NCBI GenBank assembly: GCA_030583745.1 | Contig: CP129473.1 | Span: 552,211-616,210, forward strand | DNA length: 64,000 nucleotides | From: Minisyncoccota bacterium | GTDB lineage: Bacteria; Patescibacteriota; Minisyncoccia; Phycocordibacterales; BOKC01 | Direction of reading: 5' to 3' | Shown: piece after piece, positions 1 to 64,000 of the stretch | How positions within the stretch are numbered: position 1 is the stretch's first letter | Layout of the letters: every line of letters begins with the position of its first letter | The notes under the pieces: model-generated | Database searches by the model: none | What the model was told of the DNA's origin: nothing | What the model saw: the letters and a program-made list of their open reading frames with translations, nothing else | Made by a program: the position numbers and the translations under genes

Positions 1-376
1 GCAAAACCCCTTTCAGTGGTTGAAGTTCGCCGTTCAACGATAATTCTCCCAAAAATAGTTTTTTGTCTGGATTAAATTTGATTTCTTCTGCGGCCAAAAG
101 GTATCCTAGGGCAATCGGCAAATCAAAAATTGGCCCTTCTTTTTTTAGGTCGGCTGGGGCCAGGGAGACAATAACTTTTTGATTTTTGGTTTTAGGTGAG
201 CTGAATCCTGTGTTTTTTATTGCAGCTGAAACACGATCTTTTGATTCTTCTACTGCTTTGTCGGGCAAACCAACAATTGAAAAAGAGTTTAAACCTTTTG
301 ATAAATCTATCTCAACACTGATAATTTTGGCTTTCAGTAAAACATTTTGGGCACTGAATACTTTTGCAAACGCCAT
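1..376 (-). CDS. ComM/YifB-family Mg-chelatase-like protein, N-terminal part only; the gene runs past the window start
   Basis: Manual minus-strand translation from the ATG at 376..374 gives MAFAKVFSAQNVLLKAKIISVEIDLSKGLNSFSIVGLPDKAVEESKDRVSAAIKNTGF..., which resembles the YifB/ComM N-terminal domain. Absent from the ORF track because the window edge truncates it. Confidence 0.6.
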   Translation of the reverse strand, partial: MAFAKVFSAQNVLLKAKIISVEIDLSKGLNSFSIVGLPDKAVEESKDRVSAAIKNTGFSSPKTKNQKVIVSLAPADLKKEGPIFDLPIALGYLLAAEEIKFNPDKKLFLGELSLNGELQPLKGVL

Positions 377-395
377 AATTATCTTTGCTTTTTAT

Positions 396-776
396 TTAGT
401 TATTCATATGCTCTTTACAAGTTTCGGCCGCAGGGTTGGCTTCCAGCCGGTCGCGCTCGATCGGCTCGCCAGAGATTTTGCAAAAACCGTAACTACCATC
501 CTCTATCTTTTTTAGGGCATTTTTGACATTGTTGAACCTGATTTCCAACTCATTTAAAATACTAGCGTTCTCTCTGTAGGCCTCATAGGCGTCTCCAACT
601 TCATTGGCGTCAGCCGAAGAAACTATAATTTCTGCCGGTCTTGCCTCCCAGTCTTCTTTGTTATCAGGGTTTATTCTTCCAACACTCTCCAATTCTTCTA
701 TTAGAATCTTTTTTTCTTCCTCAAGTTTTTGTCGGAGGTGTTCAAGGTCTAAATCGTTTCTTTTTTGCATATTCAA
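396..776 (-). CDS. DksA/TraR-family transcription factor-like protein
   Basis: 126 aa with a coiled-coil N-terminal part and a C-terminal ...GFCKISGEPIERDRLEANPAAETCKEH segment like the DksA/TraR zinc-finger region; only 2 Cys are present. Confidence 0.55.
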   Translation of the reverse strand: MNMQKRNDLDLEHLRQKLEEEKKILIEELESVGRINPDNKEDWEARPAEIIVSSADANEVGDAYEAYRENASILNELEIRFNNVKNALKKIEDGSYGFCKISGEPIERDRLEANPAAETCKEHMNN

Positions 777-1106
777 ATAATAGCATGAATTAGTCGGTGG
801 TTAGTAGTTTTTAGAAAAATTATCAAAAAAGAAAAGTAGGGACCGGTTTTGCTATATTAGGATCCTTAACGCACTAGGGGCCGGTTTTGTTACACCCCAC
901 ACAACACAATTCTTTGTCATTAAAATAAATTTTTACCAAAAATAACTCTTTACAAATAAACCACTAACCAAAAACCATTAACTCTATTTCAAACAATTTA
1001 AGACGTCCGTCCTAGATTGTTTGAAAACCAAAATAATTGAATTATTAATATCAAATGCATCAAAATCAAATTCTCAAAATTTTGTTTGTCCAAAACAGTG
1101 AAATTT

Positions 1107-2036
1107 TTATCTAACTGAAATAGTAAACCTGTTCAGAATTTCCCGAAATGCTTCTTCTCTGTCGGTGATAACCAAGTGTTGATTATCTAAGAAAGAATAC
1201 AAAACAATTGTTTCTCCGCCTCGGGCACGCAAAATTCTTAAATCGCGATTTCTGGATGTCGCGTCTTCAAAACCGCTTCTCGACTCCAAATCCTTAGCCA
1301 AGATGTCTTTAAGATCTTTTGCAACATTTTTTTCCCAAGAAAACATTCCAGCAAAGGTGTGGTCGAAAGACTCAATTTCTAAGATAACAAACGGCGAAAG
1401 GGTTTCTGTGGATACAAAACCAAAGATTGCTTTGTCGCCAAGAGCTCTTAAAAGAGATTGTGGCGCGTTTTCTGCAATTGACACAAAGTCCTTTGCGCTA
1501 ATTGGAATTTCTCCGCCCGGAGTTTTTTGAGTCAGATAAATTATGTTTATACCGCTTTGGACATCTTCTTTTTGAGAATTAATAGCAGAAATTAGCGTGT
1601 CTTTTTTTAATTCAGAAATAGAAACCACCTTTAAAGCGTCTGCGCGAATTATCGTGTCTTGTATTTGTTGTTCTGGTTTGACAGGGACTGATTTTATTAT
1701 TTTTCTCTCTCTAATCACTCTTGATATTTCCAAAGAAACAAGAATCATACCCAGGACAACTAGAAAGACCAACCCACCGATGATAATTTTTTTCATCAAG
1801 AGGGGTTCTTTTCGGAAGTTTCTTTCTTTTTTCTTCGAAGTGTTTTTTTTCTGCTCTTCTAGGTGGATTTGAGCTTTTGAAGCCTCTTTGTCTCGTATAA
1901 ATTCTGCTAAATCGCGCTCGTAAGTTCGTATCGGCTTAACAACTTTGAAATAATTTTCTTGGTTGTTGGAAACACTCGCCTCGCGATTTTGTTTTTTACT
2001 TTCTTCCGGTGTCCATTTCTGGTTTTCTAGAGTCAT
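1107..2036 (-). CDS. hypothetical membrane-anchored protein
   Basis: 309 aa with a single predicted TM helix (IIIGGLVFLVVLGMILVSL) and a Lys/Glu-rich N-terminal part. Its start overlaps the pnp 3' end by 41 nt. Confidence 0.5.
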   Translation of the reverse strand: MTLENQKWTPEESKKQNREASVSNNQENYFKVVKPIRTYERDLAEFIRDKEASKAQIHLEEQKKNTSKKKERNFRKEPLLMKKIIIGGLVFLVVLGMILVSLEISRVIRERKIIKSVPVKPEQQIQDTIIRADALKVVSISELKKDTLISAINSQKEDVQSGINIIYLTQKTPGGEIPISAKDFVSIAENAPQSLLRALGDKAIFGFVSTETLSPFVILEIESFDHTFAGMFSWEKNVAKDLKDILAKDLESRSGFEDATSRNRDLRILRARGGETIVLYSFLDNQHLVITDREEAFREILNRFTISVR

Positions 2037-4143
2037 TGTTTGATAATTTGTTTTTTATGAAATCCGGATCAGCTTCTTTCAGTGAAAGCTTTATCCTGTC
2101 TCTTTCGTCAATCTCTTTAATTATAACAGGTATTTTTTCTCCTAGACTTAAAACTTTTTCTATTCTTTCAATTCTTGTCGGCGCGATTTCCGAAATATGT
2201 AATAAGCCCTCGGCGTTTACTCCAATCTTTACGAAAGCCCCGAACTCAACGATTTTTGTTATTTCGCCAATATATTTTTCCCCAGCTTTATATTCTTTTG
2301 TCATTTCCCTAACAATAATTGCGGCTTTTTCAGCCCCGCCGTTTTTGCCGGTGATGAAGACACTACCGTCGTCCTCAATGTCAATTTCCGTCTCGGTAGC
2401 TTCTCTGATTTGGTTTATGGTTTTGCCGCCAGAGCCGATGACTAGTCCAATTTGATCCGGCTTTATTTTGACTATGACAATTTCCGGAGCATTTGGTGAA
2501 ATTTTTTCACGAGGTTTAATAATTTCACTTTCTATTTTGTCTAAGATTTGCAATCTCGCTTCTTTACCCTTTTGGAGTGCTTCTATCAGAATCTTGAGTG
2601 GTACACCGTGGACTTTGACGTCCATCTGAACGGCTGTGATCCCTTCTCGCGTGCCGGCAACTTTGAAATCCATATCCCCATGATGGTCTTCTGGGCCTTG
2701 AATATCGGTCAGGATTTTATACTTTTCTTCATTTTCCATCATAAGTCCGACTGCGATGCCGGCCACCGGTCTTTTTATTGGAACTCCGCCGTCCATTAAG
2801 GCCAAAGTGCCGGCGCAGACTGAAGCCATTGAGGTTGAGCCGTTGGAAGCAAAGCATTCCGAGACCAGACGAATCGTGTAAGGAAAATCTTCTTTGCTCG
2901 GCAAGACGGCAGACAAAGCTTTTTCTGCCAAAGCGCCGTGGCCGATCATTCGTCGGTTAAAACCGCCAACTCGTCCGGTTTCGCCTGTTGAAAATGGCGG
3001 GAAGTTGTAGTGATGCATAAATCTTTTCTGGGATTGGAATTCCATGGCATCTATTATCTGCGAGTCGCTTGGCCCGCCGAGCGTCAAAGCCGAGAAAACA
3101 TGCGTTCCGCCTCGGTAGAAAATTCCTGATCCGTGGAGAATTGGTGAAATTCCTCCGGCCTTAGCAAAAATCGGCCGGATTTCATCAAGTTTTCTACCAT
3201 CAGCTCGTTTTTCTTTTTCAATTGCCTCTTTGTGGATAAGTTCGTTGGTTTTTTCTTCGTAATATTCTTTGGCCAAATTAATATCAATTCCTGGCGCTTC
3301 TTTAACAAAAGTTTCAATCCATATTTCTCCTAGTTCGGAGATTTTTTCCTTAGAACCGCTAAAAAGATATTCCGACATTTTTTCTTTGATATGTTTGTCA
3401 AAAACTTCAGTCAATTCTTTTGGAAATTCGGCTTTTTCCACCAACATTTTTTCTTGGCCGATTTCTTTTATGATATTTTTTTGAAATTCTTGGAGTTTAT
3501 TGATTTCTGTCAAAGCTAGCTCAAAAGCTTCGGCGAGTTCGCCTTCTTTTATCTCTAATGCTCCAACCTCAATCATATTTATGCTGTTTTCTTTTCCACA
3601 ACAGAGAATATCAGCGATAGAATTTTCCTCGCGCTCTTTATAAGTCGGATTTACCTTTAAGCGAGAATCGTCTTGGTTTTTGCCGATTCTGACAGCGCTG
3701 ACTGGCCCGTTCCACGGAACTTTTGAGGTGCCCAAAGCCAAAGAGGCACCAATAACTGCTAAAACATCCGGATCGTATTCGCCGAGCGACAAAACGGTGA
3801 TGATGACTTGAACTTCGTGTCGAATATGTTGTTCAAACAGCGGTCTTATGGTTCTATCAACTATTCTGCCGGATAGGATCGCTTCTTCAGTTGGTCTCCC
3901 CTCTCTTTTGTTAAAACGTCCGCCTAGAATTTTGCCGACAGCGTAGAATTTTTCTTCAAAATCAACGGTTAAAGGGAAAAAATCTATGTTGTCTTTGGGG
4001 TATTTTGAGATTACGGATGTTGCCAGAATTACGGTGTCACCCATTCGTACCATTACCGAACCATTGGCTTGATCGGCCAAATTATTGAATTCAACTGATA
4101 GCTTTTGACCGGCGAGATCAAGCTCGTATTCTTTTTTGTCCAT
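1996..4143 (-). CDS. pnp: polynucleotide phosphorylase (PNPase)
   Basis: 715 aa with two RNase PH-like domains followed by KH and S1 C-terminal domains (GEKYIGEITKIVEFGAFVKI...). Confidence 0.9.
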   Translation of the reverse strand: MDKKEYELDLAGQKLSVEFNNLADQANGSVMVRMGDTVILATSVISKYPKDNIDFFPLTVDFEEKFYAVGKILGGRFNKREGRPTEEAILSGRIVDRTIRPLFEQHIRHEVQVIITVLSLGEYDPDVLAVIGASLALGTSKVPWNGPVSAVRIGKNQDDSRLKVNPTYKEREENSIADILCCGKENSINMIEVGALEIKEGELAEAFELALTEINKLQEFQKNIIKEIGQEKMLVEKAEFPKELTEVFDKHIKEKMSEYLFSGSKEKISELGEIWIETFVKEAPGIDINLAKEYYEEKTNELIHKEAIEKEKRADGRKLDEIRPIFAKAGGISPILHGSGIFYRGGTHVFSALTLGGPSDSQIIDAMEFQSQKRFMHHYNFPPFSTGETGRVGGFNRRMIGHGALAEKALSAVLPSKEDFPYTIRLVSECFASNGSTSMASVCAGTLALMDGGVPIKRPVAGIAVGLMMENEEKYKILTDIQGPEDHHGDMDFKVAGTREGITAVQMDVKVHGVPLKILIEALQKGKEARLQILDKIESEIIKPREKISPNAPEIVIVKIKPDQIGLVIGSGGKTINQIREATETEIDIEDDGSVFITGKNGGAEKAAIIVREMTKEYKAGEKYIGEITKIVEFGAFVKIGVNAEGLLHISEIAPTRIERIEKVLSLGEKIPVIIKEIDERDRIKLSLKEADPDFIKNKLSNNDSRKPEMDTGRK

Positions 4144-4351
4144 TTTCTTAACTCGCCTTCGGATTCTAGTTAGAAACCTGAAAGGGGTTTCTCCCTATCA
4201 CCGAAGACCAGTAATTATGAGTAATAAGAAAAATATAACAGATTATCCACTTTTCTGCCATTTTCAAAACCGTTTTTGTATTTTTTGTTATAATAAGATT
4301 GTTATTAATTAAAAACGGTCGATTAAATTTTATCAGCTACTTTTACAAAAA

Positions 4352-4606
4352 ATGAAAAATAGCGCTTTAAATTGGATTGTCTGGATTTTGTTGGTTGTCG
4401 GTGGTCTTAATTGGGGTTTGGTTGGCCTCGGTTCTTTCATGGGTGGCAACTGGAATGTCGTCAACTGGATTTTCGGTTCATGGCCACTTGTTGAGGGCTT
4501 GGTTTATGTTTTGGTCGGTCTTGCTGCAGTTCTTTTTGTTTTCAGCGGCCGATGTCGTACCTGCATGCCGAAAGGTTCCCAAGGCGGATCTGCTCCGATG
4601 GCTTAG
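4352..4606 (+). CDS. DUF378-family small membrane protein
   Basis: 84 aa; the VGGLNWGLVG motif is typical of DUF378; two TM helices. Confidence 0.6.
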   Translation: MKNSALNWIVWILLVVGGLNWGLVGLGSFMGGNWNVVNWIFGSWPLVEGLVYVLVGLAAVLFVFSGRCRTCMPKGSQGGSAPMA

Positions 4607-4700
4607 TTTTACTTGAATTTCAGCCGTAGTTGATCCGAACTCCGATTCGTTTTTTTGGGTCGGGGTTCGGCGACACGGTATTTTTTACGCTTAATACTTT

Positions 4701-5903
4701 ATGTTGGAAAAAATTTCCAACCTGTCTTTTAAAAAGGAAGATGGCGGAAGCGACATCTTAGAGATTTTGATAAAAGAAGCTTTTGAGTTGAATGCTTCAG
4801 ACATCCACATTGATCCGACAAGTACCTATTTGAATATTCGTTTCAGAATAGATGGTGGCTTATACAGACTACCCTCTGTTGATTTGGAAAAACATTCTGA
4901 AATCATTTCTAGAATTAAGATTTTGGCTGGTTTGCGGATTGACGAAAGAAGAAAGGCGCAAGATGGGCGGATGCGCTTGGAATTTCCAGGTGGTAAATTT
5001 GTTGATATCCGAATTTCAATGGTCCCCTCTTTTCACGGTGAGAGTGCTGTTTTAAGAATGCTCTATGATCGGGACGAGGCAATGAATCTTTCCTTTTTAG
5101 GTTTTGGAGACGAGAATCTTTTAAAAATAGAGAGGGCGATAAAGAAGACTGGGGGTATGATTTTATCAACGGGTCCGACTGGTTCGGGGAAAACCACCAC
5201 CTTATATTCCATACTTAAGGTCTTGAATAGAGAAGATGTTTCAATCGTTACTATAGAGGAACCGGTTGAATATTCTATCCCAAATATAAGGCAGATTCAG
5301 GTTGATTACGGTTGCCAATTAAATTTTGCCAATGGTCTGCGCTCTATTTTGCGGCAAGACCCAAATATAATAATGGTTGGTGAAATTCGTGATAAAGAAA
5401 CTGCCCAAATTGCTGTTAACGCAGCCCTTACTGGTCACCTCTTACTCTCAACTTTGCACACCAACGACTCCGTGGCCACCTTGCCACGGCTCATTGATAT
5501 GGGCGTTGAACCTTTTCTCTTGGCGTCAACTTTTAATTTGGCAATCAACCAAAGACTTGTCAAAAAGATTTGTCAAAATTGTAAAGCTGAAATGGAGATA
5601 AAAGATAAACAAAAGCGCTCGCTTGAGGAACTTTTGGGTCAAGCTTTACCCGACTCACCCTTTTACAAGGGTTTAGGATGTGAAATGTGCCACAAAAGCG
5701 GATATTCTGGTCGGACTTTGGTTGCAGAAGTTTTAAGCGTGGATGAAGAAATTCGCCGGCTTGTTATCGATAAAAAATCAGCCGGGGAAATCAGGCGAAT
5801 AGCGATAAAAAACGGGATGACACCACTACTTCACGATGGAATTTTAAAAGCTTCTCTTGGTATCACTACATTAGAAGAGGCTTTGCGTGTTGGTTATGAA
5901 TAA
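4701..5903 (+). CDS. pilB: GspE/PilB-family type IV pilus / T2SS assembly ATPase, short form lacking the N-terminal GSPII_E_N domain
   Basis: Walker A GPTGSGKTTTLYS, Asp/His boxes, and a tetracysteine motif (CQNC...CEMC) typical of PilB/GspE rather than PilT. Confidence 0.85.
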   Translation: MLEKISNLSFKKEDGGSDILEILIKEAFELNASDIHIDPTSTYLNIRFRIDGGLYRLPSVDLEKHSEIISRIKILAGLRIDERRKAQDGRMRLEFPGGKFVDIRISMVPSFHGESAVLRMLYDRDEAMNLSFLGFGDENLLKIERAIKKTGGMILSTGPTGSGKTTTLYSILKVLNREDVSIVTIEEPVEYSIPNIRQIQVDYGCQLNFANGLRSILRQDPNIIMVGEIRDKETAQIAVNAALTGHLLLSTLHTNDSVATLPRLIDMGVEPFLLASTFNLAINQRLVKKICQNCKAEMEIKDKQKRSLEELLGQALPDSPFYKGLGCEMCHKSGYSGRTLVAEVLSVDEEIRRLVIDKKSAGEIRRIAIKNGMTPLLHDGILKASLGITTLEEALRVGYE

Positions 5904-6990
5904 AATCTTTGATAAGTTAATAAATTTTAAAAAGATTCGTCGGCAAAAAATCAAAATCAGTTTGCCAGAGCAAATTAGTTTCGCCAGTCGACTTTCCTAT
6001 CTTCTGGATTCCGGAATTCCAATTTTAGAATCTATCAGAATTCTTGAAGTCAAAACTAAAAGTAAGCGGGTTAAAGATTTTTATAAAAAGATTTCCGAAG
6101 AAATCTCTTTGGGTCGGTCTTTGTCGCAAAGCTTGAGGCCGTATTTTGACGGCTTTGCTTTGAGTGTTATAGAGATTGGTCAGCAGGGCGGGTTTCTGGG
6201 CAGTAATTTGAAATATTTGGCGGAGGAGTTAAAAAAGAAAAAAGAATTGCGGAAAGGGGCGATTCAAGCCCTCGTTTACCCTTCTTTTATCGCTCTTTCA
6301 ACCTTGGGAATCATTATTTTTTTGTCAATGTATATTTTCCCAAAAATTCTACCTGTTATTTCCGGGCTCAATATAAAATTACCGCTTAGTACTCGTGCTG
6401 TTATATTTTTTAGTGATTTTTTAAGTCAGACATGGTTTTACTTCCTGATTCTTATTGTGCTTTTCACAACTCTGTTTTTTTGGGTGCTCAAAAAAAACGA
6501 TAAGTTTAAGTTTTTTGTCCACAAAAAGATTTTTCGAATCCCTTTTTGGGGTGGAATTTACCGAGACTGTCTGCTGGCAGGTTTCTGCCGAACTTTTGGA
6601 ATGTTGCTACAGGCCGGTCTATCTGTGGATCGGGCGCTGGAGATTTCTGAATCGGCTACTAGCAATCTTTTTCTTCAGTCAAAAATTTGTGAAATTCGTT
6701 CTGGTGTTTGTCGTGGTGTCAGTCTCTCTAGCTTTCTGTTTGCCGATAGCAAATTTTTTCCTTCCGATATTTCCGAGATGTCAGCGGTTGGCGAGAGAAC
6801 CGGAAATCTAGCATCGGTTTTTATCAGTCTTGGCGATTTCTATAGCGAACAGTTTTCCGACCAAATAAAAAGAATTTCTTCGGTGATAGAGCCGGGACTA
6901 CTTGTTGTCGCCGGTCTTTTGGTCGGTTTTGTTGCTGTCTCAATAATTTCACCTGTCTATGAAATCACAAAAAGTTTCCACCAAAGGTAA
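5887..6990 (+). CDS. pilC: PilC/GspF-family type IV pilus platform protein
   Basis: 367 aa polytopic membrane protein with duplicated GspF-like domains; it directly follows the ATPase gene. Confidence 0.8.
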   Translation: MLVMNKIFDKLINFKKIRRQKIKISLPEQISFASRLSYLLDSGIPILESIRILEVKTKSKRVKDFYKKISEEISLGRSLSQSLRPYFDGFALSVIEIGQQGGFLGSNLKYLAEELKKKKELRKGAIQALVYPSFIALSTLGIIIFLSMYIFPKILPVISGLNIKLPLSTRAVIFFSDFLSQTWFYFLILIVLFTTLFFWVLKKNDKFKFFVHKKIFRIPFWGGIYRDCLLAGFCRTFGMLLQAGLSVDRALEISESATSNLFLQSKICEIRSGVCRGVSLSSFLFADSKFFPSDISEMSAVGERTGNLASVFISLGDFYSEQFSDQIKRISSVIEPGLLVVAGLLVGFVAVSIISPVYEITKSFHQR

Positions 6991-7435
6991 TACTTTGCGC
7001 CTTGCCGGATTTTCAATCGCAGAAATTTTAATCGCTCTTTCAATTTTCTCTTTGGTCTTGTCTGGCGGGTTTTTTCTTAATCTAGACATGTTTACTGTTG
7101 GAAATTTTTTGGCGGAAGAAAAAGTTTTACGCGCTCTGTTAAAAGAGTCTCGAAGTCGAGCTCTGGCAAACTTTAATGAAATTTCTCACGGAGTCTTTGT
7201 TGGGTCTGATAAATTTTTCATTTTTGCTGGTGAAGACTTTTCCAATTCTGAAGTTTTGGAAGAATTTAACAGAAATAAAAAAGTGAAAATCACTCTTGAT
7301 GAAGAAGAAAATTTTGAAATAGTTTTTGAAAAACGTTCGGCGCGAGTAAAAGAAAAGAAAGAAATCATGATTTCTGACGGAGCGCGTAAAAGTTTTATTT
7401 TTATTGGTCTTGAGGGAGAGATTAAATTGCGATGA
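6959..7435 (+). CDS. prepilin-type (pseudopilin) protein
   Basis: N-terminal LAGFSIAEILIAL prepilin cleavage/methylation motif (G-F-x-x-x-E). Confidence 0.7.
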   Translation: MKSQKVSTKGNTLRLAGFSIAEILIALSIFSLVLSGGFFLNLDMFTVGNFLAEEKVLRALLKESRSRALANFNEISHGVFVGSDKFFIFAGEDFSNSEVLEEFNRNKKVKITLDEEENFEIVFEKRSARVKEKKEIMISDGARKSFIFIGLEGEIKLR

Positions 7436-8835
7436 GTTTTAGAAATAAGAATGTGAAAAGTTCTGGTTTTAGTATTTTTGAAATTCTCATCGCTCTTTTT
7501 ATTTTTGCTTCAACCGTAGCGGCAGTTTTTGTTTTGATGTTTGGCAATCAGCTAGCGGTCATTAAAGCCGGAGTTTTTCAGGAACTTTTGGCGCGCTCAC
7601 AGTTTGCGCTTGAGAGAGCTAAAGCCGACGCCGTTTTAGATTTTGAAGAAGTCTCATCTTGGAAACAAACAAAAGACGGGTTTGAAACGGAAAGAGAAGT
7701 TTCTTTGTTTTATGAGCACACAAAAGCTATTAAGACCACCACCTCTTCTCTCACAGATAAAAACTCTCGCCCCTCTGTTTTGTCAGTTTTAGTTTCAGAT
7801 TGGCAGAGCAGTATCGGACAATCAACTTGTTACAGAAAATTACCGCCAGCAAAAAAATATAAAATTCTTGGAGAAGCGTTCTCACTGCCAGGATCAACGT
7901 CTGCGTCAGGCGTGGATGTCTCTTACGGCCTTGCTTATGTCACCCTGGAGTCTGGCGCTGGCAACAATTTTTTAATTGTTGATGTGAGAGATCCAAGCGA
8001 TCCTTTTTTGTTTGAATCTTTGGCAACAGGACTAAGGTTGAATTTTCTACGTTCTGCTTCCGGCTTTGTCTTTCTCGCCGCCCATTCGCTTGCTTCTCAA
8101 TTACAAGTAATAAATTTGTCGGATTCGTCTATCTCTAATTTTAAAATTAGGTCAGACGATCCTGAAATCAAAGACCCCGGTCAAGGTGTGAGCTTACACT
8201 ATTCAAAAAATAAAATTTATTTAGGAACGGCGGCGTCTGAAAATTACGGACCGGAATTTCATATTCTGGACGTGAAAGACCCCCTGAATCCGAATCTAGT
8301 TTGGTCTTGGGACATAGGCAGTCGAGTTAATGACATTGTTGTGAAGAATAACTTTGCTTTTTTGGCCTCGGTCAATCCGCACCCGTTAAGAATCGTTGAT
8401 TTGAATAGCCCGCAATCCGAACCGATTAAGATTTCGGTCGATTCTTCCAGCAACCCTAATCATTCCGGACAAAAATTATTTTTATTAGACGATCTTCTGG
8501 TATTAGGTCGATCTGTTTTAAATCCAAATGACGATTACAATGAGCTTTTGGTTTTTAATATGAAACAGCCAGAATCGCCTGAATTTATTACTGGATTATC
8601 AATCAAAGAGAGTGTGCGAGACTTAATTTTCAGAGAAGGTTTGATTATTGCAGTAACAACTTTTGACAATGAAAACAAAATTAGGTTTTTTGATTTCCAA
8701 GACGGTGTTTTGGATGAAAATTCTTTTAATATAGAACTACCGGGGAAACCGACTTCCTTGGATTGTGAAGATGACATTTTTTATGTTGTGACAGAACAGC
8801 CAAGTAAATTAGTAATAATCGCGCCGGAAAAGTAA
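7432..8835 (+). CDS. large prepilin-motif protein with a beta-propeller-like C-terminal region (possible pilus tip/minor pilin)
   Basis: N-terminal SSGFSIFEILIAL motif; 467 aa; repeated hydrophobic blades (LIVDV..., LVLGRSV...). Confidence 0.6.
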   Translation: MSFRNKNVKSSGFSIFEILIALFIFASTVAAVFVLMFGNQLAVIKAGVFQELLARSQFALERAKADAVLDFEEVSSWKQTKDGFETEREVSLFYEHTKAIKTTTSSLTDKNSRPSVLSVLVSDWQSSIGQSTCYRKLPPAKKYKILGEAFSLPGSTSASGVDVSYGLAYVTLESGAGNNFLIVDVRDPSDPFLFESLATGLRLNFLRSASGFVFLAAHSLASQLQVINLSDSSISNFKIRSDDPEIKDPGQGVSLHYSKNKIYLGTAASENYGPEFHILDVKDPLNPNLVWSWDIGSRVNDIVVKNNFAFLASVNPHPLRIVDLNSPQSEPIKISVDSSSNPNHSGQKLFLLDDLLVLGRSVLNPNDDYNELLVFNMKQPESPEFITGLSIKESVRDLIFREGLIIAVTTFDNENKIRFFDFQDGVLDENSFNIELPGKPTSLDCEDDIFYVVTEQPSKLVIIAPEK

Positions 8836-9317
8836 TGAAACGAACAATTAGAAATAATGACGGATTTCTTTTACTAGAAGCAGTTATCTATTTGGCGCTC
8901 TTTTTGGTTTTTGTTGGAGGAGTCGCTTCCAGTTTTTACCACTTATCTTTTTCAGACCAAGATTTATCAGAAGAAGTGTTGGTCATTGACGAAGCCGAAT
9001 TTGTTTTGAAAAAAATAAATTGGCTTTTGTCCGACACCTCCAAAGTTCTTAAGCCAGCGTCTGGTGAAACGACTGAATATCTTTTGATAAAGGATGAATT
9101 TGAAAAGACTACAAAAATTTTTCTAGACAACGGATTGGTTGTTATGGAAGTTGATGAAGAAGAAATTTTTTTGCATGACGAAAAAGTGGTTTTTGAGAAT
9201 TTGAGATTTTTTAATCATTCCGATGTGCCAGTTCAAAATTTTTTAGTCGAGACCAGTTTTATGGTCGGAGGTCGACAGTTTCAATCAGCTCGTTTTGGTT
9301 ATGAAAAAACAAATTAG
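8835..9317 (+). CDS. prepilin-type (pseudopilin) protein
   Basis: N-terminal NDGFLLLEAVIYLALF motif. Confidence 0.6.
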   Translation: MKRTIRNNDGFLLLEAVIYLALFLVFVGGVASSFYHLSFSDQDLSEEVLVIDEAEFVLKKINWLLSDTSKVLKPASGETTEYLLIKDEFEKTTKIFLDNGLVVMEVDEEEIFLHDEKVVFENLRFFNHSDVPVQNFLVETSFMVGGRQFQSARFGYEKTN

Positions 9318-9708
9318 AAAGAAAAAAACCGAAGGATACGCAGCGCTTTTGGCAGTGGTTATAATTTCTTTTATGGCCTTTACCGCGGTTTCTTCTTCGT
9401 CACTTGAAGGTATTAAAAGTTTTTTCGGAGTTTTGGACAGAGAGAGTAAAGAAATCGGATTCAATTTAGCACTCTCTTGTTTTGACCAAGCGGTTTTGCG
9501 GGTTGTTCAAAATCCGAATTGGCAACCAAGTTCTACTTCCGAAGAATTGTTTTTAGATGGTGGGACGTGTTTGATAAAAGAAATTAGTTTTTTAGATAAT
9601 CAGAATTTTAAAGTTATGACCGAAGCCAAAGTTGGCAAAACCCACACTTCCTTAACCGGAGTTTTTGATTTGTTAAATTTTGAAATTATTTCTTTAAAAG
9701 AAATCTAA
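9295..9708 (+). CDS. pilin-like / PilX-like protein with a non-canonical N-terminus
   Basis: N-terminal TEGYAALLAVVIISF hydrophobic segment after a basic leader; it lies in the pilus operon. Confidence 0.45.
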   Translation: MVMKKQIRKKKTEGYAALLAVVIISFMAFTAVSSSSLEGIKSFFGVLDRESKEIGFNLALSCFDQAVLRVVQNPNWQPSSTSEELFLDGGTCLIKEISFLDNQNFKVMTEAKVGKTHTSLTGVFDLLNFEIISLKEI

Positions 9709-9712
9709 ATTT

Positions 9713-10414
9713 TCAGTTTAAAAGAATCTTAGCGGTGATACTGATAGCGGCAGTTTCAGTCCGCAAAATCTGATTGCCAAGCGAATAGACTGGGATATCG
9801 TTATTTTTAAAACTCTCAATTTCTTTTTGTGCGAAACCGCCTTCCGGGCCGATGAAAACACCAGCTTTGTTAAATCGGATTTTTTCTAATGAAAATTTCT
9901 CACCTCTTGGGTCAAGGGCGAAGTAAAAAATATCAGAAGCTCTATTTTTTATCACCTCACTTAAAATTCTCGGTTCACTGATTTCTGCCAACATATTTTT
10001 GCCTGATTGCTCCGCCGCTTCTTTTATTATTTTTCGGCTTCTTTCCAAATTGATTTTTTGTTTGATACTCCTTTCAGAAATTATCGGCGAGAATTTTTTA
10101 ACACCCAGCTCAACTCCCTTCTCCAGAATCCACTCAAATCGATCTTTTTTAATAAAAGCTGGGAAAAGTTCAAGTTCAAACTTTATGCTTTGTTCCACTT
10201 TTCTTTTTTCAACGACTGAAAATTTCGCGCCATCTTTACTAAGATTTTCTATAACACACTGAAATTCAAAATCACCGCCGTCAAAGAGAATGACTGAACC
10301 GCCAGTTTTTAGTCGCAGAACATTTTTCCATTGATTTATCAGATTCTTTTCTTTCACGACTATTTCCTGCTTCTCGTTTATTTTTTGTTCTATAAAAAAG
10401 CGATGGACTTTCAT
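9713..10414 (-). CDS. rsmE: 16S rRNA (uracil1498-N3)-methyltransferase RsmE
   Basis: 233 aa with RsmE-family motifs IGPEGGF and LRTETA near the C-terminus. Confidence 0.8.
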
Positions 10415-10470
10415 GGGAATTTTTGATAAATTTCAAACATTATAATAATTGTAGATTCCATAAAAACAAA

Positions 10471-11055
10471 ATGCTTATACCAACAGTTATAGAAAAAAGC
10501 CAATTTGGCGAAAGGGCCTACGACATCTATTCTCGGCTCCTAAAAGAAAGAATTATTTTTTTGGGTGGGCCGATTGACGATTATGTTGCTAACTTAGTTA
10601 TTGCCCAGCTTTTGTTTTTAGAATCAGAAGACAACAAAAAGGACGTGTCTTTGTATATTAACTCTCCAGGCGGTTCGGTAACTTCTACTTTAGCGATGCT
10701 CGATACCATGAACCACATAAAACCGGATGTCGCTACGGTCTGTGTGGGTATTGCCGCTTCAGGTGCTGCTATTCTTCTTTCTGCTGGTGCCAAAGGTAAA
10801 AGATTTGCTCTGCCAAATTCTGAAGTTATGATCCACCAGCCATGGGGTGGGGCGCAAGGTCAAGCAACGGACATAGAAATTACCGCTAAACAAATTTTAA
10901 AAACCAGAGACAAATTAAATCAGATTTTAGCCGAACAAACCGGTCAGTCGTTGGAAAAAATCAAAAAAGATGTGGATCGCGACTATTTTATGTCGGCGGA
11001 AGAAGCCAAAAAATACGGAATTATAGATAAGATTCACCAACCAAAAAGTTCTTGA
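10471..11055 (+). CDS. clpP: ATP-dependent Clp protease proteolytic subunit ClpP
   Basis: Catalytic Ser motif ([11 protein letters not shown]), His motif MIHQP, and [14 protein letters not shown]. The start is taken at MLIPTV within the longer ORF that begins at 10423. Confidence 0.9.
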
Positions 11056-11060
11056 TTTAC

Positions 11061-11088
11061 TTGCGTCTTGTTCCCTCTTTGTTATACT
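11061..11088 (+). promoter_or_regulatory. sigma70-like promoter TTGCGT-N16-TATACT
   Basis: acTTGCGTcttgttccctctttgtTATACTtaa, downstream of the clpP stop. Confidence 0.45.
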
Positions 11089-11094
11089 TAATTT

Positions 11095-11257
11095 GTCTGT
11101 TCTAGGTTTTGCAGGTTGTCCAGTTGGTGCCTGTCGGTCAAAGGTCTGACGCTCAATCGGCTCTAGACCGGCCACCCGCCCTGTGGGGCAAGAAAACGGG
11201 TAAAACTGGCTCCTGCGAATACCGGCCCCGGGGCGTTTCCACGCCCCGGGGCTTTTT
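11095..11257 (+). ncRNA. candidate structured small RNA (~160 nt, GC ~55%) between clpP and rny, ending in a strong intrinsic terminator
   Basis: GC-rich block CAGUUGGUGCCUGUCGGUCAAAGGUCUGACG...GGCCACCCGCCCUGUGGGGCAAG...; terminator GCCCCGGGGCG-TTTCC-CGCCCCGGGGC plus TTTTT at 11225..11257; no ORF. Confidence 0.4.
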
Positions 11258-11474
11258 CCTAGACTTTTTTGAAACTATAGAGTACTATAAAAAAGTACTT
11301 TTATTTTTTTAATTTGATGATTTCGCTTCTTTTTAGCTTTTCTTTCGGATTTTTCCTAAATTTTCAGGTCATGTTCAAGAAAAAACCAATCTTACCAAAT
11401 TCTTTACTTCCTTTTTAGGATTTTTCTGCGTTAGAAAATAGAAAGTTCAGAAGAAAGCGAATTCATTCGCTTTT

Positions 11475-13004
11475 ATGTCGTTAAAAATAGTGTTGCTGTT
11501 GCTTATAGCGGCGGGTTTAGCCGGAATCGCTTTTGGCTACTTTTTGCGTTGGATTATTTCACTTGGCAAAAAGGGTTCTGTTGAGCTTGAAATCAAGCAG
11601 AGAATTTTTGAAGCTAATACCGAAGCTAAGAAAATTGTTTCGGAAGCTGAAGAAAAAGCCAGAAAATTTCTTGAAGAAGCAAAAAAAGAAATCAAAGAAA
11701 GAGAGGTTGGAATTAAGAGGCAAGAAGAGAGGTTGATAAAAAAAGAAGAATTTTTGGATAAAAGGCAGGTTGATATAGACAAAGAAGCTGAAAGTATAAG
11801 ACAGAAAGTTGTTGAAGTCAGGGCGATTAAGGATAAAGTTGATGAGGTTTTGAAACAACGTCAATCGGAGCTTGAGAAAATAAGTCAATTAAGCAAGGAC
11901 GAGGCCAGAAAGGAACTTTTTGCTTCTGTTGAGAAAGAGAGCGAAGAAGATTTGGTTGCCCGGATGCAAAAACTTGAATCCCAAGCAAATGAGCGCTTGG
12001 AGAGAAAGGCGAAAGATATTTTAGCTACTACGATTCAGAGGTTGGCGTCTTCGGTTTCTTCAGACATTATGACCACAAACGTTGTAATTCCTTCTGATGA
12101 AGTGAAGGGTAAAATTATCGGCAAAGAAGGGCGTAATATCAAGGCCTTTGAGCGGGTAACTGGCGTTGAAGTTATAATTGATGACACACCGGGCTCTATC
12201 ACTCTTTCTTCTTTTGACCCTATCCGACGTCAAGTTGCTAAAGTGGCTTTGGAAAATCTTATTTTAGATGGCAGAATTCAGCCGGTAAAAATTGAGGAGA
12301 TGGTTGCTAAATCAAAAGAGGAAATTAGCAAGATAATTAAAGAAAAAGGTGAACAAGCGGCTTACGAATGCGGGGTTTTGAATCTTGATCCAAGAATTAT
12401 TATGATTCTAGGCCGACTCCATTTCCGTACCAGTTATGGTCAAAACGTGCTCCAACACTCAATTGAAATGACCCATATTGCTGGAATGCTTGCCGAAGAG
12501 CTTGGGGCAGACATTGCTGTAGCTAAAGCCGGCGCTCTTCTACACGATATCGGCAAAGCCCTTGACCATGAAGTAGCCGGTAGCCACGTCGAGATCGGAC
12601 GCAGAATTCTTCAAAAGTTTGGCGCTAGCGAAGAGATTATAAAAGCTATGCAGGCCCATCATGGTGAATACCCTTACGAGACCATAGAGTCAATAATCGT
12701 TCAGGTGGCTGATGCTATTTCTGGGGGACGCCCGGGCGCCAGAAGAGATACGGTGGAAAACTATTTGAAACGCCTTGGAGAGCTTGAGGCAATAGCCAAT
12801 TCATTTAAGGGGGTTGAAAAATCTTACGCTCTGCAAGCCGGAAGAGAGATCAGGATTTTTGTTACTCCAGATCAAGTTTCTGATTTAGATGCCCAAAAAA
12901 TGGCTAGAGATATAGCTTTAAGAGTTGAAAATGAGCTAAAATATCCGGGTGAAATAAGAGTAACTGTTATTAGAGAAACTAGAGTTGTAGAATATGCTCG
13001 GTAG
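11475..13004 (+). CDS. rny: ribonuclease Y
   Basis: N-terminal TM helix, coiled coil, KH domain (VIPSDEVKGKIIGKEGRNIKAFE) and HD domain (LLHDIGK). Confidence 0.9.
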   Translation: MSLKIVLLLLIAAGLAGIAFGYFLRWIISLGKKGSVELEIKQRIFEANTEAKKIVSEAEEKARKFLEEAKKEIKEREVGIKRQEERLIKKEEFLDKRQVDIDKEAESIRQKVVEVRAIKDKVDEVLKQRQSELEKISQLSKDEARKELFASVEKESEEDLVARMQKLESQANERLERKAKDILATTIQRLASSVSSDIMTTNVVIPSDEVKGKIIGKEGRNIKAFERVTGVEVIIDDTPGSITLSSFDPIRRQVAKVALENLILDGRIQPVKIEEMVAKSKEEISKIIKEKGEQAAYECGVLNLDPRIIMILGRLHFRTSYGQNVLQHSIEMTHIAGMLAEELGADIAVAKAGALLHDIGKALDHEVAGSHVEIGRRILQKFGASEEIIKAMQAHHGEYPYETIESIIVQVADAISGGRPGARRDTVENYLKRLGELEAIANSFKGVEKSYALQAGREIRIFVTPDQVSDLDAQKMARDIALRVENELKYPGEIRVTVIRETRVVEYAR

Positions 13005-13194
13005 GGGTCAGCAGTAGAGAGGATATCAGATAATAATTTTTTCCTGGAACGTCTAGATTTGAATTGTGAAGAACACTTGCTCTTAAAAAACCTTGATATA
13101 TAATGTTTTTTGAGCTATAAAGCAAGAAAGCTTTGTGGAATAAGGAAAAGTCGAATTTCCTTTCTGACAATTTATCAGTAAAAATCGTTTTACT

Positions 13195-13467
13195 ATGAAT
13201 AAAGCATCAATTGTGGAGGCCGTTCACGCCAAGATCGGTGGTACCAAAGTTCAAGCCGAGCAGGCCGTTGATACGGTAGTTGATTCAATTATTAGTGCCT
13301 TGAAACAAGGTAACGAAGTTTCTATTGCCGGCCTCGGTATCTTTTCAGTTAAAACTCGCGCCGCAAGAACCGCTCGAAATCCTCGCACCGGCGAGAGTAT
13401 TCAGGTTCCTTCAATGAAGGTTCCTAAGTTTAGAGCCGCCAAAGGTCTTAAAGACGCTGTAAAATAA
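13195..13467 (+). CDS. hup: DNA-binding protein HU
   Basis: 90 aa; the GFGxF arm motif appears as GLGIFSVKTRAARTARNPRTGE and PKFRAAKGLKDAV. Confidence 0.9.
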   Translation: MNKASIVEAVHAKIGGTKVQAEQAVDTVVDSIISALKQGNEVSIAGLGIFSVKTRAARTARNPRTGESIQVPSMKVPKFRAAKGLKDAVK

Positions 13468-13507
13468 CGGCTCAAGAGAAAAGGAATTTCCATAAGGTCT
13501 GCAAAAA

Positions 13508-13536
13508 CATCCTGCTAAAAGCAGGATGTTTTTGTT
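13508..13536 (+). terminator. rho-independent terminator after hup
   Basis: CATCCTGC-TAAAA-GCAGGATG hairpin followed by TTTTTGTTTT. Confidence 0.7.
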
Positions 13537-13538
13537 TT

Positions 13539-13982
13539 GGTGCGGGATGGGAGAATCGGTCACAAATATTTTGCTTCGCAAAATTTCGCTACCCCGTCTC
13601 GCTCTCGCCTTCGGCGAGAAGCTCCGACCTTCGATTCTCCACGCAGGCAAAGCAGTTTGCCTGCTCATCCCTTCCTCACTACGTTCGGTGCGGGATGGGA
13701 GAATCGGTCACAAATATTTTGCTTCGCAAAATTTCGCTACCCCGTCTCGCTCTCGCCTTTGGCGAGAAGCTCCGACCTTCGATTCTCCACGCAGGCAAAG
13801 CAGTTTGCCTGCTCATCCCTTCCTCACTACGTTCGGTGCGGGATGGGAGAATCGGTCACAAATATTTTGCTTCGCAAAATTTCGCTACCCCGTCTCGCTC
13901 TCGCCTTTGGCGAGAAGCTCCGACCTTCGATTCTCCACGCAGGCAAAGCAGTTTGCCTGCTCATCCCTTCCTCACTACGTTC
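13539..13982. repeat. 3 tandem copies of a 148-bp unit; each unit begins with the 20-nt 3' end of the adjacent tRNA-Gly(UCC)
   Basis: Unit starts at 13539, 13687 and 13835. They are near-identical, with one difference seen (ccttcgg in the first unit, cctttgg in the later two). The first 20 nt of each (ggtgcgggatgggagaatcg) equal the reverse complement of the tRNA 3' end at 13983..14002. Confidence 0.9.
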
Positions 13983-14055
13983 GGTGCGGGATGGGAGAAT
14001 CGAACTCCCGACCGCGGTTTGGAAAACCGCTATTATACCATTTAACTAATCCCGC
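13981..14055 (-). tRNA. tRNA-Gly (anticodon UCC)
   Basis: The minus-strand sequence GCGGGAT-TA-GTTAAATGGTATAAT-A-GCGGT-TTTCCAA-ACCGC-GGTC-GGGAG-TTCGATT-CTCCC-ATCCCGC-A-CC folds as a cloverleaf. The 7-nt anticodon loop TTTCCAA gives UCC. The terminal A of CCA is not encoded. Confidence 0.85.
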
Positions 14056-14082
14056 CCTTTTTCTAAACTCTAAAATACTAGC

Positions 14083-14123
14083 AAAAAACAAAAACCTCGA
14101 CAAATTTGTCGAGGTTTTTGTTT
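14083..14123. terminator. bidirectional intrinsic terminator (perfect 20-nt palindrome CCTCGACAAATTTGTCGAGG flanked by an A-tract and a T-tract)
   Basis: A-run, then the palindrome, then TTTTTG; it can terminate transcripts from either strand. Confidence 0.65.
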
Positions 14124-14387
14124 CTGAAAAGTCAGTGAAAGTTACATAGAACCTTCTCCACCTCCTTCTGTTCCTTCAGTTTCAGGAGCCGGGGTAGTTT
14201 CTTCTCCGTTGTCTACTGGTGTTTGATTGTCGTCCATTGTTTTTTATATTAACCCTGCAAAACCTGCCATCAAAAATTTATTTTAGCGGCAGACAAATCA
14301 GGATGTATTGATAATTATTAAATCCGGCTTTTAGCCAGATTCTTCCCTATTATACACTATATCTAGAAAAGTCAAAATATTTATCCC

Positions 14388-14714
14388 TCAATTATCAACA
14401 TCTAAAGCTTTCTGGAAGTCGTCATTTACATCCAACTTATTTGTTTTTTCTAAACCGCATGAGAGGCATTTGTGCAACAATAGATTTTTCTGGCTTCTCT
14501 TGAAAAAAGAAATCGGCTTCATGAGTCCACCGCAGTCCGAGCCCCTGTCCCCCGGGTTTATATCTACATGCCGGCTCCAAAGGCAAACGGGGCAATGATT
14601 GGTGTAGCCGTTTCCTTTCACAAACTGTCTGCAATTCAAACACTCAAAGTCCTCTATTTTTCTTTGAAATCTTTTCATTAAAACATTCATTGTTCTTGAG
14701 AAATATGCTAGCAT
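14388..14714 (-). CDS. RNHCP-domain protein
   Basis: GYTNHCPVCLWSRH matches the RNHCP signature; Cys-rich (CLNC..., CLSCGLEK). Confidence 0.65.
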   Translation of the reverse strand: MLAYFSRTMNVLMKRFQRKIEDFECLNCRQFVKGNGYTNHCPVCLWSRHVDINPGDRGSDCGGLMKPISFFKRSQKNLLLHKCLSCGLEKTNKLDVNDDFQKALDVDN

Positions 14715-14735
14715 AGCGATGTTGAAGAAAAAAGA

Positions 14736-14806
14736 CGGAGCGTAGTATAACGGTAGTATACATGGTTTGGGACCATGCGGTCCGAGTTCGATTCTCGGCG
14801 CTCCGA
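14736..14806 (+). tRNA. tRNA-Pro (anticodon UGG)
   Basis: Acceptor stem CGGAGCG/CGCTCCG; anticodon stem CATGG/CCATG with loop TTTGGGA gives UGG; T-arm CCGAG-TTCGATT-CTCGG; no encoded CCA. Confidence 0.85.
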
Positions 14807-14944
14807 ACGAAACGAAGTGGGGTGAGGGGTGAGCAAGCCAACTTCTTGGCCTGTGTTCGGAATAGAACGATGGAGCATGTTATGAGGGTGGGAAACACTC
14901 TCGGTGTCTCGATCAAATAAAGATTTGGTTTCTATCTAATTTTT

Positions 14945-15358
14945 CTATTCCGGCAGAATGTCCTCAATCATCCGGACTTTTGCTGTTTTTCGGTCCGGGC
15001 TTAATAGAATTGCAATTACCGCGAATTTCCAATCAGAATTTTCCATTTTATTTTGTAATAAATACGTTTGGACAGCCATGCCGATTCTCTTTATCTTATG
15101 CTTCTCGACTCTTTCTTCCGGCCGATTCAATTCCCTATCTTCTTTCTCAAGACTAGTTTTGACTTCAATGAAATAATAAAAAATGTCTTTTTTAGAGACA
15201 ATGTCTATTTCCCCAAATTTTCGTCTAAAATTACGATTAAGTATTTTATAACCCTTATTTTTGAGGAATTTGCAGGCAATTTCCTCACCTAACTCCCCTG
15301 TTTCTAAATGTTCCGGCAATTTTTTATTGTCTTTTTGACTTTTAAATGAAAATACCAT
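14945..15358 (-). CDS. yraN: UPF0102/YraN-family endonuclease-like protein
   Basis: GEIDIV...FIEVK pattern and overall 137-aa architecture typical of YraN. Confidence 0.7.
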   Translation of the reverse strand: MVFSFKSQKDNKKLPEHLETGELGEEIACKFLKNKGYKILNRNFRRKFGEIDIVSKKDIFYYFIEVKTSLEKEDRELNRPEERVEKHKIKRIGMAVQTYLLQNKMENSDWKFAVIAILLSPDRKTAKVRMIEDILPE

Positions 15359-15556
15359 TTTTACGGCTTAAACAAAGGATTTTTGGGTGAAAAATAATAA
15401 TTTTTTGTCCAATAAAATTTTGTCCTTTATGCACATTTCCCCAGAGTTATCCACAGATATTGTCGTTAAGAAGTTATATTTTGATGCTAGTGTGTCCGCA
15501 CGATAATTTTGTGATAGCGCACGGCACAGGGTAAAAACCAATGGTAAAAATTTAGT

Positions 15557-15628
15557 GTGCGGGTAGGGAGAATCGAACTCCCGTCTGATCCTTGGCAAGG
15601 ACCTGTCATACCACTAAACTATACCCGC
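15557..15628 (-). tRNA. tRNA-Gly (anticodon GCC)
   Basis: Minus-strand GCGGGTA...GGTCC-TTGCCAA-GGATC...GGGAG-TTCGATT-CTCCC-TACCCGC-A; the anticodon loop gives GCC. Confidence 0.85.
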
Positions 15629-15901
15629 AGTATCATTAAAACTTTTAACTTGTAAAAGTTAACGATAACCATAATAACAGAATAATAAATTCATTGTCCA
15701 GAGTAATTTGTTGTTAGTTTTGGTTATCGGTCATCATTTATTAGTTATTATAAACAATGTTTTTCTTTGTCGGAGTTCGGATTACTGAAATTCTAACGAA
15801 TTTCAGTCTTGGCGGCAAATTCTTTGTTCTTTTAAATTATTAAAAATGAAAAGACCACCGTTCGCTTTCGCTACTAGGCGGCCTGGCTGTGGAGGGATGT
15901 T

Positions 15902-16351
15902 CTACTCGTTCATTCCCACCATCTTCTTGAGCTCATGCAGTAAGCTCTTCTTCGGATTGGGATTGAGGTCGTTGCTGACGTCCCAACTTGCACCCGAGTG
16001 GATGATATGCAGGATGCGCTCACGCAACTTCATCACATCCTTCGCCGAAGTGCCCTGCACGGTTAAGATCAAGTTTCGAGAGCCGAACCGCAGAAGATGC
16101 TGATCGTTCTGTTCGTACTCCTTGAACCCATTGCGACACACTTGTCCATGTGCGTTGCCGAGGTAGAAGTAAGCTTCCAACGGCTCCTGGGGGCCGCGCC
16201 AACCCTCTCGCGGATCTGTGGAAGAGACATTAATCCCCATCCTCCAACTCACAGTCATCCCCTCCGGAACGACGAAGTCATCCGGCAGGGTGACGAACGA
16301 GAGTTTGCGGACGACTTCTCCTTCGCGATTCAAAAGAACTAGACTCGACAT
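15902..16351 (-). CDS. hypothetical 149-aa protein in a GC-rich (~55%) island; no recognisable family
   Basis: Uninterrupted 149-codon ORF; strong ribosome-binding site (AAAGGAG-7nt-ATG); sigma70-like promoter upstream; composition unlike the host. Confidence 0.6.
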   Translation of the reverse strand: MSSLVLLNREGEVVRKLSFVTLPDDFVVPEGMTVSWRMGINVSSTDPREGWRGPQEPLEAYFYLGNAHGQVCRNGFKEYEQNDQHLLRFGSRNLILTVQGTSAKDVMKLRERILHIIHSGASWDVSNDLNPNPKKSLLHELKKMVGMNE

Positions 16352-16440
16352 GGTACTACTCCTTTCTTCTTTGCGTCTTGAGTTGTCCCAAGATCGCTGA
16401 GTGAAGTGAACAAGCCATCATGGTGATTGCTCTAAATATT

Positions 16441-16468
16441 AGTATAGCAATTTATACTAGTTTGTCAA
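16441..16468 (-). promoter_or_regulatory. sigma70-like promoter TTGACA-N16-TATACT driving the GC-rich gene at 15902..16351
   Basis: Minus-strand reading: ccTTGACAaactagtataaattgcTATACTaat. Confidence 0.55.
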
Positions 16469-16547
16469 GGTTTCGTGAAGATAAAAAACAGCCATATTTC
16501 AGGTCATTTTTCACTCAAAAATCCAATGATTAACTTTTCCAACGCGG

Positions 16548-16619
16548 TGCCCCCGGCAGGAATTGAACCCACATCAACCGGTTCGAAGCCGGTTATTCTA
16601 TCCATTAAACTACGGGGGC
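16548..16619 (-). tRNA. tRNA-Arg (anticodon UCG)
   Basis: Minus-strand GCCCCCG-TA-GTTTAATGGATAGAAT-A-ACCGG-CTTCGAA-CCGGT...GGGTTCAATTCC...CGGGGGC-A-CC; the anticodon loop gives UCG. Confidence 0.8.
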
Positions 16620-16681
16620 GATGCCTAAAATTATATTGAAAAATTAGCGAAAAATCAAAGTCTGTAATAAAATTTAAGATT

Positions 16682-18169
16682 ATGCATCTGAACAATCCTA
16701 AAATTCCTAAGGAAATAATAAAAATTGCCGAAGAGTTGAAAAATGCCGGTTTTGAAGCTTATCTTGTGGGCGGTTGTGTTCGAGATTTGATTATTGGATT
16801 GAAACCGAAGGATTGGGATTTTGCCACCAATGCCCTACCCGACGAGATAATGAAGATTTTTAAAAACTCATTCTACGAAAATGAATACGGTACTGTCGGG
16901 GTTGTTAACGATTCGCCAGACGATGGAAATTTAGACGAGACTTTGAAAGTCGTAGAAATCACCCCCTACAGAGAAGAGACCGGCTATTCTGATTTTAGAA
17001 GGCCAGATGAAGTTAAGTTCGGGACAACATTGGAGAAAGACTTGAGCCGTAGGGATTTCACTATAAACGCCATAGCTCTAGACCCACATAAAGGACAAGT
17101 TATTGACCCATATAAAGGACAAGTTGATATAAAAGACAAAATTATAAAGGCCGTAGGCAAACCAGAAGAAAGATTTGGAGAAGACGGTTTAAGAATTCTA
17201 AGAGCTGTCCGTTTAGCTTCGGAGTTGGGATTTGAAATTGAAAAGCAAACAAGGACAGCGATTGTTTCCGGTTCGAGTTTCATAAGAAACATATCTCAAG
17301 AAAGGATAAGAGATGAGTTTTCTCGAATAATAATGTCAAAAAGCCCAGAAAATGGCCTTATTCTTTGCCAAGAGCTAGGTATTTTAAAAGAATTTTTACC
17401 AGAATTGGAAAGAGCTGTTGGGATAAAACAAAATAAAGCGCATTCTTACGATGTTTGGACGCACCTTTTAAAGAGTTTACAGCATGCAGCCAACAAAAAT
17501 ATGTCTTTTCACGTGAAACTATCAGCTCTATTCCACGATATTTCAAAGCCAAATACTAGGAGGTGGTCAGAAGAAAAAAAGGATTGGACTTTTTACGGTC
17601 ACGATGTTGTTGGTTCACGTGAAACAGAGAGAATATTAAAAAGACTGAAGTTTCCCGTGAAAACGGTTGAGAAAGTTTCTAAACTGGTTAGATGGCACAT
17701 GTTCTTTTCTGACACCGATAAAATAACACTTTCTGCGGTGAGAAGATTGGTTGCGAATGTGGGAAAAGAAGATATTTGGGAATTAATGGATTTAAGGTCT
17801 TGTGATCGAATAGGAACAGGGAGGCCAAAAGAAAGCCCATATAGATTAAGGAAATTCCATTCAATGATAGAAGAGGTTATTGCTGACCCAGTCTCTGTAT
17901 CTATGCTAAAGATAGATGGTGCGAGAATAATGGAAGTTACACAAGAAACACCCGGACCAAGAATAGGTTTTATTCTGCACGCACTACTTGAAGATGTTTT
18001 GGATGACCCGTCTTTAAATGATGAAAAATACTTAGAAAATAGGGCAGTTGAGCTATCAAAATTGGCAAATTCAGAACTTGAGAAGATAGGGCAAAGCGCA
18101 AAAGGTAGGAAGGAAGAGGAGGAAAACAAAAAATTGGCTGAAATTCGTGGAAAATACTATGTTAAATAG
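16682..18169 (+). CDS. cca: CCA-adding tRNA nucleotidyltransferase (class II) with an HD domain
   Basis: GGCVRDLIIG...DWDFAT head-domain motif and HD-domain His/Asp residues (HSYDVWTHLL, LFHDISKP). Confidence 0.85.
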   Translation: MHLNNPKIPKEIIKIAEELKNAGFEAYLVGGCVRDLIIGLKPKDWDFATNALPDEIMKIFKNSFYENEYGTVGVVNDSPDDGNLDETLKVVEITPYREETGYSDFRRPDEVKFGTTLEKDLSRRDFTINAIALDPHKGQVIDPYKGQVDIKDKIIKAVGKPEERFGEDGLRILRAVRLASELGFEIEKQTRTAIVSGSSFIRNISQERIRDEFSRIIMSKSPENGLILCQELGILKEFLPELERAVGIKQNKAHSYDVWTHLLKSLQHAANKNMSFHVKLSALFHDISKPNTRRWSEEKKDWTFYGHDVVGSRETERILKRLKFPVKTVEKVSKLVRWHMFFSDTDKITLSAVRRLVANVGKEDIWELMDLRSCDRIGTGRPKESPYRLRKFHSMIEEVIADPVSVSMLKIDGARIMEVTQETPGPRIGFILHALLEDVLDDPSLNDEKYLENRAVELSKLANSELEKIGQSAKGRKEEEENKKLAEIRGKYYVK

Positions 18170-18200
18170 CCAAGATACAGGTTTCACTTGAAACAGACAA

Positions 18201-18226
18201 AGCCTCGCGGTTGCGAGGCTTTTTTG
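18201..18226 (+). terminator. rho-independent terminator after cca
   Basis: AGCCTCGC-GGTT-GCGAGGCT hairpin followed by TTTTTTG. Confidence 0.7.
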
Positions 18227-18462
18227 TCTTTAATCGCCACGAGCAGAAATATCAGATAATTATACCTAGTTTTTAAGATGAAGTTTGTAGTGTGTATTTA
18301 TCGAACATCTCCGTTCGGGCGTTTTGCGGTTGAACCGCTGAAGAACAACATCTACTCGGCAACAGAGGTTGCCTAAAAGACATCCTTTTTAATTATACAA
18401 ATTAATAAAGGACATAAAAGTTTTTAAAGGACAAATATGTGGATAACTCGAACGAGTAATGA

Positions 18463-19233
18463 TTATTTGGCTATATTTAAAGAAATAGGGCAGTGGTCTG
18501 AACCAAAGATTTCGCTGTGTATTTTTGTTGAGATTAAATTTGGCATAAGATCTTGACTGGCAAAAAAATAATCAATTCTCCAACCAACATTTCGGTTTCT
18601 GGCAAAAGTTTTCATATCCCAGTAGGTGTAAGCTTCCTTTATGTCGGGGTAAAAATGACGAAATACATCCAAATATCCTCTTGCTATGACTTTGTCTATC
18701 CACGCGCGTTCTTCTGGAAGAAAACCTGTGTTTTTTGAATTTTCTCTTGGTCTGGCCAGATCAATTTCTTTGTGTGCGGTGTTTATATCTCCACAAAATA
18801 TGACAGAAAGCCCCATTTTTCTTAGATTTTCTGTGAATTTTAAGAATTCTTCGTAGAATTCAAGTTTGAATTTTAATCTATCCGGCCCGCTCCCGCCGTT
18901 TGGAAAATAGACATTTATTAAAGCTAAATCACCAAAATAAGCCGTTAAAAGCCGTCCTTCTTTATCAAATTTTTCTTGCCCCATTCCTTCTTCAACTGCG
19001 TCCGGTTTGTCTTTTGAATAAATGGCAACTCCGCTATAGCCCTTTTTTTCTTTGGAGTGGTCAAAAAAGCTGAAATATCCTTGAGGATTTCTGACCTCTT
19101 CCGGAAGTTGGTCTGGATGAGCTTTGGTCTCTTGAAGACAGAGAATATCGGGCTTTTCGTTCAAAAACCAATCCCAACAACCCTTTTTATAGCAAGCCCT
19201 TATGCCATTTACGTTCCAAGATATGATTTTCAC
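18463..19233 (-). CDS. xth: exodeoxyribonuclease III
   Basis: MKIISWNVNGIR...DILCLQETK and a C-terminal SDHCPI motif. Confidence 0.9.
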   Translation of the reverse strand: MKIISWNVNGIRACYKKGCWDWFLNEKPDILCLQETKAHPDQLPEEVRNPQGYFSFFDHSKEKKGYSGVAIYSKDKPDAVEEGMGQEKFDKEGRLLTAYFGDLALINVYFPNGGSGPDRLKFKLEFYEEFLKFTENLRKMGLSVIFCGDINTAHKEIDLARPRENSKNTGFLPEERAWIDKVIARGYLDVFRHFYPDIKEAYTYWDMKTFARNRNVGWRIDYFFASQDLMPNLISTKIHSEIFGSDHCPISLNIAK

Positions 19234-19425
19234 GGCTAAATGATAACACGGATGAAAATGAAAAACCGACCGCCCTTGTGCTTGGCAGTCTTGGATTCGG
19301 CGGAACCCAGTTTCTCTTTGGAGATTAAGATGACCACAAGCGGTGCCCTATTTTTGGCCATTTTTACACACATCCATTAAATCTAGTAAAAAGTGCCAAA
19401 AGTGTTTAGACATTACCTATTTTAA

Positions 19426-19453
19426 TTGACTTTTTGCTTTGTTTTGCTATAAT
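19426..19453 (+). promoter_or_regulatory. sigma70-like promoter TTGACT-N16-TATAAT
   Basis: aatTTGACTttttgctttgttttgcTATAATaaagg, upstream of the GC-rich lipoprotein gene. Confidence 0.55.
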
Positions 19454-19534
19454 AAAGGTAGATTTTTCGAAAACCTCTTGGACCTTCGGCTTGTTGCTGT
19501 TGGTTTCTTGAGAGACAAGAAAAAGGAGCGGGGA

Positions 19535-19789
19535 ATGAAAAGGCAAAGGCAGAAGTCCGCGCCTTTGGCGGCGGCAGGAACGCTACTGTTCGTGGTCGCG
19601 TTCGGTTCCGGCTGCTCAAATGCCGGGGAAGGTGCCTTGTCTGGCGCCGCGCTCGGGGCTCTGGCTGGAATGGGACTTGGGTCCCTTACCGGTAGCATGG
19701 GGCAGGGCGCGGCCGCCGGTGCGATCATCGGTGGCGTCGGGGGAGCAGTCATCGGCGACCAGAACAGTCGCCAGGAAAGGTACCGTTGA
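19535..19789 (+). CDS. OsmB-like glycine-zipper lipoprotein, GC-rich
   Basis: Lipobox LLFVVAFGSG-C-SN; Gly-zipper GALAGMGLGSLTGSMGQGAAAGAIIGGVGGAVIG; ribosome-binding site AAGGAG-6nt-ATG; ~65% GC over the coding region. Confidence 0.7.
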   Translation: MKRQRQKSAPLAAAGTLLFVVAFGSGCSNAGEGALSGAALGALAGMGLGSLTGSMGQGAAAGAIIGGVGGAVIGDQNSRQERYR

Positions 19790-19885
19790 CCCCGGAAGGG
19801 CTGTCCAGACTGAACCGAAAGGTGAAAGTCTGGCAGCCCCATTTTTTTGAATTGATATTTTATTAAATTATGCTAGAATATAGCT

Positions 19886-20158
19886 ATGTTGACAAAGAAT
19901 AAGAAACAAAGGGCCATAAAAGCTGTAAAAATCCATGATTCTGATACTGGGTCCCCGGAAGTTCAGATCGCCATTTTAACAAAAAGGATAGAAGAGCTTT
20001 CTGGTCATTTAAAGAAAAACAATAAAGACAATCATTCAAGAAGAGGTCTTTTGGGTCTAGTTGCTAAACGCCAAAAGCATATGAATTATCTTGCCAAAAA
20101 AAATCCGGCCAGATATAGGTCTGTTTTAAAAAAGTTAGAACTTAAAAAGGTTAAATAA
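19886..20158 (+). CDS. rpsO: 30S ribosomal protein S15
   Basis: 90 aa; HDSDTGSPEVQIAILTKRI...LSGHLKKNNKDNHSRRGLL matches S15. Confidence 0.9.
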   Translation: MLTKNKKQRAIKAVKIHDSDTGSPEVQIAILTKRIEELSGHLKKNNKDNHSRRGLLGLVAKRQKHMNYLAKKNPARYRSVLKKLELKKVK

Positions 20159-20186
20159 TGCCTATTTTATAAGATAAATTTTTACG

Positions 20187-20207
20187 ACGAGAATCCTTCT
20201 CGTTTTT
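20187..20207 (+). terminator. rho-independent terminator after rpsO
   Basis: ACGAGAA-TCC-TTCTCGT hairpin followed by TTTTT. Confidence 0.6.
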
Positions 20208-20217
20208 AAAGTGTTTT

Positions 20218-20751
20218 ATGTCTGTAATTAAACACGCGCATCAGAAAGTTGGAGTTTTCATAGATACCCAGAATCTTTATCACAGTGCCAAGCATTTATA
20301 CAACGCTCGAGTTAACTTCGGGCAAGTTTTAAAAGACGCGGTCTCTGATCGACTCATAATTCGAGCTATTGCTTATGTCATAACGACGGAAACCGGCGAG
20401 GAAAAGGCCTTTTTTGAGGCATTGGTTAAACTTGGGATAGAAACCAAGACAAAAAACCTCCAGATTTTTGCTGGCGGGGCTAAAAAAGGGGATTGGGATG
20501 TCGGGATTGCTGTTGATGCTATAAAATTTGCGCCGAAACTTGACGCTGTTGTTTTGGTTTCGGGTGATGGTGATTTCGTGCCTCTTGTTGAGTATCTTAA
20601 GACCAATCAAGGTTGTCAGGTTGAAGTTGCTTCTTTCAGGCGCTCGGCTTCAAGCCGGCTCATAGAAGTAGCTGATGATTTTATTGATCTAGATAAAGAT
20701 CCTAAGAAATATCTTCTTCAGTCTAGCCGACCGAGAAGGCAGAGAGGTTAG
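20218..20751 (+). CDS. NYN-domain (LabA-like) predicted RNase
   Basis: VGVFIDTQNLY and VLVSGDGDF motifs of the NYN/LabA family. Confidence 0.7.
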   Translation: MSVIKHAHQKVGVFIDTQNLYHSAKHLYNARVNFGQVLKDAVSDRLIIRAIAYVITTETGEEKAFFEALVKLGIETKTKNLQIFAGGAKKGDWDVGIAVDAIKFAPKLDAVVLVSGDGDFVPLVEYLKTNQGCQVEVASFRRSASSRLIEVADDFIDLDKDPKKYLLQSSRPRRQRG

Positions 20752-20792
20752 TTTTTTCGGATTGTTGGTGGGCTCTCGAAATAGGGTAGTGA

Positions 20793-20818
20793 TGCCTGAC
20801 GTTTTTCAGGCCTTTTTG
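20793..20818 (+). terminator. rho-independent terminator
   Basis: GCCTGAC-GTTTTT-CAGGC hairpin followed by CTTTTTG. Confidence 0.5.
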
Positions 20819-20899
20819 TGTATAAAAGTGTTTGTAAAAATTTAGATTAGATAGTATATTTTGTTTCGGGTCAAATTTTATGAATCTAATTTTTTTTAA

Positions 20900-21508
20900 A
20901 TGAAAAAATCAATAATCGTCTTAGTTATTGTTGTAGCTCTGGTTGTAGTCGGAGCGGTTTGGGCTTTCAACACCAACCGAGCCGTCGCACCGGAGAATGG
21001 AGTTGTCCAAAATGGGGAGGTTGATACTTCCGATTGGCAGACGTATCGAAATGAGGAGTTAGGGTTTGAGTTTAGGTATCCAAGGGAGTGGGGGGAAGTT
21101 GCAGTTTCTCCGGTAACTCCAATAGTTTCAATGGTTATAGGCATACCAGGTAATGATCAGAGTAAAATTCGCTTTAACATAAATTCTGCTCAAAGAACTG
21201 ATCAACAGTTGAAAAACTTAGTATATTTACAGGTAGAGGGAGATCAGTGTGAATTCAATCTAGCAACCTCAAGAGAACTTCCAAATAGTAAATTTTCCAG
21301 TATAAGAATGGAGCAAACACAAACACGACTATCCTGGGAAGAATGTCTGACTATTTCTAATACTATTCCAGACGATAGAAAAGAAAGAAAAGTTATTAGT
21401 CCTCACGCCTATACCGTTGTCTATCTTAATGACAACGAAGTTCCAGAAGTTATGCGAAAAGATTATCAGGAATTTAAATTATTTATAAAATCGTTTAAAA
21501 CGATATGA
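20900..21508 (+). CDS. hypothetical secreted/membrane-anchored protein
   Basis: N-terminal TM/signal segment (IIVLVIVVALVVVGAVWAF); 202 aa. Confidence 0.5.
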   Translation: MKKSIIVLVIVVALVVVGAVWAFNTNRAVAPENGVVQNGEVDTSDWQTYRNEELGFEFRYPREWGEVAVSPVTPIVSMVIGIPGNDQSKIRFNINSAQRTDQQLKNLVYLQVEGDQCEFNLATSRELPNSKFSSIRMEQTQTRLSWEECLTISNTIPDDRKERKVISPHAYTVVYLNDNEVPEVMRKDYQEFKLFIKSFKTI

Positions 21509-22218
21509 TGATCAAACAAAAACATCTTTTTATCACTATTCTTGTTTTGGGTCTGTTCACTCTATCTTTACTTGCTGTAGCAGACACCACGAATTCTACA
21601 CAATCTCTTATTTCTAATTCTGAAACAGAAAAAGATGTTGTGGAGGGTAAATCAAAAACCACTAGTTCTAGCGACCCGATTCTCCCAATAATTACTGATA
21701 CACAAAAGCCAGCAACAACCTATACTCACCCAGAACTCGGTTATTCTTTTGAGTATTTATCAGATTGGTTGCTCGGCACTTATAAAAGCAACGGCTATGA
21801 GGCAGTAGGACTATGGGACCCCGTAGCACAACAGCAAGAGGGCGCGGAAGGCCATCTCATACAAGGGGCGAAGATTGAAATATCCACCTGCAACTGCGCT
21901 CCAATAAGTTCTTTCAAAAACACAATCGTAGAACGAACCGGAAAAGGCCCTGAAACAATAACCAGTGTTTCTGAATCAACCCTTAATATTTATAAGGACC
22001 AAACACCAGTATCAGTTGTAAGAGTAGATTACAAAACAGAACTCGGGGGAGGTAAAAGCGTATATTTTGTTGGTAGAGATGGATTGCTTTATGTGCTCAC
22101 TTTAGGGATTCCGAATCTTGAAACTTTGGGAACTGGCCAACTTCAAGAATACAGGTCTGTTTTTGAGGACGTGATTCAATCATTTACCTTTAGCGAAATT
22201 GCTTATGAAAACCACTAA
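21505..22218 (+). CDS. hypothetical secreted protein
   Basis: Signal-peptide-like N-terminus; 237 aa; start and stop overlap the neighbouring genes. Confidence 0.5.
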   Translation: MMIKQKHLFITILVLGLFTLSLLAVADTTNSTQSLISNSETEKDVVEGKSKTTSSSDPILPIITDTQKPATTYTHPELGYSFEYLSDWLLGTYKSNGYEAVGLWDPVAQQQEGAEGHLIQGAKIEISTCNCAPISSFKNTIVERTGKGPETITSVSESTLNIYKDQTPVSVVRVDYKTELGGGKSVYFVGRDGLLYVLTLGIPNLETLGTGQLQEYRSVFEDVIQSFTFSEIAYENH

Positions 22219-25200
22219 GATATTAAGCATAATTTTTGGAACACTCATTTTCTTTGCTGTAGTTTTATCTGTTTTTGCCAACCCAAGAATATTATATCTA
22301 CCTTTTACTGATCTTGAAGTTTTTCTCAAGCACGGATGGTACTATGATGAACAGGAAACAGATGAGCATAAAGGAATAGATTATTTCAAAGGACAGTCAG
22401 GAAACTGGCAAGAGTTTGAAATTCTCGCTGTGGCGGGAGGAGTAGCTGAGTATAGACCAAATGGTAGTCCAACGTGGGGTAATTATGTTGTTATTGACCA
22501 TCAAACCGGCTCACCCCCTTATTATACCGTTTACGCTCATCTAGAAAGCTCACCCTTACCCGCTTATACACAAACGGCAGTTAATGAAGGTGATTTAATA
22601 GGTATTGCTGGTGCTACTGGGTTCACCGATCCACCGGGAACAGTTCATCTACATCTTGAATGGTCAAAGGACGGAATAGGGCAGTTTGGTACTAAACTTG
22701 ATCCTTATGGGATTAAAAAATATTACACATATTATCCTGGTTATCCAAATTTTATAGATTGTGGCATTGACCTTCAAAATCCAGGTGTTTTCTGGTGGAC
22801 AGAATGTCCGCCGATTCCACCTGGTGGAGGCGGGGATGATCCACTTCCGGTAATAAATGTTTCCGGAAATATCACCGAAGACACAACATGGAAAGCGGGG
22901 TATGTGTATTTAATTCAGGGGTCAGTGACGGTGGTTGAAAATGTAACTTTAACTTTAGAGCCCGGAGTAATCGTCAAATTTCAAAACACCTCCTCCCGCT
23001 TCAACATCTACGGAAACCTCTACGCCCAAGGAACCCAACAAAACAAAATCCACTTCACCTCATACAAAGACGATACGGTCGGCGGTGATTCAAACGGAGA
23101 TGGCAACAATTCATCGCCGGCTCCCAGCAATTGGCGGCAAATCACTGTCTTTGAGAATGGTTCAGCCGATCTTTCCCACGCCGTCTTGCGCTATGGCGGC
23201 TACACTTGCGCCTACTGCGGCATCAATCCCGGAGGTCTTTTAGTGGACGGCGGACAACTTACCCTCGCCGACACTTTGATTGAGAAGAACAATTATGGGA
23301 TATATTTCAAAAACATCACCGGCACTACAAGCATTTCCAACTCCACCATTTCTAACAACACTTCTTATGGCATCTTCTCAACCGGCGGCAACCACGACAT
23401 ATATCTCTCCAACTCCACCATCTCCAACCATTCCGATACCGGTATCTATGCTTCCGCCAGCGCCACAACTACTGTTTCGCTTTTGAACAATACTTTCCAG
23501 AACAACCAAACAAGAGACGGTTACTTTTCCATTTCCAACATTAACTTCATCAACCAAGGGAACACTACTTCAGGCACCGGAGGCAACGGCTTCCACATTT
23601 CAGGCACTCTTTTAGGCAACCAAATCTGGAACCCTGGTGTCCCTTACATTATCAGCACCGTCACCTTACCGGCCGATACCACTCTCACAATTAACCCCAA
23701 TACCATCGTCAAATTTCAAAACACCTCCTCCCGCTTCAACATCTACGGAAACCTCTACGCCCAAGGAACCCAACAAAACAAAATCCACTTCACCTCATAC
23801 AAAGACGATACGGTCGGCGGTGATTCAAACGGAGATGGCAACAATTCATCGCCGGCTCCCAGCAATTGGCGGCAAATCACTGTCTTTGAGAATGGTTCAG
23901 CCGATCTTTCCCACGCCGTCTTGCGCTATGGCGGCTACACTTGCGCCTACTGCGGCATCAATCCCGGAGGTCTTTTAGTGGACGGCGGACAACTTACCCT
24001 CGCCGACACTTTGATTGAGAAGAACAATTATGGGATATATTTCAAAAACATCACCGGCACTACAAGCATTTCCAACTCCACCATTTCTAACAACACTTCT
24101 TATGGCATCTTCTCAACCGGCGGCAACCACGACATATATCTCTCCAACTCCACCATCTCCAACCATTCCGATACCGGTATCTATGCTTCCGCCAGCGCCA
24201 CAACTACTGTTTCGCTTTTGAACAATACTTTCCAGAACAACCAAACAAGAGACGGTTACTTTTCCATTTCCAACATTAACTTCATCAACCAAGGGAACAC
24301 TACTTCAGGCACCGGAGGCAACGGCTTCCACATTTCAGGCACTCTTTTAGGCAACCAAATCTGGAACCCTGGTGTCCCTTACATTATCAGCACCGTCACC
24401 TTACCGGCCGATACCACTCTCACAATTAACCCCAATACCATCGTCAAATTTCAAAACACCTCCTCCCGCTTCAACATCTACGGAAACCTCTACGCCCAAG
24501 GAACCCAACAAAACAAAATCTACTTCACCTCATACAAAGACGATACGGTCGGCGGTGATTCAAACGGAGATGGCAACAATTCATCGCCGGCTCCCAGCAA
24601 TTGGCGGCAAATCACTGTCTTTGAGAATGGTTCAGCCGATCTTTCCCACGCCGTCTTGCGCTATGGCGGCTACACTTGCGCCTACTGCGGCATCAATCCC
24701 GGAGGTCTTTTAGTGGACGGCGGACAACTTACCCTCGCCGACACTTTGATTGAGAAGAACAATTATGGGATATATTTCAAAAACATCACCGGCACTACAA
24801 GCATTTCCAACTCCACCATTTCTAACAACACTTCTTATGGCATCTTCTCAACCGGCGGCAACCACGACATATATCTCTCCAACTCCACCATCTCCAACCA
24901 TTCCGATACCGGTATCTATGCTTCCGCCAGCGCCACAACTACTGTTTCGCTTTTGAACAATACTTTCCAGAACAACCAAACAAGAGACGGTTACTTTTCC
25001 ATTTCCAACATTAACTTCATCAACCAAGGGAACACTACTTCAGGCACCGGAGGCAACGGCTTCCACATTTCAGGCACTCTTTTAGGCAACCAAATCTGGA
25101 ACCCTGGTGTCCCTTACATTATCAGCACCGTCACCTTACCGGCCGATACCACTCTCACAATTAACCCCAATACCATCGTCAAATTTCAAAACACCTCCTC

Positions 25201-25756
25201 CCGCTTCAACATCTACGGAAACCTCTACGCCCAAGGAACCCAACAAAACAAAATCTACTTCACCTCTTACCGAGACGACACAATCGGAGGTGACTCCAAC
25301 GGAGATGGCAACAATTCATCGCCGGCTCCCAGCAATTGGCGGCAAATCACTGTCTTTGAGAATGGTTCAGCCGATCTTTCCCACGCCGTCTTGCGCTATG
25401 GCGGCTACACTTGCGCCTACTGCGGCATCAATCCCGGAGGTCTTTTAGTGGACGGCGGACAACTTACCCTCGCCGACACTTTGATTGAGAAGAACAATTA
25501 TGGGATCTACCGGCGGACTAGCGGTAATGTTTCCGTCACTCAAAGCTCAATTAAAGAGAATACCTCCTACGGCATATATCACACCGGCACCGGGACAACG
25601 ACCGCCACTTCAAACTGGTGGGGAGATCCGAGCGGGCCTTATCATCCGCAAAACAATCCAAACGGACAAGGCGACAGAGTCTCAAATAATGTGGAATTCA
25701 GCTCCTGGTTAATTGAGGATCCTTTTTGGAAACAATTTATATTTCCCAAAAAGTAG
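22199..25756 (+). CDS. giant secreted protein: N-terminal M23 (LytM) peptidase domain followed by tandem right-handed beta-helix (NosD/pectin-lyase-like) repeats
   Basis: HKGIDYF...VVIDHQ...HLHLEW M23 zinc-site motifs. Three identical 245-aa repeats rich in NxT/S and I-Y-G/S-N-T-I-S-N rungs. Confidence 0.75.
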   Translation: MLMKTTKILSIIFGTLIFFAVVLSVFANPRILYLPFTDLEVFLKHGWYYDEQETDEHKGIDYFKGQSGNWQEFEILAVAGGVAEYRPNGSPTWGNYVVIDHQTGSPPYYTVYAHLESSPLPAYTQTAVNEGDLIGIAGATGFTDPPGTVHLHLEWSKDGIGQFGTKLDPYGIKKYYTYYPGYPNFIDCGIDLQNPGVFWWTECPPIPPGGGGDDPLPVINVSGNITEDTTWKAGYVYLIQGSVTVVENVTLTLEPGVIVKFQNTSSRFNIYGNLYAQGTQQNKIHFTSYKDDTVGGDSNGDGNNSSPAPSNWRQITVFENGSADLSHAVLRYGGYTCAYCGINPGGLLVDGGQLTLADTLIEKNNYGIYFKNITGTTSISNSTISNNTSYGIFSTGGNHDIYLSNSTISNHSDTGIYASASATTTVSLLNNTFQNNQTRDGYFSISNINFINQGNTTSGTGGNGFHISGTLLGNQIWNPGVPYIISTVTLPADTTLTINPNTIVKFQNTSSRFNIYGNLYAQGTQQNKIHFTSYKDDTVGGDSNGDGNNSSPAPSNWRQITVFENGSADLSHAVLRYGGYTCAYCGINPGGLLVDGGQLTLADTLIEKNNYGIYFKNITGTTSISNSTISNNTSYGIFSTGGNHDIYLSNSTISNHSDTGIYASASATTTVSLLNNTFQNNQTRDGYFSISNINFINQGNTTSGTGGNGFHISGTLLGNQIWNPGVPYIISTVTLPADTTLTINPNTIVKFQNTSSRFNIYGNLYAQGTQQNKIYFTSYKDDTVGGDSNGDGNNSSPAPSNWRQITVFENGSADLSHAVLRYGGYTCAYCGINPGGLLVDGGQLTLADTLIEKNNYGIYFKNITGTTSISNSTISNNTSYGIFSTGGNHDIYLSNSTISNHSDTGIYASASATTTVSLLNNTFQNNQTRDGYFSISNINFINQGNTTSGTGGNGFHISGTLLGNQIWNPGVPYIISTVTLPADTTLTINPNTIVKFQNTSSRFNIYGNLYAQGTQQNKIYFTSYRDDTIGGDSNGDGNNSSPAPSNWRQITVFENGSADLSHAVLRYGGYTCAYCGINPGGLLVDGGQLTLADTLIEKNNYGIYRRTSGNVSVTQSSIKENTSYGIYHTGTGTTTATSNWWGDPSGPYHPQNNPNGQGDRVSNNVEFSSWLIEDPFWKQFIFPKK
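22970..25505. repeat. 735-bp tandem repeat: 3 essentially identical copies (22970, 23705, 24440) plus a diverged partial 4th copy (25175..~25505)
   Basis: Period 735 nt (245 codons). Copies 1-2 differ from copies 3-4 by one SNP (CAC/TAC, His/Tyr). The 4th copy carries a ~40-nt patch with 9 mostly synonymous substitutions. Confidence 0.95.
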
Positions 25757-26254
25757 CTATCTTACAACTTTCATTGGAATGTTCTCGTCAATTTCAGCCG
25801 ACCGGGCGTAAATTATTATTCTATTTCCTTCCTCGGCGCCCGTCTTGCCGATATAGTAGCCGGTATTGTAATCAGTTTTGTCTTTTAGGTGCCCGTCTTT
25901 TGGGTCAATTGGCATTTCGGCAATATATTTTGGCACTAAGCAATCATACAGATCAATTTCTCCTTGCGAGCTTCCAGATTTTATAACTGTGGTTGGCAAG
26001 CCATTGTCATCCTGACTTGTTAGAATTTCTTTTTCTACTCCGTTGCAGGTAAAGATGCCTCTATTTTCAGCCATATTTTGGCCGACAGCATTTAAAATAG
26101 CGTGGATTGCGCTAGCCCTCTGCGTGTCGCGGGCTTGGGCGAACTGATGCCCCGGATTAATAGCAACTAAAACTATGCCAGCCAAAATGGCCAGAATCCC
26201 AATGACTATTAGAACTTCAATTAGAGTAAATCCCAGTTTTTTGTTTGTTTCCAT
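25757..26254 (-). CDS. type IV pilin-like protein (prepilin N-terminal methylation domain)
   Basis: KKLGFTLIEVLIVIGILAILAGIVLVAINP shows the canonical G-F-T-L-I-E motif; 165 aa. Confidence 0.8.
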   Translation of the reverse strand: METNKKLGFTLIEVLIVIGILAILAGIVLVAINPGHQFAQARDTQRASAIHAILNAVGQNMAENRGIFTCNGVEKEILTSQDDNGLPTTVIKSGSSQGEIDLYDCLVPKYIAEMPIDPKDGHLKDKTDYNTGYYIGKTGAEEGNRIIIYARSAEIDENIPMKVVR

Positions 26255-26311
26255 AAAAAAGACAAATCGCCATTTTTAAATTTTAATTTTTGGCAATATT
26301 CCTTTTTTATT

Positions 26312-27325
26312 TTACTGCTGATTCTCCAAGAACTCCAGAACCGCTGTGTTTATAAGAATTGTTTCTACAAAGATTTCAGCTCGATTTCTATCAGCACCCG
26401 GGTATTCTTTAATAACCTTTTCAACTTCTTGCTCCAAGATTTTCGGGTCAGCGGTAATTTTTTCCACAGCGGCTATTTTGTTCAGCACCAACTGGCTTTG
26501 AGCCCTTTTTTCTGCCTGTGGACGCCAATCTTGCCTTATTTTCTCTTCATCGGCCTTGGTTTTTTCCAAATAATCTTTAAATGACATACCGGCGACTTCT
26601 ATCTCTTCTTTAAATTGCGCCAACATCTTTTCCAACTCTCCTCTTACTAGAATTTCCGGTAATTCAATTTCTGAATCTTTTATTATTTTTTCCAGAATTG
26701 CTGTCCTTTTTTTGTTTTTTTGTTGGTGCTTCTTTTCTTCTTTTAAATTTTGTTTGATCTTTTGTTTTAAGTCTTCTAAATCTGTGAAATTTCCAAGCTC
26801 TTTTACGAAATCTTGATCCAATTCCGGCAATTTCCCATCTTCCTGTTTTCGGGCCTGTCTGACTGAATCTATTACCTTTTCAACTTCGTCATCACCAACT
26901 TCAGGATCCTCCTCAATCGGATTTTTGTCTTCCGAAGCGATTTTTTTGTAGTCAGCTAATTTAACTTCCGGCACTATTGAGGTTTTAATTTTTACACCAA
27001 GCTCGTTGCCTAAAGCCAGTTTTGTAATGGTAACTTCCGGCCGACCTATAGCTTCAATTTTGTGTTCCAACAAAATTTGCGGATAAATTTCTTTAATAGC
27101 TTCTTCAGCGGCGTCTTCGAGAATCCGAGCTTCGCCGACTTTTTCAATAATCATTTTTTCCGGCGCGTTTCCTTTACGAAAACCGGGGAGCTCCAAGTTT
27201 TCTTTGTATCTTTTTACAATCTTTTTTCTCTGCTCCGCTAGTTTTTCTGCTGAAATTTGCAGGTCAATTTCTATCTCGGCGTTCCCGAGTTTTTTTATTT
27301 CCAATTTGTAATTTTTGTTTGTCAT
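26312..27325 (-). CDS. tig: trigger factor (short form)
   Basis: N-terminal ribosome-binding signature GFRKGNAPEKMI; central PPIase-like region and Glu/Lys-rich C-terminus; 337 aa. Confidence 0.75.
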   Translation of the reverse strand: MTNKNYKLEIKKLGNAEIEIDLQISAEKLAEQRKKIVKRYKENLELPGFRKGNAPEKMIIEKVGEARILEDAAEEAIKEIYPQILLEHKIEAIGRPEVTITKLALGNELGVKIKTSIVPEVKLADYKKIASEDKNPIEEDPEVGDDEVEKVIDSVRQARKQEDGKLPELDQDFVKELGNFTDLEDLKQKIKQNLKEEKKHQQKNKKRTAILEKIIKDSEIELPEILVRGELEKMLAQFKEEIEVAGMSFKDYLEKTKADEEKIRQDWRPQAEKRAQSQLVLNKIAAVEKITADPKILEQEVEKVIKEYPGADRNRAEIFVETILINTAVLEFLENQQ

Positions 27326-27377
27326 CGTCCAGGCACTATATACTTTTTGCTTTTTATTTTCAAGTTTGGGGTTTAAA

Positions 27378-27408
27378 CAAAAAATCCCGCAGAAGCGCGG
27401 GATTTTTT
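27378..27408. terminator. bidirectional intrinsic terminator
   Basis: A-tract, then ATCCCGC-AGAAGC-GCGGGAT, then TTTTTT. Confidence 0.65.
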
Positions 27409-27437
27409 GTTTCAGAATAGAGTATAGAGTTTTGTTG

Positions 27438-27761
27438 TTAGATTTCCTCGATTTCTCTTGCCGCGGCTTCTAGCTCGGCGTCCAGATTGCTAAGGTCTGT
27501 TTTTTCGAGATCAGCTTCTATCGATGCCAACTCGTCTGAATCGTCCAAACTTCTAAAGTCTCCCAATTCGTTTTCTATATCAGTAACCGATGGCTCATTG
27601 GCCGATGGGCCTATTGGACTTTCATCGTTGATAAAGAAGTACAAACTGCCGACAATTATCAAAGCTAGGATAATAACAAGGCCGATTGTTGGGCCCCAAG
27701 ATTTGGAGTCTCCAGATGATGTTTGAGAGTTTGCGTTTTGGTTGTTTTCAAAATTATCCAT
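27438..27761 (-). CDS. hypothetical acidic membrane-anchored protein
   Basis: One TM helix (TIGLVIILALIIVGSLYFFI), followed by an Asp/Glu-rich tail. Confidence 0.45.
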   Translation of the reverse strand: MDNFENNQNANSQTSSGDSKSWGPTIGLVIILALIIVGSLYFFINDESPIGPSANEPSVTDIENELGDFRSLDDSDELASIEADLEKTDLSNLDAELEAAAREIEEI

Positions 27762-27784
27762 AAAATTTTTTTAACTTTTTAATT

Positions 27785-28810
27785 TTATTGTGACCTCATA
27801 CTTATGACAACCTCCACAAGCGCCTGATGAGCTTCTTGTATTGTGTTTCTCAAGTTGTGGACGAGTTCTCTAATTCTAGCAAATTCTTCCGTCAGGTTTT
27901 CTCCTGTCAAAATTTCTTGGTAGTTTTGGGATACTGTCGTTAATTTGGCGCTAGCGTCTTCGATTTTTGTTCTGGCTTCGGCCAAAAGATTTTTAGCTTG
28001 GGTTAGGTCTTGGCCTTCAGCTTCACTTTTTTCGATTCTTGATTCAATTCTGTCCGCCAAATTATTTAATCTCTCTATTGCGGCAGTCATTCTGGTCAGC
28101 ATATTACTCATGTATTTTAGGTAATTTCTGACGCGCATTTCAACGCCTCTTTCAATCTGCTCTGGGCTCATTGTTCCAGCTAGTTCTGCTCTGCTGACAG
28201 CTCTTTCAACTAGAGCCGGAGAGACATTCTTGCTTCTCAAGCTAACCTCCTCTTCTTGCATTGAGACCGCCAAACACCTTCTCTGAAGCTCTGATGCTCT
28301 GACTGTTTGACACTTTTCCAAAACTCCAGAAATTCTAGGAAGATCTTCTTGATATCTAGTGAAGTTGTTCAAAAGGAGTAGGGCATCAAGTGTGTTGACT
28401 GTTCTGTCGTTATTTAAGTCGGCTGGGCAACTTGTGCTAACCGCAGGACAAGGTCCGAACGATTCGACTAATATTTTGAAGTCTGTGAAATCAACGTGAC
28501 CGTCGCCATTAAGGTCGCCAAAGATTCTGTCTTCTGGCGGTACCAAAGAGGCAATTTGAGTTAAACTTGCCCGACCAGGCATTGCTCCGCTTCTGATTGG
28601 CGAAACTGATGCCGGATTCATTCTGGAATCGCGGATAACTGGATTAACTCCTTGCACATTTTCTTCTGGGACTGGAATAATATTCCCCAAAGTTCTATTG
28701 ATTTCTTCGTTTATCCTGTGGGAAGGCGCTTCTTGCTCAACTTCAGCATAAACGGCTGGCGCTGAAAAAATCAGCCCCAAAGACAAAACAAAAATGAAAT
28801 TTTTTTTCAT
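27785..28810 (-). CDS. secreted protein with dockerin-like calcium-binding repeats and a coiled-coil C-terminal half
   Basis: Signal peptide MKKNFIFVLSLGLIFSAPAVYA; DLNGDGHVDFTDF and DLNNDRTVNTLD dockerin/EF-hand-like motifs. Confidence 0.55.
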   Translation of the reverse strand: MKKNFIFVLSLGLIFSAPAVYAEVEQEAPSHRINEEINRTLGNIIPVPEENVQGVNPVIRDSRMNPASVSPIRSGAMPGRASLTQIASLVPPEDRIFGDLNGDGHVDFTDFKILVESFGPCPAVSTSCPADLNNDRTVNTLDALLLLNNFTRYQEDLPRISGVLEKCQTVRASELQRRCLAVSMQEEEVSLRSKNVSPALVERAVSRAELAGTMSPEQIERGVEMRVRNYLKYMSNMLTRMTAAIERLNNLADRIESRIEKSEAEGQDLTQAKNLLAEARTKIEDASAKLTTVSQNYQEILTGENLTEEFARIRELVHNLRNTIQEAHQALVEVVISMRSQ

Positions 28811-28890
28811 ATGGTTTTTGTTAAAATAATAAATTTAAACTTATAAAAAAACTCGTTACTTATTACAAAGACGTAAATATCTAAGTTTTC

Positions 28891-29415
28891 TTACTTCCGG
28901 TCTTCTGATTTATACATTTCAACCGAGCGTAAAAATGCTTTTTGCGCTTCGTCTTTGCCTTTAAATCCAAGAATCACAACTTCTTTGTTTTGCAGTTTTT
29001 TGTAAGTTGAAAAGAAATGCTCGATTTCTTTTAGAGTGTGCTTGTTTATGTCTGCCAAATCGTGTATTTCGGAAAAACGCGGGTCATCAACTGGAACGGC
29101 AATAATTTTGTCATCGCTATCCCCGCTGTCTGTCATATTTAAAATTGCCACCGGTCTTGCTCGGACTAAAACGGAAGGCAAGAGCGGAAAAGTGGTTAAA
29201 ACTATGACGTCCAAGGCATCGCCGTCATCCCAGAGTGTTTGTGGAACAAAGCCGTAGTCCATCGGATAGTCTTGAGCGGTGTGCATTGTCCGATCCAGAG
29301 CGATTAAGCCGGTTTTTTTATCAATTTCGTATTTATTTTTTGAGCCACGCGGAATTTCAATAATCACATTCATTTTTTCCGCTGTCCCCGGGTCTATGTC
29401 GTGGAGAAGATTCAT
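28891..29415 (-). CDS. ppa: inorganic pyrophosphatase (family I)
   Basis: ...YPMDYGFVPQTL...DGDALDVIVL... active-site region. Confidence 0.9.
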   Translation of the reverse strand: MNLLHDIDPGTAEKMNVIIEIPRGSKNKYEIDKKTGLIALDRTMHTAQDYPMDYGFVPQTLWDDGDALDVIVLTTFPLLPSVLVRARPVAILNMTDSGDSDDKIIAVPVDDPRFSEIHDLADINKHTLKEIEHFFSTYKKLQNKEVVILGFKGKDEAQKAFLRSVEMYKSEDRK

Positions 29416-29439
29416 AATTATTCCGTATTTATATTTTTA

Positions 29440-30618
29440 TTATTCTGTAAGGTTTTCTTTGATCTCTGTTTCTCCCGTTGCATCCGCTTCCGCCAGATTT
29501 TCGCCTTTGGCAGACCTGACATCTATTTTCCAGCCGGTTAATTTGGCGGCCAGTCGGACATTTTGTCCGCCACGGCCAATTGCAAGTGACTGTTGGTCTT
29601 CCGTAACAAACGCTATCGCTTTGTTTTCTTTCTCATCTATCTCAACTTCCATGACTTTAGCAGGCGACAGGGAATCTTCAACAAATTTTTTCGGATCTTC
29701 AGACCATTCTATTATATCAATCTTTTCTCCGCCAAGCTCGGACATTACTGTGGAAACTCTGACTCCGCGCTGGCCGACCATCGAACCGACTGGATCTATG
29801 TGTTCGTCAATTGAGGCGACTGCGATTTTTGAGCGCGAACCGGCTTCTCGGGCGACTGTCTTGACCACTACTGTTTCAGCGCTGATTTCCGGCACTTCAG
29901 CTTCAAAAAGTTTTTCCAAAAACTTCGGGTTTGTTCTGGAGAGTCGTAGAAAAATACCTCTAGCACTTTCTTCTACTTTGTAGAGATACGCCCTGACTCT
30001 TTCTCCCTGTGAAAATCTTTCTCCTGGTATTTGGTCTTCAAAAGATAAAATTCCAGTTGCTTTACCAACATCTATGAATATATTTCCTCTCTCAATTCTC
30101 TGAACCGTTCCACTGACGATTTCCCCTTCTTGTGCACCGTATTCTTTAAGAACCGCCACTTTTTCGGCCTCTCTGATTTTTTGGATTATGACTTGTTTAG
30201 CTGTCTGTGAAGCGATTCTGCCGAAATCCCCCTTAGATTCAAGAGGAAAGACCAATTCTTCGCCGACTTGCGTGTCCTTCTTAACTTTTTTGGCGTCCTC
30301 AATCCAGATATGGTGTTCCGGATTGAATAATTCTTTAACTGGTTCTTTTTCGTCTTGTTGTTCAGCTTTGATTTCCTCTAATGCTTCCTTGTCGGCAACT
30401 GCGGTATTTTCATCCACAACTATCTTTACTTGGAAAAATTGGGCTTGGCCGGTTTGCGGATCAAACTGGGCTTTGATAATTTGACCTCGTTCGCCGTATT
30501 CTTTTTTATAGGCCGTGGCCAAAGCCGACTCTATGGCTTCAAAGGCCTTTTCTTTCGGCACACCCCTTTCTTCTTCAAGCTGTTCTAAAACTGAATTTAT
30601 TACTTTTAGGTCAAACAT
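29440..30618 (-). CDS. nusA: transcription termination/antitermination factor NusA
   Basis: N-terminal NusA domain, S1 domain and two KH domains (...VVKTVAREAGSRSKIAVAS...GRGGQNVRLAAKLTGWKIDV). Confidence 0.9.
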   Translation of the reverse strand: MFDLKVINSVLEQLEEERGVPKEKAFEAIESALATAYKKEYGERGQIIKAQFDPQTGQAQFFQVKIVVDENTAVADKEALEEIKAEQQDEKEPVKELFNPEHHIWIEDAKKVKKDTQVGEELVFPLESKGDFGRIASQTAKQVIIQKIREAEKVAVLKEYGAQEGEIVSGTVQRIERGNIFIDVGKATGILSFEDQIPGERFSQGERVRAYLYKVEESARGIFLRLSRTNPKFLEKLFEAEVPEISAETVVVKTVAREAGSRSKIAVASIDEHIDPVGSMVGQRGVRVSTVMSELGGEKIDIIEWSEDPKKFVEDSLSPAKVMEVEIDEKENKAIAFVTEDQQSLAIGRGGQNVRLAAKLTGWKIDVRSAKGENLAEADATGETEIKENLTE

Positions 30619-30799
30619 TTATTTTATTTATTTTTCTAAAAATTAAGTCCGCCGGAGGGCGAACTTCAAGTGTCCTTATTTTACTCTTTTGCAATTTATT
30701 AGTCAAATTCGGGGTGTAAGAATGGGTGTAATACAACGTCTTCATTGGTGGTCGAAACGAAAGATTACTTTAGATTTTACTTTATAAACAAAGTTAATT

Positions 30800-31579
30800 A
30801 TGAAAAATTCAAAATTTATTAGAGTCAGTTTTTCTGTGGTTTTGGTTTTTGTCTTGGCTTTCGTCGTGTCTGGTGTGGTTTTTGCCCAATCAGACAATGA
30901 TACGAGAGTTAATGACAGGGCAAAATCGATTGAGCCGATTTCAGTAATGCCGGTAAGTTTGCAATTCGGCAATATTCTTAGAGTCGGTTCAGACAACGAA
31001 AATGTCAGACAGTTGCAAGTCAATCTTAAACGCTTGGGTTATTTCCCAGCTGAAGTTTCTGAAACTGGTTTCTTTGGTTCAATAACCGAAGAAGCGGTTA
31101 GAAAATTTCAGATTGCCAGAAGTATTCCTGTTTCAGGAATTGCTGATAGTGTGACTCTTGGCGCTTTGATGAAAACTGCCAACCCAGCTAGAGTTTCTGC
31201 CGAAAGTCTTGTTGGTACACGCTGTCTTGCTGATTGGAATAATGACGGCCTCGTTGATACAAGAGATTTACTGGCTTTCTTGAACGCCTGGTCTGCTAAA
31301 GACATCTCGGCTGATATAAACAGAGATAACGTTGTAGATCACCTAGATTTTGGGATGTTTGTCAGAGTTTGGAATCAGGGCTGTCCCGCACCAAATCTAG
31401 ACAAATGTTCTTCAACTGACTTCAACAAGGACAACGTAATTGATACTAGGGACTTAACCTCTTATCTAAACGCTTGGACTTTGAGAGACATCTCGGCTGA
31501 TATGAATGGCAATGGCTCTGTTGAGCAAGAAGATTTTCAAACCTTCCTTGATCTCTGGAAAGAGTGTTCTGTAAGATAA
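30800..31579 (+). CDS. secreted protein with a peptidoglycan-binding (PG_binding_1-like) domain and dockerin-like repeats
   Basis: Signal peptide; NVRQLQVNLKRLGYFPAEVSETGFFGSITEEAVRKFQ resembles PG_binding_1; DWNNDGLVDTRD, DINRDNVVDHLD and DMNGNGSVEQED repeats. Confidence 0.6.
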   Translation: MKNSKFIRVSFSVVLVFVLAFVVSGVVFAQSDNDTRVNDRAKSIEPISVMPVSLQFGNILRVGSDNENVRQLQVNLKRLGYFPAEVSETGFFGSITEEAVRKFQIARSIPVSGIADSVTLGALMKTANPARVSAESLVGTRCLADWNNDGLVDTRDLLAFLNAWSAKDISADINRDNVVDHLDFGMFVRVWNQGCPAPNLDKCSSTDFNKDNVIDTRDLTSYLNAWTLRDISADMNGNGSVEQEDFQTFLDLWKECSVR

Positions 31580-31615
31580 ATACCGAAACTTGCTTGACTA
31601 AAAATACGAAACAAC

Positions 31616-31665
31616 CCTGCCTTTAGGCGGGGTTGTTTCGTATCTTCCTTTTTTTGATATTTAGT
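31616..31665 (+). terminator. rho-independent terminator
   Basis: ACGAAACAACCCTGCC-TTTA-GGCGGGGTTGTTTCGT long hairpin followed by a T-tract. Confidence 0.7.
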
Positions 31666-31793
31666 GTTAAATTTATTTTGATGAGAATAATAAAGGCTCC
31701 CCGGGGCAAAGCCACAGGGTATTGTCAGAACCCGCTTTACTCGTCCATTCGCGTGACAGAGCCGCGCGGTATTGAACCTATATTAGCTCCTCG

Positions 31794-31877
31794 GCCGTCG
31801 GCACGATGGAGTCGGCCTTTGGCCAGACGAAGTCAGCCGTCGGCACGATGGAGTCGACCTTTGGCCAGACGAAGTCG
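31794..31877. repeat. 2 tandem copies of a 42-nt GC-rich unit in the leader of the downstream gene
   Basis: gccgtcggcacgatggagtcg[g/a]cctttggccagacgaagtc[a/g]; units at 31794..31835 and 31836..31877. Confidence 0.85.
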
Positions 31878-31887
31878 GCTCGGAAAT

Positions 31888-33213
31888 GTGAAAGCTTTGC
31901 TTTCCCATTTCTCTCGCTCTACGTCGCTAATAAAAGGAAGAGTTTTTGTTTATTTTGCTTTTCCCGTTATTTTTTCTATTCTATTTTCTGTCGGTCTAAA
32001 TTCTGCCAATGCCCAGATTGGTGGTGGGGTTCCAACTTTTACAAAACTTTATGGCGCCGCTTGGTCTTCTAATATCGGCTGGATAAGTTTCAATTCTTGC
32101 GAGGTGGATTTGTCGGAAGGAGCGGAGGACTGCCCACCGGGGGTTTCGTATTCTGTCCAAGTAAATAATGAGACAGGTCTTATGACCGGCACCGCTTGGT
32201 CTCCCAATGTTGGCTGGCTACAATTTGGCGGTTTGTCTGGTTTTCCTGAAGGCGGTGGTACTGAAGCGACCAATGCCAAAATTGTGCTTTCACAGGGAGC
32301 GTCCTTCGGGAAGGTTGAGGGCTGGGCTAGATTTTTAGCTGGTACGGATGACCCGGATGACGGCTGGGATGGTTGGGTTTCAATGTCAGGAACTAATTAT
32401 CCATCCCCGCAAAGTAATGGTAACGGCGGAGTAACTTATAATGCGGAGCTCGGTAAATTACTTGGTGCTGCTTGGGGTGGGCCGGTTGTCGGTTGGATTT
32501 ATTTTGGCGATACGACGGGTGATTGGCCGAATGTTTGGTATGGCTTGCCAGACGCAGTGCCGGACGAGTTTGATTATTCTCTAGACTCTTCGTCTCCTAA
32601 TTATGAAATTTCAATTCCTGCGGGTGGATCAGGAGATGTTACTGTTTCTATAGATTTAGAGAGTGGGGAACCAGAAAGCGTAGAATTGTCGTATCCGGTA
32701 AATCCCAACGACGGCATCTCTGTTTCTAAAGTTGGTGGTGATGAAAATCCTTGTGTACCAATGCAAAATGACAGTTGCGAGATTATTCTTCGGATAAGTG
32801 TTGGGGGTGATGTGGAGGAAGGAGAATACGAATTTATTGTTTCCGGAACTCCATTAGATAAAAACACAACGGTGAGATTTTCTGTGCCCGCTCCGCAACC
32901 GCCACCGCCGGTCGTAAATTGCTCGGCTGAAGGTGGAATAGCCGGCGGGAAATTCTTCTTTTTAGACGAAACGCCAGTTAATTGGAGTGCTTCCATATCT
33001 ATAACAGGAGAGGGTGAGCCGGAAGAGCCGGAATATGTTTGGCGGAGCGATGGTATAGTTGTGGCTGATTGTGATGATGACGACGAGTGCGAATTGTCTT
33101 ATACGACCGTCGGTCCAAAATTGACTGAAATATCAATTGACGGCGGTTTGGAATTCTATCAATGTGACCCAATATTTATAATCCCGAGAAGTATCTTCTT
33201 TATAGAAATTTAA
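31888..33213 (+). CDS. secreted repeat protein with a GxAWSxNxGW(I/L)xF motif repeated three times; start position uncertain
   Basis: The ORF is open from 31633, but its first ~85 codons cover a GC-rich repeat region (SARWSRPLARRS x2) that reads like non-coding sequence. In-frame GTG (31888) or TTG (31897) would give a signal peptide (...VFVYFAFPVIFSILFSVGLNSANA-Q). Confidence 0.5.
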   Translation: MKALLSHFSRSTSLIKGRVFVYFAFPVIFSILFSVGLNSANAQIGGGVPTFTKLYGAAWSSNIGWISFNSCEVDLSEGAEDCPPGVSYSVQVNNETGLMTGTAWSPNVGWLQFGGLSGFPEGGGTEATNAKIVLSQGASFGKVEGWARFLAGTDDPDDGWDGWVSMSGTNYPSPQSNGNGGVTYNAELGKLLGAAWGGPVVGWIYFGDTTGDWPNVWYGLPDAVPDEFDYSLDSSSPNYEISIPAGGSGDVTVSIDLESGEPESVELSYPVNPNDGISVSKVGGDENPCVPMQNDSCEIILRISVGGDVEEGEYEFIVSGTPLDKNTTVRFSVPAPQPPPPVVNCSAEGGIAGGKFFFLDETPVNWSASISITGEGEPEEPEYVWRSDGIVVADCDDDDECELSYTTVGPKLTEISIDGGLEFYQCDPIFIIPRSIFFIEI

Positions 33214-33222
33214 TAAAAAACT

Positions 33223-33561
33223 ATGGTTCATAAAGTTTATTCTGAAGAATTGGAAAAGAGATTAAAAAGAGTAAAATGGTATTATCTCGGACTTTTCTCT
33301 GCTATTTCTGTTGCCATTATTTTATTACTTATAGTTATTAGGTCCGAAACCCGTTTTTTTGTTGAGGTGCAGGAGACGAGGGTTAGTTTGACAGCCGAAG
33401 AAAGGACAGAGATTGAAAATCGACTACTGGCTGGTTGGGCGAAAAGAGATTTGGGTTTTAACGAGCGCAGGGAGATCGAAATAAAGGTCTTGGGGGCGGA
33501 TGTGGAAGCTAAAGTTTTATCGCCAGAGGAAAGAGAAAAAATTGAAGAGCGTTTAAAATGA
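33223..33561 (+). CDS. hypothetical small membrane protein
   Basis: One TM helix (YYLGLFSAISVAIILLLIVI); 112 aa. Confidence 0.45.
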   Translation: MVHKVYSEELEKRLKRVKWYYLGLFSAISVAIILLLIVIRSETRFFVEVQETRVSLTAEERTEIENRLLAGWAKRDLGFNERREIEIKVLGADVEAKVLSPEEREKIEERLK

Positions 33562-33610
33562 TTAAAAATTATAATTTAATTTTCAAGTCTGACTTGAAAC
33601 TTTAAAAATT

Positions 33611-34192
33611 ATGAAAAAATATTTAACAAGCGTAAAAATTGTAATTCTGGCCGGCGCATTATCGGTCGGAGTCGGTTTTGTCTTGGCACAATGGACACCA
33701 CCAGGGCAACCTTTTCCAGATGGTAATACGCCACCTCCGGTGAATGTTGGTTCAAGTGAACAGGTCAAAGAAGGTTCTTTTTGGGCGAACTTTATCGGCT
33801 CACAAGGTCCGGCTTATGTTGCTGGAAATTTTGAAGTCGGCAGTCGGCTGACAATTGCCGGTGGTGATCCGGAAGCTACTAAAATTTTAGTAGCTGAAAA
33901 CAACGAAGGGCTGGTGGCTTGGAGCAGTGTCAGTTCTTTTTCCTGTGAGAGAAGAACAAGCACTTCTGCCAATTCTTCAACCGCTTCGGTCTCCTGTGTG
34001 CCCGGGGAAATTTTAACTGGCGGAGGCGGGGATTGTGGTAATCGGACCATGAATTACTCAAGACCCCATGCAACTCAAGAGAGGTGGGAGGTTCAGTGCG
34101 CACAAATTGCGACTTCGGTTTCTGCAATGGCAATTTGTTGTGAACCAAATTTGAGATTTCTTGATGTTGGTGGGCCAATGCAACCTATTTAA
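33611..34192 (+). CDS. hypothetical secreted Cys-containing protein
   Basis: Signal peptide MKKYLTSVKIVILAGALSVGVGFVLA; 193 aa. Confidence 0.5.
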   Translation: MKKYLTSVKIVILAGALSVGVGFVLAQWTPPGQPFPDGNTPPPVNVGSSEQVKEGSFWANFIGSQGPAYVAGNFEVGSRLTIAGGDPEATKILVAENNEGLVAWSSVSSFSCERRTSTSANSSTASVSCVPGEILTGGGGDCGNRTMNYSRPHATQERWEVQCAQIATSVSAMAICCEPNLRFLDVGGPMQPI

Positions 34193-34204
34193 AAAAATGT
34201 GAAC

Positions 34205-34233
34205 AAAAAACCCCGCTTTCGCGGGGTTTTTTG
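34205..34233 (+). terminator. rho-independent terminator
   Basis: AAAAAA-CCCCGC-TTTC-GCGGGG-TTTTTTG. Confidence 0.8.
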
Positions 34234-34272
34234 TTATAATTCAATTGTAGAAATTTTTCTTAAACATTTTTT

Positions 34273-36024
34273 ATGCACGTTAACTCGGAACAATTAAAAG
34301 AATTTATCGTTGACTCCGGTCTAATTTCTCAAAAGGATTTAAAAGAAGCGGAAAAAAAATCTAAATCTGAAAAAAAACAACTGGAAGACGTGCTTCTTAA
34401 AAATAATTTGTTAAATACCGATGAGCTTCGGAGGATTCAAGCTATGGTTTTAGGCATTCCCTTTGTAGATCTTAAAAATCAAAAGATTGATTTTGAAGTT
34501 TTGTCTCTAATTCCGGAGCCGGTGGCTAGAAGTCACAGCATTGTGGCTTTTCGAAAGACTAAAGATTCTCTTGAGGTGGCAATGCTTGATACTGATGATT
34601 TACCAGCGATTGATTTTGTCAGGAAGCGGGTTGGCTTGAAGATTCTACCCCGCTTGACCAATGAAGAGTCAATTAGAGATGTTATTCTCCAGTATCAAAA
34701 ATCACTTAAAGCTGAATTCGGAGAAATAATCAAAAAAGAATCAGATTCTCTGAAAATGGTGACAGAAGGCGGACCCGAGGAGATGTCGGGCGACGATTTG
34801 AAAAAGCTGGCGGAGGATTTGCCGGTCGTAAGGATTGTTGACACTCTTCTCAAACACGCAATTATTCAAAAGGCGTCCGATATTCATATTGAACCACTGG
34901 AGAGCCAAGTTGTTGTTCGTTATCGCATAGATGGAATTTTGCGCGATGCGATGGTTTTGCCGAAAAATGTCGCTTTAAGCATAATTGCTAGAATAAAAGT
35001 TCTTGCTAACTTGAAATTGGATGAAAAGCGCTTGCCGCAAGACGGTCGTTTCAGGATTGATATGGCCAGCGAGAAAGTTTCTTTTCGCGTCTCAACTCTG
35101 CCGGTGTATTACGGAGAAAAAGCTGTTATGCGCCTTTTGCGCGAGAACGCCTCCGGTTTTACTTTGGAATTACTTGGTTTTCACGGTGAGGCCCTAGAAA
35201 GAATTCACACTGCCACACGGCTTTCAAACGGAATGATTTTGACCACCGGTCCGACCGGTTCCGGAAAAACCACAACTTTGTATTCGGTTTTAGAAATTTT
35301 GAATACCCCGGATGTAAATATTTCAACCATTGAGGATCCAGTTGAATATCAAATGAATAGAGTGAATCAAACCCAGGTCAAACCGGAAATTGGACTGACT
35401 TTTGCTGCCGGATTGAGAACTCTTGTCCGTCAAGATCCAGACATAATTATGGTTGGCGAAATTCGAGACAATGAGACAGCTTCTTTGGCGGTCAACGCCG
35501 CCCTGACTGGTCATTTAGTGTTGTCCACTTTGCACACCAATTCGGCTGCGGGCGCTATTCCTCGTCTGATCGACATGAAGGTTGAGCCGTTTCTTATTGT
35601 TTCAACCGTTAATGTTGTGATTGCTCAACGCTTGGTTAGAAAATTAACGGAAAAAAGGGAGAAACATTTTCTGACTCAAGCCGAATTAGACAATTTAGGC
35701 AAAATGGTTGATCTGGAAAGAATTTTGGATTTTCTTAAAGAGGAAAAAATTGTTGACGCAAAAGCCGATTGGAAAGAAATTCCTTTTTTCAAACCAAAGC
35801 CGGGTGAAGAATCGGAAGATGGATTTAGCGGTAGAATCGGAATATATGAAGTTTTAAAAATCTCACCTTCTATAAAAGAATTAATCTTACAGAGTAAAAC
35901 CGACAAAGAAATAGAAGAGCGAGCTAAAAAAGAGGGAATGATGACAATGATTGAAGATGGGATTTTTAAGGCGGTTCAGGGCTACACTACTATTGAAGAG
36001 ATTTTAAGGGTTATTTCAGAATAA
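34273..36024 (+). CDS. pilB: GspE/PilB-family type IV pilus assembly ATPase (full length, with N-terminal GSPII_E_N domain)
   Basis: 583 aa; Walker A GPTGSGKTTTLYS; N-terminal domain present; no tetracysteine motif. Confidence 0.85.
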   Translation: MHVNSEQLKEFIVDSGLISQKDLKEAEKKSKSEKKQLEDVLLKNNLLNTDELRRIQAMVLGIPFVDLKNQKIDFEVLSLIPEPVARSHSIVAFRKTKDSLEVAMLDTDDLPAIDFVRKRVGLKILPRLTNEESIRDVILQYQKSLKAEFGEIIKKESDSLKMVTEGGPEEMSGDDLKKLAEDLPVVRIVDTLLKHAIIQKASDIHIEPLESQVVVRYRIDGILRDAMVLPKNVALSIIARIKVLANLKLDEKRLPQDGRFRIDMASEKVSFRVSTLPVYYGEKAVMRLLRENASGFTLELLGFHGEALERIHTATRLSNGMILTTGPTGSGKTTTLYSVLEILNTPDVNISTIEDPVEYQMNRVNQTQVKPEIGLTFAAGLRTLVRQDPDIIMVGEIRDNETASLAVNAALTGHLVLSTLHTNSAAGAIPRLIDMKVEPFLIVSTVNVVIAQRLVRKLTEKREKHFLTQAELDNLGKMVDLERILDFLKEEKIVDAKADWKEIPFFKPKPGEESEDGFSGRIGIYEVLKISPSIKELILQSKTDKEIEERAKKEGMMTMIEDGIFKAVQGYTTIEEILRVISE

Positions 36025-36031
36025 AAATAAA

Positions 36032-37255
36032 ATGAAATTTAATTTCAAAGCGATTAAATCAACAGGCGAGCGTTATGAAGGTGTCAGGGAGGCAGTTGAC
36101 GAGCGCTCTCTTTATAGTGAATTGAAAAAAGCGGGAGATACTGTAATTTCAGTTTTTGAAGTTAAAGGTAAAAAGAAGAATTCTTTGGTGGCGAGTTTGT
36201 CCGGACTTTTTGGACGAGTTGGAGCATCTGAAAAAATAAATTTTGCGAAGAATCTCGGTTCGATGATTGATTCGGGGTTGCCAATGACGCGCTCTCTTTC
36301 GGTTTTGGAAAGGCAAACTAGAAACAAAAAATTCAAAACAATAATTTCACGGATTCAACAAGGCGTTGGTCGCGGTGAATCTTTGAGTGAGTCGGTGACG
36401 CAATTTCCCGAAGTTTTCTCGCCCCTCTTTGTTTCTATGGTTAAGGCGGGCGAAGAAAGCGGAAGTATCGCTAAATCGCTTAAGTCTGTATCTGAACAAA
36501 TGGAAAGAACACGTCTTTTGGTCAGCAGGTTGAGGGGGGCAATGATTTATCCGGCGATCGTAATCTCGGTAATGCTTATAATCAGTGTTTTGTTGCTTAT
36601 CTTTCTGGTACCAACTTTGACCCAGACTTTTTCCGAGCTTGATCTGGATTTGCCCTTGAGCACCAGAATAATAATTGGCTTAAGTAGCTTTCTTAAAGAA
36701 AATACTTTTTCTTCTTTGCTTATCTTGGTTTTTCTAGTTTCTTCAATGGCTTTTATTTTCCGGACGAAAGGTGGTAGAAGAGTGTTGAGTTTCAGTTTTC
36801 TTAAAATGCCGGTGATTTCAGCTTTGATAAAAGAAAGCAATTCCGCCCGCACAGCTCGCACGCTTTCAAGTTTATTATCCGCTGGAGTTGATTTTTTGGT
36901 TGCGATTCAGATAACTCAAGAGGTTGTTCAAAACCCCTTCTACAAAAAAGTCTTGAAAAAAGCCGAGGAGAATGTGAAAAAAGGCGATTCCATTGCTTCG
37001 GTTTTCTTGGAAAAGAACGCTCAGAATTTGTATCCGCCTTTTGTCGGCGAAATGGTTTCTATTGGGGAAGAAACTGGGAAGCTTTCGGAAATGTTTTCCA
37101 ATATCGCCGATTTTTATGAAGAAGAAGTCAATCAAAAGACCAAGAATTTTTCTACGATTGTTGAACCGGTTTTGATGGTTTTTATCGGACTCTTTGTTGG
37201 TATTTTTGCTGTCTCAATGCTCGGTCCGATTTACTCGCTCGTTGATGCACTGTAG
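36032..37255 (+). CDS. pilC: PilC/GspF-family platform protein
   Basis: 407 aa, polytopic, duplicated GspF domains. Confidence 0.8.
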   Translation: MKFNFKAIKSTGERYEGVREAVDERSLYSELKKAGDTVISVFEVKGKKKNSLVASLSGLFGRVGASEKINFAKNLGSMIDSGLPMTRSLSVLERQTRNKKFKTIISRIQQGVGRGESLSESVTQFPEVFSPLFVSMVKAGEESGSIAKSLKSVSEQMERTRLLVSRLRGAMIYPAIVISVMLIISVLLLIFLVPTLTQTFSELDLDLPLSTRIIIGLSSFLKENTFSSLLILVFLVSSMAFIFRTKGGRRVLSFSFLKMPVISALIKESNSARTARTLSSLLSAGVDFLVAIQITQEVVQNPFYKKVLKKAEENVKKGDSIASVFLEKNAQNLYPPFVGEMVSIGEETGKLSEMFSNIADFYEEEVNQKTKNFSTIVEPVLMVFIGLFVGIFAVSMLGPIYSLVDAL

Positions 37256-37293
37256 AATAACAATCAGTTTTTGTGCAGAAGGTTTAGCTTTTT

Positions 37294-37791
37294 ATGTCAA
37301 AAATCAAAAATCAAAAATCTTTTTTTAAGCAGGGTTTTACTCTTCTTGAAATTCTTGTTGTCATCGTTATTGTCACCATCTTATCGTTTATTTCCTACGC
37401 TTCTTTTGCCGCCTTGCATAAAAACAGAATATTAGAAAAAGAAGCGGGTGTTGTAGTTTCTGTGCTCGAAGAAGCGCGCTCTCTCTCAATTTCTTCAAAA
37501 GATGCCTCACAATACGGAGTTTTTTTTGAAGTTGGGGGCAATACAATAGCTTTGTTTTCCGGAGCTAATTATTCTCCCGAGTCGCAAGACAACAAAGTTT
37601 ATATTTTAGATGAACTGGTTGTCATTTCTGGAGTAAATTTGGTCGGTGGGGAGACCGACACAGTTGTTTTCCAAAGATTGACTGGCGCGACTGATCAACA
37701 TGGGACAATTGTTATTGCTCGCACTCAAGATTCAGAGGACAATATTACTATCGCTGTCTATCCGACCGGTGTAATAGAGAGATTAGAATAG
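37294..37791 (+). CDS. prepilin-type pseudopilin
   Basis: KQGFTLLEILVVIVIV N-terminal motif. Confidence 0.7.
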   Translation: MSKIKNQKSFFKQGFTLLEILVVIVIVTILSFISYASFAALHKNRILEKEAGVVVSVLEEARSLSISSKDASQYGVFFEVGGNTIALFSGANYSPESQDNKVYILDELVVISGVNLVGGETDTVVFQRLTGATDQHGTIVIARTQDSEDNITIAVYPTGVIERLE

Positions 37792-37803
37792 TCTAATATT
37801 TTT

Positions 37804-38280
37804 ATGAAGAATAGAAACAATAGAGGGTTGACTGTTGTGGAGCTTTTGGTGGCAGTTGCGATTATAACGGTTTTTATAACCTCAATTGCTTATTCGTATT
37901 CGGCTATTTTGCGATTGGCTTTTAATAACACACTAAGCATTAAAGCTGCTTTTCTGCTTGAGGATACGGTAGAAGCGGTAAAATTTTTGAAAAGAGTCAG
38001 CTGGCAAAATAATATCGCCGTCCTTGATTCAGATCAGGATTATTTTTTGAGTTTTACAGGTAGCGGTTGGGAGGTAGTTTCAGAAAATATTTTTATTGAC
38101 GGGGTTTTTGAGAGAAAGTTTATTTTGGAAGATGTTAATCGTGACTCTGACGGTCGAGTCGTTGAATCGCCGAGCGGTACGCTTGATGCTGGCACCAAAA
38201 AATTAACCGCTTATGTTTCTTGGCAGAAAAGTAGTGCCACTACCACGCGTTCTATTACAACGTATCTATCAGATATATGA
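37804..38280 (+). CDS. prepilin-type pseudopilin
   Basis: NRGLTVVELLVAVAII N-terminal motif. Confidence 0.65.
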   Translation: MKNRNNRGLTVVELLVAVAIITVFITSIAYSYSAILRLAFNNTLSIKAAFLLEDTVEAVKFLKRVSWQNNIAVLDSDQDYFLSFTGSGWEVVSENIFIDGVFERKFILEDVNRDSDGRVVESPSGTLDAGTKKLTAYVSWQKSSATTTRSITTYLSDI

Positions 38281-38789
38281 AAACAGGTCTCAAAAAAACA
38301 AAATCTGGTTTTTCTCTAATTGAGATGGTGATATATATTGCTATTATGGCTTTGATTTTGGTTGTTGTCGTCAATACTCTTTCAGTGATGATTTTGTCTC
38401 AAAAAAAGATAAAAAATCACAGAGTTATAGAACATTCATCTTCGGTGGCCTTAGAACGTTTGACTCGAGAGATAAAGAGTTCCAAGAGAATCGACTTTGA
38501 CCAAAGCGTGTTTGGTTCTAATCCCGGCCGGCTCGTACTTGAAGTCGAAAATCTGATTGGTGAATCAAGAGAGATTGAGTTTTTTGTCGAGGACAGTATT
38601 TTAAAATTTAGAGATGGTGAATTAGTCGCGCCGCTAATTGATTCGCGAGCTACAATTGGAAGTTTTCTGCTCTATAGCTTGTCGGAAGACGGTGCGCAGG
38701 CCGTCCGGATTGCTCTGACAATAGAAGCTGGCTCTGGTGAGTTTGCTAAGACCGAAACATTTTACGCTAGCGCTTTAATGCGTAATTAA
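38277..38789 (+). CDS. prepilin-type pseudopilin
   Basis: KSGFSLIEMVIYIAIM N-terminal motif. Confidence 0.7.
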   Translation: MKTGLKKTKSGFSLIEMVIYIAIMALILVVVVNTLSVMILSQKKIKNHRVIEHSSSVALERLTREIKSSKRIDFDQSVFGSNPGRLVLEVENLIGESREIEFFVEDSILKFRDGELVAPLIDSRATIGSFLLYSLSEDGAQAVRIALTIEAGSGEFAKTETFYASALMRN

Positions 38790-38802
38790 ACAAGTTTGTT
38801 TT

Positions 38803-40746
38803 ATGAAAAAAAATAGAAATAACGACTTATCACTTTGCCGAGGCCAAGCTGTCTTGATTGCTGCTATTTTCTTTTTGCTTATTTCTTCTGTTGTAATTTT
38901 TGGAATTGCTATTCCGATTTCAAAGCAAATTGCCGTGGCCTCCGACCTTTTTAAATCAAAAGAAAGCTTTTTTCTAGCCGAAGGCGGATTAGAAGACGTT
39001 TTTTATAGACTGGCTAACGGGTATGAGGTTTTGTCGTCCGAGCAACTTAACTTTGGTGATTATAATGTAAATATTGCTATTACTGATGCCGGTCAAAATA
39101 AGGTGATTGTCGCTGAAGCGGACAGAGGGTCTTATTTTCGTAAAATAAAAAGCGAATTATTTTTAGGTGAAGGTAATTCGTTTAATTATGCCGTCCAGTC
39201 AGGTAACGGAGGTTTTCGTATAGAGGGTGGGGCGACCGTGAATGGCAATATTTATTCTAATGGTGATGTTATTGGTCTTAGTGGTGTAACAGTAACCGGC
39301 TCTGTCGTAGCGGCAAGTAGCCCGACAGTTTTTCCTAATCAATCCAATAGCTCTCCATCCATTCCCCCAAACGACCTAACCTTCGGTTCTTCAAACGGTA
39401 ATCAAGATTTTGCTCAAAGTTTTCGGCTAAGCGAGTCCGGTGCTGTTTACAAAGCCAGGATGTATATGAGAAAAAGCGGAAGTCCGAGCAATATTACCGT
39501 CAAAATTGCTTTTGACAATAATGGTCTCCCAGGCGCAATGGTGAGCGGTGCACAGGTAACATTACCGGCCGGTTCGGTCGGCACATCCTACGGTTGGGTG
39601 GAGGTGGTTTTTGGTTCTCAACCATATATACAATCCGACACTACTTATTGGTTGGTCTTAGACAAAGCAAATAATTCTGGAAGTTATACAATTGGAGCAA
39701 ATACTGATTATGCGAGTGGCGTTGGCAAGGTCGGGAGATTTGGTTCGACGTGGAACGACACCTTTCCTTCGGGGTTAGATGGCTATTTTGAAATATTTAT
39801 TGATGGCTTTGTTTCAAAGATTGAGGGGGAAGGCGGTAGTCAGTGGTATCAACCTTTTAATATAAACGGCGACAGTTGGGCAAACACAATTATTCAGACT
39901 AGGACTTATGGCACAATGTATTGTCAAAACTCAATTAATAATTATCCAGGACCTAGCGGAACCCCATGTGACACATCTCGTGCTGATCCTGCGCCTCAAG
40001 GTTTCCCAATTTCTGATTCAAATATTCAGTCATGGAAGGATGAGGTTTCGGACTCTATATCTAACAGTGATTTATGGGAGCAGAGTGAGACAATGACTGT
40101 GCCGTGGGACGGAATTAATAAAAACACGCCCCTCAAGGTAAATGGTAACTTAACCATTAGTTGCAATAACGGTTATCAAGCAGTTTTCAGCGACCTTTTG
40201 GTTACTGGTAATATGAGCATAGGTTCAAGTTGCACGACAATAATAAATGGATTTTTGAAAGTGAACGGCAATTTATCTATGTCTGGTGGCGATACAAATA
40301 TCCTAATGCCGACTAAGACTGTTTGGGTTGGTGGCAATATTGATTTCGGAACAAAAAAACTTCAACTTCATTCGTCATATCTTAATGATAGTGGAATAAT
40401 TTTAGTTGACGGAAGAGCAAATATTGGTGGCAGTTTTGTTTTTGAGGGTTCGGGGCAACCAACAAGTTTTCCAATTTTGGTTTCAACAAGCTTATGCCCG
40501 TTTGGTGCATCGTGTGGGGGAAACCCAGCTATAAGTGTGGCCGGTAGCGCTGGGGCTGCGGTTGTTGTTGCCCCTTACGGAACCTTGCGACTTGCAGGTG
40601 GTTCTGGGGTAAAAGCGATGGTTGCTCACCGAATTGAAATTTCCGGAAGCGGAGAGGTGAATTATGAGTCTGGACTAGCTGACATAACATTCTCTTCAGG
40701 TCCGTCAGGTGGCTGGAATGTGTTAAATTGGAGAGAGGTTGAGTAA
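38803..40746 (+). CDS. large pilus-associated protein (PilX/PilY-like position), N-terminal TM anchor
   Basis: 647 aa; N-terminal hydrophobic segment AVLIAAIFFLLISSVVIFGIAI; Gly/Ser/Asn-rich beta-type C-terminal part; last gene of the pilus operon. Confidence 0.5.
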   Translation: MKKNRNNDLSLCRGQAVLIAAIFFLLISSVVIFGIAIPISKQIAVASDLFKSKESFFLAEGGLEDVFYRLANGYEVLSSEQLNFGDYNVNIAITDAGQNKVIVAEADRGSYFRKIKSELFLGEGNSFNYAVQSGNGGFRIEGGATVNGNIYSNGDVIGLSGVTVTGSVVAASSPTVFPNQSNSSPSIPPNDLTFGSSNGNQDFAQSFRLSESGAVYKARMYMRKSGSPSNITVKIAFDNNGLPGAMVSGAQVTLPAGSVGTSYGWVEVVFGSQPYIQSDTTYWLVLDKANNSGSYTIGANTDYASGVGKVGRFGSTWNDTFPSGLDGYFEIFIDGFVSKIEGEGGSQWYQPFNINGDSWANTIIQTRTYGTMYCQNSINNYPGPSGTPCDTSRADPAPQGFPISDSNIQSWKDEVSDSISNSDLWEQSETMTVPWDGINKNTPLKVNGNLTISCNNGYQAVFSDLLVTGNMSIGSSCTTIINGFLKVNGNLSMSGGDTNILMPTKTVWVGGNIDFGTKKLQLHSSYLNDSGIILVDGRANIGGSFVFEGSGQPTSFPILVSTSLCPFGASCGGNPAISVAGSAGAAVVVAPYGTLRLAGGSGVKAMVAHRIEISGSGEVNYESGLADITFSSGPSGGWNVLNWREVE

Positions 40747-40781
40747 AATTAAAATATGAAAAAAATAATAATTGGTAATTG

Positions 40782-40946
40782 CCCCGAAAAATTTAAAATC
40801 TTTGATTTTTTAATTTTTCGAGGGTCCCGTGATGTTCGAACCTTTTTTGTTAGTAGATATTATACTAGTTAATTAGATTTTAAATTAAACGGGGTCCTCG
40901 AAAATGTAATCTCACTCTGTTCGAACATTTTCGGGAGAAAATGAAT
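40782..40946. mobile_element. MITE-like ~165-bp insertion with imperfect terminal inverted repeats, flanked by a 30-bp direct duplication of the tpiA start
   Basis: The direct repeat aaatatgaaaaaaataataattggtaattg occurs at 40752..40781 and 40947..40976. The element ends are ccccgaaaaat ... attttcggg; internal palindromes (gttcgaac x2) and inverted segments are present. Confidence 0.5.
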
Positions 40947-40951
40947 TAAAT

Positions 40952-41731
40952 ATGAAAAAAATAATAATTGGTAATTGGAAGATGAATCCGGAAACGGCTG
41001 AAGAGGCCAAGCGGATTTTTTCCGGTATAAAAAAGCTGGCAAGAGATTTTAAAAAAACCGAAATTGTTATCTGCCCGCCGTTTGTTTTTCTTGTTTCACT
41101 TTCGACTTCCAACCTCCAGCTTTCAAACTTAAAGCTTGGCGCTCAAAATATTTTTGAAGAAGACCCGAAAAATGGCAGTCGGGCTTTTACCGGCGAAACG
41201 AGCGCCACAATGCTGAAAGGTTTAGCTGTTAAATATGTAATTTTAGGTCATTCTGAAAGGCGGGCGCGTGGCGAGACGGATGAGGTAGTTAATAAAAAAA
41301 TAAAAACTGCTCTTAAAGCCGGCCTTACGCCCGTGGTTTGCGTTGGAGAAAACGAGCGCGATAGTGATGGAAAATTTTTTGAGATTTTAAAAAATCAAAT
41401 TAAGAATACCTTTGCCGGACTAAAGAAAAATGATTTTTCAAGAATAATTTTGGCTTATGAGCCGGTCTGGGCGATTGGCAAGAGTGAAAGAGATAATCTC
41501 AAAGGTGCCGATTTACATGAAGCGGTAATTTTTATTAGAAAAGTTTTATCAGAAATTGTTGGTAAGCCGTCGGCTTTTAATGCCCGAATTATTTATGGCG
41601 GGTCGGTGTCTTCGGCTAACGTCGCGGATATCATTTCAAACGGTCGGGTTTCCGGAATTTTACCAGGCCGAGCCAGTTTGGATCCGAAAGAGATGAAAGA
41701 GATCTTAATAATCCTGGAAAAATTAAAGTGA
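40952..41731 (+). CDS. tpiA: triosephosphate isomerase
   Basis: MKKIIIGNWKMN..., ...ILGHSERR..., ...AYEPVWAIG...GGSV... Confidence 0.9.
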   Translation: MKKIIIGNWKMNPETAEEAKRIFSGIKKLARDFKKTEIVICPPFVFLVSLSTSNLQLSNLKLGAQNIFEEDPKNGSRAFTGETSATMLKGLAVKYVILGHSERRARGETDEVVNKKIKTALKAGLTPVVCVGENERDSDGKFFEILKNQIKNTFAGLKKNDFSRIILAYEPVWAIGKSERDNLKGADLHEAVIFIRKVLSEIVGKPSAFNARIIYGGSVSSANVADIISNGRVSGILPGRASLDPKEMKEILIILEKLK

Positions 41732-42855
41732 GAAGTTTAAAAGGAATTGGTGATTTGTTCGGTAAGAAGGTTTTACTGCGTATTGATCTGAACGTTCCGA
41801 TCAAAGACGGTAAAGCTCTGGAAAATTTCCGGATAAAAAAAGTCCTGCCAACTATAAATTTTTTAAAAGAGAGTGGGGCTAAGATAATCCTTCTTTCTCA
41901 TTTGGAAGACAAGAATAAAAATGTTTTGGGACTAGGGCCGGTTTATGAATATTTGAGAAAATATTTTCCGGAAATTATTTTTGCCTCGGATTTTAGCGAG
42001 CTTAAAATAGCTATTCAGAATGCCGGGGCCGGAGATTTAATTCTTTTAGAAAATTTAAGGAATTGGCCGGGTGAAAAAAGTTGCGATGAAAATTTTATTA
42101 ATGAACTGGCTTCATTCGGTGATATTTACATAAACGATGCTTTTTCGGTCTCTCACCGAGAGCACGCCTCAATTGTCGGTTTGCCGAAAAAACTTCCGAG
42201 TTTCACTGGATTTTTATTTGAGGAAGAATTGAAAAATTTATCGAAAGTTTTTTCGCCCGAACACCCCTTTCTTTTTATTCTCGGCGGCGCAAAAACCGAA
42301 ACCAAACTTCCACTCTTTGCAAAATTTATTAAAACTGCCGATTATATTTTTATCGGCGGTGTTTTAGCCAACGATTTTTTAAAAGCCCGAGGATTTGAAG
42401 TTGGAAAATCCCTTGTTTCAAAAGGCATAGAAGAAGAAATCATTCGGCTTTCACAAAACTCAAAAGTTATTCTTTCTCAAAATGTCATTGTCGGAAACAA
42501 AGATATCTCGATTAAAAAATCTATTGGCAATGTTTCAGAAGAAGATGCGATAAAAGACGTGGTGGTTAGTGACTTAGAAGTTCTTGAGCGAGTCATTCAA
42601 AAATCAAAATTTATTCTTTGGAACGGCCCAATGGGGAATTTAGAAGAAAGTTTTTTGGAAGGTACGCAGAAATTAGCCAAGTTGATTTCTCAAAGTCCGG
42701 CCAAATCAATTATGGGCGGTGGAGATACAATTTCAGCTTTAGATGACTCCGTTTTGGAAAAATTCAGTTTTGTCTCAACCGCCGGCGGCGCGATGTTGGA
42801 TTTTCTGGCCAACGAGACTTTGCCGGGGATAGAAGCGCTTGAGCTAGGAAATTAG
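41728..42855 (+). CDS. pgk: phosphoglycerate kinase
   Basis: N-terminal LLRIDLNVP, and C-terminal ...MGGGDT...STAGGAMLDFL. Confidence 0.9.
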   Translation: MRSLKGIGDLFGKKVLLRIDLNVPIKDGKALENFRIKKVLPTINFLKESGAKIILLSHLEDKNKNVLGLGPVYEYLRKYFPEIIFASDFSELKIAIQNAGAGDLILLENLRNWPGEKSCDENFINELASFGDIYINDAFSVSHREHASIVGLPKKLPSFTGFLFEEELKNLSKVFSPEHPFLFILGGAKTETKLPLFAKFIKTADYIFIGGVLANDFLKARGFEVGKSLVSKGIEEEIIRLSQNSKVILSQNVIVGNKDISIKKSIGNVSEEDAIKDVVVSDLEVLERVIQKSKFILWNGPMGNLEESFLEGTQKLAKLISQSPAKSIMGGGDTISALDDSVLEKFSFVSTAGGAMLDFLANETLPGIEALELGN

Positions 42856-42880
42856 GCGCTAGGCGTTAGGAATTTAGTAA

Positions 42881-43121
42881 GAAAAAAGCCCGGCGTCCTT
42901 GCGTCCGCCGGGCTTCTGGGGTCTCGCGTAACGCTAGTGCGCGCTGACGCAACCCCATCGCCCAACCTCACTTTCCTGCAAAGTGGGGTGGGCGTGTTGA
43001 GTCGCAACCTCCAGGTCGTGCCCGTTTGACCCGAAGTGAAGAGCTCCGCTGAACTAGGGGCCGTATTGCAGGCAGGCCAATTTCAATGCGTGCTCGTTGC
43101 GACCAACTTAACTTGTTTCTA
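42881..43121 (-). ncRNA. candidate structured non-coding RNA of unknown family (~240 nt, GC-rich) with its own promoter and terminator
   Basis: Minus-strand TTGACA-N17-TAATCT promoter at 43128..43156; long-range helices (GGUCGCAAC/GUUGCGACU); intrinsic terminator GCCCGGCG...CGCCGGGC plus U6 at 42881..42913; no ORF with a ribosome-binding site. Confidence 0.45.
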
Positions 43122-43127
43122 TTTAGG

Positions 43128-43156
43128 AGATTACCACCGTGCCTTTTTCTTGTCAA
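43128..43156 (-). promoter_or_regulatory. sigma70-like promoter TTGACA-N17-TAATCT
   Basis: Minus-strand reading: tctagaTTGACAagaaaaaggcacggtggTAATCTcc. Confidence 0.5.
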
Positions 43157-43197
43157 TCTAGACCTTGCCGGGGATTGAATACTCGCGTTAGATTTTA

Positions 43198-43374
43198 CTT
43201 TTAAAATAGAAAACCCGTCGCGAGGGCATAACTCGCGACGGGTTGTGGAGAAAATGATTAAAGACAGAGGATTCTCCTGTACGGAAGGTGAATGACTTCT
43301 TCCGCACATCCTCTACCTCTTCGTTCGGGGTCACGGCGCAGGGCACAGCCCCAAATCGCTACCCGAACGCTCTG
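43198..43374 (-). ncRNA. candidate structured small RNA of unknown family (~175 nt) with a consensus promoter and an intrinsic terminator
   Basis: Minus-strand TTGACA-N16-TAGAAT promoter at 43381..43408. Nested helices: GACAGAG/CUCUGUC, CGUUCGGG/CCCGAACG, and a 9-bp GUGCGGAAG/CUUCCGUAC helix. Terminator: an 11-bp stem (CCCGTCGCGAG/CTCGCGACGGG) followed by a U-tract. Confidence 0.5.
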
Positions 43375-43380
43375 TCGAAG

Positions 43381-43408
43381 ATTCTATACCTTTTTTTATT
43401 TTTGTCAA
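43381..43408 (-). promoter_or_regulatory. sigma70-like promoter TTGACA-N16-TAGAAT
   Basis: Minus-strand reading: aaatacTTGACAaaaataaaaaaaggtaTAGAATctt. Confidence 0.55.
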
Positions 43409-43574
43409 GTATTTTCAGCTATCTTTCTTCTCTAAGTAGTTAAAACACGCCTTAAAATAAAGCTTTTACAAGGACTACCCTTGGTACAAGGACTACCCTT
43501 GGATTGGGGGGATTGATTGTCTGACTAAGAATTTTCTAGTATTTCCCTAAACCCTAAACCCTAGTCTCTAGACT

Positions 43575-43940
43575 CTATTCAAGGTTTTCTTTTATCTTTT
43601 CAGCGTTCTCTGGTAGGTCGCTTTTGTGTCCCTCGGCATCTCCGGCTGGGAAGACCCAAATGTGGGCGTGGGGCTGTTCGTCGCCGATAATTCGGCATAA
43701 AATCCACTCTGTTTTAAAGGCCTTTCTCTGGGCTAGGGCGATTTTCCGGGTAATTTCAAAATATTCACCAATATTAGGCACATCCCAAACCCAACGGTAA
43801 TGCTCTTTGGGAACAACTTGAACGTGTCCCGGTGTCTGTGGATTGATGTCTAAAAAAGCCATAAAGTTTTCGTCTTCGTAAACTATGTGAGCCGACACTT
43901 CCTTTCTGGCAATTTTGCAAAAAATGCAATCTTTTTCCAT
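43575..43940 (-). CDS. HIT-family (histidine triad) hydrolase
   Basis: CIFCKI N-terminus, and an HxHxH triad region (...QPHAHIWVFP...). Confidence 0.8.
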   Translation of the reverse strand: MEKDCIFCKIARKEVSAHIVYEDENFMAFLDINPQTPGHVQVVPKEHYRWVWDVPNIGEYFEITRKIALAQRKAFKTEWILCRIIGDEQPHAHIWVFPAGDAEGHKSDLPENAEKIKENLE

Positions 43941-43966
43941 GTTGGGGATTATAGCATGATATAATC

Positions 43967-45682
43967 TTGAAAATGAAAGAATATTCTTTGGCGGAAGTCC
44001 CGGTTTTGGCAGGTGACTCGGGGAATGACGCCGACATTCTTCTTAAAAAACTTCTTTATTTAAGGGGATTAAAAACTGAAGCGGAGATAGAAAAATTTTT
44101 AAATCCAGATTACGACGAGCATCTTCACGACCCTTTTCTATTGAACGATATTGAAATTGCCGCTGAACGGATTATTTCTGCTATAAAAGAGAATCAAAAA
44201 ATTATCATTTACAGCGACTACGACGCCGATGGTATTCCGGGCGCAGTAATGCTTCGGGATTTCTTTGAGCAAATCAACTTTAAAAATTTTGAAAACTATA
44301 TTCCGCATCGACACAACGATGGCTTCGGCTTACATTTGGAGGCGGTTGAAAGTTTTGCTGAAAAAAATACTCGACTTATCATTACAATTGATTGTGGCAC
44401 GGCGGACGTTGCGCAAGTCAAAAAAGCTAACGACCTTGGAGTTGATGTCATTATTACGGACCACCACGAAATAAACGGCGGTGGCTTACCTCCGGCTTTG
44501 GCGGTCATAAATCCCAAGCGACCGGACTCAACTTATCCTTTTCCGCATCTATGCGGGGCGGCGGTGGTTTATAAGCTCATTCAAGCTCTGATCCAAAAAG
44601 GCGATTTTTCTTGGCCGTCTGGCAAAGAGAAATGGTTTTTAGATATGGCCGGCCTGGCGACTCTCTCTGACATGGTGCCGCTTTTGGGAGAGAACAGAAT
44701 TTTTGCTTATTACGGCCTGAAAGTTTTGCGAAAGTCGCGGCGGCCGGGTCTGCGTCAAATTTTCCAGAAATTGAGAATAAACCAAAGATTTCTTTCCGAA
44801 GACGATATAACTTTTATGATTACCCCTCGGATTAACGCCGCTTCCAGAATGGGCAGCGCTGACGACGCCTTTTCTTTTTTAACCGCTAAGAATTTTTCGG
44901 AAGCCGAAGTGGCGGTGTTACGGCTAAATAAAATCAACGATGAAAGAAAGGGTCTTGTGGCCATAATCGTAAAAGAAATTAGAGGAAGAATTAGAGACAA
45001 TGATCCAGGAATCCACGACAGGGCGGTTGTAATTGGTAATCCAAACTGGCGGCCATCTCTGCTTGGTTTAGTAGCCAATAGTTTGGTTGAGGATTTTAAA
45101 CGACCGGTTTTTCTTTGGGGTCGAGACGGGGAGAATATGATAAAAGGTTCGTGTCGTTCCGATGGCAGGGCAGATATTCTGGCTGTGATGGAGCGGACTA
45201 AAGATTGTTTTTTAGAGTTCGGCGGTCACAAAATGGCCGGCGGTTTCTCGGTCTTTTTTGAAAAAATTCACACTTTGCCGGAGAGAATTTTTGCGGTTTG
45301 CGACGATTTGGCTCTTGAAAATAAAATAGAGGGTGGGATTTTGGCAATTGACGGAAAATTGAGTAGCCAAGACTTAACTCCGAAAACTTTTGAATTAATT
45401 GAAAAACTATCACCTTTTGGTGTCGGTAATCCTAAGCCCGTTTTTCTTTTGGAGAATTTGGAAATAAAATCAATCAAAAAATTTGGTCAAGGAGGCAAGC
45501 ATGTTCGAATTACTTTTCTGGAAACTGACATACCAGGCATTTGTTTTTTTGCCAAACCGGAGAAATTTGAAGATTTGGTGGAGGGAAGCAGAGTGGATTT
45601 AGCGGTCAACTTGGAGAAGTCTTTTTTTATGAATCGTCCGGAGCTTCGTCTGCGGATTGTTGAAGTTTTTAAAAAAATATAA
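43967..45682 (+). CDS. recJ: single-stranded-DNA-specific exonuclease RecJ
   Basis: DHH-family motifs YSDYDADG and ITDHHE, plus a DHHA1-like C-terminal region. Confidence 0.85.
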   Translation: MKMKEYSLAEVPVLAGDSGNDADILLKKLLYLRGLKTEAEIEKFLNPDYDEHLHDPFLLNDIEIAAERIISAIKENQKIIIYSDYDADGIPGAVMLRDFFEQINFKNFENYIPHRHNDGFGLHLEAVESFAEKNTRLIITIDCGTADVAQVKKANDLGVDVIITDHHEINGGGLPPALAVINPKRPDSTYPFPHLCGAAVVYKLIQALIQKGDFSWPSGKEKWFLDMAGLATLSDMVPLLGENRIFAYYGLKVLRKSRRPGLRQIFQKLRINQRFLSEDDITFMITPRINAASRMGSADDAFSFLTAKNFSEAEVAVLRLNKINDERKGLVAIIVKEIRGRIRDNDPGIHDRAVVIGNPNWRPSLLGLVANSLVEDFKRPVFLWGRDGENMIKGSCRSDGRADILAVMERTKDCFLEFGGHKMAGGFSVFFEKIHTLPERIFAVCDDLALENKIEGGILAIDGKLSSQDLTPKTFELIEKLSPFGVGNPKPVFLLENLEIKSIKKFGQGGKHVRITFLETDIPGICFFAKPEKFEDLVEGSRVDLAVNLEKSFFMNRPELRLRIVEVFKKI

Positions 45683-46431
45683 TGAATCAGAAATCACAAA
45701 TTATAATTTTTACAGACGGCGCGTCACGGGGTAATCCGGGCCCGGGGGGCTGGGGTGCCATCATCGCTGAAAGCGGCGATGTACGGATTAACGCGGATGA
45801 AAATGCACGCGGATTAACGCGGATTGTCGAACTCGGCGGGCGAGAAGAACATACCACCAACAACCGCATGGAATTAACTGCCGCAATAAAGGCTTTAGAA
45901 TTTTCTCATACCCTAAACTCTGGTGGCTATACACTAATTTACACCGATTCAAAATACTTAATAGACGGAATAACTAAATGGATTTTTTCTTGGGAGAAAA
46001 GAAATTGGGTTACCAAAAACAAAGAGCCAGTTTTGAACAAAGATTTATGGGAAAAACTTTTAGAGCTGACAAAGTTTAGAGAGATAGAATGGAAATATGT
46101 TGGTGGACATTCCGGAATTGCCGGCAATGAGAGAGTAGACCAAATTGCCACTGAATTTGCCGACGGAAAAGCCACAAATCTTTTTTCAAGTGATATTTCA
46201 AAATATAAAATTGATATTTTAAATTTGAACGGGGAAGAAAAGAAAAAAAGTTCTAAAAATCGCTCTCGCAGTAAAGCTTATTCGTATTTAAGTATGGTAG
46301 AAGGTGTGGTCGAGAAGCATAAAACTTGGGCAGAGTGTGAGAGGAGGGTAAAAGGCAAAAGTGGCGCCAGATTCAAAAAAGCATTAAGTGCGGAAGAAGA
46401 AAAAGAAATTATAAAAAACTGGTCTCTCTGA
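45682..46431 (+). CDS. rnhA: ribonuclease HI with a C-terminal extension
   Basis: IIFTDGASRGNPGPGGWG..., ...NNRMELTAAIKAL..., YTDSKY..., ...HSGIAGNERVDQIA. It contains a short internal direct repeat (acgcggattaacgcggat x2). Confidence 0.8.
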   Translation: MNQKSQIIIFTDGASRGNPGPGGWGAIIAESGDVRINADENARGLTRIVELGGREEHTTNNRMELTAAIKALEFSHTLNSGGYTLIYTDSKYLIDGITKWIFSWEKRNWVTKNKEPVLNKDLWEKLLELTKFREIEWKYVGGHSGIAGNERVDQIATEFADGKATNLFSSDISKYKIDILNLNGEEKKKSSKNRSRSKAYSYLSMVEGVVEKHKTWAECERRVKGKSGARFKKALSAEEEKEIIKNWSL

Positions 46432-46530
46432 AGTTAATTTTCTGGGCGGTGCAGGGCGGTGTAGAGTAGTGTAGAAAAATGAAGCTGAAAAGAAGTCGAT
46501 TTTTAAGCATGATTGCTCTTATTCATAACC

Positions 46531-48027
46531 CTAGAGTGTTTCCGAGTTTCTTTGTTTTAAATATTTATTTCTTAAGAACACTACAGTGGTAATTAGAAAA
46601 ACATAAAAAACAATCACGAGTGACCAATGGAAATTTTCTACTTTTATACCGCTCCATTTAAAGTTATCAAAAAACTGGCTTAAAGAAATTATATAGCTCA
46701 ATAAAAGAAATGCCGGAAAAGAGAAAACCACTCCAACAGCTTGAGAAACGAGGCCGGCTAAGATTCCGATAAAACCGAAACCGATGACAAAAGGCAAGAG
46801 GGGCACGACAAGAACGTTGACTACCGGCGCGGAAAGAGAAAAGAGTCCGAAGTTGTAAACCAAAATCGGCAAAGTTGAAATCTGGGCGCCTAAAGTCATT
46901 GATAAGACTTTTTTCAACCAAACTAATTTTTTGTTTTTCAATACAGAAATTTTTTCAAGTATTAAATTAAAAAGCGGGGCGATATAGATAATTCCCAAAA
47001 CCGCTAGAAATGACAGTTGAAAACCGGCATCAAAACGCAAAAGTGCGGGATTAAAAAGAAGCATTGCGAATGCCGCCAAGACTAAAGCTCTTGGTGCGAA
47101 GTAATTTCTCCGCACCTTTTCCGCCAGAAGCACTATACTTGCCATAATGCCGGCTCTGACCGCTGATGGTGGAAAGCCGACAAGGGCAATATAAAAAATA
47201 AGAAAAAATAAAACCAGATAAAAACCCCGATCCTTTCCCAACTTGGTTCCATAAGCAAAAAAAGCCATAAGAAGTGAAGCGATGATGGTGATGTGCATTC
47301 CAGAAATGGCGGTGATGTGGCGGATACCGGTTGTGTTAAAAGATTCCTTCAGATAATCCGGCAGAAGTTGTTTATCGCCCAAAACCATCGCGCCTAAAAG
47401 TTCGCTTTCAGGAAAAGGTAGGGCGCGTCTGTTGGCCTGCCTTAGCTTTTCTTTTATTTGTAAAATCGCGACATAGAAATTGAAACCACTCTTTTGGAGA
47501 ATTTCTATTTCCGGATAATAGGAAACGGTTCGGATGCCGTCTTTTGATAAGAATTCGCGATAATTGAAATCAGGAAATTCTTTAGGAGTTTGTAATGTGC
47601 CTTGAATTAAAATTTTGTCTCCCGGGTTAAATTTTTGGGAAAGCTCGGTGCTGACTAAAATCTTTTCGTTTAGAGGTTGGGTTAGCAAGATATACTTGAT
47701 GTGATTTTCTCTTAAATCTCTTTGCCCCCTTATGACGCCAGAGATTTTGACGACTTCTTCAGTGTCTCTAAAAATCCGCAGTTCATCTTTAGCAAAGAGT
47801 TTTGCTTCGGTTCTTAAAATTCCCAAACCGGCAAAAACAGAAATGAAAGCGATACCAAGAAAAAATTTAAGCGCTTGGCGATCTAATATAAAGATTAGCG
47901 TAAATACAGCGAGTGAAATAAAAGAGAGGTTAATGAAAAAAAGCCAGGGAAAATCAAAAAATGACCTTAAGAAAACTCCGACAACAAAAGCGGCGAGAGA
48001 ATAAAACAGCCAATCAGCCAACTTCAT
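46531..48027 (-). CDS. comEC: ComEC/Rec2-family DNA internalisation channel protein (membrane competence domain only)
   Basis: 498 aa polytopic membrane protein with a ComEC N-terminal/competence-domain architecture; it has no metallo-beta-lactamase domain. Confidence 0.65.
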   Translation of the reverse strand: MKLADWLFYSLAAFVVGVFLRSFFDFPWLFFINLSFISLAVFTLIFILDRQALKFFLGIAFISVFAGLGILRTEAKLFAKDELRIFRDTEEVVKISGVIRGQRDLRENHIKYILLTQPLNEKILVSTELSQKFNPGDKILIQGTLQTPKEFPDFNYREFLSKDGIRTVSYYPEIEILQKSGFNFYVAILQIKEKLRQANRRALPFPESELLGAMVLGDKQLLPDYLKESFNTTGIRHITAISGMHITIIASLLMAFFAYGTKLGKDRGFYLVLFFLIFYIALVGFPPSAVRAGIMASIVLLAEKVRRNYFAPRALVLAAFAMLLFNPALLRFDAGFQLSFLAVLGIIYIAPLFNLILEKISVLKNKKLVWLKKVLSMTLGAQISTLPILVYNFGLFSLSAPVVNVLVVPLLPFVIGFGFIGILAGLVSQAVGVVFSFPAFLLLSYIISLSQFFDNFKWSGIKVENFHWSLVIVFYVFLITTVVFLRNKYLKQRNSETL

Positions 48028-48037
48028 TTTTTATTTT

Positions 48038-48625
48038 TTAATTTTGCGAGTAATTGTTTTCAATGGTCTCCCAATTTAAATTTTCAAAAAAGTCTTCCAC
48101 GTATTGTTTTTTACCGCTCGGTTGATAATCGTAAACGAAAGCGTGCTCCCACATATCAAGCGCCAAAATCGGAGAAAGTCCTGTTAAGTGTCCTAAATGT
48201 TGTTCGTCAATCCAGGCGTTTAAGAGTCGGTCGGCTTTTTTGTCGTGATAAAGGATTGCCCATCCGATTCCGCGGGTTAGTGCCATATGCTTGAATTCCG
48301 CAAGCCAATCTTCAAAATTTCCGAATTCTTCTGTGGTTTTTGTTTTTAGTTTTGAGTCGTCTTTAAGCTCTCTTGCTCCGCCTTCAAATGATTTGAAATA
48401 AAATTCGTGGTTTCTCATGCCGTCAAATTCAAAGCCAAGCCGTCGGCGGAGTTCGCCAATCTGGTAAGTATTTTTTTCTCTGTCTTTTGAAAGTTCGGCA
48501 ATTTTCTCCAAAATTAAATTAGTATGCTTAACATAGCCCGAATAAAGCTTCAAATGCTCCTCAATATTTTTCGCTGATATTCCCTTAAGCTCCGGAATAT
48601 TAAATTTTTGTTCTTGATACTGCAT
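48038..48625 (-). CDS. Fe/Mn-family superoxide dismutase
   Basis: C-terminal signature DMWEHAFVYDY, and an N-terminal ...EEHLKLYSGYVKHTN region. Confidence 0.75.
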   Translation of the reverse strand: MQYQEQKFNIPELKGISAKNIEEHLKLYSGYVKHTNLILEKIAELSKDREKNTYQIGELRRRLGFEFDGMRNHEFYFKSFEGGARELKDDSKLKTKTTEEFGNFEDWLAEFKHMALTRGIGWAILYHDKKADRLLNAWIDEQHLGHLTGLSPILALDMWEHAFVYDYQPSGKKQYVEDFFENLNWETIENNYSQN

Positions 48626-48680
48626 ATTTTTTAATGAGAGTAAGTAATTTTTACATTATAACATCTATCAATTTTTTAAA

Positions 48681-48945
48681 AAAAGAAAAACCCCACCAAA
48701 AGGCGGGGCGGTGGGACGGGTTTAGGGTGAACGGAAAGTAGTTACGTCATCATGCAGGCAAATGCCCCAGACCATGCTGCAAGTCCGACTGCCCCCACAT
48801 AAATCTCCGGGCAATTCTTCCAGATTGTTGTAAGAAATTTCAGGATCACACCTCCAGCTGTATTTGTCTTGTGCACGTCTAACCTCTTTCTGTTTGTTGG
48901 TGTGTGGGGCAAACACAACGAGTGTTTACCAAGCTCCGTTTATTA
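48681..48945 (-). ncRNA. candidate structured non-coding RNA (GC-rich, ~250 nt) ending in an intrinsic terminator
   Basis: Minus-strand: a TATAAT -10 box near 48946..48951; GC ~55% against a ~38% background; terminator CCCACC...GGTGGG plus a U-tract at 48681..48716. The only ORF (64 aa, GTG start, no ribosome-binding site) is unconvincing. Confidence 0.4.
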
Positions 48946-49020
48946 TAATACATAAAAATCCAATAGTTGTCTATGAGGGGGAGAGGTTGTATTATTATCT
49001 TGATTTTTTATTTTTTTAGA

Positions 49021-49884
49021 ATGTTAGAAACTATTCAAAAGCATTCAAAAATTGCGCTTGTTGTTCTGCTTCTTCTAACAAATGTTTTTATTTGGAGTGT
49101 TGTTTGGTCTTCCGGTAATTCTCAATTTCAAATTTATTTTTTAGATGTCGGTCAAGGAGATGCAATTTTAATAAAATCACCCTCTGGCAATAAAATGTTA
49201 ATTGATGGCGGGCAGAGCGCTTCGGCTTTGATGTTGGCCTTATCTAAAGCTATACCTTTCTATAGTAAAAAGATTGATGTTGTATTGGCAACACACCCGG
49301 ATGCCGATCACATTGGCGGCTTGTCGGAAATTTTCAGGCGTTTTGAGGTGGATTTTGTTATCGATCCGGACGTCTTAGCTGAAACCAGAATTTTTAGGGA
49401 TTTTCAAAATGCAGTTGCCTTGTCTGATTCCCAAAAACTGATAGCAAGAAGAGGTATGAAAATTGATTTGGGCGGTGGGGTTGTTTTTGTTGTCTTGTTT
49501 CCCGACCGAGATGTTTCAGGGCTTAACCCGAATGACGCTTCAATCGTCGGTAAATTATTTTTTGGTGATACAAGTTTTTTGCTTGCGGGCGACGCGCCGA
49601 TAAAAATAGAGGAATATTTGAATTTTTTGGATAATGAATTTTTAGAAAGCGACGTCTTGAAAGTTGGGCATCACGGCTCTCGAACGTCAACTTCCGATGA
49701 TTTTGTTACAGCTGTTAATCCAAAATACGCAATTATTTCGGCTGGTCGTGATAATAGATATGGTCATCCACACAGCGAAGTCTTGGAAATTTTGAAAAAC
49801 ACCGGAACAAAAATCCTCGGCACTTATGACCGCGGTACAATCCTTTTCAAATCCGACGGCCGGCGGTTGGAAATTAGAGATTAA
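49021..49884 (+). CDS. ComEC-type metallo-beta-lactamase-fold domain protein with an N-terminal TM anchor
   Basis: YFLDVGQGDAILI...MLIDGG and HPDADHIGG (HxHxDH) motifs. A separate gene, on the opposite strand from the ComEC channel gene. The start is taken at MLETIQ. Confidence 0.75.
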   Translation: MLETIQKHSKIALVVLLLLTNVFIWSVVWSSGNSQFQIYFLDVGQGDAILIKSPSGNKMLIDGGQSASALMLALSKAIPFYSKKIDVVLATHPDADHIGGLSEIFRRFEVDFVIDPDVLAETRIFRDFQNAVALSDSQKLIARRGMKIDLGGGVVFVVLFPDRDVSGLNPNDASIVGKLFFGDTSFLLAGDAPIKIEEYLNFLDNEFLESDVLKVGHHGSRTSTSDDFVTAVNPKYAIISAGRDNRYGHPHSEVLEILKNTGTKILGTYDRGTILFKSDGRRLEIRD

Positions 49885-49899
49885 TTTAAGTAAATTTAA

Positions 49900-49931
49900 A
49901 ACCCCCAACGGTCTGACCGCTGGGGGGTTTT
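49900..49931 (+). terminator. rho-independent terminator
   Basis: CCCCAACGGTC-T-GACCGCTGGGG hairpin followed by GGTTTTG. Confidence 0.65.
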
Positions 49932-49964
49932 GCTAGAGCCTAGCGCCTAACACCTAGCGCCTAT

Positions 49965-50207
49965 TTAAATCACCCCAGCTTCCTTTAGAGTTTTGAAAGC
50001 TCCGTTTTTGCGAATAGTTTTCAGGCCTTTAGTAGAGATGTTTAAAGATACCGTTTTTTTAAGTTCCGGAATGTAGATTCTTTTGCGTTGGATATTCGGC
50101 CGCTTTGGTTTTTTGCCAGTCGGATTAAATTTGGTGGCACGTGTGCGGTTGGAATATCCCCCACCAACGATTGTTTTCTTTTGTGTGATTGGACAAATCT
50201 TACTCAT
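49965..50207 (-). CDS. rpmB: 50S ribosomal protein L28
   Basis: MSKICPITQKKTIVGGGYSNRTRATKF... matches L28. Confidence 0.85.
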   Translation of the reverse strand: MSKICPITQKKTIVGGGYSNRTRATKFNPTGKKPKRPNIQRKRIYIPELKKTVSLNISTKGLKTIRKNGAFKTLKEAGVI

Positions 50208-50347
50208 GGAACAGGTAACATGTAATATTGAACATTGGAATTTCAGCCAGTTCTGTTCTAGACTTCATGTTTTATATTATATGAAATATTATGCTATCAT
50301 AATCTCATTAAAAATCCAAACTTTTAACTTCCCACTTTAAACTTTTT

Positions 50348-50998
50348 ATGGCCGGTCCTGATTTTATTTTTATAATAGTCATACTCATAATGTCGGTAGT
50401 GATCCACGAACTGGCTCACGGCTACTCGGCTCTTTGGCTTGGCGATTCTACCGCTAAATACGCCGGTCGGCTGACTCTAAACCCGATTAAACACCTTGAC
50501 CCGGTCGGCTCGGTTTTGGTTCCGCTTTTACTCTATATTTTACCCGGCAATCTAATTTTTGGTTGGGCGAAGCCGGTTCCTTACAATCCCTACAATCTTC
50601 GCAACCAAAAATGGGGAGAAGCGATTGTAGCCGCCGCTGGGCCCTTAACCAATATATTGATAGCCGTAATATTCGGCTTAATCGTCCGACTGAATGTCGT
50701 TTTTGGAGTTTTTCCGCCGGCTTTCACTGATTTAGCGAGTATTGTTGTCTTTATGAATATTATTCTGGCGATTTTCAATCTTGTCCCAATCCCACCTCTT
50801 GATGGTTCAAAAATACTTTTTTCCGTTTTGCCATACCACATGCAGAGATTTCGTCTTGTCTTGGAGCAATTTGGCTTAATTTTGGTAATTTTTTTCATCT
50901 TTGTTCTTTGGCGATTTATCTTTCCGGTTGTCTTGTGGTTCTTTTATCTAATAACTGGTCCAGCTGGTATAGACGGACTAATGAGATTTTTGGGCTGA
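50348..50998 (+). CDS. M50-family (site-2 protease-like) membrane metalloprotease
   Basis: HELAHG zinc motif in the first TM region; polytopic; 216 aa. Confidence 0.75.
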   Translation: MAGPDFIFIIVILIMSVVIHELAHGYSALWLGDSTAKYAGRLTLNPIKHLDPVGSVLVPLLLYILPGNLIFGWAKPVPYNPYNLRNQKWGEAIVAAAGPLTNILIAVIFGLIVRLNVVFGVFPPAFTDLASIVVFMNIILAIFNLVPIPPLDGSKILFSVLPYHMQRFRLVLEQFGLILVIFFIFVLWRFIFPVVLWFFYLITGPAGIDGLMRFLG

Positions 50999-51104
50999 CT
51001 TTAGTTTTCCCAGATTCCAAGTCTTGCTTTCTCTTTGGTCTGTGATAATATACAGCCCTGTATTTGTTTTTTAGCGTTTCGGGTTTTCAAATTTGATTTT
51101 AATT

Positions 51105-51512
51105 ATGCCGACGATCAATCAATTAGTAAAAAAAAGCAGAAAAAAGATTTCAAAGAAGTCAAAAGCGGTGGCTTTGGCCAAAGGTTTTAATGTGCTTAAA
51201 AATAAGCCGGTATATTACCCGGCGCCTTTTAAAAGAGGTGTTTGCGTTAAAGTTACTACCAAAACTCCAAAAAAACCGAATTCTGCTATCAGAAAAATCG
51301 CCAGAGTACGTTTGACAAATGGCATGGAAGTAACCGCCTATATTCCTGGTATTGGACATGCTCTACAGGAACACTCCGTTGTGCTTTTAAGAGGAGGAAG
51401 AGTAAAGGATGTTGGTTTGCGCTACACGATTGTCCGTGGCGTTTTGGATACGACCGGTGTTGAGAGCCGCCGACAGGGTAGAAGTTTATATGGATCTAAA
51501 AAACCAAAGTAA
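51105..51512 (+). CDS. rpsL: 30S ribosomal protein S12
   Basis: [10 protein letters not shown]...[10 protein letters not shown]... Confidence 0.95.
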
Positions 51513-51562
51513 CTAGGCGCTAGGAAAATTCCTAAAACCTAACATCCTAATAACCTAATTTT

Positions 51563-52033
51563 ATGCGTAGAAAAATTAAAGACAAAAGAATATTGAGGCC
51601 AGACAATAAATACGATTCTCAAAAGATAGAGAAGTTTATAAATTACGTTATGGAAGACGGCAAAAAAGAGGTTGCTCGTAAGGTTGTATACGATTCTTTT
51701 GATTTGTTAACTAAAAAAGCCAAAGTGGAAGACCCGTTGGAAATTTTTGAAACTGCCCTGAAAAATACTACTCCAAACATGGAAGTCCGTTCGCGCCGAA
51801 TTGGAGGTGCCAATTACCAGATTCCGAGAGAAGTCAGAGCCGAAAGAAGGCAAGCCCTTTCAATGAAGTGGATTATTGAAGCGGCGAGAAACAAAAAAGG
51901 CAAGCCGATGAGAGAGCGGCTTTCAGACGAGATTTTATCAGCCAGCAAAAATGAAGGCGAGGCGGTGAAGAAGCGAGAAAATACGCACAAAATGGCGGAA
52001 GCCAATAAGGCCTTTGCCCATTTCGCGTGGTAG
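51563..52033 (+). CDS. rpsG: 30S ribosomal protein S7
   Basis: Conserved S7 core (...[11 protein letters not shown]..., ...[11 protein letters not shown]...). Confidence 0.95.
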
Positions 52034-52095
52034 TGTCTTATTTTTTTTGATAAATTTTCTTACACTGCAAACTTTTTAAAAAATTCTCAATATTT

Positions 52096-54234
52096 ATGAA
52101 TCGCGACTATCCATTAGAAAAAGTACGAAATTTTGGCATTATCGCTCATATTGATGCTGGGAAAACCACCACTTCCGAACGCGTTCTTTTTTATACTGGC
52201 GTTTCTCACAAAATAGGCGAGGTGCATGAAGGGCAAGCGATTATGGATTGGATGGAGCAGGAGAAGGAGCGTGGCATTACGATAACTTCTGCTGCCACCA
52301 CTTGTTTTTGGGTGCCGACCTATGAAGAAAAATCCGACCAAAGTAAGAAGCATAGGTTTAATATAATTGATACTCCGGGCCACGTTGATTTTACAGTTGA
52401 AGTGGAGCGCTCACTTAAGGTTTTAGACGGCGGAGTCGTAGTTTTTGATGGTGTGGCCGGCGTTGAGCCACAATCAGAAACAGTTTGGCGACAAGCTGAC
52501 AAATATAAAGTTCCAAGAATTTGTTTTATCAACAAGCTAGACAGAATGGGCGGAAGTTTCGAGAAGTCGTTTCAGTCAATTTTGAAAAGGTTGACGAAAA
52601 ACGCAGTCAGAATGCAGATTCCAATCGGTGAAGAAAGCTCTTTTGAGGCGATTATAGACCTCCTTAGAATGAAGACTTATTATTTTGAAGGCGAGATGGG
52701 AAATACTTTGCGAGAAGCAGAAATTCCGGAGAGCCATAAGGCCGACGCTCTAAAGTACCACGCGGAACTTGTTGAAAAAATTGTAGAAAATGACGAGCTT
52801 TTAATGAGTAAATATCTTGATGGACAGGAAATTCCTATTAGTGATTTGAAAAAGACTTTAAGAAAAGCCGTCATTGAAAATAAGATAGTGCCGGTTTTCA
52901 CTGGTTCGGCTTTGAAAAATAAGGGAGTGCAGTTGGTTTTGGATGCAGTGATAGATTATTTACCCTCGCCGATTGACGTGCCTCCGATAAAAGGAATAGA
53001 CCCGAAGACTGGAGAGGAGATAGACAGAAAATCTTCTGACAGCGAGCCCTTTGCCGCTCTAGCTTTCAAGCTTCAAACCGATCCTTATGTCGGTCAATTA
53101 ACTTATTTCCGGGTTTACTCTGGCATAATTTCTTCTGGCTCTTATGTTTATAATTCCACAACAGGAGAAAAAGAGAGACTTGGTCGTATTCTTAGAATGC
53201 ACGCCAACGAAAGAGAAGAGGTCAAGACAGTTTTTGCTGGAGAAATCGCCGCCGCTGTGGGTCTTAGAAATGCCAAAACGGGGGACACTCTTTGTGATGA
53301 AAACAAGCAAATCATTTTGGAAAAAATAGAATTTCCGGAACCGGTTATTTCGTTGAGAGTTGAGCCAAAGACTAAGGCCGACCAGGAAAAAATGGGTATT
53401 GCCCTAAAGCGCCTATCGGATGAAGATCCAACCTTCAGGGTTAAAAGTGATCCGGAAACCGGTGAGACGGTTATTATGGGAATGGGCGAACTCCATTTGG
53501 AAATTTTAGTTGATCGAATGAAAAGAGAATTTAGTGTTGAGACAAGTGTCGGTAAACCGCAAGTAGCATATAAAGAAACAATTACCGGCACGGCTGAAGT
53601 TGAAAATAAATATATCAAACAAACTGGTGGTCGTGGACAATATGGTCATGTAAAGATAGTTTTAAAACCACTTGGACCCGCTCCAGAAAAATTACCGAAA
53701 AATATCAAACGGGAAGAGGGCTTTGAATTTATTGATTCAATCAAGGGCGGAGTCATACCGCAAGAATTCATTCCTGCTGTTGAAAAGGGAGTGAGGGAAG
53801 CTATGGAGAGAGGTGTTGTTGCCGGCTACAAAATGACAGATGTTTCCTGCGAATTAACTTTCGGCTCATATCACGATGTTGATTCTTCAGAAATTGCGTA
53901 TAAGATTGCCGCCTCGCAAGCTTTTCAAGAAGCGGCCAAGAAAGCCAAGCCAGTACTTTTAGAGCCAATAATGAAAGTTGAAGTCGTTGTTCCGGAAAAA
54001 TTTATGGGTGATATAACAGGCAATTTGAATTCTAAAAGAGGTCAGATTGATTCTATGGAAGACAAGGGTGAATTAAAATCAATTGTTGCCAAAGTTCCGC
54101 TTTCCGAAATGTTCGGATATGTTACTGCCTTGCGTTCTATGACTGAAGGACGAGGCACTGCTATGATGGAATTTGATCATTACGAAATCGTACCTCCAAA
54201 CGTTGCTCAAGAAATAATTGAGTCAAGAAAATAG
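52096..54234 (+). CDS. fusA: elongation factor G
   Basis: [21 protein letters not shown], and the five-domain EF-G architecture. Confidence 0.95.
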
Positions 54235-54441
54235 GTATTTAAAAAAGAGTATTCAACTGTCTTGCTTTTAGTGATAGAAACGTTTTGAATACTCAAATCT
54301 TAATAATTAACAGGAAATCCTTGACTCTAACTGTTTTTCTGTTAGTATGGTTCTACACTTAAAAGTGAAGTGATTTTTGTTGCTTGTTTTGAAAGACAGC
54401 GACAATCAGTTAATAATTAACAATTAACAATAAAAAATAAT

Positions 54442-55632
54442 ATGGCAGATTTTGATAGATCCAAGCCACATGTCAACGTCGGAACCATTGGTCACGTTGA
54501 CCACGGCAAAACTACTTTGACCGCTGCGATTTTGAATGTTTTGAATCGTGCCGGCAAAAACGTTAAGTTGAAGGGCGTAGACCAAATTGACTCGGCTCCG
54601 GAAGAAAAAGCCAGAGGTATTACTATTGCTTTGTCTCACAACGAATATGAGACAGACAAAAGACATTATGCTCACATTGATGCCCCGGGCCACGCTGACT
54701 ATATTAAAAACATGATTACTGGTGCCGCTCAAATGGACGGCGCGATTTTGGTTGTTGCCGCAACCGACGGTGTTATGCCACAGACCAGAGAGCACATTCT
54801 TTTGGCCAAGCAAATCGGCGTGCCTAAAATAATCGTTTTTCTAAATAAGTGTGACGCTGTGCCAGACAAAGAGCTTATTGACCTAGTTGAAGAAGAAGTC
54901 AGAGAGCTTTTGAATAAATATGAATTTGACGGTGCTAATGCTCCGGTTATTCGCGGTTCTGCTCTCAAGGCATTAGAATCTCAAGACAATAATGATGAAT
55001 GGTCGCAAAAGGTTATGGAATTGGCTAATGCTCTTGACGAATATATTCCAATGCCGGAAAGAGATGTTGAAAAACCATTTCTTATGCCAGTTGAAGATAT
55101 TTTCTCAATTGAAGGTAGAGGAACTGTGGTAACAGGTAGAATAGAGAGAGGAAAGTTGAAAGTTGGTGAAGAAATTGAGGTTGTCGGACTTAAAGATACC
55201 CAGAAAACAGTTGTTACTGGAATTGAAATGTTCAATAAATCACTCTCCGAAGGTATGGCTGGTGATAATGCCGGAATACTACTTCGCGGTTTGAAGAAAG
55301 AGGATATTCACCGCGGTCAAGTTCTAGCCAAGCCAGGTTCAATTACTCCGCACACCGAATTTGAAACGGAAGTCTATATCTTGAAGAAAGAGGAAGGTGG
55401 ACGCCACACTCCATTTTTTACTGGATACAAACCGCAATTCTACATGAGAACAACTGACGTTACTGGAGAATCTACTTTGCCGGAAGGCGTTGAAATGGTT
55501 ATGCCCGGAGATACAGTAAAACTCAAAGTCAAACTTGTGGCACCGGTCGCCCTTGAAGAACAACAAAGGTTTGCCATTAGAGAAGGAGGTAAAACAGTTG
55601 GTGCCGGAGTTGTTACCAAGGTTATAGCATAG
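54442..55632 (+). CDS. tuf: elongation factor Tu
   Basis: [22 protein letters not shown]. Confidence 0.95.
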
Positions 55633-55695
55633 ATAATCAATCAAGCTCATTGTCATCTTAAGTTAACGGTGTTTGGTAAATCGTAAAACCAAAAT

Positions 55696-56055
55696 ATGCC
55701 AACTAAAGAAAAAAAAGAAAAAAAGGCCAAAAAGGGCGGAGATGCTGGTATTTCAAAACTGAGGATTCGTGTCAGAGCTTATGAACATAAAGTTCTGGAT
55801 CTATCGGTAAAACAGATTATTGATACCGCCTTGAGGTTTGATGCTGAAGTCGTTGGGCCAATTCCTCTTCCAACAGAGATAAAAAAATACACCGTTAACC
55901 GAGCATCTTTTGTTTATAAAAACTCAAGAGAGCAATTTGAGATGAGGGTTCATAAAAGACTGATTGATATCATTAATCCGGACCCTAAAATAGTTGAATC
56001 TTTAACCAACCTTAACCTACCTTCAGGAGTTGAAATAGACGTGAAAATAATGTAA
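55696..56055 (+). CDS. rpsJ: 30S ribosomal protein S10 (N-terminal Lys-rich extension)
   Basis: ...[12 protein letters not shown]...GPIPLPT... Confidence 0.9.
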
Positions 56056-56129
56056 GAATAGGCGCTAGACTTTGGGTGCTAGAGACTAAAATTTGTTTCT
56101 GGGCCTGAAGTCTAGTTTTCTAAATTATT

Positions 56130-56756
56130 ATGAAATTTATCATCGGAGAGAAAATCGGAATGACCCAAATATTTGATACCGACGGACGGGCTGTGCCGGC
56201 AACGGTTGTTAAAACTTGTCCGCAGGTTGTCACGCAGATAAAAAATCTTGAAACTGATGGCTATTTTGCCTTGCAGGTTGGTTTTCAGGAGGTAAAAGAA
56301 AAAAAGATAAAAAAGCCACAAAAGGGTCATTTGAAAGATTTGGGAAACTATAGATACTTTAAAGAGTTTCGCTTGTCCGGAGAAGATTTGTCTTCTTTTA
56401 AGGTTGGTGACAAGATTGTTTCCTCGATTTTCTCTGAAAACGACGATGTCCGTGTCTCGGCGGTTTCCAAAGCCAAGGGTTTTCAGGGCGTTGTAAAAAG
56501 ACATGGTTTTGCCGGTGGTCCTAGGACTCACGGTCAGAAACATTCTGAAAGGGAGCCAGGATCAATTGGTGGTGGCGGACGAGCGGGTGGCCGAGTGGTA
56601 AAAGGCATGAAAATGGCCGGTAGAATGGGTGGAGACAGAGTAACTGTCAAAAATTTGAAAATCGTTAAAGTTGACAATGATGAAGGGTATTTAATGGTTT
56701 CCGGTGCGGTGCCCGGCAGAAAAGGAACTTTTGTTGAAATCTTGTCTATAGAGTAG
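56130..56756 (+). CDS. rplC: 50S ribosomal protein L3
   Basis: GEKIGMTQIFD..., ...KGFQGVVKRHGF... Confidence 0.95.
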   Translation: MKFIIGEKIGMTQIFDTDGRAVPATVVKTCPQVVTQIKNLETDGYFALQVGFQEVKEKKIKKPQKGHLKDLGNYRYFKEFRLSGEDLSSFKVGDKIVSSIFSENDDVRVSAVSKAKGFQGVVKRHGFAGGPRTHGQKHSEREPGSIGGGGRAGGRVVKGMKMAGRMGGDRVTVKNLKIVKVDNDEGYLMVSGAVPGRKGTFVEILSIE

Positions 56757-56778
56757 TATTGATTTTTACTTAATATTT

Positions 56779-57438
56779 ATGGAAGCCAAAATTTACAACA
56801 AAGAAGGAAAAGAGGCGGGAAAGATTCAATTACCCGAAGAGGTTTTTGGTGTTGCGTGGAATGACGATTTGATTCACAAAGTTGCGGTTTCTATGGCTTC
56901 AAACAAAAGGGCCGGTACGGCTCACACTAAAAATAGAGGTGAAGTAAGTGGTGGTGGTAAAAAACCTTGGAGGCAAAAAGGGACTGGTCGTGCCAGACAC
57001 GGCTCAATTCGAAGCCCGATTTGGGTTGGTGGCGGAGTTGCTCACGGTCCTCGAAGTGATAAGAGTTTTGAAAAAAAGATAAATAAAAAAGAAAAAAATA
57101 AGGCCTTAAGGGTGGTTTTGAGCCGAAAGTTAGCTGATGGTGAGATATTATTTATTGAATCTTTTGATTTCTCTGGGCCAAAAACCAGTGAAGCTAAAAA
57201 AGCGCTGTCCTCTCTTTCCGCTGTTTCTGGTTTTGAAAATTTGGTTTCTAAGAAAAAGAATTCAGCAGTCATTGCTTTGGCTGATAAAAATAAAAATTTG
57301 GAGAAGAGTTTTAGGAATTTTGGGAATATGGAAGTGGAAGAGATTAAAAATATCAATCCGCTTTTATTACTCGAGCATAAATATTTGATTATAGCCAACC
57401 CCGAAGAATCATTGAAAAAAATTCCAGGTAAAATTTAA
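56779..57438 (+). CDS. rplD: 50S ribosomal protein L4
   Basis: Assigned from size and operon position; the only sequence feature noted is the basic GGGKKPWRQKGTGRAR segment. Confidence 0.9.
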   Translation: MEAKIYNKEGKEAGKIQLPEEVFGVAWNDDLIHKVAVSMASNKRAGTAHTKNRGEVSGGGKKPWRQKGTGRARHGSIRSPIWVGGGVAHGPRSDKSFEKKINKKEKNKALRVVLSRKLADGEILFIESFDFSGPKTSEAKKALSSLSAVSGFENLVSKKKNSAVIALADKNKNLEKSFRNFGNMEVEEIKNINPLLLLEHKYLIIANPEESLKKIPGKI

Positions 57439-57440
57439 TT

Positions 57441-57857
57441 ATGGCGCTCTTTAAAACAAAAAAAGAAAAAAAACCAGCGATCGCAAAAGCTGTTGAAGAA
57501 AAAAAAGCCGAAAAGGTTTCTTCTGAATCTGGTGCAAACCCGACTTTGACGAAGGGTGATTTTTTGGCTAATTCGACGCTGAATTATCCAGCCGATGTCA
57601 TTTTGAGGCCAAGGATTACCGAAAAAGCTACAGACGAACAACAAAAAGGCGTCTATATTTTTGAGGTCAGAAAAGATGCGACAAAAATTTCTGTTAGAAA
57701 AACCATAGAAAAAATTTATAAAGTTAATCCGCGCAAGATAAACATAGTAAAAAATCCAGCAAAAAACTTGATCGTAAGGGGAAGAAAAGGGGTTAAGCCG
57801 GCAGTTAAAAAAGCGTATGTTTATCTGAAAGATGGCGATAAAATAGACATTGTCTAA
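57441..57857 (+). CDS. rplW: 50S ribosomal protein L23 (N-terminal extension)
   Basis: ILRPRITEKA... motif. Confidence 0.9.
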   Translation: MALFKTKKEKKPAIAKAVEEKKAEKVSSESGANPTLTKGDFLANSTLNYPADVILRPRITEKATDEQQKGVYIFEVRKDATKISVRKTIEKIYKVNPRKINIVKNPAKNLIVRGRKGVKPAVKKAYVYLKDGDKIDIV

Positions 57858-57895
57858 CTTTTTCGGAACAGACTTTTATTTGTTTTTTAAAAAAT

Positions 57896-58741
57896 ATGAA
57901 AACATTCAAACCGACAACTGCAAGCAGAAGACAAATGTCTATCCCCGGCTTTAAGGGAGTTTTGACATCTAAGAAACCCCAGAAGTCTTTGACTAAAGGC
58001 GGGAAATTGGCTGTTGGGAGAAATAACCAAGGGCGGATTACCACCAGACATAAAGGTGGCGGACACAAGAAAAGATACAGAATGGTTGATTTTGCTTTGA
58101 ATAAAAAAGGAATACCTTTCAAAATAGTTTCTGTTGAATATGATCCTTTCCGGACTGGTTTTATTGGTCTTGCAGTTTTTGCCGATGGAGAAAAGGCATA
58201 CATACTCTTGCCTCAAGGGGTGGTGGCTGGTGAAGAGCTTTTGATTGGGGAAGAAGCTCCTATCAAGGCTGGTAATCGTTTACCTCTTAAGAATCTGGAG
58301 GTTGGAACCTTTGTCTACAATGTTGAATTAAAACCTTCCGGCGGAGCACGCCTTGTGAGAAGCGCGGGAAGTTTTGCTGAAATAGTCGCAAAAGACGCTG
58401 GATATATTGGACTTAAAATGCCTTCGAGCGAAGTGCGTAGGGTGCCAGAAAATTGCTGGGCATCAGTTGGTTCGGTTTCTAATCCGGAAAATCGTTTGGT
58501 AAATATTGGTAAAGCCGGAAGGAGCAGGTGGCTTGGTATCCGTCCGACCGTCAGGGGTTCGGCTATGAATCCGGTTGACCATCCTTATGGTGGAGGTGAA
58601 GGGCGTTCCGGTCGCGGATTAAGAAGGGCTAAAAGCAAATGGGGAAAGCCGACAGGTAAGGGCCAAAAGACCAGAAAAACCAAGAAGTACTCAAATAAGT
58701 TCATAGTTTCCAGAAGGAAGGTCGGCAAGAAGCGCCAATAG
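57896..58741 (+). CDS. rplB: 50S ribosomal protein L2
   Basis: GRNNQGRITTRHKGGGHKKRYR, GNRLPLKNLEVGTFVYNVE. Confidence 0.95.
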   Translation: MKTFKPTTASRRQMSIPGFKGVLTSKKPQKSLTKGGKLAVGRNNQGRITTRHKGGGHKKRYRMVDFALNKKGIPFKIVSVEYDPFRTGFIGLAVFADGEKAYILLPQGVVAGEELLIGEEAPIKAGNRLPLKNLEVGTFVYNVELKPSGGARLVRSAGSFAEIVAKDAGYIGLKMPSSEVRRVPENCWASVGSVSNPENRLVNIGKAGRSRWLGIRPTVRGSAMNPVDHPYGGGEGRSGRGLRRAKSKWGKPTGKGQKTRKTKKYSNKFIVSRRKVGKKRQ

Positions 58742-58812
58742 GACTTTTTGTTTGACAATAAAACGCTTTCTGCTATTCTTTTTATAGCTCGCCATGAGCT
58801 TTTATTTTTAAT

Positions 58813-59166
58813 ATGGTTAGATCATCAAAAAAAGGACCTTACGTTGACCCAAGATTACTGAAGAAGATTTCCGGTAAAAAACCTGATGATGTTGGAGTTA
58901 TCAAGACTTGGTCGCGGGACAGTCAAATTTCACCGGAAATGGTGGGTTTTGCTTTTGGTGTTCATAATGGCAGGGAACATATTGAGGTAAGAGTAAATGA
59001 AGACATGGTCGGACATCGTCTTGGCGAATTCTCTTTGACTAGAAAATTTGTTAAACACGGCGGAAAGATGCAGAAAGATTTGGAGCAGAAAAAGAAAGAA
59101 TCTGAAATAGAGGCGGCAAGAGCGGCAAAGACAAGTGGGGATTCAGCTAAAGCTCCGGGAAAATAA
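58813..59166 (+). CDS. rpsS: 30S ribosomal protein S19 (C-terminal extension)
   Basis: SSKKGPYVD..., ...HNGREHIEV... Confidence 0.9.
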
Positions 59167-59180
59167 TTTAAATAAGGAAC

Positions 59181-59573
59181 ATGAAAACCGTTTCAGCAAA
59201 ACTGAATATGTTGAGGCAGTCGCCGAGAAAAGTCCGATTGGCGGCGGATGCAATTCGCGGCAAGGCGGTTAATGATGCCTTGGTGGCTTTAAGTTTTTTA
59301 AATAAAAGCGCCGCTTCACCGATTAAAAAACTTGTTCAATCAGCCGCGGCTAATGCCAAAGGACTTGGACTTGACCCAGATCAGCTAAAAGTCAAAAAAA
59401 TTTCAGTGGATGCAGGAACGATATTATACCGACGCCGGTTTCGCGCCCGAGGACGAGTTATGCCGGTTCGCAAAAGAACCAGCCATATTTCTTTAGTTTT
59501 GGAAGAAAAACCGATGAAAAAAGATGGCGCGGAAATTATAAGTAGTAAAAAATCCAAGCCAAACAAAAAATAA
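59181..59573 (+). CDS. rplV: 50S ribosomal protein L22
   Basis: ...RQSPRKVRLAADAIRGK... Confidence 0.9.
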   Translation: MKTVSAKLNMLRQSPRKVRLAADAIRGKAVNDALVALSFLNKSAASPIKKLVQSAAANAKGLGLDPDQLKVKKISVDAGTILYRRRFRARGRVMPVRKRTSHISLVLEEKPMKKDGAEIISSKKSKPNKK

Positions 59574-59577
59574 ATTT

Positions 59578-60255
59578 ATGCCGCACAATGTTCATCCTTA
59601 TGCTCATAGAATTGGAATTTTAAGAGGTTGGAAGTCTCAATGGTTTGGCTTGAAGCAGAAATATACCGATTCTTTAAGAAGCGACCTTCTGATTAGAGAC
59701 TTTCTAAAGAAAAGGTTGAAAGGATTTTATATTGCGAACGTTATAATTGAAAGAAATCAAAAAATTTTGAAAGTCGTTATCGAGACTTCAAGACCGGGCT
59801 TAATTATAGGCCGGAGTGGAGAAGGTGCCGCTAAACTGAAAGAAGAATTGGTCAAGAAGATTAGAAAGGCCGGTTTTTCTTCGGAAGCGCAGGAGTTAAA
59901 GATCGATATTAAAGAAGTGAAATCTCCAGAATCAAACGCCGCTATTGTCAGTCAAATGATCGCTGAAGGTTTGGAGAAAAGAATGCCTTTTCGTCGAGTA
60001 ATAAAGCAGACCCTGGACAAAGTAATGGCTAATCGAGATGTAATTGGTGCAAAGATTCAGCTTTCAGGCCGTTTAGGTGGCGCAACAATGTCCAGAAAGG
60101 AGAGCAAAAAAGCCGGTAGAATTCCTCTTCAGACTTTTCGCGCTGATGTTGATTTTGCGAGACAAGAAGCCGTGTTGCCTTACGGTAACTTGGGAATAAA
60201 AGTCTGGATTTACAGAGGAGATATCTTTGAGGAGAAAGGTGCAAAAAGTAATTAG
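59578..60255 (+). CDS. rpsC: 30S ribosomal protein S3
   Basis: KH domain plus S3 C-terminal domain (...GAKIQLSGRLGGA...). Confidence 0.95.
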   Translation: MPHNVHPYAHRIGILRGWKSQWFGLKQKYTDSLRSDLLIRDFLKKRLKGFYIANVIIERNQKILKVVIETSRPGLIIGRSGEGAAKLKEELVKKIRKAGFSSEAQELKIDIKEVKSPESNAAIVSQMIAEGLEKRMPFRRVIKQTLDKVMANRDVIGAKIQLSGRLGGATMSRKESKKAGRIPLQTFRADVDFARQEAVLPYGNLGIKVWIYRGDIFEEKGAKSN

Positions 60256-60339
60256 CCCAATGTAGTTTTGAGATACCATTACACAGAATTTATTTAGAGC
60301 AACTGTTTCCAATAGAGTAATAAAAATAATTTAAAAATC

Positions 60340-60759
60340 ATGCTGTTCCCAAAGAAAGTAAAATACAGAAAGTGGCACACTTTTCGAGAAAATCCTAAAA
60401 AAGTAAAAATTGCCACTCGCGGAACGGAAGTCTCTTTCGGCTCTTTCGGTCTGAAAGCGACAACCACATCTCGCATCAGGTCTAATCAAATAGAATCAGC
60501 CAGAAAAACAATCTCTCGAGCTATCGGCAAGACCGGAAAAATGTGGATTCGTATTTTTCCTGACATGCCCTTCACCTCTAAACCGGCTGAAGTTAAGATG
60601 GGTAAGGGTAAGGGAGACATTCAAGGATATCAGGTCCAAATAAGGCCCGGACGAATTCTTTTCGAGGTTGATGGAGTTTCTGCTGAAGTTGCGGCTGAAG
60701 CTTTGCGTAAGGGTGGTACGAAATTACCAGTCAAAACTAAAGTGGTCAGCCGTTTGTAA
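60340..60759 (+). CDS. rplP: 50S ribosomal protein L16
   Basis: MLFPKKVKYRKWH... Confidence 0.95.
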   Translation: MLFPKKVKYRKWHTFRENPKKVKIATRGTEVSFGSFGLKATTTSRIRSNQIESARKTISRAIGKTGKMWIRIFPDMPFTSKPAEVKMGKGKGDIQGYQVQIRPGRILFEVDGVSAEVAAEALRKGGTKLPVKTKVVSRL

Positions 60760-60763
60760 TTTT

Positions 60764-60952
60764 ATGGCGTTTAAACAAGACACAAAAGAATTAATAAAAA
60801 TGTTGGCGGAGAAAAAAGAAGCTTTGAGAAATTTTCGCTTTAACATCGCCGGAGGAAAAATCAGAAATACCAAAGAAGGTCGGGACTTGAGGAAAGAGAT
60901 TGCCAGAATTCTTACGGAGTTGCACCAAAGAGAGATTAATGTTAAGAAATAG
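60764..60952 (+). CDS. rpmC: 50S ribosomal protein L29
   Basis: MAFKQDTKELIKMLAEKKEALRNFRFN...; start taken at the internal ATG 60764 of the longer ORF track entry. Confidence 0.85.
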   Translation: MAFKQDTKELIKMLAEKKEALRNFRFNIAGGKIRNTKEGRDLRKEIARILTELHQREINVKK

Positions 60953-61200
60953 TGCTTATGGATCAAGAGAAAACAACAAAAAGGAAAGTCTTGTCTGGGG
61001 TTGTGGTTTCAGACAAAATGAAAGACACAATCGTTGTTAAAGTTCAGCGTTTTGTTAAACATCCTAAATTTGGTAAATACGTTAAGATAAACAAGAAGTT
61101 TAAAGCCCACGATGCTGGTAATAGTAAAAAAATTGGAGACAAGGTTTCAATTGAAGAATGCCGTCCAATTAGTAAAGACAAGCATTTCAAAGTAATTTAA
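60952..61200 (+). CDS. rpsQ: 30S ribosomal protein S17
   Basis: ...KVLSGVVVSDKMKDTIVVKVQRFVKHPKFGKY... Confidence 0.9.
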   Translation: MLMDQEKTTKRKVLSGVVVSDKMKDTIVVKVQRFVKHPKFGKYVKINKKFKAHDAGNSKKIGDKVSIEECRPISKDKHFKVI

Positions 61201-61259
61201 GTTCTGTCGTTTAAAACCACTGGTTTCAAATCATAGAATCCGAAATTTAAAATTAAAAC

Positions 61260-61631
61260 ATGCTTCAACCTCGTTCAATCGTAAATATCACCGACAATTC
61301 CGGCGCCAAAATCGGCCGAGTTTTTAAGATTTTAGGTGGTTCTAAAAGAAGATATGCGCAGATTGGAGATGTTTTGGTTTTATCAGTTCAGAAAGCCGAA
61401 CCAAGAAAGGCGGTCAAGAAAAAGGATGTTTTGAGAGCAGTGGTTGTTAGGCAGAAGAAACCTTATCGACGCTCTGATGGGTCATATGTGCGTTTTGACG
61501 ATAATGCAGTAGTTATTTTAGAGAAAGAGAAGAATGAGCCAATTGCCGGACGCGTATTCGGTCCGATTCCAAGAGAGATAGGTGAAAGAGGATTTCAAAA
61601 GATTGTTTCTTTGGCACCGGAAATCGTATAA
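61260..61631 (+). CDS. rplN: 50S ribosomal protein L14
   Basis: MLQPRSIVNITDNSGAK... Confidence 0.95.
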   Translation: MLQPRSIVNITDNSGAKIGRVFKILGGSKRRYAQIGDVLVLSVQKAEPRKAVKKKDVLRAVVVRQKKPYRRSDGSYVRFDDNAVVILEKEKNEPIAGRVFGPIPREIGERGFQKIVSLAPEIV

Positions 61632-61657
61632 CACAAGTTGCCAAGAATATTTGTAAT

Positions 61658-61966
61658 ATGAAAATAAAAAAAGGAGACACAGTAAAAATAATTGCCGGAA
61701 AAGATAAAGGAAAATCGGGAAAAGTTGAAAGGGTTTTAACCGACAACAATAAAGTAATTATCCCGGGCCTTAACTTGTTTAAGTCGCACCAAAGACCAAA
61801 AAAACAAGGTCAAAAAGGGCAGATGGTTGATAAAAGTATGCCAATTCATATTTCCAATGTTATGTTTGTGGATCCTAAAAGCCAGAAACCTACAAGAATC
61901 GGAAAACGTTCAGAAAATGGCCGAATGAAAAGATATGCCAAAAAAAGCGGGCAATTAATTGATTAG
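61658..61966 (+). CDS. rplX: 50S ribosomal protein L24
   Basis: MKIKKGDTVKIIAGKDKGKSGKV... Confidence 0.9.
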   Translation: MKIKKGDTVKIIAGKDKGKSGKVERVLTDNNKVIIPGLNLFKSHQRPKKQGQKGQMVDKSMPIHISNVMFVDPKSQKPTRIGKRSENGRMKRYAKKSGQLID

Positions 61967-61976
61967 TTAAAAGATT

Positions 61977-62510
61977 ATGACTCAAATTGCGCAAAAATTG
62001 GAAAAGACCTTTGAAGCTTTGAAGCCAGCTATGGGCTATCAAGGCCAGATGCAAGCGCCTCGGTTAGAGAAGGTGGTTTTGAGTGTCGGCGTTGGATCTG
62101 TAAAAGACAAGAAGAAGCTTGAGGTTATTGAAGATCGATTAGCAAAAATAACTGGTCAAAAACCATCTCCTAGACCAGCAAAGATTTCTATAGCTAATTT
62201 TAAATCAAGACAAGGTGAAATTGTTGGTTACCAGATTACTTTAAGGGGTAAGAGAATGATAGATTTTTTGGAGAGATTTATCAGAATAGCCCTGCCTCGC
62301 TCCAAAGATTTCAAAGGTATTTCCTCTGATTTTCTTGACGATATAGGCAATTTGACTATCGGCATTAAAGAACACACCATTTTTCCTGAAACTTCTGATG
62401 AAGATATAAAGGATGTTTTTGGTTTGGCAGTGACGATTGTAACTACAGCCAAAAATAAGCCAGAAGCCGAAGCGTTTTTCAGACACCTCGGTTTACCTTT
62501 TAAAAAATAG
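61977..62510 (+). CDS. rplE: 50S ribosomal protein L5
   Basis: ...GYQITLRGKRMIDFLERFI... Confidence 0.95.
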   Translation: MTQIAQKLEKTFEALKPAMGYQGQMQAPRLEKVVLSVGVGSVKDKKKLEVIEDRLAKITGQKPSPRPAKISIANFKSRQGEIVGYQITLRGKRMIDFLERFIRIALPRSKDFKGISSDFLDDIGNLTIGIKEHTIFPETSDEDIKDVFGLAVTIVTTAKNKPEAEAFFRHLGLPFKK

Positions 62511-62596
62511 GGATTGGGGTATAGCCAATAGTTCGGGTTTGTTGATTTATCAAATTGAGAATTTTTGATTTCGCATCATTCTGCGCAAAATTTTTA

Positions 62597-62624
62597 TTGA
62601 CAAATAAATTAGTTATGATAGAAT
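62597..62624 (+). promoter_or_regulatory. sigma70-like promoter TTGACA-N16-TAGAAT immediately downstream of rplE
   Basis: tattTTGACAaataaattagttatgaTAGAATag. Confidence 0.55.
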
Positions 62625-62660
62625 AGAAAAGGATGTTATTTTACATTGTCGTTGCAAACG

Positions 62661-62770
62661 GGCAGGAAAATGTGTCTTAAGGACTCATTTTCCTGCCTGT
62701 GTTGGGCTGGATTTCCCGAAAGTGTCGACGGGCCAAGGGGAACTTGGAAAATCGACACAAGTATCTTCGC
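62661..62770 (+). promoter_or_regulatory. structured 5' leader: perfect 12-bp stem hairpin plus a second nested hairpin, upstream of the GC-rich gene
   Basis: GGCAGGAAAATG-tgtcttaaggact-CATTTTCCTGCC; then GTGTCGAC...(CCAAGG-ggaa-CTTGG)...TCGACAC. Confidence 0.5.
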
Positions 62771-62795
62771 CTCCAGGTGAGGCAAGGAGAAAGTC

Positions 62796-63245
62796 ATGAG
62801 GTATCTCAGTGAGAAGCGTCGTCAGCGGTTCGCCCGGGAATTTCCGGGGTTGGATCAGATCCCCGGTTTCAAATGGGCGTCGATCAAGAAGTTCGACGTC
62901 CAGCGTGTCAGTCCGTTCCTTCTTCAGGGAGGAGGGATTATCATGGATGATCACAGAACGGTCTTCTACGTTGTCTACAATGGAGCGATGACGCGCCTGG
63001 ATGCCAATGTGATCTTCGATCCTTCCTCTGATCGGCGGCCGAGCATTTACGTGCGGTCTAATGGAGAGCAGATTTTTCAGATCAGTTCCAGACCGCCAGA
63101 CTTCATCGTTGAGATCCGCAGCGAATGGGATTCCCACGGTAATTCCATTGATGTCTGCATTATCTACAAGGCCGACAAGTTCGACTGGGATGGATACTTC
63201 AAGCGTTTCGAGCCTGGACCGGAGAAGTTCGAGCAGTTCGTCTGA
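62796..63245 (+). CDS. hypothetical 149-aa protein, GC-rich (~54%), no recognisable family
   Basis: Ribosome-binding site AAGGAG-6nt-ATG; uninterrupted ORF; followed by an intrinsic terminator; enterobacterial-style codon choices (CGT, CGG, CTG, CCG). Confidence 0.6.
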   Translation: MRYLSEKRRQRFAREFPGLDQIPGFKWASIKKFDVQRVSPFLLQGGGIIMDDHRTVFYVVYNGAMTRLDANVIFDPSSDRRPSIYVRSNGEQIFQISSRPPDFIVEIRSEWDSHGNSIDVCIIYKADKFDWDGYFKRFEPGPEKFEQFV

Positions 63246-63294
63246 TGACAGCCAGCAACGGCAAAACGTTCTCGATTGACGTCTAAACAATCGA

Positions 63295-63326
63295 AGCCCC
63301 GACCATCTGGCCGGGGTTTTCTTTTG
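63295..63326 (+). terminator. rho-independent terminator
   Basis: AGCCCCGACC-atctg-GCCGGGGTT followed by a T-tract. Confidence 0.65.
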
Positions 63327-63407
63327 TATTTTCCTAAACCCTACACCCCAAACCCTAAACCTCACTGGCTATACCCCAGACCCTATACCCTAATTTAAGA
63401 CCTACGG

Positions 63408-63489
63408 CAAGGTTAAACCTCCCAGAGAAAATACTGCTTAACAAAGCGATATTTTTCTTACACCTAATTGTCAAGGTTTAACCTTGACA
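63408..63489. promoter_or_regulatory. two operator-like palindromes (AGGTTAAACCT at 63410..63420; TGTCAAGGTT-T-AACCTTGACA at 63469..63489) upstream of the terminal membrane-protein gene
   Basis: Perfect 21-nt palindrome and a related 11-nt palindrome ~60 nt apart; a TTGACA -35 box at 63511..63516 follows. Confidence 0.5.
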
Positions 63490-63650
63490 GTGCTTACGCC
63501 TTTATTTTTCTTGACATTGCAATTAAATTGTACTATCCTTAAAAAGGATACGGAAAAACATGTGGTTTTCCGACAAAGTTTGTCATCCGGTTTGCCTAGC
63601 TCCATGTAGGAGTTAGCGCTGAAATAGTCAAGAGACAAAAGGAGATAAAG

Positions 63651-64000
63651 ATGAAGAATCTGTGGATTTGTACGACCAGGATCTTTCTGTTTCAGATCTT
63701 GGTTGGTGGAGTGACGTTCGGTATGACCGGCGATGTTGCACTTGCGGCTACCGCGGTCATCATCATGACCGCCGCCGCGGTCATTGTCACCGCCCTCTCT
63801 GCAATCTCCACAACCGCCACCTACGCTGATCTTTTAACCACTCTTGCCGCTCTCATCGCCGCCTTCGCTGCCCATGCCGCTCTCATCGCCGCTTTCGCCT
63901 TCATCGAACTCGCCGCCTTCGTCATCGCCGCCCTCGTCTTCGTCATCGCCAAAAACGCGAGGGAAAACGGAGCCAAGGAGCCGTTCTGGGCTCTGTGGCT
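63651..64000 (+). CDS. GC-rich hydrophobic (multi-TM, Ala/Ile/Thr-rich) membrane protein, 5' part only; runs off the window end
   Basis: Manual translation from ATG 63651 gives MKNLWICTTRIFLFQILVGGVTFGMTGDVALAATAVIIMTAAAVIVTALSAISTTATYADLLTTLAALIAAFAAHAALIAAFAFIELAAFVIAALVFVIAKNARENG...; ribosome-binding site AAAGGAG-7nt-ATG. Absent from the ORF track because it is incomplete. Confidence 0.55.
   Translation, partial: MKNLWICTTRIFLFQILVGGVTFGMTGDVALAATAVIIMTAAAVIVTALSAISTTATYADLLTTLAALIAAFAAHAALIAAFAFIELAAFVIAALVFVIAKNARENGAKEPFWALW

Follow-up and report, generated by a model that had tools for sequence, protein, structure and literature searches.

The locus described here raises the question of how a single gene came to hold several almost indistinguishable copies of one of its own segments, and of what purpose a protein lengthened in this way may serve. 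The window, i.e., the whole 64,000-nt stretch of DNA analysed, belongs to a 691,769-bp Candidatus Paceibacterota MAG made up of a single contig, and all the features discussed below lie on its forward strand. A repeat search followed by base-by-base comparison revealed a 735-nt period with copies starting at 22970, 23705, 24440 and 25175, in an array (22970-25506, 2537 nt or 3.45 units) which falls wholly within one open reading frame. Copies 1 (22970..23704) and 2 (23705..24439) agree at every base, copy 3 (24440..25174) is one base off both of them, and partial copy 4 (25175..25506, 332 nt), proposed to derive from the beginning of the ancestral last module, matches copy 3 at all but nine positions of offsets 0-331 (97% identity). 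The base that sets copy 3 apart is a single C/T site at offset 81, which reads CAC (His; C at 23051 and 23786) in copies 1 and 2, and TAC (Tyr; T at 24521 and 25256) in copies 3 and 4. The original prediction, made from the letters alone, had described these three tandem copies, the diverged fourth and the CAC/TAC division, and the comparison confirmed all of them; only its array end, set at 25505, had to be moved, as nucleotide identity runs to 25506, past which similarity to the unit exists at the protein level only. Identity over 735 nt, found three times, far exceeds chance, which rules out a fortuitous repeat; Tandem Repeats Finder reported no repeat here because its maximum period is 500. 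Three 113-aa open reading frames at 23637, 24372 and 25107 were considered as genes and rejected as off-frame echoes of the repeat. The unit is rich in Asn (13%), Thr (13%), Gly (12%) and Ser (11%), in line with the Asn/Thr/Ser-rich composition first put forward. Its GC3 is 0.60 vs 0.28-0.41 in neighbouring genes, for a reason that is unexplained, and its third codon positions are C-rich.

The gene that carries the array, referred to below as the main gene, encodes a predicted exported M23 peptidoglycan endopeptidase fused to a beta-helix rod. The reading frame extends from a TTG at 22199 to 25756 and then gives the 1185 aa originally proposed, whereas the ATG at 22205, which matches the starts of the orthologues P0001 and P0002, gives 1183 aa (22205..25756). 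It is the last member of a three-gene operon that opens with up1 (20900..21508), a secreted or anchored PsbP_2-like protein (Pfam PsbP_2, E 1e-6), followed by up2 (21505..22218), a second PsbP_2-like secreted protein (E 1e-5, slightly below the cut-off) which shares 4 nt with up1 and 14 nt with the main gene. A promoter-like site (20832-20860), preceded by a terminator-like site (20794-20811), lies ahead of the operon. The same trio occurs in L010 and L011 in another genomic context, up2 being the conserved partner upstream of the main gene. In all strains, the surrounding genes encode S15, an NYN protein, trigger factor, NusA, a pyrophosphatase and a pilin, and this housekeeping context rules out a prophage tail gene.

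The protein begins with a hydrophobic helix, KILSIIFGTLIFFAVVLSVFA (22217..22279; residues 2-24 in the AlphaFold model), which on its sequence may be a signal peptide, with putative cleavage after VFA, or a membrane anchor. This is the sole hydrophobic segment of the protein and it stands directly ahead of the M23 head. If it were an uncleaved anchor, the enzyme would sit near the membrane and the rod would not project the M23 head. The Peptidase M23 domain (22364..22675) was recognised by Pfam (PF01551; E 2.9e-12, 47.1 bits vs a cut-off of 28.7, residues 56-159 of the 1185-aa form), and its HxxxD/HxH motifs are intact: HKGID (22367-22381), YAHLE (22532-22546) and HLHLE (22646-22660), at residues 55-59, 110-114 and 148-152 of the 1183-aa form. 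The HxxxD and HxH motifs, with the intervening His, are the zinc-binding and catalytic motifs, as in LytM and lysostaphin. PDB sequence matches of this domain were DipM, phage 2638A ORF007 and zoocin A; its AlphaFold model was of low confidence (pLDDT 30-45). A Pro/Gly linker, PPIPPGGGGDDPLP (22808..22849), joins the head to the rod and appears to act as a recombination joint for head swapping. Pfam and NCBIfam searches detected no anchor family in the protein, whether LPXTG, S-layer-homology or other, and the Pfam scan found no C-terminal beta-barrel translocator; an autotransporter was ruled out for want of such a barrel.

The rod (22847..25711) comprises four structural modules, starting near 22859, 23603, 24338 and 25073, and is closed by an NWWG...PWL-type cap (25613-25711) located 15 residues ahead of the stop. 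It was matched by Pfam Beta_helix (PF13229; 95.2 bits, E 4e-27) and NosD (PF05048; 44.4 bits), and AlphaFold2 modelled residues 215-1183 with high confidence (mean pLDDT 92.7, pTM 0.80) as an all-beta, right-handed beta-helix made of three-strand coils, with strands continuous through every module junction. The fusion of an M23 head to a beta-helix was thus borne out by Pfam domains, PDB sequence matches and the AlphaFold2 model. The proposed 245-aa beta-helix unit fared less simply: its fold stands, yet it is not a single structural module, the DNA unit beginning about 35-40 residues into a module. From coil counts, each added unit would lengthen the rod by roughly 4 nm. Foldseek returned only beta-helix proteins, all of them weak matches (TM 0.1-0.3, ~10% identity), and the fold gives no indication of function because such matches are generic.

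The modules could themselves be enzymes of the polysaccharide lyase, hydrolase or epimerase type, so that amplification would raise catalytic or glycan-binding valency instead of rod length. The best Foldseek matches indeed include PL6 alginate lyases, the AlgE4 epimerase, GH87 enzymes and phage tailspike depolymerases, and each module bears an invariant acidic loop, DD..GGD.NGDG, which resembles a calcium-binding loop. However, the similarity to PL6 lyases is weak and confined to the global fold (E 5e-6 to 1e-3, TM 0.1-0.2), the matches equally include non-enzymatic adhesins such as pertactin, Ag43 and PfbA, no catalytic residues were identified in the modules, and the occurrence of 2-22 modules on many different hydrolase heads better suits a scaffold. 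We consider an enzymatic role of the modules quite unlikely, and a structural rod the better reading.

Comparison with other strains places this rod in a strongly variable locus. Conspecific loci L001-L007 share the synteny, have flanks 97-99% identical to those of the window, and encode proteins of 710-723 aa with two modules, which points to a two-module ancestor of the window protein. Their beta-helix cores are just 13-70% identical to the one described here, so that the main gene locus is, as judged from these alignments, a hypervariable cassette. The variation is mosaic. The M23 head is 98.6% identical to those of P0001 and P0002, the first 47 aa of the unit share 98% identity with module A of P0002, the remainder of the unit is 43-56% identical to anything found, and the C-terminus is again 89-91% identical. 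P0004 has another M23 head, yet equals P0002 from the linker PPIPPGGGGDDPLP onwards; in one strain the M23 head was exchanged together with both upstream genes, up1 being swapped along with the head in L007.

These data bear on a housekeeping function, in which the protein would be an autolysin or division factor of the DipM/EnvC/NlpD type, acting on the wall of its own cell, and repeat expansion would be neutral. Among solved structures, DipM is indeed nearest in sequence to the M23 domain, and it is also an NCBIfam match; an N-terminal anchor would put the domain at the cell's own envelope, and the adjoining genes are housekeeping genes. Division proteins are nevertheless conserved, whereas the cores diverge here between nearly identical flanks and even the M23 head is swapped; the catalytic HxxxD and HxH are intact, unlike those of DipM, and related rods bear proteases and lipases in place of M23. 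Such a role is accordingly improbable in our opinion, and a lysin directed at another cell agrees better with the variation observed.

Modules of this kind are widespread. The module is matched by 7144 cluster representatives, in which a single protein has as many as 22 matched stretches. The hydrolase heads of relatives are interchangeable and, according to Pfam, comprise M23, matrixin, LCAT-type lipase, subtilase and thermolysin. Among 119 homologues analysed, each with 2-7 complete modules, the best internal module identity had a median of 47%, and three had internal modules at least 90% identical. A parallel array was found in a distant relative from an independent assembly (L014), in which three copies of a 669-nt repeat share 99-100% identity, the fourth being 84% identical.

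From a mechanistic point of view, the array probably arose by recombination within the gene, which would have extended the rod from two to four modules on a putative host-directed M23 lysin with a rod of variable length. The ancestor may have had the layout N - a1 - a2 - b1 - b2, in which a1 and b1 were near-identical 332-nt direct repeats lying 735 nt apart and b1 is the present partial copy 4; in copy 1, a1 would correspond to 22970-23301 and a2 to 23302-23704. Unequal crossing-over between a1 and b1, or replication slippage, would then add or remove whole a1+a2 units in frame, and two such events would yield the marker order C, C, T, T plus patch, the junction of one of them falling in the 10 nt that separate the C/T site from the patch. 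The number and order of these events remain conjectural: the C/T pattern could as readily be due to a point mutation or to a brief tract of conversion, and the two-crossover scenario has the cost of demanding one junction inside that 10-nt interval.

The substitutions of copy 4 are informative in this respect. All nine fall at 25267..25297 (offsets 92-122), within the conserved SY(K/R)DDT(V/I)GGDSNGDG loop motif, and nine random differences among 332 nt would gather within 31 nt with a probability of about 5e-8. The patch had been described as 40 nt long with nine substitutions, six of them synonymous; the counts were correct, and the length is 31 nt, or 42 nt once the C/T site is counted in. 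The other three substitutions give K->R and V->I. In a dN/dS-type comparison, pS reached 0.78 vs a pN of 0.09, so that synonymous sites are saturated and the patch is best read, from its substitution pattern, as a functional tract that diverged long ago; the same value rules out fresh mutation after duplication. Copies 1-3 have a dS of 0 among themselves, vs 0.075-0.115 between the same gene here and in the sister strain L025. Three of the nine patch states are common to module B of strain L005, and other alleles contain either state of the C/T site: module A of P0002 has Tyr, and L025 and module B of P0001 have His. The patch values and these shared states support the proposal that recombination or gene conversion gave rise to a mosaic, and the patch of the last copy may be a remnant or an import of old diverged sequence. 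Very recent duplication and ongoing conversion fit these data alike.

The repeat itself is real. Logan contigs (k=31) from seven runs of other samples stop at 22997-22999, which lies 28-30 nt into the repeat from its left edge and k-1 nt past 22970, and L008 and L009, from other assemblies, begin at 25408, 99 nt inside the right edge at 25506. The short-read runs with contigs that break in this way are SRR23332755, SRR24881069, SRR29564167, SRR29564157, SRR28209418, DRR771683 and DRR258781. In the public short-read MAG of the sister strain L025, the protein, encoded on BOKC01000004.1, consists of exactly N + a1 + b2 (448 aa, zero full units), a form which may be an assembly collapse. Contig breaks at the repeat edges and this 448-aa form establish the repeat, and leave its copy number to the present assembly; 3.45 units is thus our estimate of the true number from that one assembly. 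The caution about collapse that came with the original prediction was well founded, given these breaks.

It follows that the copy number could be an assembly product, with more or fewer units in the true genome or in a mixed population, and with identity owed in part to consensus polishing. Short-read assemblies fail to cross the repeat, the zero-unit form of the sister MAG is most simply read as a collapse, and polishing a long-read assembly with short reads could erase small differences between copies. By contrast, a 691,769-bp single contig suggests long reads, able to span 2.5 kb, the ordered C, C, T, T plus patch would be unusual for a looped or collapsed graph path, and the like array of L014 comes from an independent assembly. 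We consider this explanation unlikely, and retain the array as assembled. Searches of public proteins and contigs gave no second example of the exact unit. Exact look-up found no record of the window protein in its TTG or ATG form, and GTDB species representatives matched neither the exact unit-to-unit junction nor a protein pattern. Among JGI metagenome contigs, none contained the exact a2 segment used as query, and a protein-pattern scan found only two contigs, both starting inside the repeat. A word-index homologue search with one module yielded 11 remote matches and no copy of the unit, and the best identity in an exhaustive HMMER search with the module was 54%.

As regards function, the protein may attack the wall of another cell, either from the surface of its own cell or once secreted, the beta-helix rod being an element of reach, binding or spacing whose length would change in one-unit steps. 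The surface, predatory or epibiotic attachment role first put forward is a possible one. A host rather than the cell itself as the target, and a role for rod length, are what we infer from the features above. A bolder proposal, which we hold only tentatively and think unlikely as a whole, is that the three-gene cassette (two PsbP-like proteins and the M23-beta-helix protein) determines host range or prey specificity in a Paceibacterota episymbiont, acting as the cellular equivalent of a phage tailspike-lysin, with exchange of cores and heads at conserved linkers, reach tuned by 245-aa units, and copies homogenised by ongoing gene conversion. Such conversion, if true, might also account for the C-rich third codon positions of the unit. 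Little is known of how uncultivated Paceibacterota and other Patescibacteria recognise their partner cells and exploit them. An intact wall-cutting head, a rod whose length would change stepwise and divergent alleles together make this locus a concrete candidate for interaction specificity at the strain level, and it could be followed in wastewater-type and other metagenomes. Such alleles are probably under-represented in protein catalogues because public short-read MAGs truncate the gene or appear to collapse it (448 aa vs 1183 aa).

Several known systems resemble parts of this protein. The lysostaphin, LytM and zoocin A M23 endopeptidases likewise combine an HxxxD/HxH catalytic domain with a non-catalytic part presumed to target the wall, which is an SH3b-type or other small wall-binding domain in their case and a four-module beta-helix rod here. 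Phage tailspikes (P22/HK620) and the autotransporter adhesins Ag43 and pertactin share the right-handed beta-helix fold, a generic similarity only. Tailspikes also undergo strain-level mosaic replacement, whereas the window protein has neither a phage context nor a virion-binding N-terminus, its signal or anchor being followed by M23; unlike the autotransporters, it lacks a C-terminal beta-barrel translocator. Another such group is that of the uncharacterised multi-module right-handed parallel beta-helix repeat-containing proteins (PF13229, Beta_helix_4 PF28492, NosD PF05048) of Patescibacteria, Bacteroidota and others, which have the same TTW-type cap, FTSxKDDxxGGDxNGDG loop and NWWG...PWL end, with 2-22 modules and varied heads or sorting domains; their modules are mostly old and diverged (median 47%), whereas three copies in the window are near-identical.

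For the array itself, the nearest parallel is that of the Periscope Proteins, namely SasG/Aap, Rib/alpha C and the Sgo_0707 SHIRT domains (Whelan et al., 2021, PMC8201768; review PMC9704523), and by analogy it may be regarded as a Periscope-like case. In both, long tandem repeats of very high DNA identity within one gene encode folded units aligned, here by prediction, as a rod; length change is ascribed to homologous recombination between repeats, short reads do not resolve the array, and some members are cell-wall hydrolases. The unit described here is, however, a 245-aa continuous beta-helix instead of an Ig-like, ubiquitin-like or three-helix domain of 50-165 aa, and no LPXTG or other C-terminal anchor was found. 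The Periscope logic of projection would be reversed or absent here because the only hydrophobic segment adjoins the functional head. Conspecific strains, moreover, carry very divergent alleles, the possibly collapsed 448-aa form of L025 being a candidate for variation in repeat number, and the host is an uncultivated Paceibacterota bacterium. What the locus shows is probably length variation of a surface protein, of a familiar kind, and it would extend identical-repeat length variation, so far mostly a property of the Ig-like stalks of cultivated pathogens, to the continuous beta-helix solenoids of candidate-phyla bacteria.

A repeat search of the window returned four in-register copies of a 735-nt unit, starting at 22970, 23705, 24440 and 25175 within the gene for a protein with an M23 peptidase head and a beta-helix rod, and since 735 = 3 × 245, the array keeps the reading frame. 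Base-by-base comparison found no difference between copies 1 and 2 and a single one, at offset 81, between these and copy 3, with C at 23051 and 23786 and T at 24521 and, in copy 4, 25256. The tandem array, and the one-base split of copies 1-2 from copies 3-4, are thus as the original prediction had described them, and its observation as a whole is real and, a few minor corrections aside, was described well. Over offsets 0-331, copy 4 equals copy 3 save for nine substitutions; six are indeed synonymous, K->R and V->I being the changes made by the remaining three, but this patch occupies offsets 92-122 (25267-25297) rather than 40 nt. Nine random differences would fall inside 31 of 332 nt with a probability of about 5e-8. 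Identity of copy 4 to the unit ends after 25506, and not 25505, so that the array spans 2537 nt, or 3.45 units, a copy number known from the source assembly alone. Tandem Repeats Finder, whose longest period is 500, did not report the array. Three 113-aa ORFs in another forward frame (23637-23978, 24372-24713 and 25107-25448) were rejected as genes, as echoes of the repeat.

The source assembly is a MAG (691,769-bp contig, Candidatus Paceibacterota bacterium) in which seven neighbour proteins match NCBI entries within WKZ26344-WKZ26352 exactly (locus tags QY304_03065/03070); the genome appears to be closed, probably from long reads. The repeat is real at both of its edges. Contigs of seven independent sequencing runs, carrying the strain's upstream genes at 98-100% identity, end at 22999 (L015, L016, L020, L026), 22998 (L017, L019) or 22997 (L027), that is, 28-30 nt beyond the left repeat edge at 22970. 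The Logan assemblies, being k = 31 graphs, must branch at these ends if the unit's remainder (a2) is joined to its first 332 nt (a1). L017 and L019 both have a variant base upstream, with which their shift by one base agrees. On the other side, JAANMT010019135.1 and JAANMX010002495.1 (99.5-99.8% identical) begin exactly 99 nt short of the right edge, at 25408. In a sister strain (L025, GCA_016860785.1 / BOKC01000004.1, a short-read MAG), the locus at 5776-7122, with flanks about 98% identical, holds an intact 448-aa ORF made of exactly the N-terminus, one a1 (95.5% identical to that of the window) and the C-terminus (1183 - 3 × 245 = 448). This could be a genuine one-module allele; runs with that strain's upstream-gene variant likewise break at the left edge, however, so that assembly collapse is the simplest explanation, and the 448-aa protein is probably a collapsed repeat, hence mis-sized in databases. 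The warning that such repeats are prone to collapse was therefore borne out in public data, by broken contigs and by the 448-aa form.

The ORF (22199-25756) does encode the announced 1185 aa from a TTG, but the ATG at 22205, giving 1183 aa, is the more probable start because orthologues begin there. Pfam identified Peptidase_M23 (47.1 bits, cut-off 28.7) and Beta_helix/NosD matches; the M23 domain retains HKGID, YAHLE and HLHLE, follows an N-terminal hydrophobic helix (residues 2-24), and has DipM, phage 2638A ORF007 and zoocin A as sequence matches among solved proteins. AlphaFold2 predicted residues 215-1183 (mean pLDDT 92.7, pTM 0.80) as an all-beta structure whose three-strand coils are unbroken across module junctions, while for residues 1-760 the beta-helix was equally confident and the M23 domain poor. 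The expected head and modules were thus recovered, both by Pfam and the rod also by modeling. The structural module runs from a TTW/IWNPG cap to near GNGFHIS and starts about 35-40 residues ahead of the DNA unit, the repeat phase being therefore offset from the fold. Each module bears an invariant acidic loop, SYKDDTVGGDSNGDG, within whose codons the patch falls. From coil counts, each unit would add roughly 4 nm to the rod. Foldseek searches of PDB and of viral models gave generic beta-helix proteins only (PL6 lyases, Ag43, pertactin, AlgE4, tailspikes; TM 0.1-0.3).

Seven conspecific loci (L001-L007), with shared synteny and flanks 97-99% identical, encode two-module proteins of 710-723 aa. 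The window head is 98.6% identical to those of two such alleles, P0001 and P0002, and the C-terminus is 89-91% identical in the same comparison. Within the unit, the first 47 residues match module A of P0002 at 98% identity, the next 64 reach 56% at best, to module B, and the last 134 only 43-48% to anything found. The cores of P0001 and P0002 are as divergent from each other as from the window core, and P0004 combines the P0002 rod with a different M23 head, its two upstream genes being swapped too; the locus is therefore a hypervariable cassette, whose recombination joints fall in linkers and motifs that are conserved. Codon usage of the unit (22970-25506; GC3 0.60, third-position C 0.53) departs from that of the neighboring genes measured (GC3 0.28-0.41, C3 0.11-0.25) and resembles the C-terminal module of P0001 (GC3 0.53), possibly through foreign origin, expression-linked codon bias or GC-biased conversion.

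The layout of the array, (a1 a2)x3 followed by a1, is what amplification in a two-module ancestor between two 332-nt direct repeats, a1 and b1 (now the partial copy 4), would produce. Two unequal exchanges, one with its junction within offsets 82-91, would yield the order C, C, T, T+patch without new mutation; a short conversion tract or point change could account for the C/T pattern as well, and C (His) and T (Tyr) both occur in modules of other strains. The patch (pS 0.78, pN 0.09) is of an age comparable to allele divergence and shares 3 of its 9 states with module B of the conspecific L005; it is a relict or an import, and has been under purifying selection. Among copies 1-3 dS is 0, against 0.075-0.115 between the gene and L025, and either the expansion is younger than the L025 split or the copies are being homogenised. 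The proposal of recent duplication or ongoing gene conversion is thus supported, and sharpened, as regards recombination, while dS = 0 fits either alternative.

The module itself is common, matching 7144 cluster representatives at E <= 1e-3 (1444 at E <= 1e-30); a single protein can contain as many as 22 matched stretches, and identity to the window module reaches 54% at best. The 119 closest homologues analysed have 2-7 complete modules each, usually of low internal identity (median of best pair 47%), and three contain pairs at >= 90%. One of these, P0041 (L014 5360-7666; ENA ERZ25039459 contig_49016), a distant member without the M23 head, contains three copies of a 669-nt unit at 99-100% identity and a fourth at 84%. 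It repeats the window pattern independently, so that recent module amplification is recurrent in the family.

Housekeeping genes surround the main gene (S15, NYN protein, trigger factor, NusA, PNPase, RNase Y, EF-G). Upstream, two genes for PsbP_2-like proteins with predicted secretion (20900-21508 and 21505-22218) overlap at their ends with each other and with the main gene, forming one coupled operon, and the same trio is present in L010/L011, where the genomic surroundings are different. The PsbP_2-like pair may represent accessory or immunity-like partners. It always immediately precedes the M23-beta-helix gene and overlaps at its ends (window; L007 6777-8002; L010 909-2122). In L007, both genes are replaced along with the head type; they show 69% and 43% identity to the pair of L010, and are unalignable to the window pair past the signal peptide. 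Downstream, a convergent type IV pilin-like gene (25757-26254, minus strand) has a stop codon that abuts, without any spacer, that of the main gene. Conspecific strains share 88.5-100% identity in the pilin-like product, which in some of them is therefore more variable than flanking housekeeping genes. A type IV pilus ATPase (34264-36021) lies about 8 kb from the main gene. Dockerin type I domains in the products of two nearby genes, at 27785-28810 (minus strand) and 30788-31576 (plus strand), hint at a calcium-dependent surface assembly system; one of the two has PG_binding_1 and an EF-hand-like segment. Beside four tRNA genes (13985-16619), the stretch at ~15458-16545 does not align to conspecific loci and may be a small strain-variable island; Fic and HTH_17 genes lie nearby in the conspecific L001 and L003.

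As to biological role, we infer, and favor, action at the interface with another cell, because of the intact M23 head, the export signal and the predicted rigid modular rod, and because relatives swap hydrolase heads (matrixin, LCAT-type lipase, subtilase and thermolysin by Pfam) and alleles are extremely diverse within the species. An M23 enzyme could also be a housekeeping autolysin, a less favored reading countered by those interchangeable heads and that diversity. M23 peptidases in Patescibacteria have been proposed to be bacteriolytic, as a suggestion without test (PMC11393006). The rod might serve to bind, space or cut glycans. The closest concept is the class of Periscope Proteins, which are monomeric and surface-located, and whose highly identical tandem repeats build a rod and change in number through homologous recombination (PMC8201768, PMC9704523). 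The main gene has the DNA identity of that class, and its AlphaFold2 model is consistent with a rod; whether by the same route or not, the number of its units may vary between strains. By contrast, its anchoring and projection layout differs, the hydrophobic helix adjoining the head and no C-terminal anchor being found in the protein, and the repeating element is a continuous solenoid stretch instead of a small independent domain.

Follow-up and report, generated by a model that had tools for sequence, protein, structure and literature searches.

Strain-variable cassettes with the signals of small RNA genes between pgk and a HIT gene in a Candidatus Paceibacterota genome

Between the convergent genes pgk and HIT in the ~0.69-Mb (691-kb) genome of a Candidatus Paceibacterota (CPR) bacterium lies a GC-rich segment with transcription signals of its own, and we wanted to find out what, if anything, it encodes. 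The segment was analysed as part of a 64-kb stretch of DNA, here called the window. The original prediction had placed two back-to-back units on the minus strand of this spacer, and we confirmed this arrangement: in each unit a promoter is followed by a GC-rich, structured core, and this in turn by an intrinsic terminator. The accompanying GC claim (~55% against ~38%) holds for the segment, which is at 0.56-0.63, and fails for the background, which is 0.408 over the whole window. GC-rich islands at 19.5 kb and 63.7 kb were considered as further RNAs and rejected, as both are protein genes. Along with pgk and HIT the neighbourhood holds tpiA, recJ, an RNase H gene, comEC and sod; no recombinase or transposase gene is found among these, nor any protein gene that could be associated with the cassettes. 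With a probability of roughly 55% we suggest that the segment is the content of a variable cassette site and holds two unrelated, independently transcribed, non-coding accessory sRNA genes, a reading built from sequence data.

Table 1. Coordinates of the features at the pgk-HIT spacer, in positions of the window.
Feature	Position	Strand	Remarks
Variable segment	42868-43408		Between pgk and the HIT gene; units on the minus strand
pgk	ends 42855	+	tpiA-pgk side of the convergent spacer
Functional pgk 3' end	42801-42855	+	Reads ...LPGIEALELGN, then stop; apparently arrived together with unit 2
Decayed pgk 3' end	43146-43191	+	46-nt remnant; reads ...LPGIEYSR, then stop codon 43189-43191
HIT gene	43575-43940	-	Other side of the spacer, convergent to pgk
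Unit 1 promoter	43381-43408	-	TTGACA-N16-TAGAAT; -35 43408-43403, -10 43386-43381; 11/12 consensus matches
Unit 1 domain I	43322-43369	-	Predicted hairpin CGUUCGG/CCGAACG, inner GCG/CGC, apical UGGGGC-UGU-GCCCUG stem-loop
Unit 1 domain II	43260-43320	-	Predicted long hairpin AGAGGUAGAGG/CCUCUGUCUUU around hairpin GUGCGGAAG/CUUCCGUAC
Unit 1 tail	43245-43259	-	Single-stranded, pyrimidine-rich AAUCAUUUUCUCCAC; kept in allele B (alignments)
Unit 1 intrinsic terminator	43202-43244	-	13-bp stem (43244-43212), 7-nt loop, U-rich tail, TTTTCTATTTT after the stem; terminator scan
Unit 2 promoter	43128-43156	-	TTGACA-N17-TAATCT, TGG before the -10; -35 43156-43151, -10 43133-43128
Unit 2 5' domain	42996-43107	-	Predicted 12-bp closing helix GUUGGUCGCAAC/GUUGCGAC-UCAAC around a three-way junction; fold z -3.6
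Unit 2 hairpins D and E	42917-42994	-	D 42994-42959, E 42957-42917; fold z -4.4
Unit 2 intrinsic terminator	42882-42916	-	GCCCGGCG...CGCCGGGC and T6; 8-bp GC stem, loop exceeding the limit of the scanner

The pattern TTGACA-N16-18-TAnnnT was observed six times in the 64 kb against 1.74 expected, and the promoters of units 1 and 2 are two of the six. Both promoters are as predicted. The unit 1 terminator stem turned out to have 13 bp and not the 11 bp originally given, and its loop is inverted in strain L004. The minus-strand RNA of unit 1 folds at -75.5 kcal/mol (z -5.4 against shuffled sequences), and the plus strand gives a weaker fold (z -4.4). All three helices that had been named for unit 1 are present; the pairing of its 5' and 3' parts as GACAGAG/CUCUGUC is, however, not the best supported one, since CCUCUGUCUU pairs better with AGAGGUAGAGG, and it is this helix that covaries. 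In domain II the conserved AGGAGAAU is left unpaired on the 3' side.

Comparison with related strains revealed three alleles of the site, together with a possible fourth variant. The assemblies derive from GCA_016860785.1, GCA_013328895.1 and the runs DRR258781, SRR23332757, SRR32307835 and SRR20083768. Allele A, that of the window, has the order unit 1, decayed pgk 3' end, unit 2. Allele B (L010, L019-L028) has a unit 1 homologue alone at the same site, ~75% identical and ending 18 nt from the pgk stop, and lacks both unit 2 and the pgk remnant. Its flanks are ~95-96% identical to the window, against which 42741-43624 is divergent, the identity falling to 68% at 42741-42840. In allele C (L031) an unrelated 264-bp cassette replaces 42868-43406; flanking identity is 96.4% as far as 42867 and 96.6% beginning at 43407, and the sequence in the middle cannot be aligned. 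The cassette of allele C has a 12/12 promoter, an RNA of ~200 nt and a terminator, and is unrelated in sequence to the units of the window. Five more distant relatives have no cassette at the locus, pgk and HIT being adjacent (10-200 nt apart) or other sequence following HIT. The alignments of these loci demonstrate that cassettes are present, absent or replaced at strain level. In A, B and C alike, a near-perfect sigma-70 promoter and a strong terminator are kept in the same orientation, directed from HIT to the pgk 3' end, with the terminator ~20-60 nt from the pgk stop. That the spacer is highly conserved among L001-L004 was considered as a sign of selection and rejected, as these are strains of the same species. 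The strain variability of the site had escaped the original prediction, and so had the position of unit 2, apparently a later insertion, beside a duplicated pgk 3' end with its -35 box inside the remnant.

The two alleles that share unit 1 allowed its predicted fold to be followed through sequence change. At the position matching the unit 1 promoter, allele B carries TTGACA-N16-TATAAT, a 12/12 match (L010 2728-2701). Among 53 base pairs compared in A and B, 35 are unchanged, six have changed on one side and six on both sides while remaining paired, one is broken and five are extra in B, these counts coming from two alleles only and from an alignment whose inner-hairpin part was set manually, guided by the structure. 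Domain I is the most conserved block, with one mismatch in the 33 nt of CAGAGCGUUCGGnUAGCGAUUUGGGGCUGUGCC, and the three one-sided changes in its apical stem all keep the pairing. Likewise, three two-sided and three one-sided changes in domain II leave every affected pair intact, and the inner hairpin there is 4 bp longer in B. The terminator stem of B differs in sequence, has 15 bp and contains three compensated pairs. Compensatory changes in relatives had been proposed as a check, and for unit 1 the comparison of A with B suggests that the predicted structure is conserved between the two alleles. As 12 of 13 changed pairs, six of them altered on both sides, are still paired and the consensus promoter is kept, unit 1 appears to be a real structured RNA gene.

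What points to unit 2 as an RNA gene is thermodynamics and signals. Its minus strand is predicted to fold at -120.4 kcal/mol (z -7.0 against shuffles) and the plus strand more weakly (z -3.2), and the GC-rich helices and terminator are where they had been expected. The -10 box TAATCT agrees with the consensus at just 3/6 positions and was unlisted by the promoter scanner; it is extended by the preceding TGG. The four strains have 13 variable columns in 246 nt, about ten differences (4%) being against L001, and this polymorphism is not below that of the flanks. All variants come from the same species: two G-C to G-U changes, a C to U in helix C and one change in hairpin D, are compatible with pairing, and a few others break weak predicted pairs. 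The weak -10 box, along with a -35 box recruited from a gene remnant, is a counterpoint to the reading of unit 2 as a gene.

The origin of unit 2 can be traced at the end of pgk. A repeat search found a 34-nt direct repeat flanking the unit, 43146-43179 and pgk 42801-42834 being 76% identical, and no inverted repeat bounding the segment and no repeat arrays in it. The remnant LPGIEYSR resembles the genuine C-terminus LPGIEYLR of the allele B Pgk, and pgk is a mosaic between strains. On this pattern we read unit 2 as a later insertion that brought a replacement pgk 3' end along.

To relate the cassettes to each other and to other genomes we ran several searches. No match was found in phages and plasmids by blastn, nor in viral contigs by pattern scans. 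The most conserved 18-mer of unit 1 gave seven chance matches in unrelated phyla among genome contigs and none in a CPR genome, while a 22-mer of unit 2 found only a same-species contig in the metagenome scan; no unit 2 homologue was found outside the species. Searches of the window and the compared loci with nhmmer and with a unit 1 covariance model returned the known copies only. That unit 2 or the RNA of allele C might be a diverged relative of unit 1 was rejected, as the local alignment scores were no better than those of shuffled sequences. Pairing between units 1 and 2 was rejected likewise, the duplex energy being no better than for shuffles.

Could the cassettes act in cis instead? A structured RNA followed by a terminator might serve, at the end of the HIT transcript, for conditional termination or for processing, gating antisense read-through into pgk-tpiA. 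It would suit this role that the cassettes aim from HIT at the pgk 3' end in all three alleles with the terminator close to the stop, that a convincing terminator for HIT is lacking ahead of the unit 1 promoter, and that the U-tracts of the terminators are poor on the plus strand, so that pgk and cassette transcripts could overlap. Nevertheless, we consider a cis role unlikely, as every cassette carries a consensus promoter of its own, the 13-15 bp terminators are strong, unit 1 in allele A precedes unit 2 and not pgk, and non-homologous cassettes argue against a common ligand-sensing aptamer. A search for the arrangement of a riboswitch or leader found no same-strand gene directly downstream, the next gene being the convergent pgk on the plus strand.

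Another improbable reading takes the segment for a functionless scar of recombination or a leftover of imported or mobile DNA, its signals and folds being by-products of GC-rich foreign sequence. Unit 2 fits it to some degree, lying beside the duplicated pgk end in one allele only and being no less polymorphic than its flanks; the mosaic pgk and the failure to find homologues in viral contigs, phages, plasmids, the metagenome scan and the genome scan agree with it as well. Three differing alleles that all keep near-perfect sigma-70 promoters and strong terminators in one orientation are hard to reconcile with mere debris, as are the retained helices of unit 1 and the strand-specific fold z-scores. 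As for mobility, there is neither a recombinase or transposase gene nearby nor a bounding inverted repeat, no second copy occurs in the window or the compared loci, and the 34-nt pgk repeat is the sole feature that fits. As a counterpoint to the preferred reading, replacement by non-homologous cassettes could also signify that the exact sequence of the RNA is unimportant.

More speculatively, the spacer might be a dedicated hypervariable RNA cassette site, where the exchanged stretch extends from the promoter -35 to the terminator end, and which would serve a strain-specific conflict, immunity or host-interaction function in an episymbiotic CPR bacterium, the units founding new RNA classes; we regard both the boundaries and the function as doubtful. 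It is more doubtful still that the units are RNA parts of a strain-variable conflict system, be it decoys, antitoxin-like RNAs or guides for a protein encoded elsewhere. Unrelated RNAs replacing each other at one site between ~96% identical flanks, the possible fourth variant and strong promoters in all alleles would be expected of such a system, but a partner gene is missing nearby and so are repeats or arrays. Further, the ORF lists hold no small hydrophobic ORF common to A and B of the kind expected for a type I toxin. VQENPLS is the only peptide stretch common to the alleles; a conserved block of nucleotides gives rise to it, and the frame shifts after it. The 1-nt and 8-nt indels between A and B break any reading frame.

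GC-rich islands with strong promoters are typical of housekeeping RNAs in small AT-rich genomes, and one or both units might be a highly divergent RNase P, SRP, 6S RNA or tmRNA missed by the Rfam models in CPR. The 4227 covariance models of Rfam 15 were run at the gathering threshold over the whole window, where they found four tRNAs only, with nothing at the units and no RNase P, SRP, 6S or tmRNA gene elsewhere in it. Scans with relaxed filters at E<=10 of 42700-43600, allele B and allele C gave only sub-threshold matches, mostly to terminator hairpins. ARAGORN likewise found four tRNAs and no tmRNA in the window. For RNase P RNA there was no RNaseP_bact_a or RNaseP_bact_b match at E<=10, and CR-I GAGGAAAGUCC and CR-V ACAGAAnnCGGCUUA forming P4 were not found; a CR-V-like CAGAAGCCCGGC belongs to a terminator and varies between strains (AGAAG, AAGGG, AGGGG). 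SRP RNA models gave no match at E<=10 and the GNAR-tetraloop hairpin of domain IV (GGAAGCAGC region) is lacking, the hairpin loops being 11 nt in unit 1 and 5-10 nt in unit 2. Nor was there a 6S RNA match at E<=10, and in place of a rod the predicted folds of both units consist of several domains and leave the 5' end unpaired. These results bear out the by-eye judgement that neither unit matches tmRNA, RNase P or SRP RNA, and the proposed cmscan check accordingly gave no family for either. Since allele B lacks unit 2, and since neither unit occurs in allele C or at the locus of the five more distant relatives, a housekeeping role is very unlikely. Being swapped in sister strains, the cassettes look like accessory, fast-turning-over sRNAs, and a tempting misreading, that they are the 'missing' housekeeping RNAs of the genome, is thereby removed. 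Of the proposal of a 'new or highly divergent' family, the divergent housekeeping RNA falls with the sister strains that do without the units, and a new family is unproven for unit 2.

That the 113-aa minus-strand ORF (42968-43309) or another small ORF is a real protein gene is hardly credible: gene callers do annotate one in some assemblies (124 aa in L002; 84 aa, on the other strand, in L010 and L023), but the 113-aa ORF, real as a reading frame, crosses the unit 1 terminator into unit 2, it has no Pfam match, exact look-up of the segment ORFs in the protein collection was negative, exhaustive HMMER searches returned just a same-species spurious copy and low-complexity multi-stretch matches, the six-frame translation of the segment, concatenated as a protein query, scored nothing, and the A-B indels are not multiples of three. 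The earlier view that the segment has no credible ORF stands.

We return to the preferred reading, that of accessory, lineage-restricted sRNA genes at a variable cassette site, apparently a hot spot of recombination. The segment has promoter and terminator signals, lacks coding potential and lacks an Rfam match; own promoter, Rho-independent terminator and absence of coding potential are what is generally looked for in an sRNA gene, here seen at the level of sequence. Unit 1 would be transcribed from its near-consensus sigma-70 promoter to the 13-bp terminator as an RNA of ~170 nt, predicted to fold into a conserved 5' hairpin domain, a long second hairpin and an unpaired pyrimidine-rich tail UUUUCUCCAC. 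The transcript of unit 2 would have ~240 nt, with a three-way-junction domain, two hairpins and the terminator. Recombination may have inserted unit 2 later with the replacement pgk 3' end, leaving the old end as the 46-nt remnant that now seems to provide the -35 box of the unit. Both units may be expressed as accessory trans-acting regulatory sRNAs. For unit 1 we infer a candidate pairing region in the tail AAUCAUUUUCUCCAC, and the RNA could act through this conserved tail and/or an unpaired AGGAGAA element, either by pairing with ribosome-binding regions of mRNAs or by titration of a protein. The cassettes themselves are probably exchanged by homologous recombination of DNA that was taken up.

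CPR/Patescibacteria are hard to grow, and a literature search found no described regulatory RNAs or sRNAs in these bacteria. If expressed, the units would be concrete, testable sRNA genes in a 0.69-Mb CPR genome, unit 1 with a supported secondary structure. The site would then also be a clean natural case of rapid sRNA gene turnover, with non-homologous replacement between ~96% identical flanks, and would give an example of a decayed gene end recruited as a -35 box.

With the universal structured RNAs (RNase P, SRP, 6S and tmRNA) the units share the GC-rich island in an AT-rich genome, the strong promoter and the multi-helix fold, but they differ in matching no model, in missing the diagnostic motifs and in being dispensable at strain level. 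Integrative elements that replace gene 3' ends with duplication of an att site resemble unit 2 in its place between the functional and the displaced pgk end and in the imperfect 34-nt repeat; in contrast to these, the insert measures ~345 bp, there is no integrase gene and the repeat is just 76% identical. Two crossovers with DNA from a relative, one homologous and the other illegitimate, would account for the repeat pattern equally well. In Listeria the B12-riboswitch-controlled AspocR is a structured leader with a terminator that gates transcription into a convergent gene. The cassettes are similar in aiming at the 3' end of the convergent pgk-tpiA with the terminator next to the pgk stop, and dissimilar in that no aptamer is recognisable, the cassettes are non-homologous, the terminators look constitutive and, in allele A, unit 2 lies between unit 1 and pgk. 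Young or horizontally acquired orphan sRNAs of enterobacteria and Firmicutes, such as RsaE/RoxS with its C-rich motif, have a sigma-70 promoter, a structured body, an unpaired seed and a Rho-independent terminator. Unlike described sRNA families, the units match none in sequence or structure (Rfam), and unrelated RNAs occupy one site across strains. Like orphan trans-acting sRNAs, they have a stand-alone promoter and an intrinsic terminator, a length of 170-240 nt, no ORF, a place in the spacer of convergent genes and a narrow range, and unit 1 further resembles them in its conserved unpaired pyrimidine-rich stretch directly before the terminator.

Reading of the minus strand confirmed that the spacer between pgk and the HIT-family gene of this Candidatus Paceibacterota (CPR/Patescibacteria) genome holds two units, each with a promoter and a terminator. 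In the cassette segment the GC content rises to 0.56-0.63 (0.41 over the whole window), and on the minus strand both units fold with much greater stability than dinucleotide shuffles (z of -5.4 for unit 1 and -7.0 for unit 2). Plus-strand folds are weaker (z of -4.4 and -3.2), which fits G-U pairing in the minus-strand RNA. Matches to the strict promoter pattern number six in 64 kb, where 1.74 are expected, and units 1 and 2 account for two of the six. By these measures the units exceed chance. The stretch from HIT to the unit 1 promoter contains a perfect 18-bp tandem duplication (two copies of TACAAGGACTACCCTTGG, 43467-43502), an element that is single-copy in the other strains (L001, L002, L004 and L031).

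Features of the pgk-HIT locus and of the cassettes (window positions unless a locus is named)
Feature	Position	Strand	Remarks
tpiA	40952-41731	+	
pgk	41728-42855	+	
pgk-HIT spacer			719 bp
HIT-family gene	43575-43940	-	
recJ	from 43967	+	
Unit 1 promoter	43408-43381	-	TTGACA-N16-TAGAAT, 11/12 consensus matches
Unit 1 GC-rich core	43376-43260	-	
Unit 1 terminator	43244-43212	-	13 bp, then U-rich tail
Unit 2 promoter	43156-43128	-	TTGACA-N17-TAATCT, weak -10 (3/6), TGG before -10
Unit 2 core	43107-42917	-	~200 nt
Unit 2 terminator	end near 42882	-	GC-rich hairpin, then T6
Allele C cassette	L031 1861-2116		12/12 promoter with TG-extended -10, ~200-nt RNA, terminator

Rfam 15 at gathering thresholds returned four tRNAs and nothing else for the whole window, a relaxed scan of 42700-43600 gave sub-threshold matches only, mainly from terminator hairpins, and ARAGORN found no tmRNA in the window. 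A cluster of four tRNAs (Gly-TCC, Pro-TGG, Gly-GCC and Arg-TCG) is located at 13983-16619 with short ORFs interspersed. Neither the 113-aa ORF nor the other small ORFs matched Pfam, and none of them is present in the protein collection. An exhaustive HMMER search with the 113-aa ORF, which runs straight across the unit 1 terminator, found only a spurious 124-aa ORF of the same species and low-complexity multi-stretch matches. Judged by these searches, units 1 and 2 are neither known RNA nor protein. The island with the highest GC content in the window (0.61; 19535-19786, plus strand) was rejected as an RNA: it encodes a small glycine-zipper lipoprotein (PF13488, E 9e-9), and a terminator-like hairpin follows the gene. 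At 63511-64000 (plus strand), where neither rRNA nor an Rfam match was detected, a TTGACA-N17-TATCCT promoter and a ~110-nt leader lie upstream of the gene start for an Ala-rich hydrophobic protein that runs off the window, and the window end is GC-rich because this gene begins there.

Five contigs (L001-L004 and L018, Pgk 86-100% identity) belong to same-species strains, and as their flanks are 95-99% identical the near-identity of their spacers is uninformative on selection. One of them, L003, carries between tpiA and pgk an extra 120-aa gene (5556-5918) missing from the window, which belongs to Pfam PF05635 (23S_rRNA_IVP, four-helix-bundle proteins). In the more distant relatives L005 (~70% nucleotide identity), L008 and L009 the pgk-HIT gap is only 10-200 nt with no similar sequence, and the cassette is absent from the HIT relatives L029 and L030 too. 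A second arrangement, allele B, was reached via a difference in the Pgk C-terminus, LPGIEYLR* in the homologue P0007 as compared to LPGIEALELGN* in the window. Allele B is represented by the P0007 contig (L010) and by ten contigs found via its HIT protein (L019-L028, one of which repeats L010). Their flanks share ~95% identity with the window, and they diverge from it between the pgk 3' end and the HIT 3' end (42741-43624). The sole content of the 308-bp allele B spacer is a ~75% identical unit 1 homologue with a perfect promoter (TTGACA-N16-TATAAT); its 15-bp terminator differs in sequence, and unit 2 is absent.

In allele C (L031; HIT 98% identical), identity to the window is 96.4% on the pgk side, as far as 42867, and 96.6% on the HIT side, starting at 43407; the stretch in between is an unrelated 264-bp cassette with the terminator GAGGGCTGG...CCAGCCCTC followed by T6. 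These limits of the variable segment (42868-43406) are very nearly those originally predicted for the two units. The allele C RNA has a fold z of only -2.5 and no Rfam match, and its similarity to either unit is not significant. Two further contigs diverge exactly at the would-be start of the allele C -35 box and stop there (L032 3014-3050 and L033 2489-2517: allele C spacer up to cacttaaattagc, then CGCTTTCTAATCAATAGCTTGTATTCACT and the contig end); this may be a fourth allele or reflect a break in the assembly at the variable site, and the 29-mer was found neither in the window nor in viral contigs. Across strains, three unrelated non-coding cassettes with sigma-70-type promoter and intrinsic-terminator signals, two of them in the window, share one site, and the cassettes are dispensable at strain level. 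Because of this dispensability a divergent RNase P, SRP, 6S or tmRNA gene is excluded; the original interpretation is supported in part, for candidate sRNA genes and not for a housekeeping RNA or a broad new family.

RNAalifold on three distinct unit 1 sequences predicted two domains, the first being the hairpin CGUUCGG/CCGAACG, which carries an apical stem-loop, and the second a long hairpin AGAGGYARAGG/CCYUYUGUCUU around a second hairpin. When the window arrangement (allele A) and allele B were structurally aligned segment by segment, terminator included, 35 of the 53 pairs were unchanged, six were changed on one side and six on both sides (three in the core, three in the terminator) and still paired, one was broken and five were found only in allele B. 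The alignment supports conservation of the predicted unit 1 fold between two diverged alleles. In allele B the helix GACAGAG/CUCUGUC, earlier proposed for unit 1, contains one U-U mismatch and one wobble pair; this helix competes with the covarying one, hence it is an alternative conformer at best. Conserved and unpaired are the 5' CAGAG, AGGAGAA in the domain II internal loop and the pre-terminator tail AUCAUUU(C)UCUCCACAA. In L004 (2860-2892, corresponding to window 43212-43244) the 7-nt terminator loop is exactly inverted, TTATGCC to GGCATAA, with the stem unchanged, that is, a hairpin-loop inversion.

The unit 1 covariance model found known copies only, in the window and all fetched loci, and no match resulted from nhmmer in relatives, blastn against phage and plasmid collections or six pattern scans of viral contigs. 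Exact scans gave seven chance matches in unrelated phyla for the most conserved unit 1 18-mer (genome collection) and one contig of the same species for a unit 2 22-mer (metagenomes). It should be noted that exact-pattern scans are insensitive, so absence of homologues elsewhere is not proven; the protein-based sampling indicates a sparse lineage, with P0008 (71%) as the only Pgk homologue between 60% and 85% identity.

Unit 2 was compared among same-species variants only, where 13 of 246 columns vary, a variability no lower than that of the flanks. Two changes in well-defined helices give G-U pairs, several are in loops and a few break weak predicted pairs. The case for unit 2 rests on promoter, terminator, strand-specific stability and ORF absence, and a recombination scar without function is a real possibility. 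A 34-nt direct repeat of 76% identity links pgk (42801-42834) to a copy between the units (43146-43179), which extends in frame to LPGIEYSR*, matching the real allele B Pgk end; next to it, as in allele B, comes the unit 1 terminator. From this remnant and its neighbour the ancestral order was therefore pgk - unit 1 - HIT, and the insertion history so reconstructed shows unit 2 as a later insertion. A fragment with a different pgk 3' end and unit 2 replaced the original pgk end; a single crossover within pgk, at ~42740-42840 where allele B identity drops, together with one illegitimate join near 43145 would fit the data. The unit 2 -35 hexamer sits within the displaced remnant (TTGACA, TTGGCC in pgk itself). 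Allele C shares with unit 2 the flank beyond the terminator, hence unit 2 and the RNA of allele C are placed identically with respect to that pgk end. The pgk gene is mosaic between strains at further places too. Patches at 41940-42340 (in pgk) and 45725-45930 (recJ end and RNase H gene start) are only 46-80% identical between strains within DNA of 95-100% identity, which indicates that divergent DNA is frequently imported in the population.

We infer that these cassettes produce accessory sRNAs, and for unit 1 action in trans seems the most likely mode. Its conserved unpaired pyrimidine-rich tail would pair with complementary GGAGA-type ribosome-binding sites, or alternatively the AGGAGAA loop would mediate the trans action. 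Tail and loop are complementary to each other (GGAGAA/UUCUCC), hence an internal switch is possible. The main functional rival to trans action is a role in cis, in which the cassettes would control HIT read-through, or antisense transcription, into pgk-tpiA.

To our knowledge, regulatory RNAs are essentially uncharted in this phylum. Unexpected is the cassette-like swapping of unrelated RNAs at a fixed site in strains with ~96% identical flanks, and such replacement merits attention at the population level. On present evidence the units themselves are not a new kind of system; they are candidate sRNA genes, new but of ordinary architecture.

What the first reader, a model, noticed from the sequence alone, without database searches (positions are those of the whole stretch)
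62597..64000. GC-rich two-gene module with promoter, structured leader and operator palindromes, replacing rpsN/rpsH after rplE
The collinear rpsL...rplE cluster stops at 62510, where S14/S8/L6 would be expected. In their place there is a near-consensus promoter (TTGACA-N16-TAGAAT) and a ~160-nt leader with a perfect 12-bp hairpin. A 149-aa GC-rich ORF with an ideal AGGAG ribosome-binding site follows, and then a terminator. Next come two palindromic operator-like sites (AGGTTAAACCT; TGTCAAGGTT-T-AACCTTGACA) and a second promoter. A GC-rich, Ala/Ile/Thr-rich membrane protein gene begins at 63651 and is cut by the window end. Neither protein shows a family signature I recognise. Composition and codon choice (~54% GC; CGT, CTG, CCG) are foreign to the host. 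An acquired regulated small-protein plus membrane-protein pair, placed inside the most conserved operon, is an obvious candidate for an undescribed accessory system (toxin/immunity, phage-exclusion or transporter-type module). An assembly chimera is the alternative explanation.
Basis: partly seen in the sequence, partly recalled or inferred. Interest (0 to 1): 0.7.

Follow-up and report, generated by a model that had tools for sequence, protein, structure and literature searches.

The report
Strain-variable gene cassette with novel leader RNA
Between two ribosomal-protein genes of a tiny Paceibacterota (CPR) bacterium sit two self-contained, foreign-looking gene cassettes; one couples an undescribed, extremely conserved folded RNA leader to a protein with no detectable relatives outside its own small family, and that protein differs sharply between otherwise identical strains.

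Summary
The framing is partly wrong. Nothing is replaced: rpsN, rpsH, rplF and the genes up to secY follow intact about 1.8 kb after rplE, behind their own conserved promoter. The junctions recur in more than 12 independent assemblies, so this is not a chimera. The two ORFs are not a pair. Each is an independent promoter-leader-ORF-terminator unit, and each occurs without the other in other genomes. Cassette A is the interesting one. Its roughly 155-nt leader matches no Rfam family, and 22 of 44 base pairs show compensatory changes. An invariant hairpin (CCAAG-GNGAA-CUUGG) and a possible CCCG/CGGG pseudoknot sit next to a hairpin that sequesters the Shine-Dalgarno site. The leader is 95% identical between genomes whose rplE is 68% identical. 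The 149-aa ORF behind it is only 43-58% identical in the same comparisons. In 99-100% identical strains the ORF alone drops to 57-76% nucleotide identity. The protein family is rare, unannotated, GC3-rich, and matches no known family or solved fold. My best reading is a moron-like accessory cassette whose translation is gated by a new cis-regulatory RNA, with alleles swapped by recombination. Its function is probably conflict-related, but that is inferred.

The parts
61977..62510 (+). rplE (L5). It is the last gene of the upstream half of the spc cluster and forms the left flank of the insertion.
   Evidence: ORF list and the Pfam labels of the identical gene in L001.
62507..62527 (.). Left copy of an ACCCTA-rich repeat (TAGGGATTGGGGTATAGCCA). 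It is inverted relative to 63366-63386 and overlaps the rplE stop codon.
   Evidence: 21-nt inverted repeat, 90% complementary (I1). The exact 12-mer core occurs only at these two places in the window.
62597..62624 (+). Promoter of cassette A (TTGACA-N16-TGaTAGAAT).
   Evidence: Matches 11 of 12 positions, with an extended -10. The hexamers are kept while the spacer diverges in L008, L027, L031 and L042.
62643..62798 (+). Leader-A RNA motif, in this order:
- P1 long hairpin: 62658-62700
- CCCG: 62715-62718
- P2 stem: 62722-62728 paired with 62752-62758
- CGGG: 62729-62732
- Invariant P2b hairpin CCAAG-GGGAA-CUUGG: 62733-62747
- Anti-SD UAUCUU: 62762-62767
- P3 hairpin: 62769-62783
- SD AAGGAG: 62784-62789
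   Evidence: RNAalifold and pair counts give 94.8% of cells paired. 22 of 44 pairs carry compensatory changes, against 8.9 in shuffles and 1-6 in slid controls. The covariance-model match scores 176 bits. No Rfam hit.
62796..63245 (+). ORF-A, 149 aa (WKZ26393.1, 'hypothetical protein'). It is soluble, belongs to a rare orphan family, and is hypervariable between strains.
   Evidence: - dN/dS is about 0.3-0.45, with an excess of third-position changes.
- The family has 11 representatives among 1.84 billion proteins and 22 clusters.
- The AF2 model has pLDDT 83.9, with no fold or family match.
- Strain comparison.
63246..63325 (+). 3' UTR of cassette A:
- GCAACGGCAA (63255-63264) is predicted to pair with the 5' end of the leader (62646-62655).
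- A conserved hairpin spans 63272-63294.
- The intrinsic terminator spans 63296-63325.
   Evidence: It is conserved in L008, L027, L028 and L031, with compensatory changes in the hairpin in L028. The long-range stem appears in both the MFE and the centroid of the whole mRNA, z = -7.06.
63334..63396 (.). ACCCTA-rich repeat cluster at the boundary between the cassettes. Its 3' part (63366-63396) recurs as a direct repeat after cassette B (L001 6117-6147).
   Evidence: The same arrangement occurs in L028.
63408..63489 (.). Two palindromic sites (CAAGGTTAAACCT at 63408-63420; TGTCAAGGTTTAACCTTGACA at 63469-63489) upstream of promoter B. Their role is unexplained; they could be an operator or a recombination site.
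   Evidence: They are absent from the distant ORF-B locus L018.
63511..63539 (+). Promoter of cassette B (TTGACA-N17-TATCCT).
   Evidence: Matches 10 of 12 positions. It aligns with the promoter region of the L018/L025 homologues.
63546..63650 (+). Leader B:
- Hairpin 63551-63572
- Invariant palindrome GACAAAGTTTGTC at 63572-63584
- Hairpin 63594-63619
- SD at 63639-63644
   Evidence: Fold z = -2.6. There is one compensatory pair in each hairpin between two lineages only, so the evidence is modest.
63651..64000 (+). ORF-B, 146 aa in full (WKZ26394.1), cut by the window end. It is an Ala/Thr/Ile-rich polytopic membrane protein with conserved ends and a repeat-like variable middle. A terminator, a third promoter and rpsN follow beyond the window.
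   Evidence: - Full gene in L001 5600-6040.
- Hydropathy.
- Homologues P0004 and P0005 at 44-45% identity.
- AF2 gave only pLDDT 59.
- rpsN promoter at L001 6149-6176.

Best explanation
The region is the first 1.4 kb of a roughly 1.8-kb island inserted at the rplE|rpsN junction of a Candidatus Paceibacterota genome. The island holds two independent, self-contained accessory cassettes of the 'moron' type: own promoter, 5' leader, one GC-rich ORF, own terminator. The downstream ribosomal genes are intact and are served by their own conserved promoter.

Cassette A is a conserved partnership between a new structured 5' leader and a rare family of roughly 150-aa soluble proteins with no fold match.

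Shown:
- The leader adopts a P1/P2/P2b/P3 architecture maintained by compensatory substitutions.
- It has an invariant hairpin and an invariant CCCG/CGGG pair of tetramers that can form an H-type pseudoknot.
- Its last hairpin pairs the Shine-Dalgarno sequence.
- Among the loci recovered through ORF-A homologues, it always sits directly in front of the homologue, whatever the genomic context.
- It is far more conserved than the ORF or even the ribosomal-protein genes.
- ORF-A alleles differ by dS of about 1 in strains that are otherwise 99-100% identical, and mosaics exist. Alleles are therefore replaced by homologous recombination from a diverse pool.

Inferred:
- The leader is a cis-acting translational gate that keeps the ribosome-binding site closed until a trans factor binds the P2/P2b/pseudoknot core. 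I favour feedback binding by the conserved face of the ORF-A protein itself. A small-molecule ligand comes second.
- The conserved UTRs double as homology arms for allele exchange.
- The allele turnover reflects frequency-dependent selection on a conflict-type function, such as phage or competitor interaction.

Cassette B is an unrelated small membrane-protein cassette that landed next to cassette A.
For: Layout and reality of the insertion:
- Layout.
- Independent assemblies and the 692-kb MAG.
- The two cassettes occur independently of each other.
- Own promoters and terminators.
- rpsN promoter and leader conserved in L027.
- Composition: GC3 of 0.66 and 0.71 against 0.31-0.37.

Leader RNA:
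- Structure and covariation.
- G-U pairs on the sense strand only.
- Covariance-model hits occur only immediately 5' of ORF-A homologues. They include members not used for training (L037, L039, L044; E about 1e-7). There is a single copy in the window.
- No Rfam match.
- Conservation contrast between L001 and L027: leader 94.8%, rplE 67.6%, ORF-A 62% nt and 43% aa.

ORF-A:
- Strain contrast between L001 and L028: flanks 99-100%, ORF-A 57-76%.
- Mosaic allele in L012.
- Coding under purifying selection.
- Orphan status.
- A family member sits in a phage/MGE-like contig, L036.
- The published definition of a moron is an inserted element with its own promoter and terminator and a GC content different from its neighbours (PMC3594210).
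Against: - No experiment or transcript data were available. Promoters, the transcription start and the terminators are all predictions.
- The pseudoknot and the P2b hairpin never vary, so covariation neither supports nor refutes them.
- Nothing shows what binds the leader, or that anything does.
- The loci used to define the association between leader and ORF-A were fetched through ORF-A homologues or one leader 21-mer. Leaders in front of other genes could have been missed.
- The conflict-type function rests only on the allele-turnover pattern and one or two MGE contexts. PADLOC and PHROGs gave no hit, and IMG/VR holds no relative.
- No empty rplE|rpsN site from a close relative was recovered, so the direction of events (insertion versus ancestral presence) is inferred from the canonical operon order.
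Confidence: 0.55

Rival explanations
1. The leader is a small-molecule or ion riboswitch of a new class. Ligand binding to the pseudoknotted P2/P2b core opens or closes the SD-sequestering hairpin, and ORF-A acts on or responds to that ligand.
For: - The architecture is aptamer-like: covarying stems surround invariant junction nucleotides, followed by an SD-sequestering hairpin.
- Conservation exceeds that of the ribosomal-protein genes.
- No Rfam family matches.
Against: - In this sample the leader is tied to a single protein family, which is more typical of autogenous protein-binding leaders.
- The regulated protein is hypervariable between strains, which is unusual for metabolic or transport genes.
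- The invariant 5-bp P2b stem suggests base-specific recognition of a helix.
Confidence: 0.25
2. The conserved 5' and 3' UTRs are mainly mRNA stability or processing elements and DNA-level homology arms, with no sensing function. A closed-loop mRNA with 5'-3' pairing would protect a highly expressed transcript and allow cassette exchange.
For: - A predicted 17-bp long-range 5'-3' stem is present in both the MFE and the centroid, z = -7.06.
- One position in that stem changes C:G, U:G, U:A across L001, L028 and L027.
- Recombination breakpoints fall at the UTR/CDS borders.
Against: - A stability element would not need an invariant 22-nt core kept across members as distant as 25% protein identity.
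- The long-range stem is seen only in the closest group of loci.
- The SD-sequestering P3 hairpin points to translational control.
Confidence: 0.15
3. ORF-A plus ORF-B form a functional two-gene system (toxin/immunity, phage exclusion, or a small protein plus its membrane partner).
For: They are adjacent, on the same strand and of similar composition, in the window, in L012-L017 and in L028/L029.
Against: - Each has its own promoter and terminator.
- Each occurs without the other in every other lineage examined.
- There are no PADLOC, Pfam or NCBIfam hits.
- The allele-replacement tract covers ORF-A but not ORF-B.
Confidence: 0.04
4. It is an assembly chimera or misjoin at the rplE boundary.
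For: None beyond the compositional break.
Against: - The same junctions appear in more than 12 independent assemblies from different sequencing runs.
- The same junctions appear in NCBI contigs JAANMX010001126 and JAANMY010003830.
- The locus lies on a 691,769-bp MAG contig carrying consecutive locus tags.
- A second species (L027, a 404-kb contig) carries cassette A at the same site.
Confidence: 0.01

Closest known systems
Phage 'morons' (for example the HK97 gene 15 element)
   Same: An independent transcription unit with its own promoter and terminator, a GC content unlike its neighbours, and a position between two genes that are adjacent in the canonical order. It is spread by horizontal transfer (definition from PMC3594210; features).
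   Different: It sits in a bacterial chromosome inside the spc ribosomal-protein cluster, not in a prophage. It carries an elaborate, strongly conserved structured leader and a conserved 3' UTR. Its alleles are exchanged in place.
Autogenous ribosomal-protein leaders (for example S8 control of the spc operon) and other protein-binding 5' leaders
   Same: A structured 5' leader tied to one gene family, ending in a structure that occludes the ribosome-binding site. In two species it lies physically in the spc cluster.
   Different: The leader travels with ORF-A to non-ribosomal contexts: upstream of alaS, next to a tRNA or tmRNA gene 3' end, and in an island near recJ. ORF-A is not a ribosomal protein. 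No rRNA mimicry was shown.
Orphan riboswitch candidates tied to one gene of unknown function (for example the yjdF motif)
   Same: A conserved, covarying RNA fold found almost exclusively upstream of one uncharacterised protein family (PMC4793209 abstract as listed).
   Different: There is no match to any Rfam model. The downstream gene is hypervariable and compositionally foreign. The ligand, if any, is unknown.
Integron gene cassettes
   Same: Small single-ORF units stacked head to tail at one site, flanked by short repeats.
   Different: Each unit has its own promoter and terminator. No attC-type site or integrase was seen. The flanking ACCCTA-rich repeats resemble the native rpsN leader or spacer sequence.

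Membership tests
Moron-type independent accessory cassette | Own promoter and own terminator | tested here: met
   Consensus scans and visible hairpin plus U-run terminators. These are predictions only.
Moron-type independent accessory cassette | Nucleotide composition different from the flanking genes | tested here: met
   GC3 of 0.66 and 0.71 against 0.31-0.37. GC profile.
Moron-type independent accessory cassette | Present or absent between genes that are adjacent in related genomes | tested here: inconclusive
   Cassette B is absent from L027 at the same site.
Moron-type independent accessory cassette | Resides in a phage or prophage genome | tested here: not met
   It is flanked by ribosomal-protein genes on a 692-kb chromosome-scale contig. 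Only a distant family member lies in a phage/MGE-like contig.
Riboswitch (any described class) | Match to a curated covariance model | tested here: not met
   No relevant Rfam 15 hit at E <= 1 in 58000-64000, and none at gathering score across the window.
Riboswitch (generic) | Conserved aptamer fold supported by covariation, plus an expression platform | tested here: met
   22 of 44 pairs are compensatory. The SD is paired in P3 or an equivalent hairpin in all 9 sequences.
Riboswitch (generic) | Direct, specific ligand binding | not testable with these tools
   Needs in-line probing, ITC or a reporter assay.
Two-gene toxin-antitoxin, toxin-immunity or defence module | Conserved co-occurrence of the two genes | tested here: not met
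   ORF-A occurs without ORF-B, and ORF-B without ORF-A, in all other lineages examined.
Two-gene toxin-antitoxin, toxin-immunity or defence module | Homology to known defence, toxin or immunity families | tested here: not met
   No hits in PADLOC, Pfam, NCBIfam or PHROGs.
Type III toxin-antitoxin (RNA antitoxin) | Tandemly repeated antitoxin RNA upstream of the toxin gene, separated from it by a terminator | tested here: not met
   The leader has no tandem repeats and there is no terminator before the ORF.
Integron cassette | Promoterless ORF with an attC site, next to an integrase | tested here: not met
   Both cassettes carry their own promoters. The flanking repeats are ACCCTA-rich direct and inverted repeats, not attC-like. 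An integrase was not searched for outside the window.
spc-operon autoregulatory leader (binding site for a ribosomal protein) | Leader linked to ribosomal-protein genes wherever it occurs | tested here: not met
   The same leader precedes ORF-A homologues in non-ribosomal contexts.

The most novel reading that the evidence does not exclude
Leader A plus ORF-A is an undescribed single-gene conflict system of CPR bacteria. A new class of pseudoknotted sensor RNA would respond to an infection- or stress-derived ligand or to the protein itself. It would gate a strain-variable effector of an unrecognised fold, and alleles would be swapped through ultraconserved UTRs acting as built-in recombination arms. 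The system would be parked in the ribosomal-protein cluster, where it cannot easily be lost.
Probability: 0.2. Interest if true: 0.8.

Novelty: new variant of a known kind. Interest (0 to 1): 0.6.

Why it matters
- CPR/Patescibacteria genomes are small and mostly unculturable, so their accessory biology is hard to study directly. Here a single locus combines three things that can be followed up directly.
- First, there is a well-supported new structured RNA motif with an obvious regulatory read-out: occlusion of the Shine-Dalgarno site.
- Second, there is a rare protein family with a confident AF2 model that matches no solved structure.
- Third, there is a sharply bounded allele-replacement hotspot in the middle of the most conserved gene cluster of the genome.
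- If the leader turns out to bind a ligand or its own product, it adds a new riboregulator class.
- If the allele turnover reflects phage or competitor pressure, it gives a handle on conflict systems in an episymbiotic lineage where known defence families are scarce.
- The locus also shows that the spc cluster is transcriptionally split in this lineage. The rpsN-to-secY part has its own conserved promoter and leader.

Tried and rejected
- **Assembly chimera:** rejected.
- **Loss or replacement of rpsN/rpsH:** rejected.
- **Paired toxin/immunity module:** rejected on distribution.
- **DGR-type mutagenesis as the source of ORF-A variation:** rejected. Differences include indels, affect all codon positions and include many synonymous third-position changes. 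The L012 mosaic tract matches another allele. No reverse transcriptase or template repeat was seen in the window region.
- **Antisense 226-aa ORF (62685-63365, minus strand) as the real gene:** rejected. The plus-strand frame shows dN/dS below 1 and is preceded by a conserved RBS.
- **Collection searches that returned nothing useful:** INPHARED phages; IMG/VR with leader patterns and protein profiles (one search failed for lack of a conserved stretch); GTDB genomes with a protein profile and a leader 21-mer.
- **Unavailable or unusable:** the AFDB Foldseek library was not available. AF2 of ORF-B was too poor to use (pLDDT 59).
- **Literature:** searches found no description of such a locus.
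- **Small GGG/CCC hairpin proposed by RNAalifold (columns 75-79 with 89-93):** set aside. 4 of 9 sequences break it without compensation. The invariant CCCG/CGGG pairing is offered in its place but is unproven.
Full report
**1. What is in the sequence**

The window ends in the S10/spc ribosomal-protein cluster of an AT-rich genome (40.8% GC). rplE ends at 62510.
- Promoter TTGACA-N16-TAGAAT at 62597-62624, matching 11 of 12 positions with a TG extended -10.
- A leader that folds far better than shuffles (z = -5.5) and contains a perfect 12-bp hairpin.
- A 149-aa ORF at 62796-63245 behind AAGGAG.
- A hairpin plus U-run terminator at 63296-63325.
- Two related palindromes at 63408-63420 and 63469-63489.
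- A second promoter at 63511-63539.
- A membrane-protein ORF from 63651 that runs off the window.

The compositional break is real. GC3 is 0.66 for ORF-A and 0.71 for ORF-B, against 0.31-0.37 for the neighbouring ribosomal-protein genes and about 0.36 for the EF-Tu gene.

**2. The window is cut in mid-island, and nothing is replaced**

Exact-protein look-up of ORF-A returned six independent Logan assemblies, the longest 12.8-12.9 kb. In L001 the order is:
- rplE
- cassette A (ORF-A, 149 aa)
- cassette B (ORF-B, 146 aa, with its terminator)
- a third promoter, TTGACA-16-TATTCT
- rpsN (Zn-ribbon S14, 61 aa; the gene caller missed it, but it is visible in the ORF list)
- rpsH, rplF, rplR, rpsE, rplO, secY, adk, map

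The island is therefore a roughly 1.8-kb insertion between rplE and rpsN. The same junctions occur in six more assemblies carrying a 91%-identical allele, and in NCBI metagenome contigs JAANMX010001126 and JAANMY010003830. The exact proteins are WKZ26392-WKZ26394 (locus tags QY304_03305 and QY304_03310, 'hypothetical protein') on a 691,769-bp contig of a Candidatus Paceibacterota MAG. A chimera is excluded as far as assemblies can show.

**3. Two independent cassettes, not a pair**

- A 48%-identical ORF-A homologue lies upstream of alaS (L007/L008).
- A 39%-identical one lies at the same rplE|rpsN site of another species, with no ORF-B (L027, on a 404-kb contig).
- More distant ones lie in an island of small GC-rich units near recJ (L031), directly after the 3' end of a tRNA or tmRNA gene (L034), and next to a DHDPS gene or a peptidase M50 gene.
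- ORF-B homologues (44-45% identity) sit alone between an aminoacyl-tRNA synthetase gene and a peptidase M16 gene.

Each unit has its own promoter and terminator. In both the window species and L027 the rpsN promoter and a leader of about 90 nt are conserved. The spc cluster is therefore transcriptionally split at this point, which explains why terminator-bearing inserts are tolerated here.

**4. The leader of cassette A is a new, strongly supported structured RNA**

Aligning cassette A from the window with the 48%-identical homologue shows a striking pattern. The promoter spacer and the coding region have diverged, while the 5' UTR and the 3' UTR are almost unchanged.

Nine leaders from different loci were aligned, and the alignment gives this consensus:
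- **P1:** a long hairpin with a variable loop. 15 of its 19 pairs carry compensatory changes.
- **Linker:** ends in an invariant CCCG.
- **P2:** a 7-bp stem, with 6 of 7 pairs compensatory (for example GUCGA:UCGAC against AGCUA:UAGCU).
- **Core enclosed by P2:** an invariant CGGG, the invariant hairpin CCAAG-GNGAA-CUUGG, and an A-rich strand.
- **P3:** a hairpin whose extension pairs UAUCUU with the AAGGAG Shine-Dalgarno sequence. In the two most divergent leaders a different hairpin still covers the SD.

Overall 94.8% of cells are paired and 22 of 44 pairs are compensatory. The shuffles give 8.9 (sd 2.1), with 0 of 500 reaching the observed value, and the slid controls give 1-6. Many G-U pairs occur on the sense strand, so this is RNA, not a DNA cruciform. 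CCCG and CGGG can form an H-type pseudoknot with P2. They never vary, so this is a proposal, not a finding. The small GGG/CCC hairpin that RNAalifold offers in its place is broken in 4 of 9 sequences.

Rfam 15 has no match. A covariance model built from the nine sequences behaves as follows:
- It finds exactly one copy in the 64-kb window.
- It finds every known instance.
- It finds three leaders not used for training (L037, L039, L044; E about 1e-7).
- Every one of these matches ends at the start codon of an ORF-A homologue.
- It finds none in the two phage/MGE-like contigs (L036, L040).

Caveat: these loci were collected through ORF-A homologues or one leader 21-mer, so the exclusivity of the association is provisional.

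**5. Conservation contrasts**

| Comparison | Region | Identity |
|---|---|---|
| Window genome vs L027 | rplE | 67.6% nt |
| | rplX | 61% nt |
| | rpsN | 73% nt |
| | ORF-A | 62% nt, 43% aa |
| | Leader A | 94.8% nt |
| | 3' UTR | 85.7% nt |
| L001 vs L028, same species, 9 kb of flanks | Flanks | 99-100% nt |
| | ORF-A tract, about 62700-63350 | 57-76% nt |
| | Middle of ORF-B | dips to 92% nt |

ORF-A alleles have dS of about 1.0 and dN/dS of about 0.3, so this is an old, purifying-selected divergence.

The L012 allele is identical to the window everywhere except the first 110 nt or so of the CDS. There it resembles the L008 allele, so it is a mosaic.

Together these results show that divergent ORF-A alleles are swapped into an otherwise clonal background by homologous recombination, with breakpoints at or near the conserved UTRs. 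All alleles keep high GC3 (0.52-0.69) whatever the host.

**6. The whole mRNA**

Folding the predicted transcript (62631-63325) gives z = -7.06. In both the MFE and the centroid there is a 17-bp closing stem between the extreme 5' end (GGAUGUU...UUGUCGUUGC) and the 3' UTR (GCAACGGCAAAACGUUC). Within its 10-bp core, one position reads C:G, U:G and U:A in L001, L028 and L027. This is suggestive but thin, and it is limited to the closest group of loci. The 3' UTR also holds a conserved hairpin with compensatory changes in L028.

**7. The proteins**

The ORF-A family is small:
- 11 representatives at E <= 1e-3 among 1.84 billion proteins.
- 22 clusters at 90% identity, mostly on short contigs.
- No Pfam, PHROGs, PADLOC or NCBIfam hit.

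The N-terminal helix (R-E-F...L) and the C-terminal half (G-x-Q, PD[FY]IV, IYK, FD) are conserved. The middle is variable.

AF2 with 23 sequences gives a confident alpha/beta model (pLDDT 83.9, pTM 0.77). It has no significant neighbour in any structure library searched:
- PDB by Foldseek: best E 0.046, TM 0.21.
- BFVD: best E 5e-3, TM 0.40, to uncharacterised phage proteins.
- PDB by profile: no hit.

One distant member, carrying an inserted zinc ribbon, lies in a 38-kb contig with a C5-methyltransferase, a RuvC-like gene, an ORF6N protein and a metallophosphatase, which makes it phage- or MGE-like. Another is flanked by pentapeptide-repeat proteins. No relatives were found in INPHARED or IMG/VR.

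ORF-B is a 146-aa protein rich in Ala, Leu, Thr and Ile. It has several hydrophobic stretches, conserved ends (MKxLW...FLFQ...GG...TGD; ARxNGAKEPFWALWLTA...GVGT...GG) and a repeat-like middle that expands and contracts. AF2 was uninformative for it. Its leader shows two hairpins, each with one compensatory pair, and an invariant GACAAAGTTTGTC. Only two lineages are available, so the support is modest.

**8. Boundaries**

ACCCTA-rich repeats mark the cassette borders:
- An inverted pair flanks cassette A (62507-62527 and 63366-63386, 19 of 21 complementary).
- A direct repeat of 30-38 bp flanks cassette B.

Similar sequence forms part of the conserved rpsN leader, and one more cluster in the window lies next to another GC-rich unit at about 43,550. 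The simplest reading is that the cassettes entered the native spacer with duplication of spacer sequence. A site-specific recombination role is possible but untested. The two palindromes upstream of promoter B are real but unexplained.

**9. Interpretation**

Shown:
- This is a real insertion island made of two independent units.
- Leader A is a new covarying RNA fold that occludes the SD.
- The leader is tightly linked to a rare family with no recognisable fold.
- The leader is extremely conserved while the ORF undergoes allele replacement.

Inferred:
- The leader gates translation in response to a trans factor. I favour feedback by ORF-A's conserved face, for three reasons: the leader is linked to a single family, a helix is invariant, and the partner gene is hypervariable and probably non-metabolic. 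A small-molecule riboswitch comes second, and a pure stability or recombination-arm role third.
- Allele turnover points to a conflict-type function.

In kind, the cassettes behave like phage morons (PMC3594210) but sit in a chromosome. The RNA behaves like an autogenous leader or an orphan riboswitch but belongs to no described class.

**10. Verdict**

The 'replacement', 'two-gene module' and 'chimera' readings are rejected. The finding is not ordinary. It is a new variant of known kinds of element: a moron-like cassette combined with a cis-regulatory leader. Both the RNA motif and the protein family are undescribed, and their function is still unknown. Interest is about 0.6.

Noticed in passing
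window 42885-43135 (minus strand): A GC-rich stretch of about 250 nt with its own TTGACA-type promoter (about 43160) and a strong terminator (about 42890). It folds with z = -7.2 and has no credible Rfam hit. It is a candidate unannotated structured ncRNA. The listed 113-aa ORF over it is probably spurious.
   Followed up: partly
window 43210-43410 (minus strand): A second tiny unit just upstream: promoter TTGACA-N17-TATAGAAT, a short GC-rich transcript and a terminator. It could be a small RNA or a micro-ORF. It is flanked by a CCCTAAACCCTAAACCC repeat at 43545-43561.
   Followed up: no
window 15860-16475 (minus strand): Another GC-rich promoter-leader-ORF-terminator cassette (149 aa, MSSLVLLNREGE...) lies immediately downstream of tRNA-Arg (16546-16619). 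It has the same build as the cassettes studied but an unrelated protein (no BLASTP similarity).
   Followed up: partly
window 19425-19845 (plus strand): A GC-rich (up to 68%) cassette encoding a small lipoprotein-like, glycine-zipper protein, with its own promoter and terminator.
   Followed up: no
window 13539-14002: A tandem repeat of 148 bp in 3.1 copies, 99% identical. Its end overlaps the tRNA-Gly(TCC) gene at 13983-14055. It generates long spurious ORFs.
   Followed up: no
window 22199-25756: A 1185-aa ORF contains three equally long internal ORFs in another frame, spaced 735 nt apart (23637, 24372, 25107). This suggests a large protein with long, near-identical internal repeats.
   Followed up: no
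L001 6149-6266 and L027 (minus strand) about 620-720: A promoter (TTGACA-16-TATTCT) and a leader of about 90 nt ending in CCCTAGTCGCTAAACCCTAGTT precede rpsN. They are about 95% conserved between species whose rplE is 68% identical. This is a possible autoregulatory leader for the rpsN-to-secY half of the spc cluster.
   Followed up: partly
L001 7795-8808: rpsE is followed directly by rplO, with no rpmD (L30) gene between them. Absence of L30 is, to my knowledge, a reported hallmark of CPR bacteria. It fits the Paceibacterota assignment.
   Followed up: no
L031 3990-5763: Upstream of the ORF-A homologue in this Hainich groundwater contig lies a run of other small GC-rich units, each with its own terminator, and an AT-rich HExxH protein. 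The site looks like a cassette-accumulating island between a TrmB-like regulator gene and recJ.
   Followed up: no
L040 184-1915; L036 375-3044: In MGE-like contigs the ORF-A homologues lack the leader. They are flanked by pentapeptide-repeat proteins (L040) or by small acidic proteins (L036).
   Followed up: no
window 63572-63584: GACAAAGTTTGTC, a perfect 6+1+6 palindrome inside leader B, is invariant between the window and the distant L018/L025 homologues. Its loop is too short for an RNA hairpin, so it may be a DNA-level protein site.
   Followed up: no
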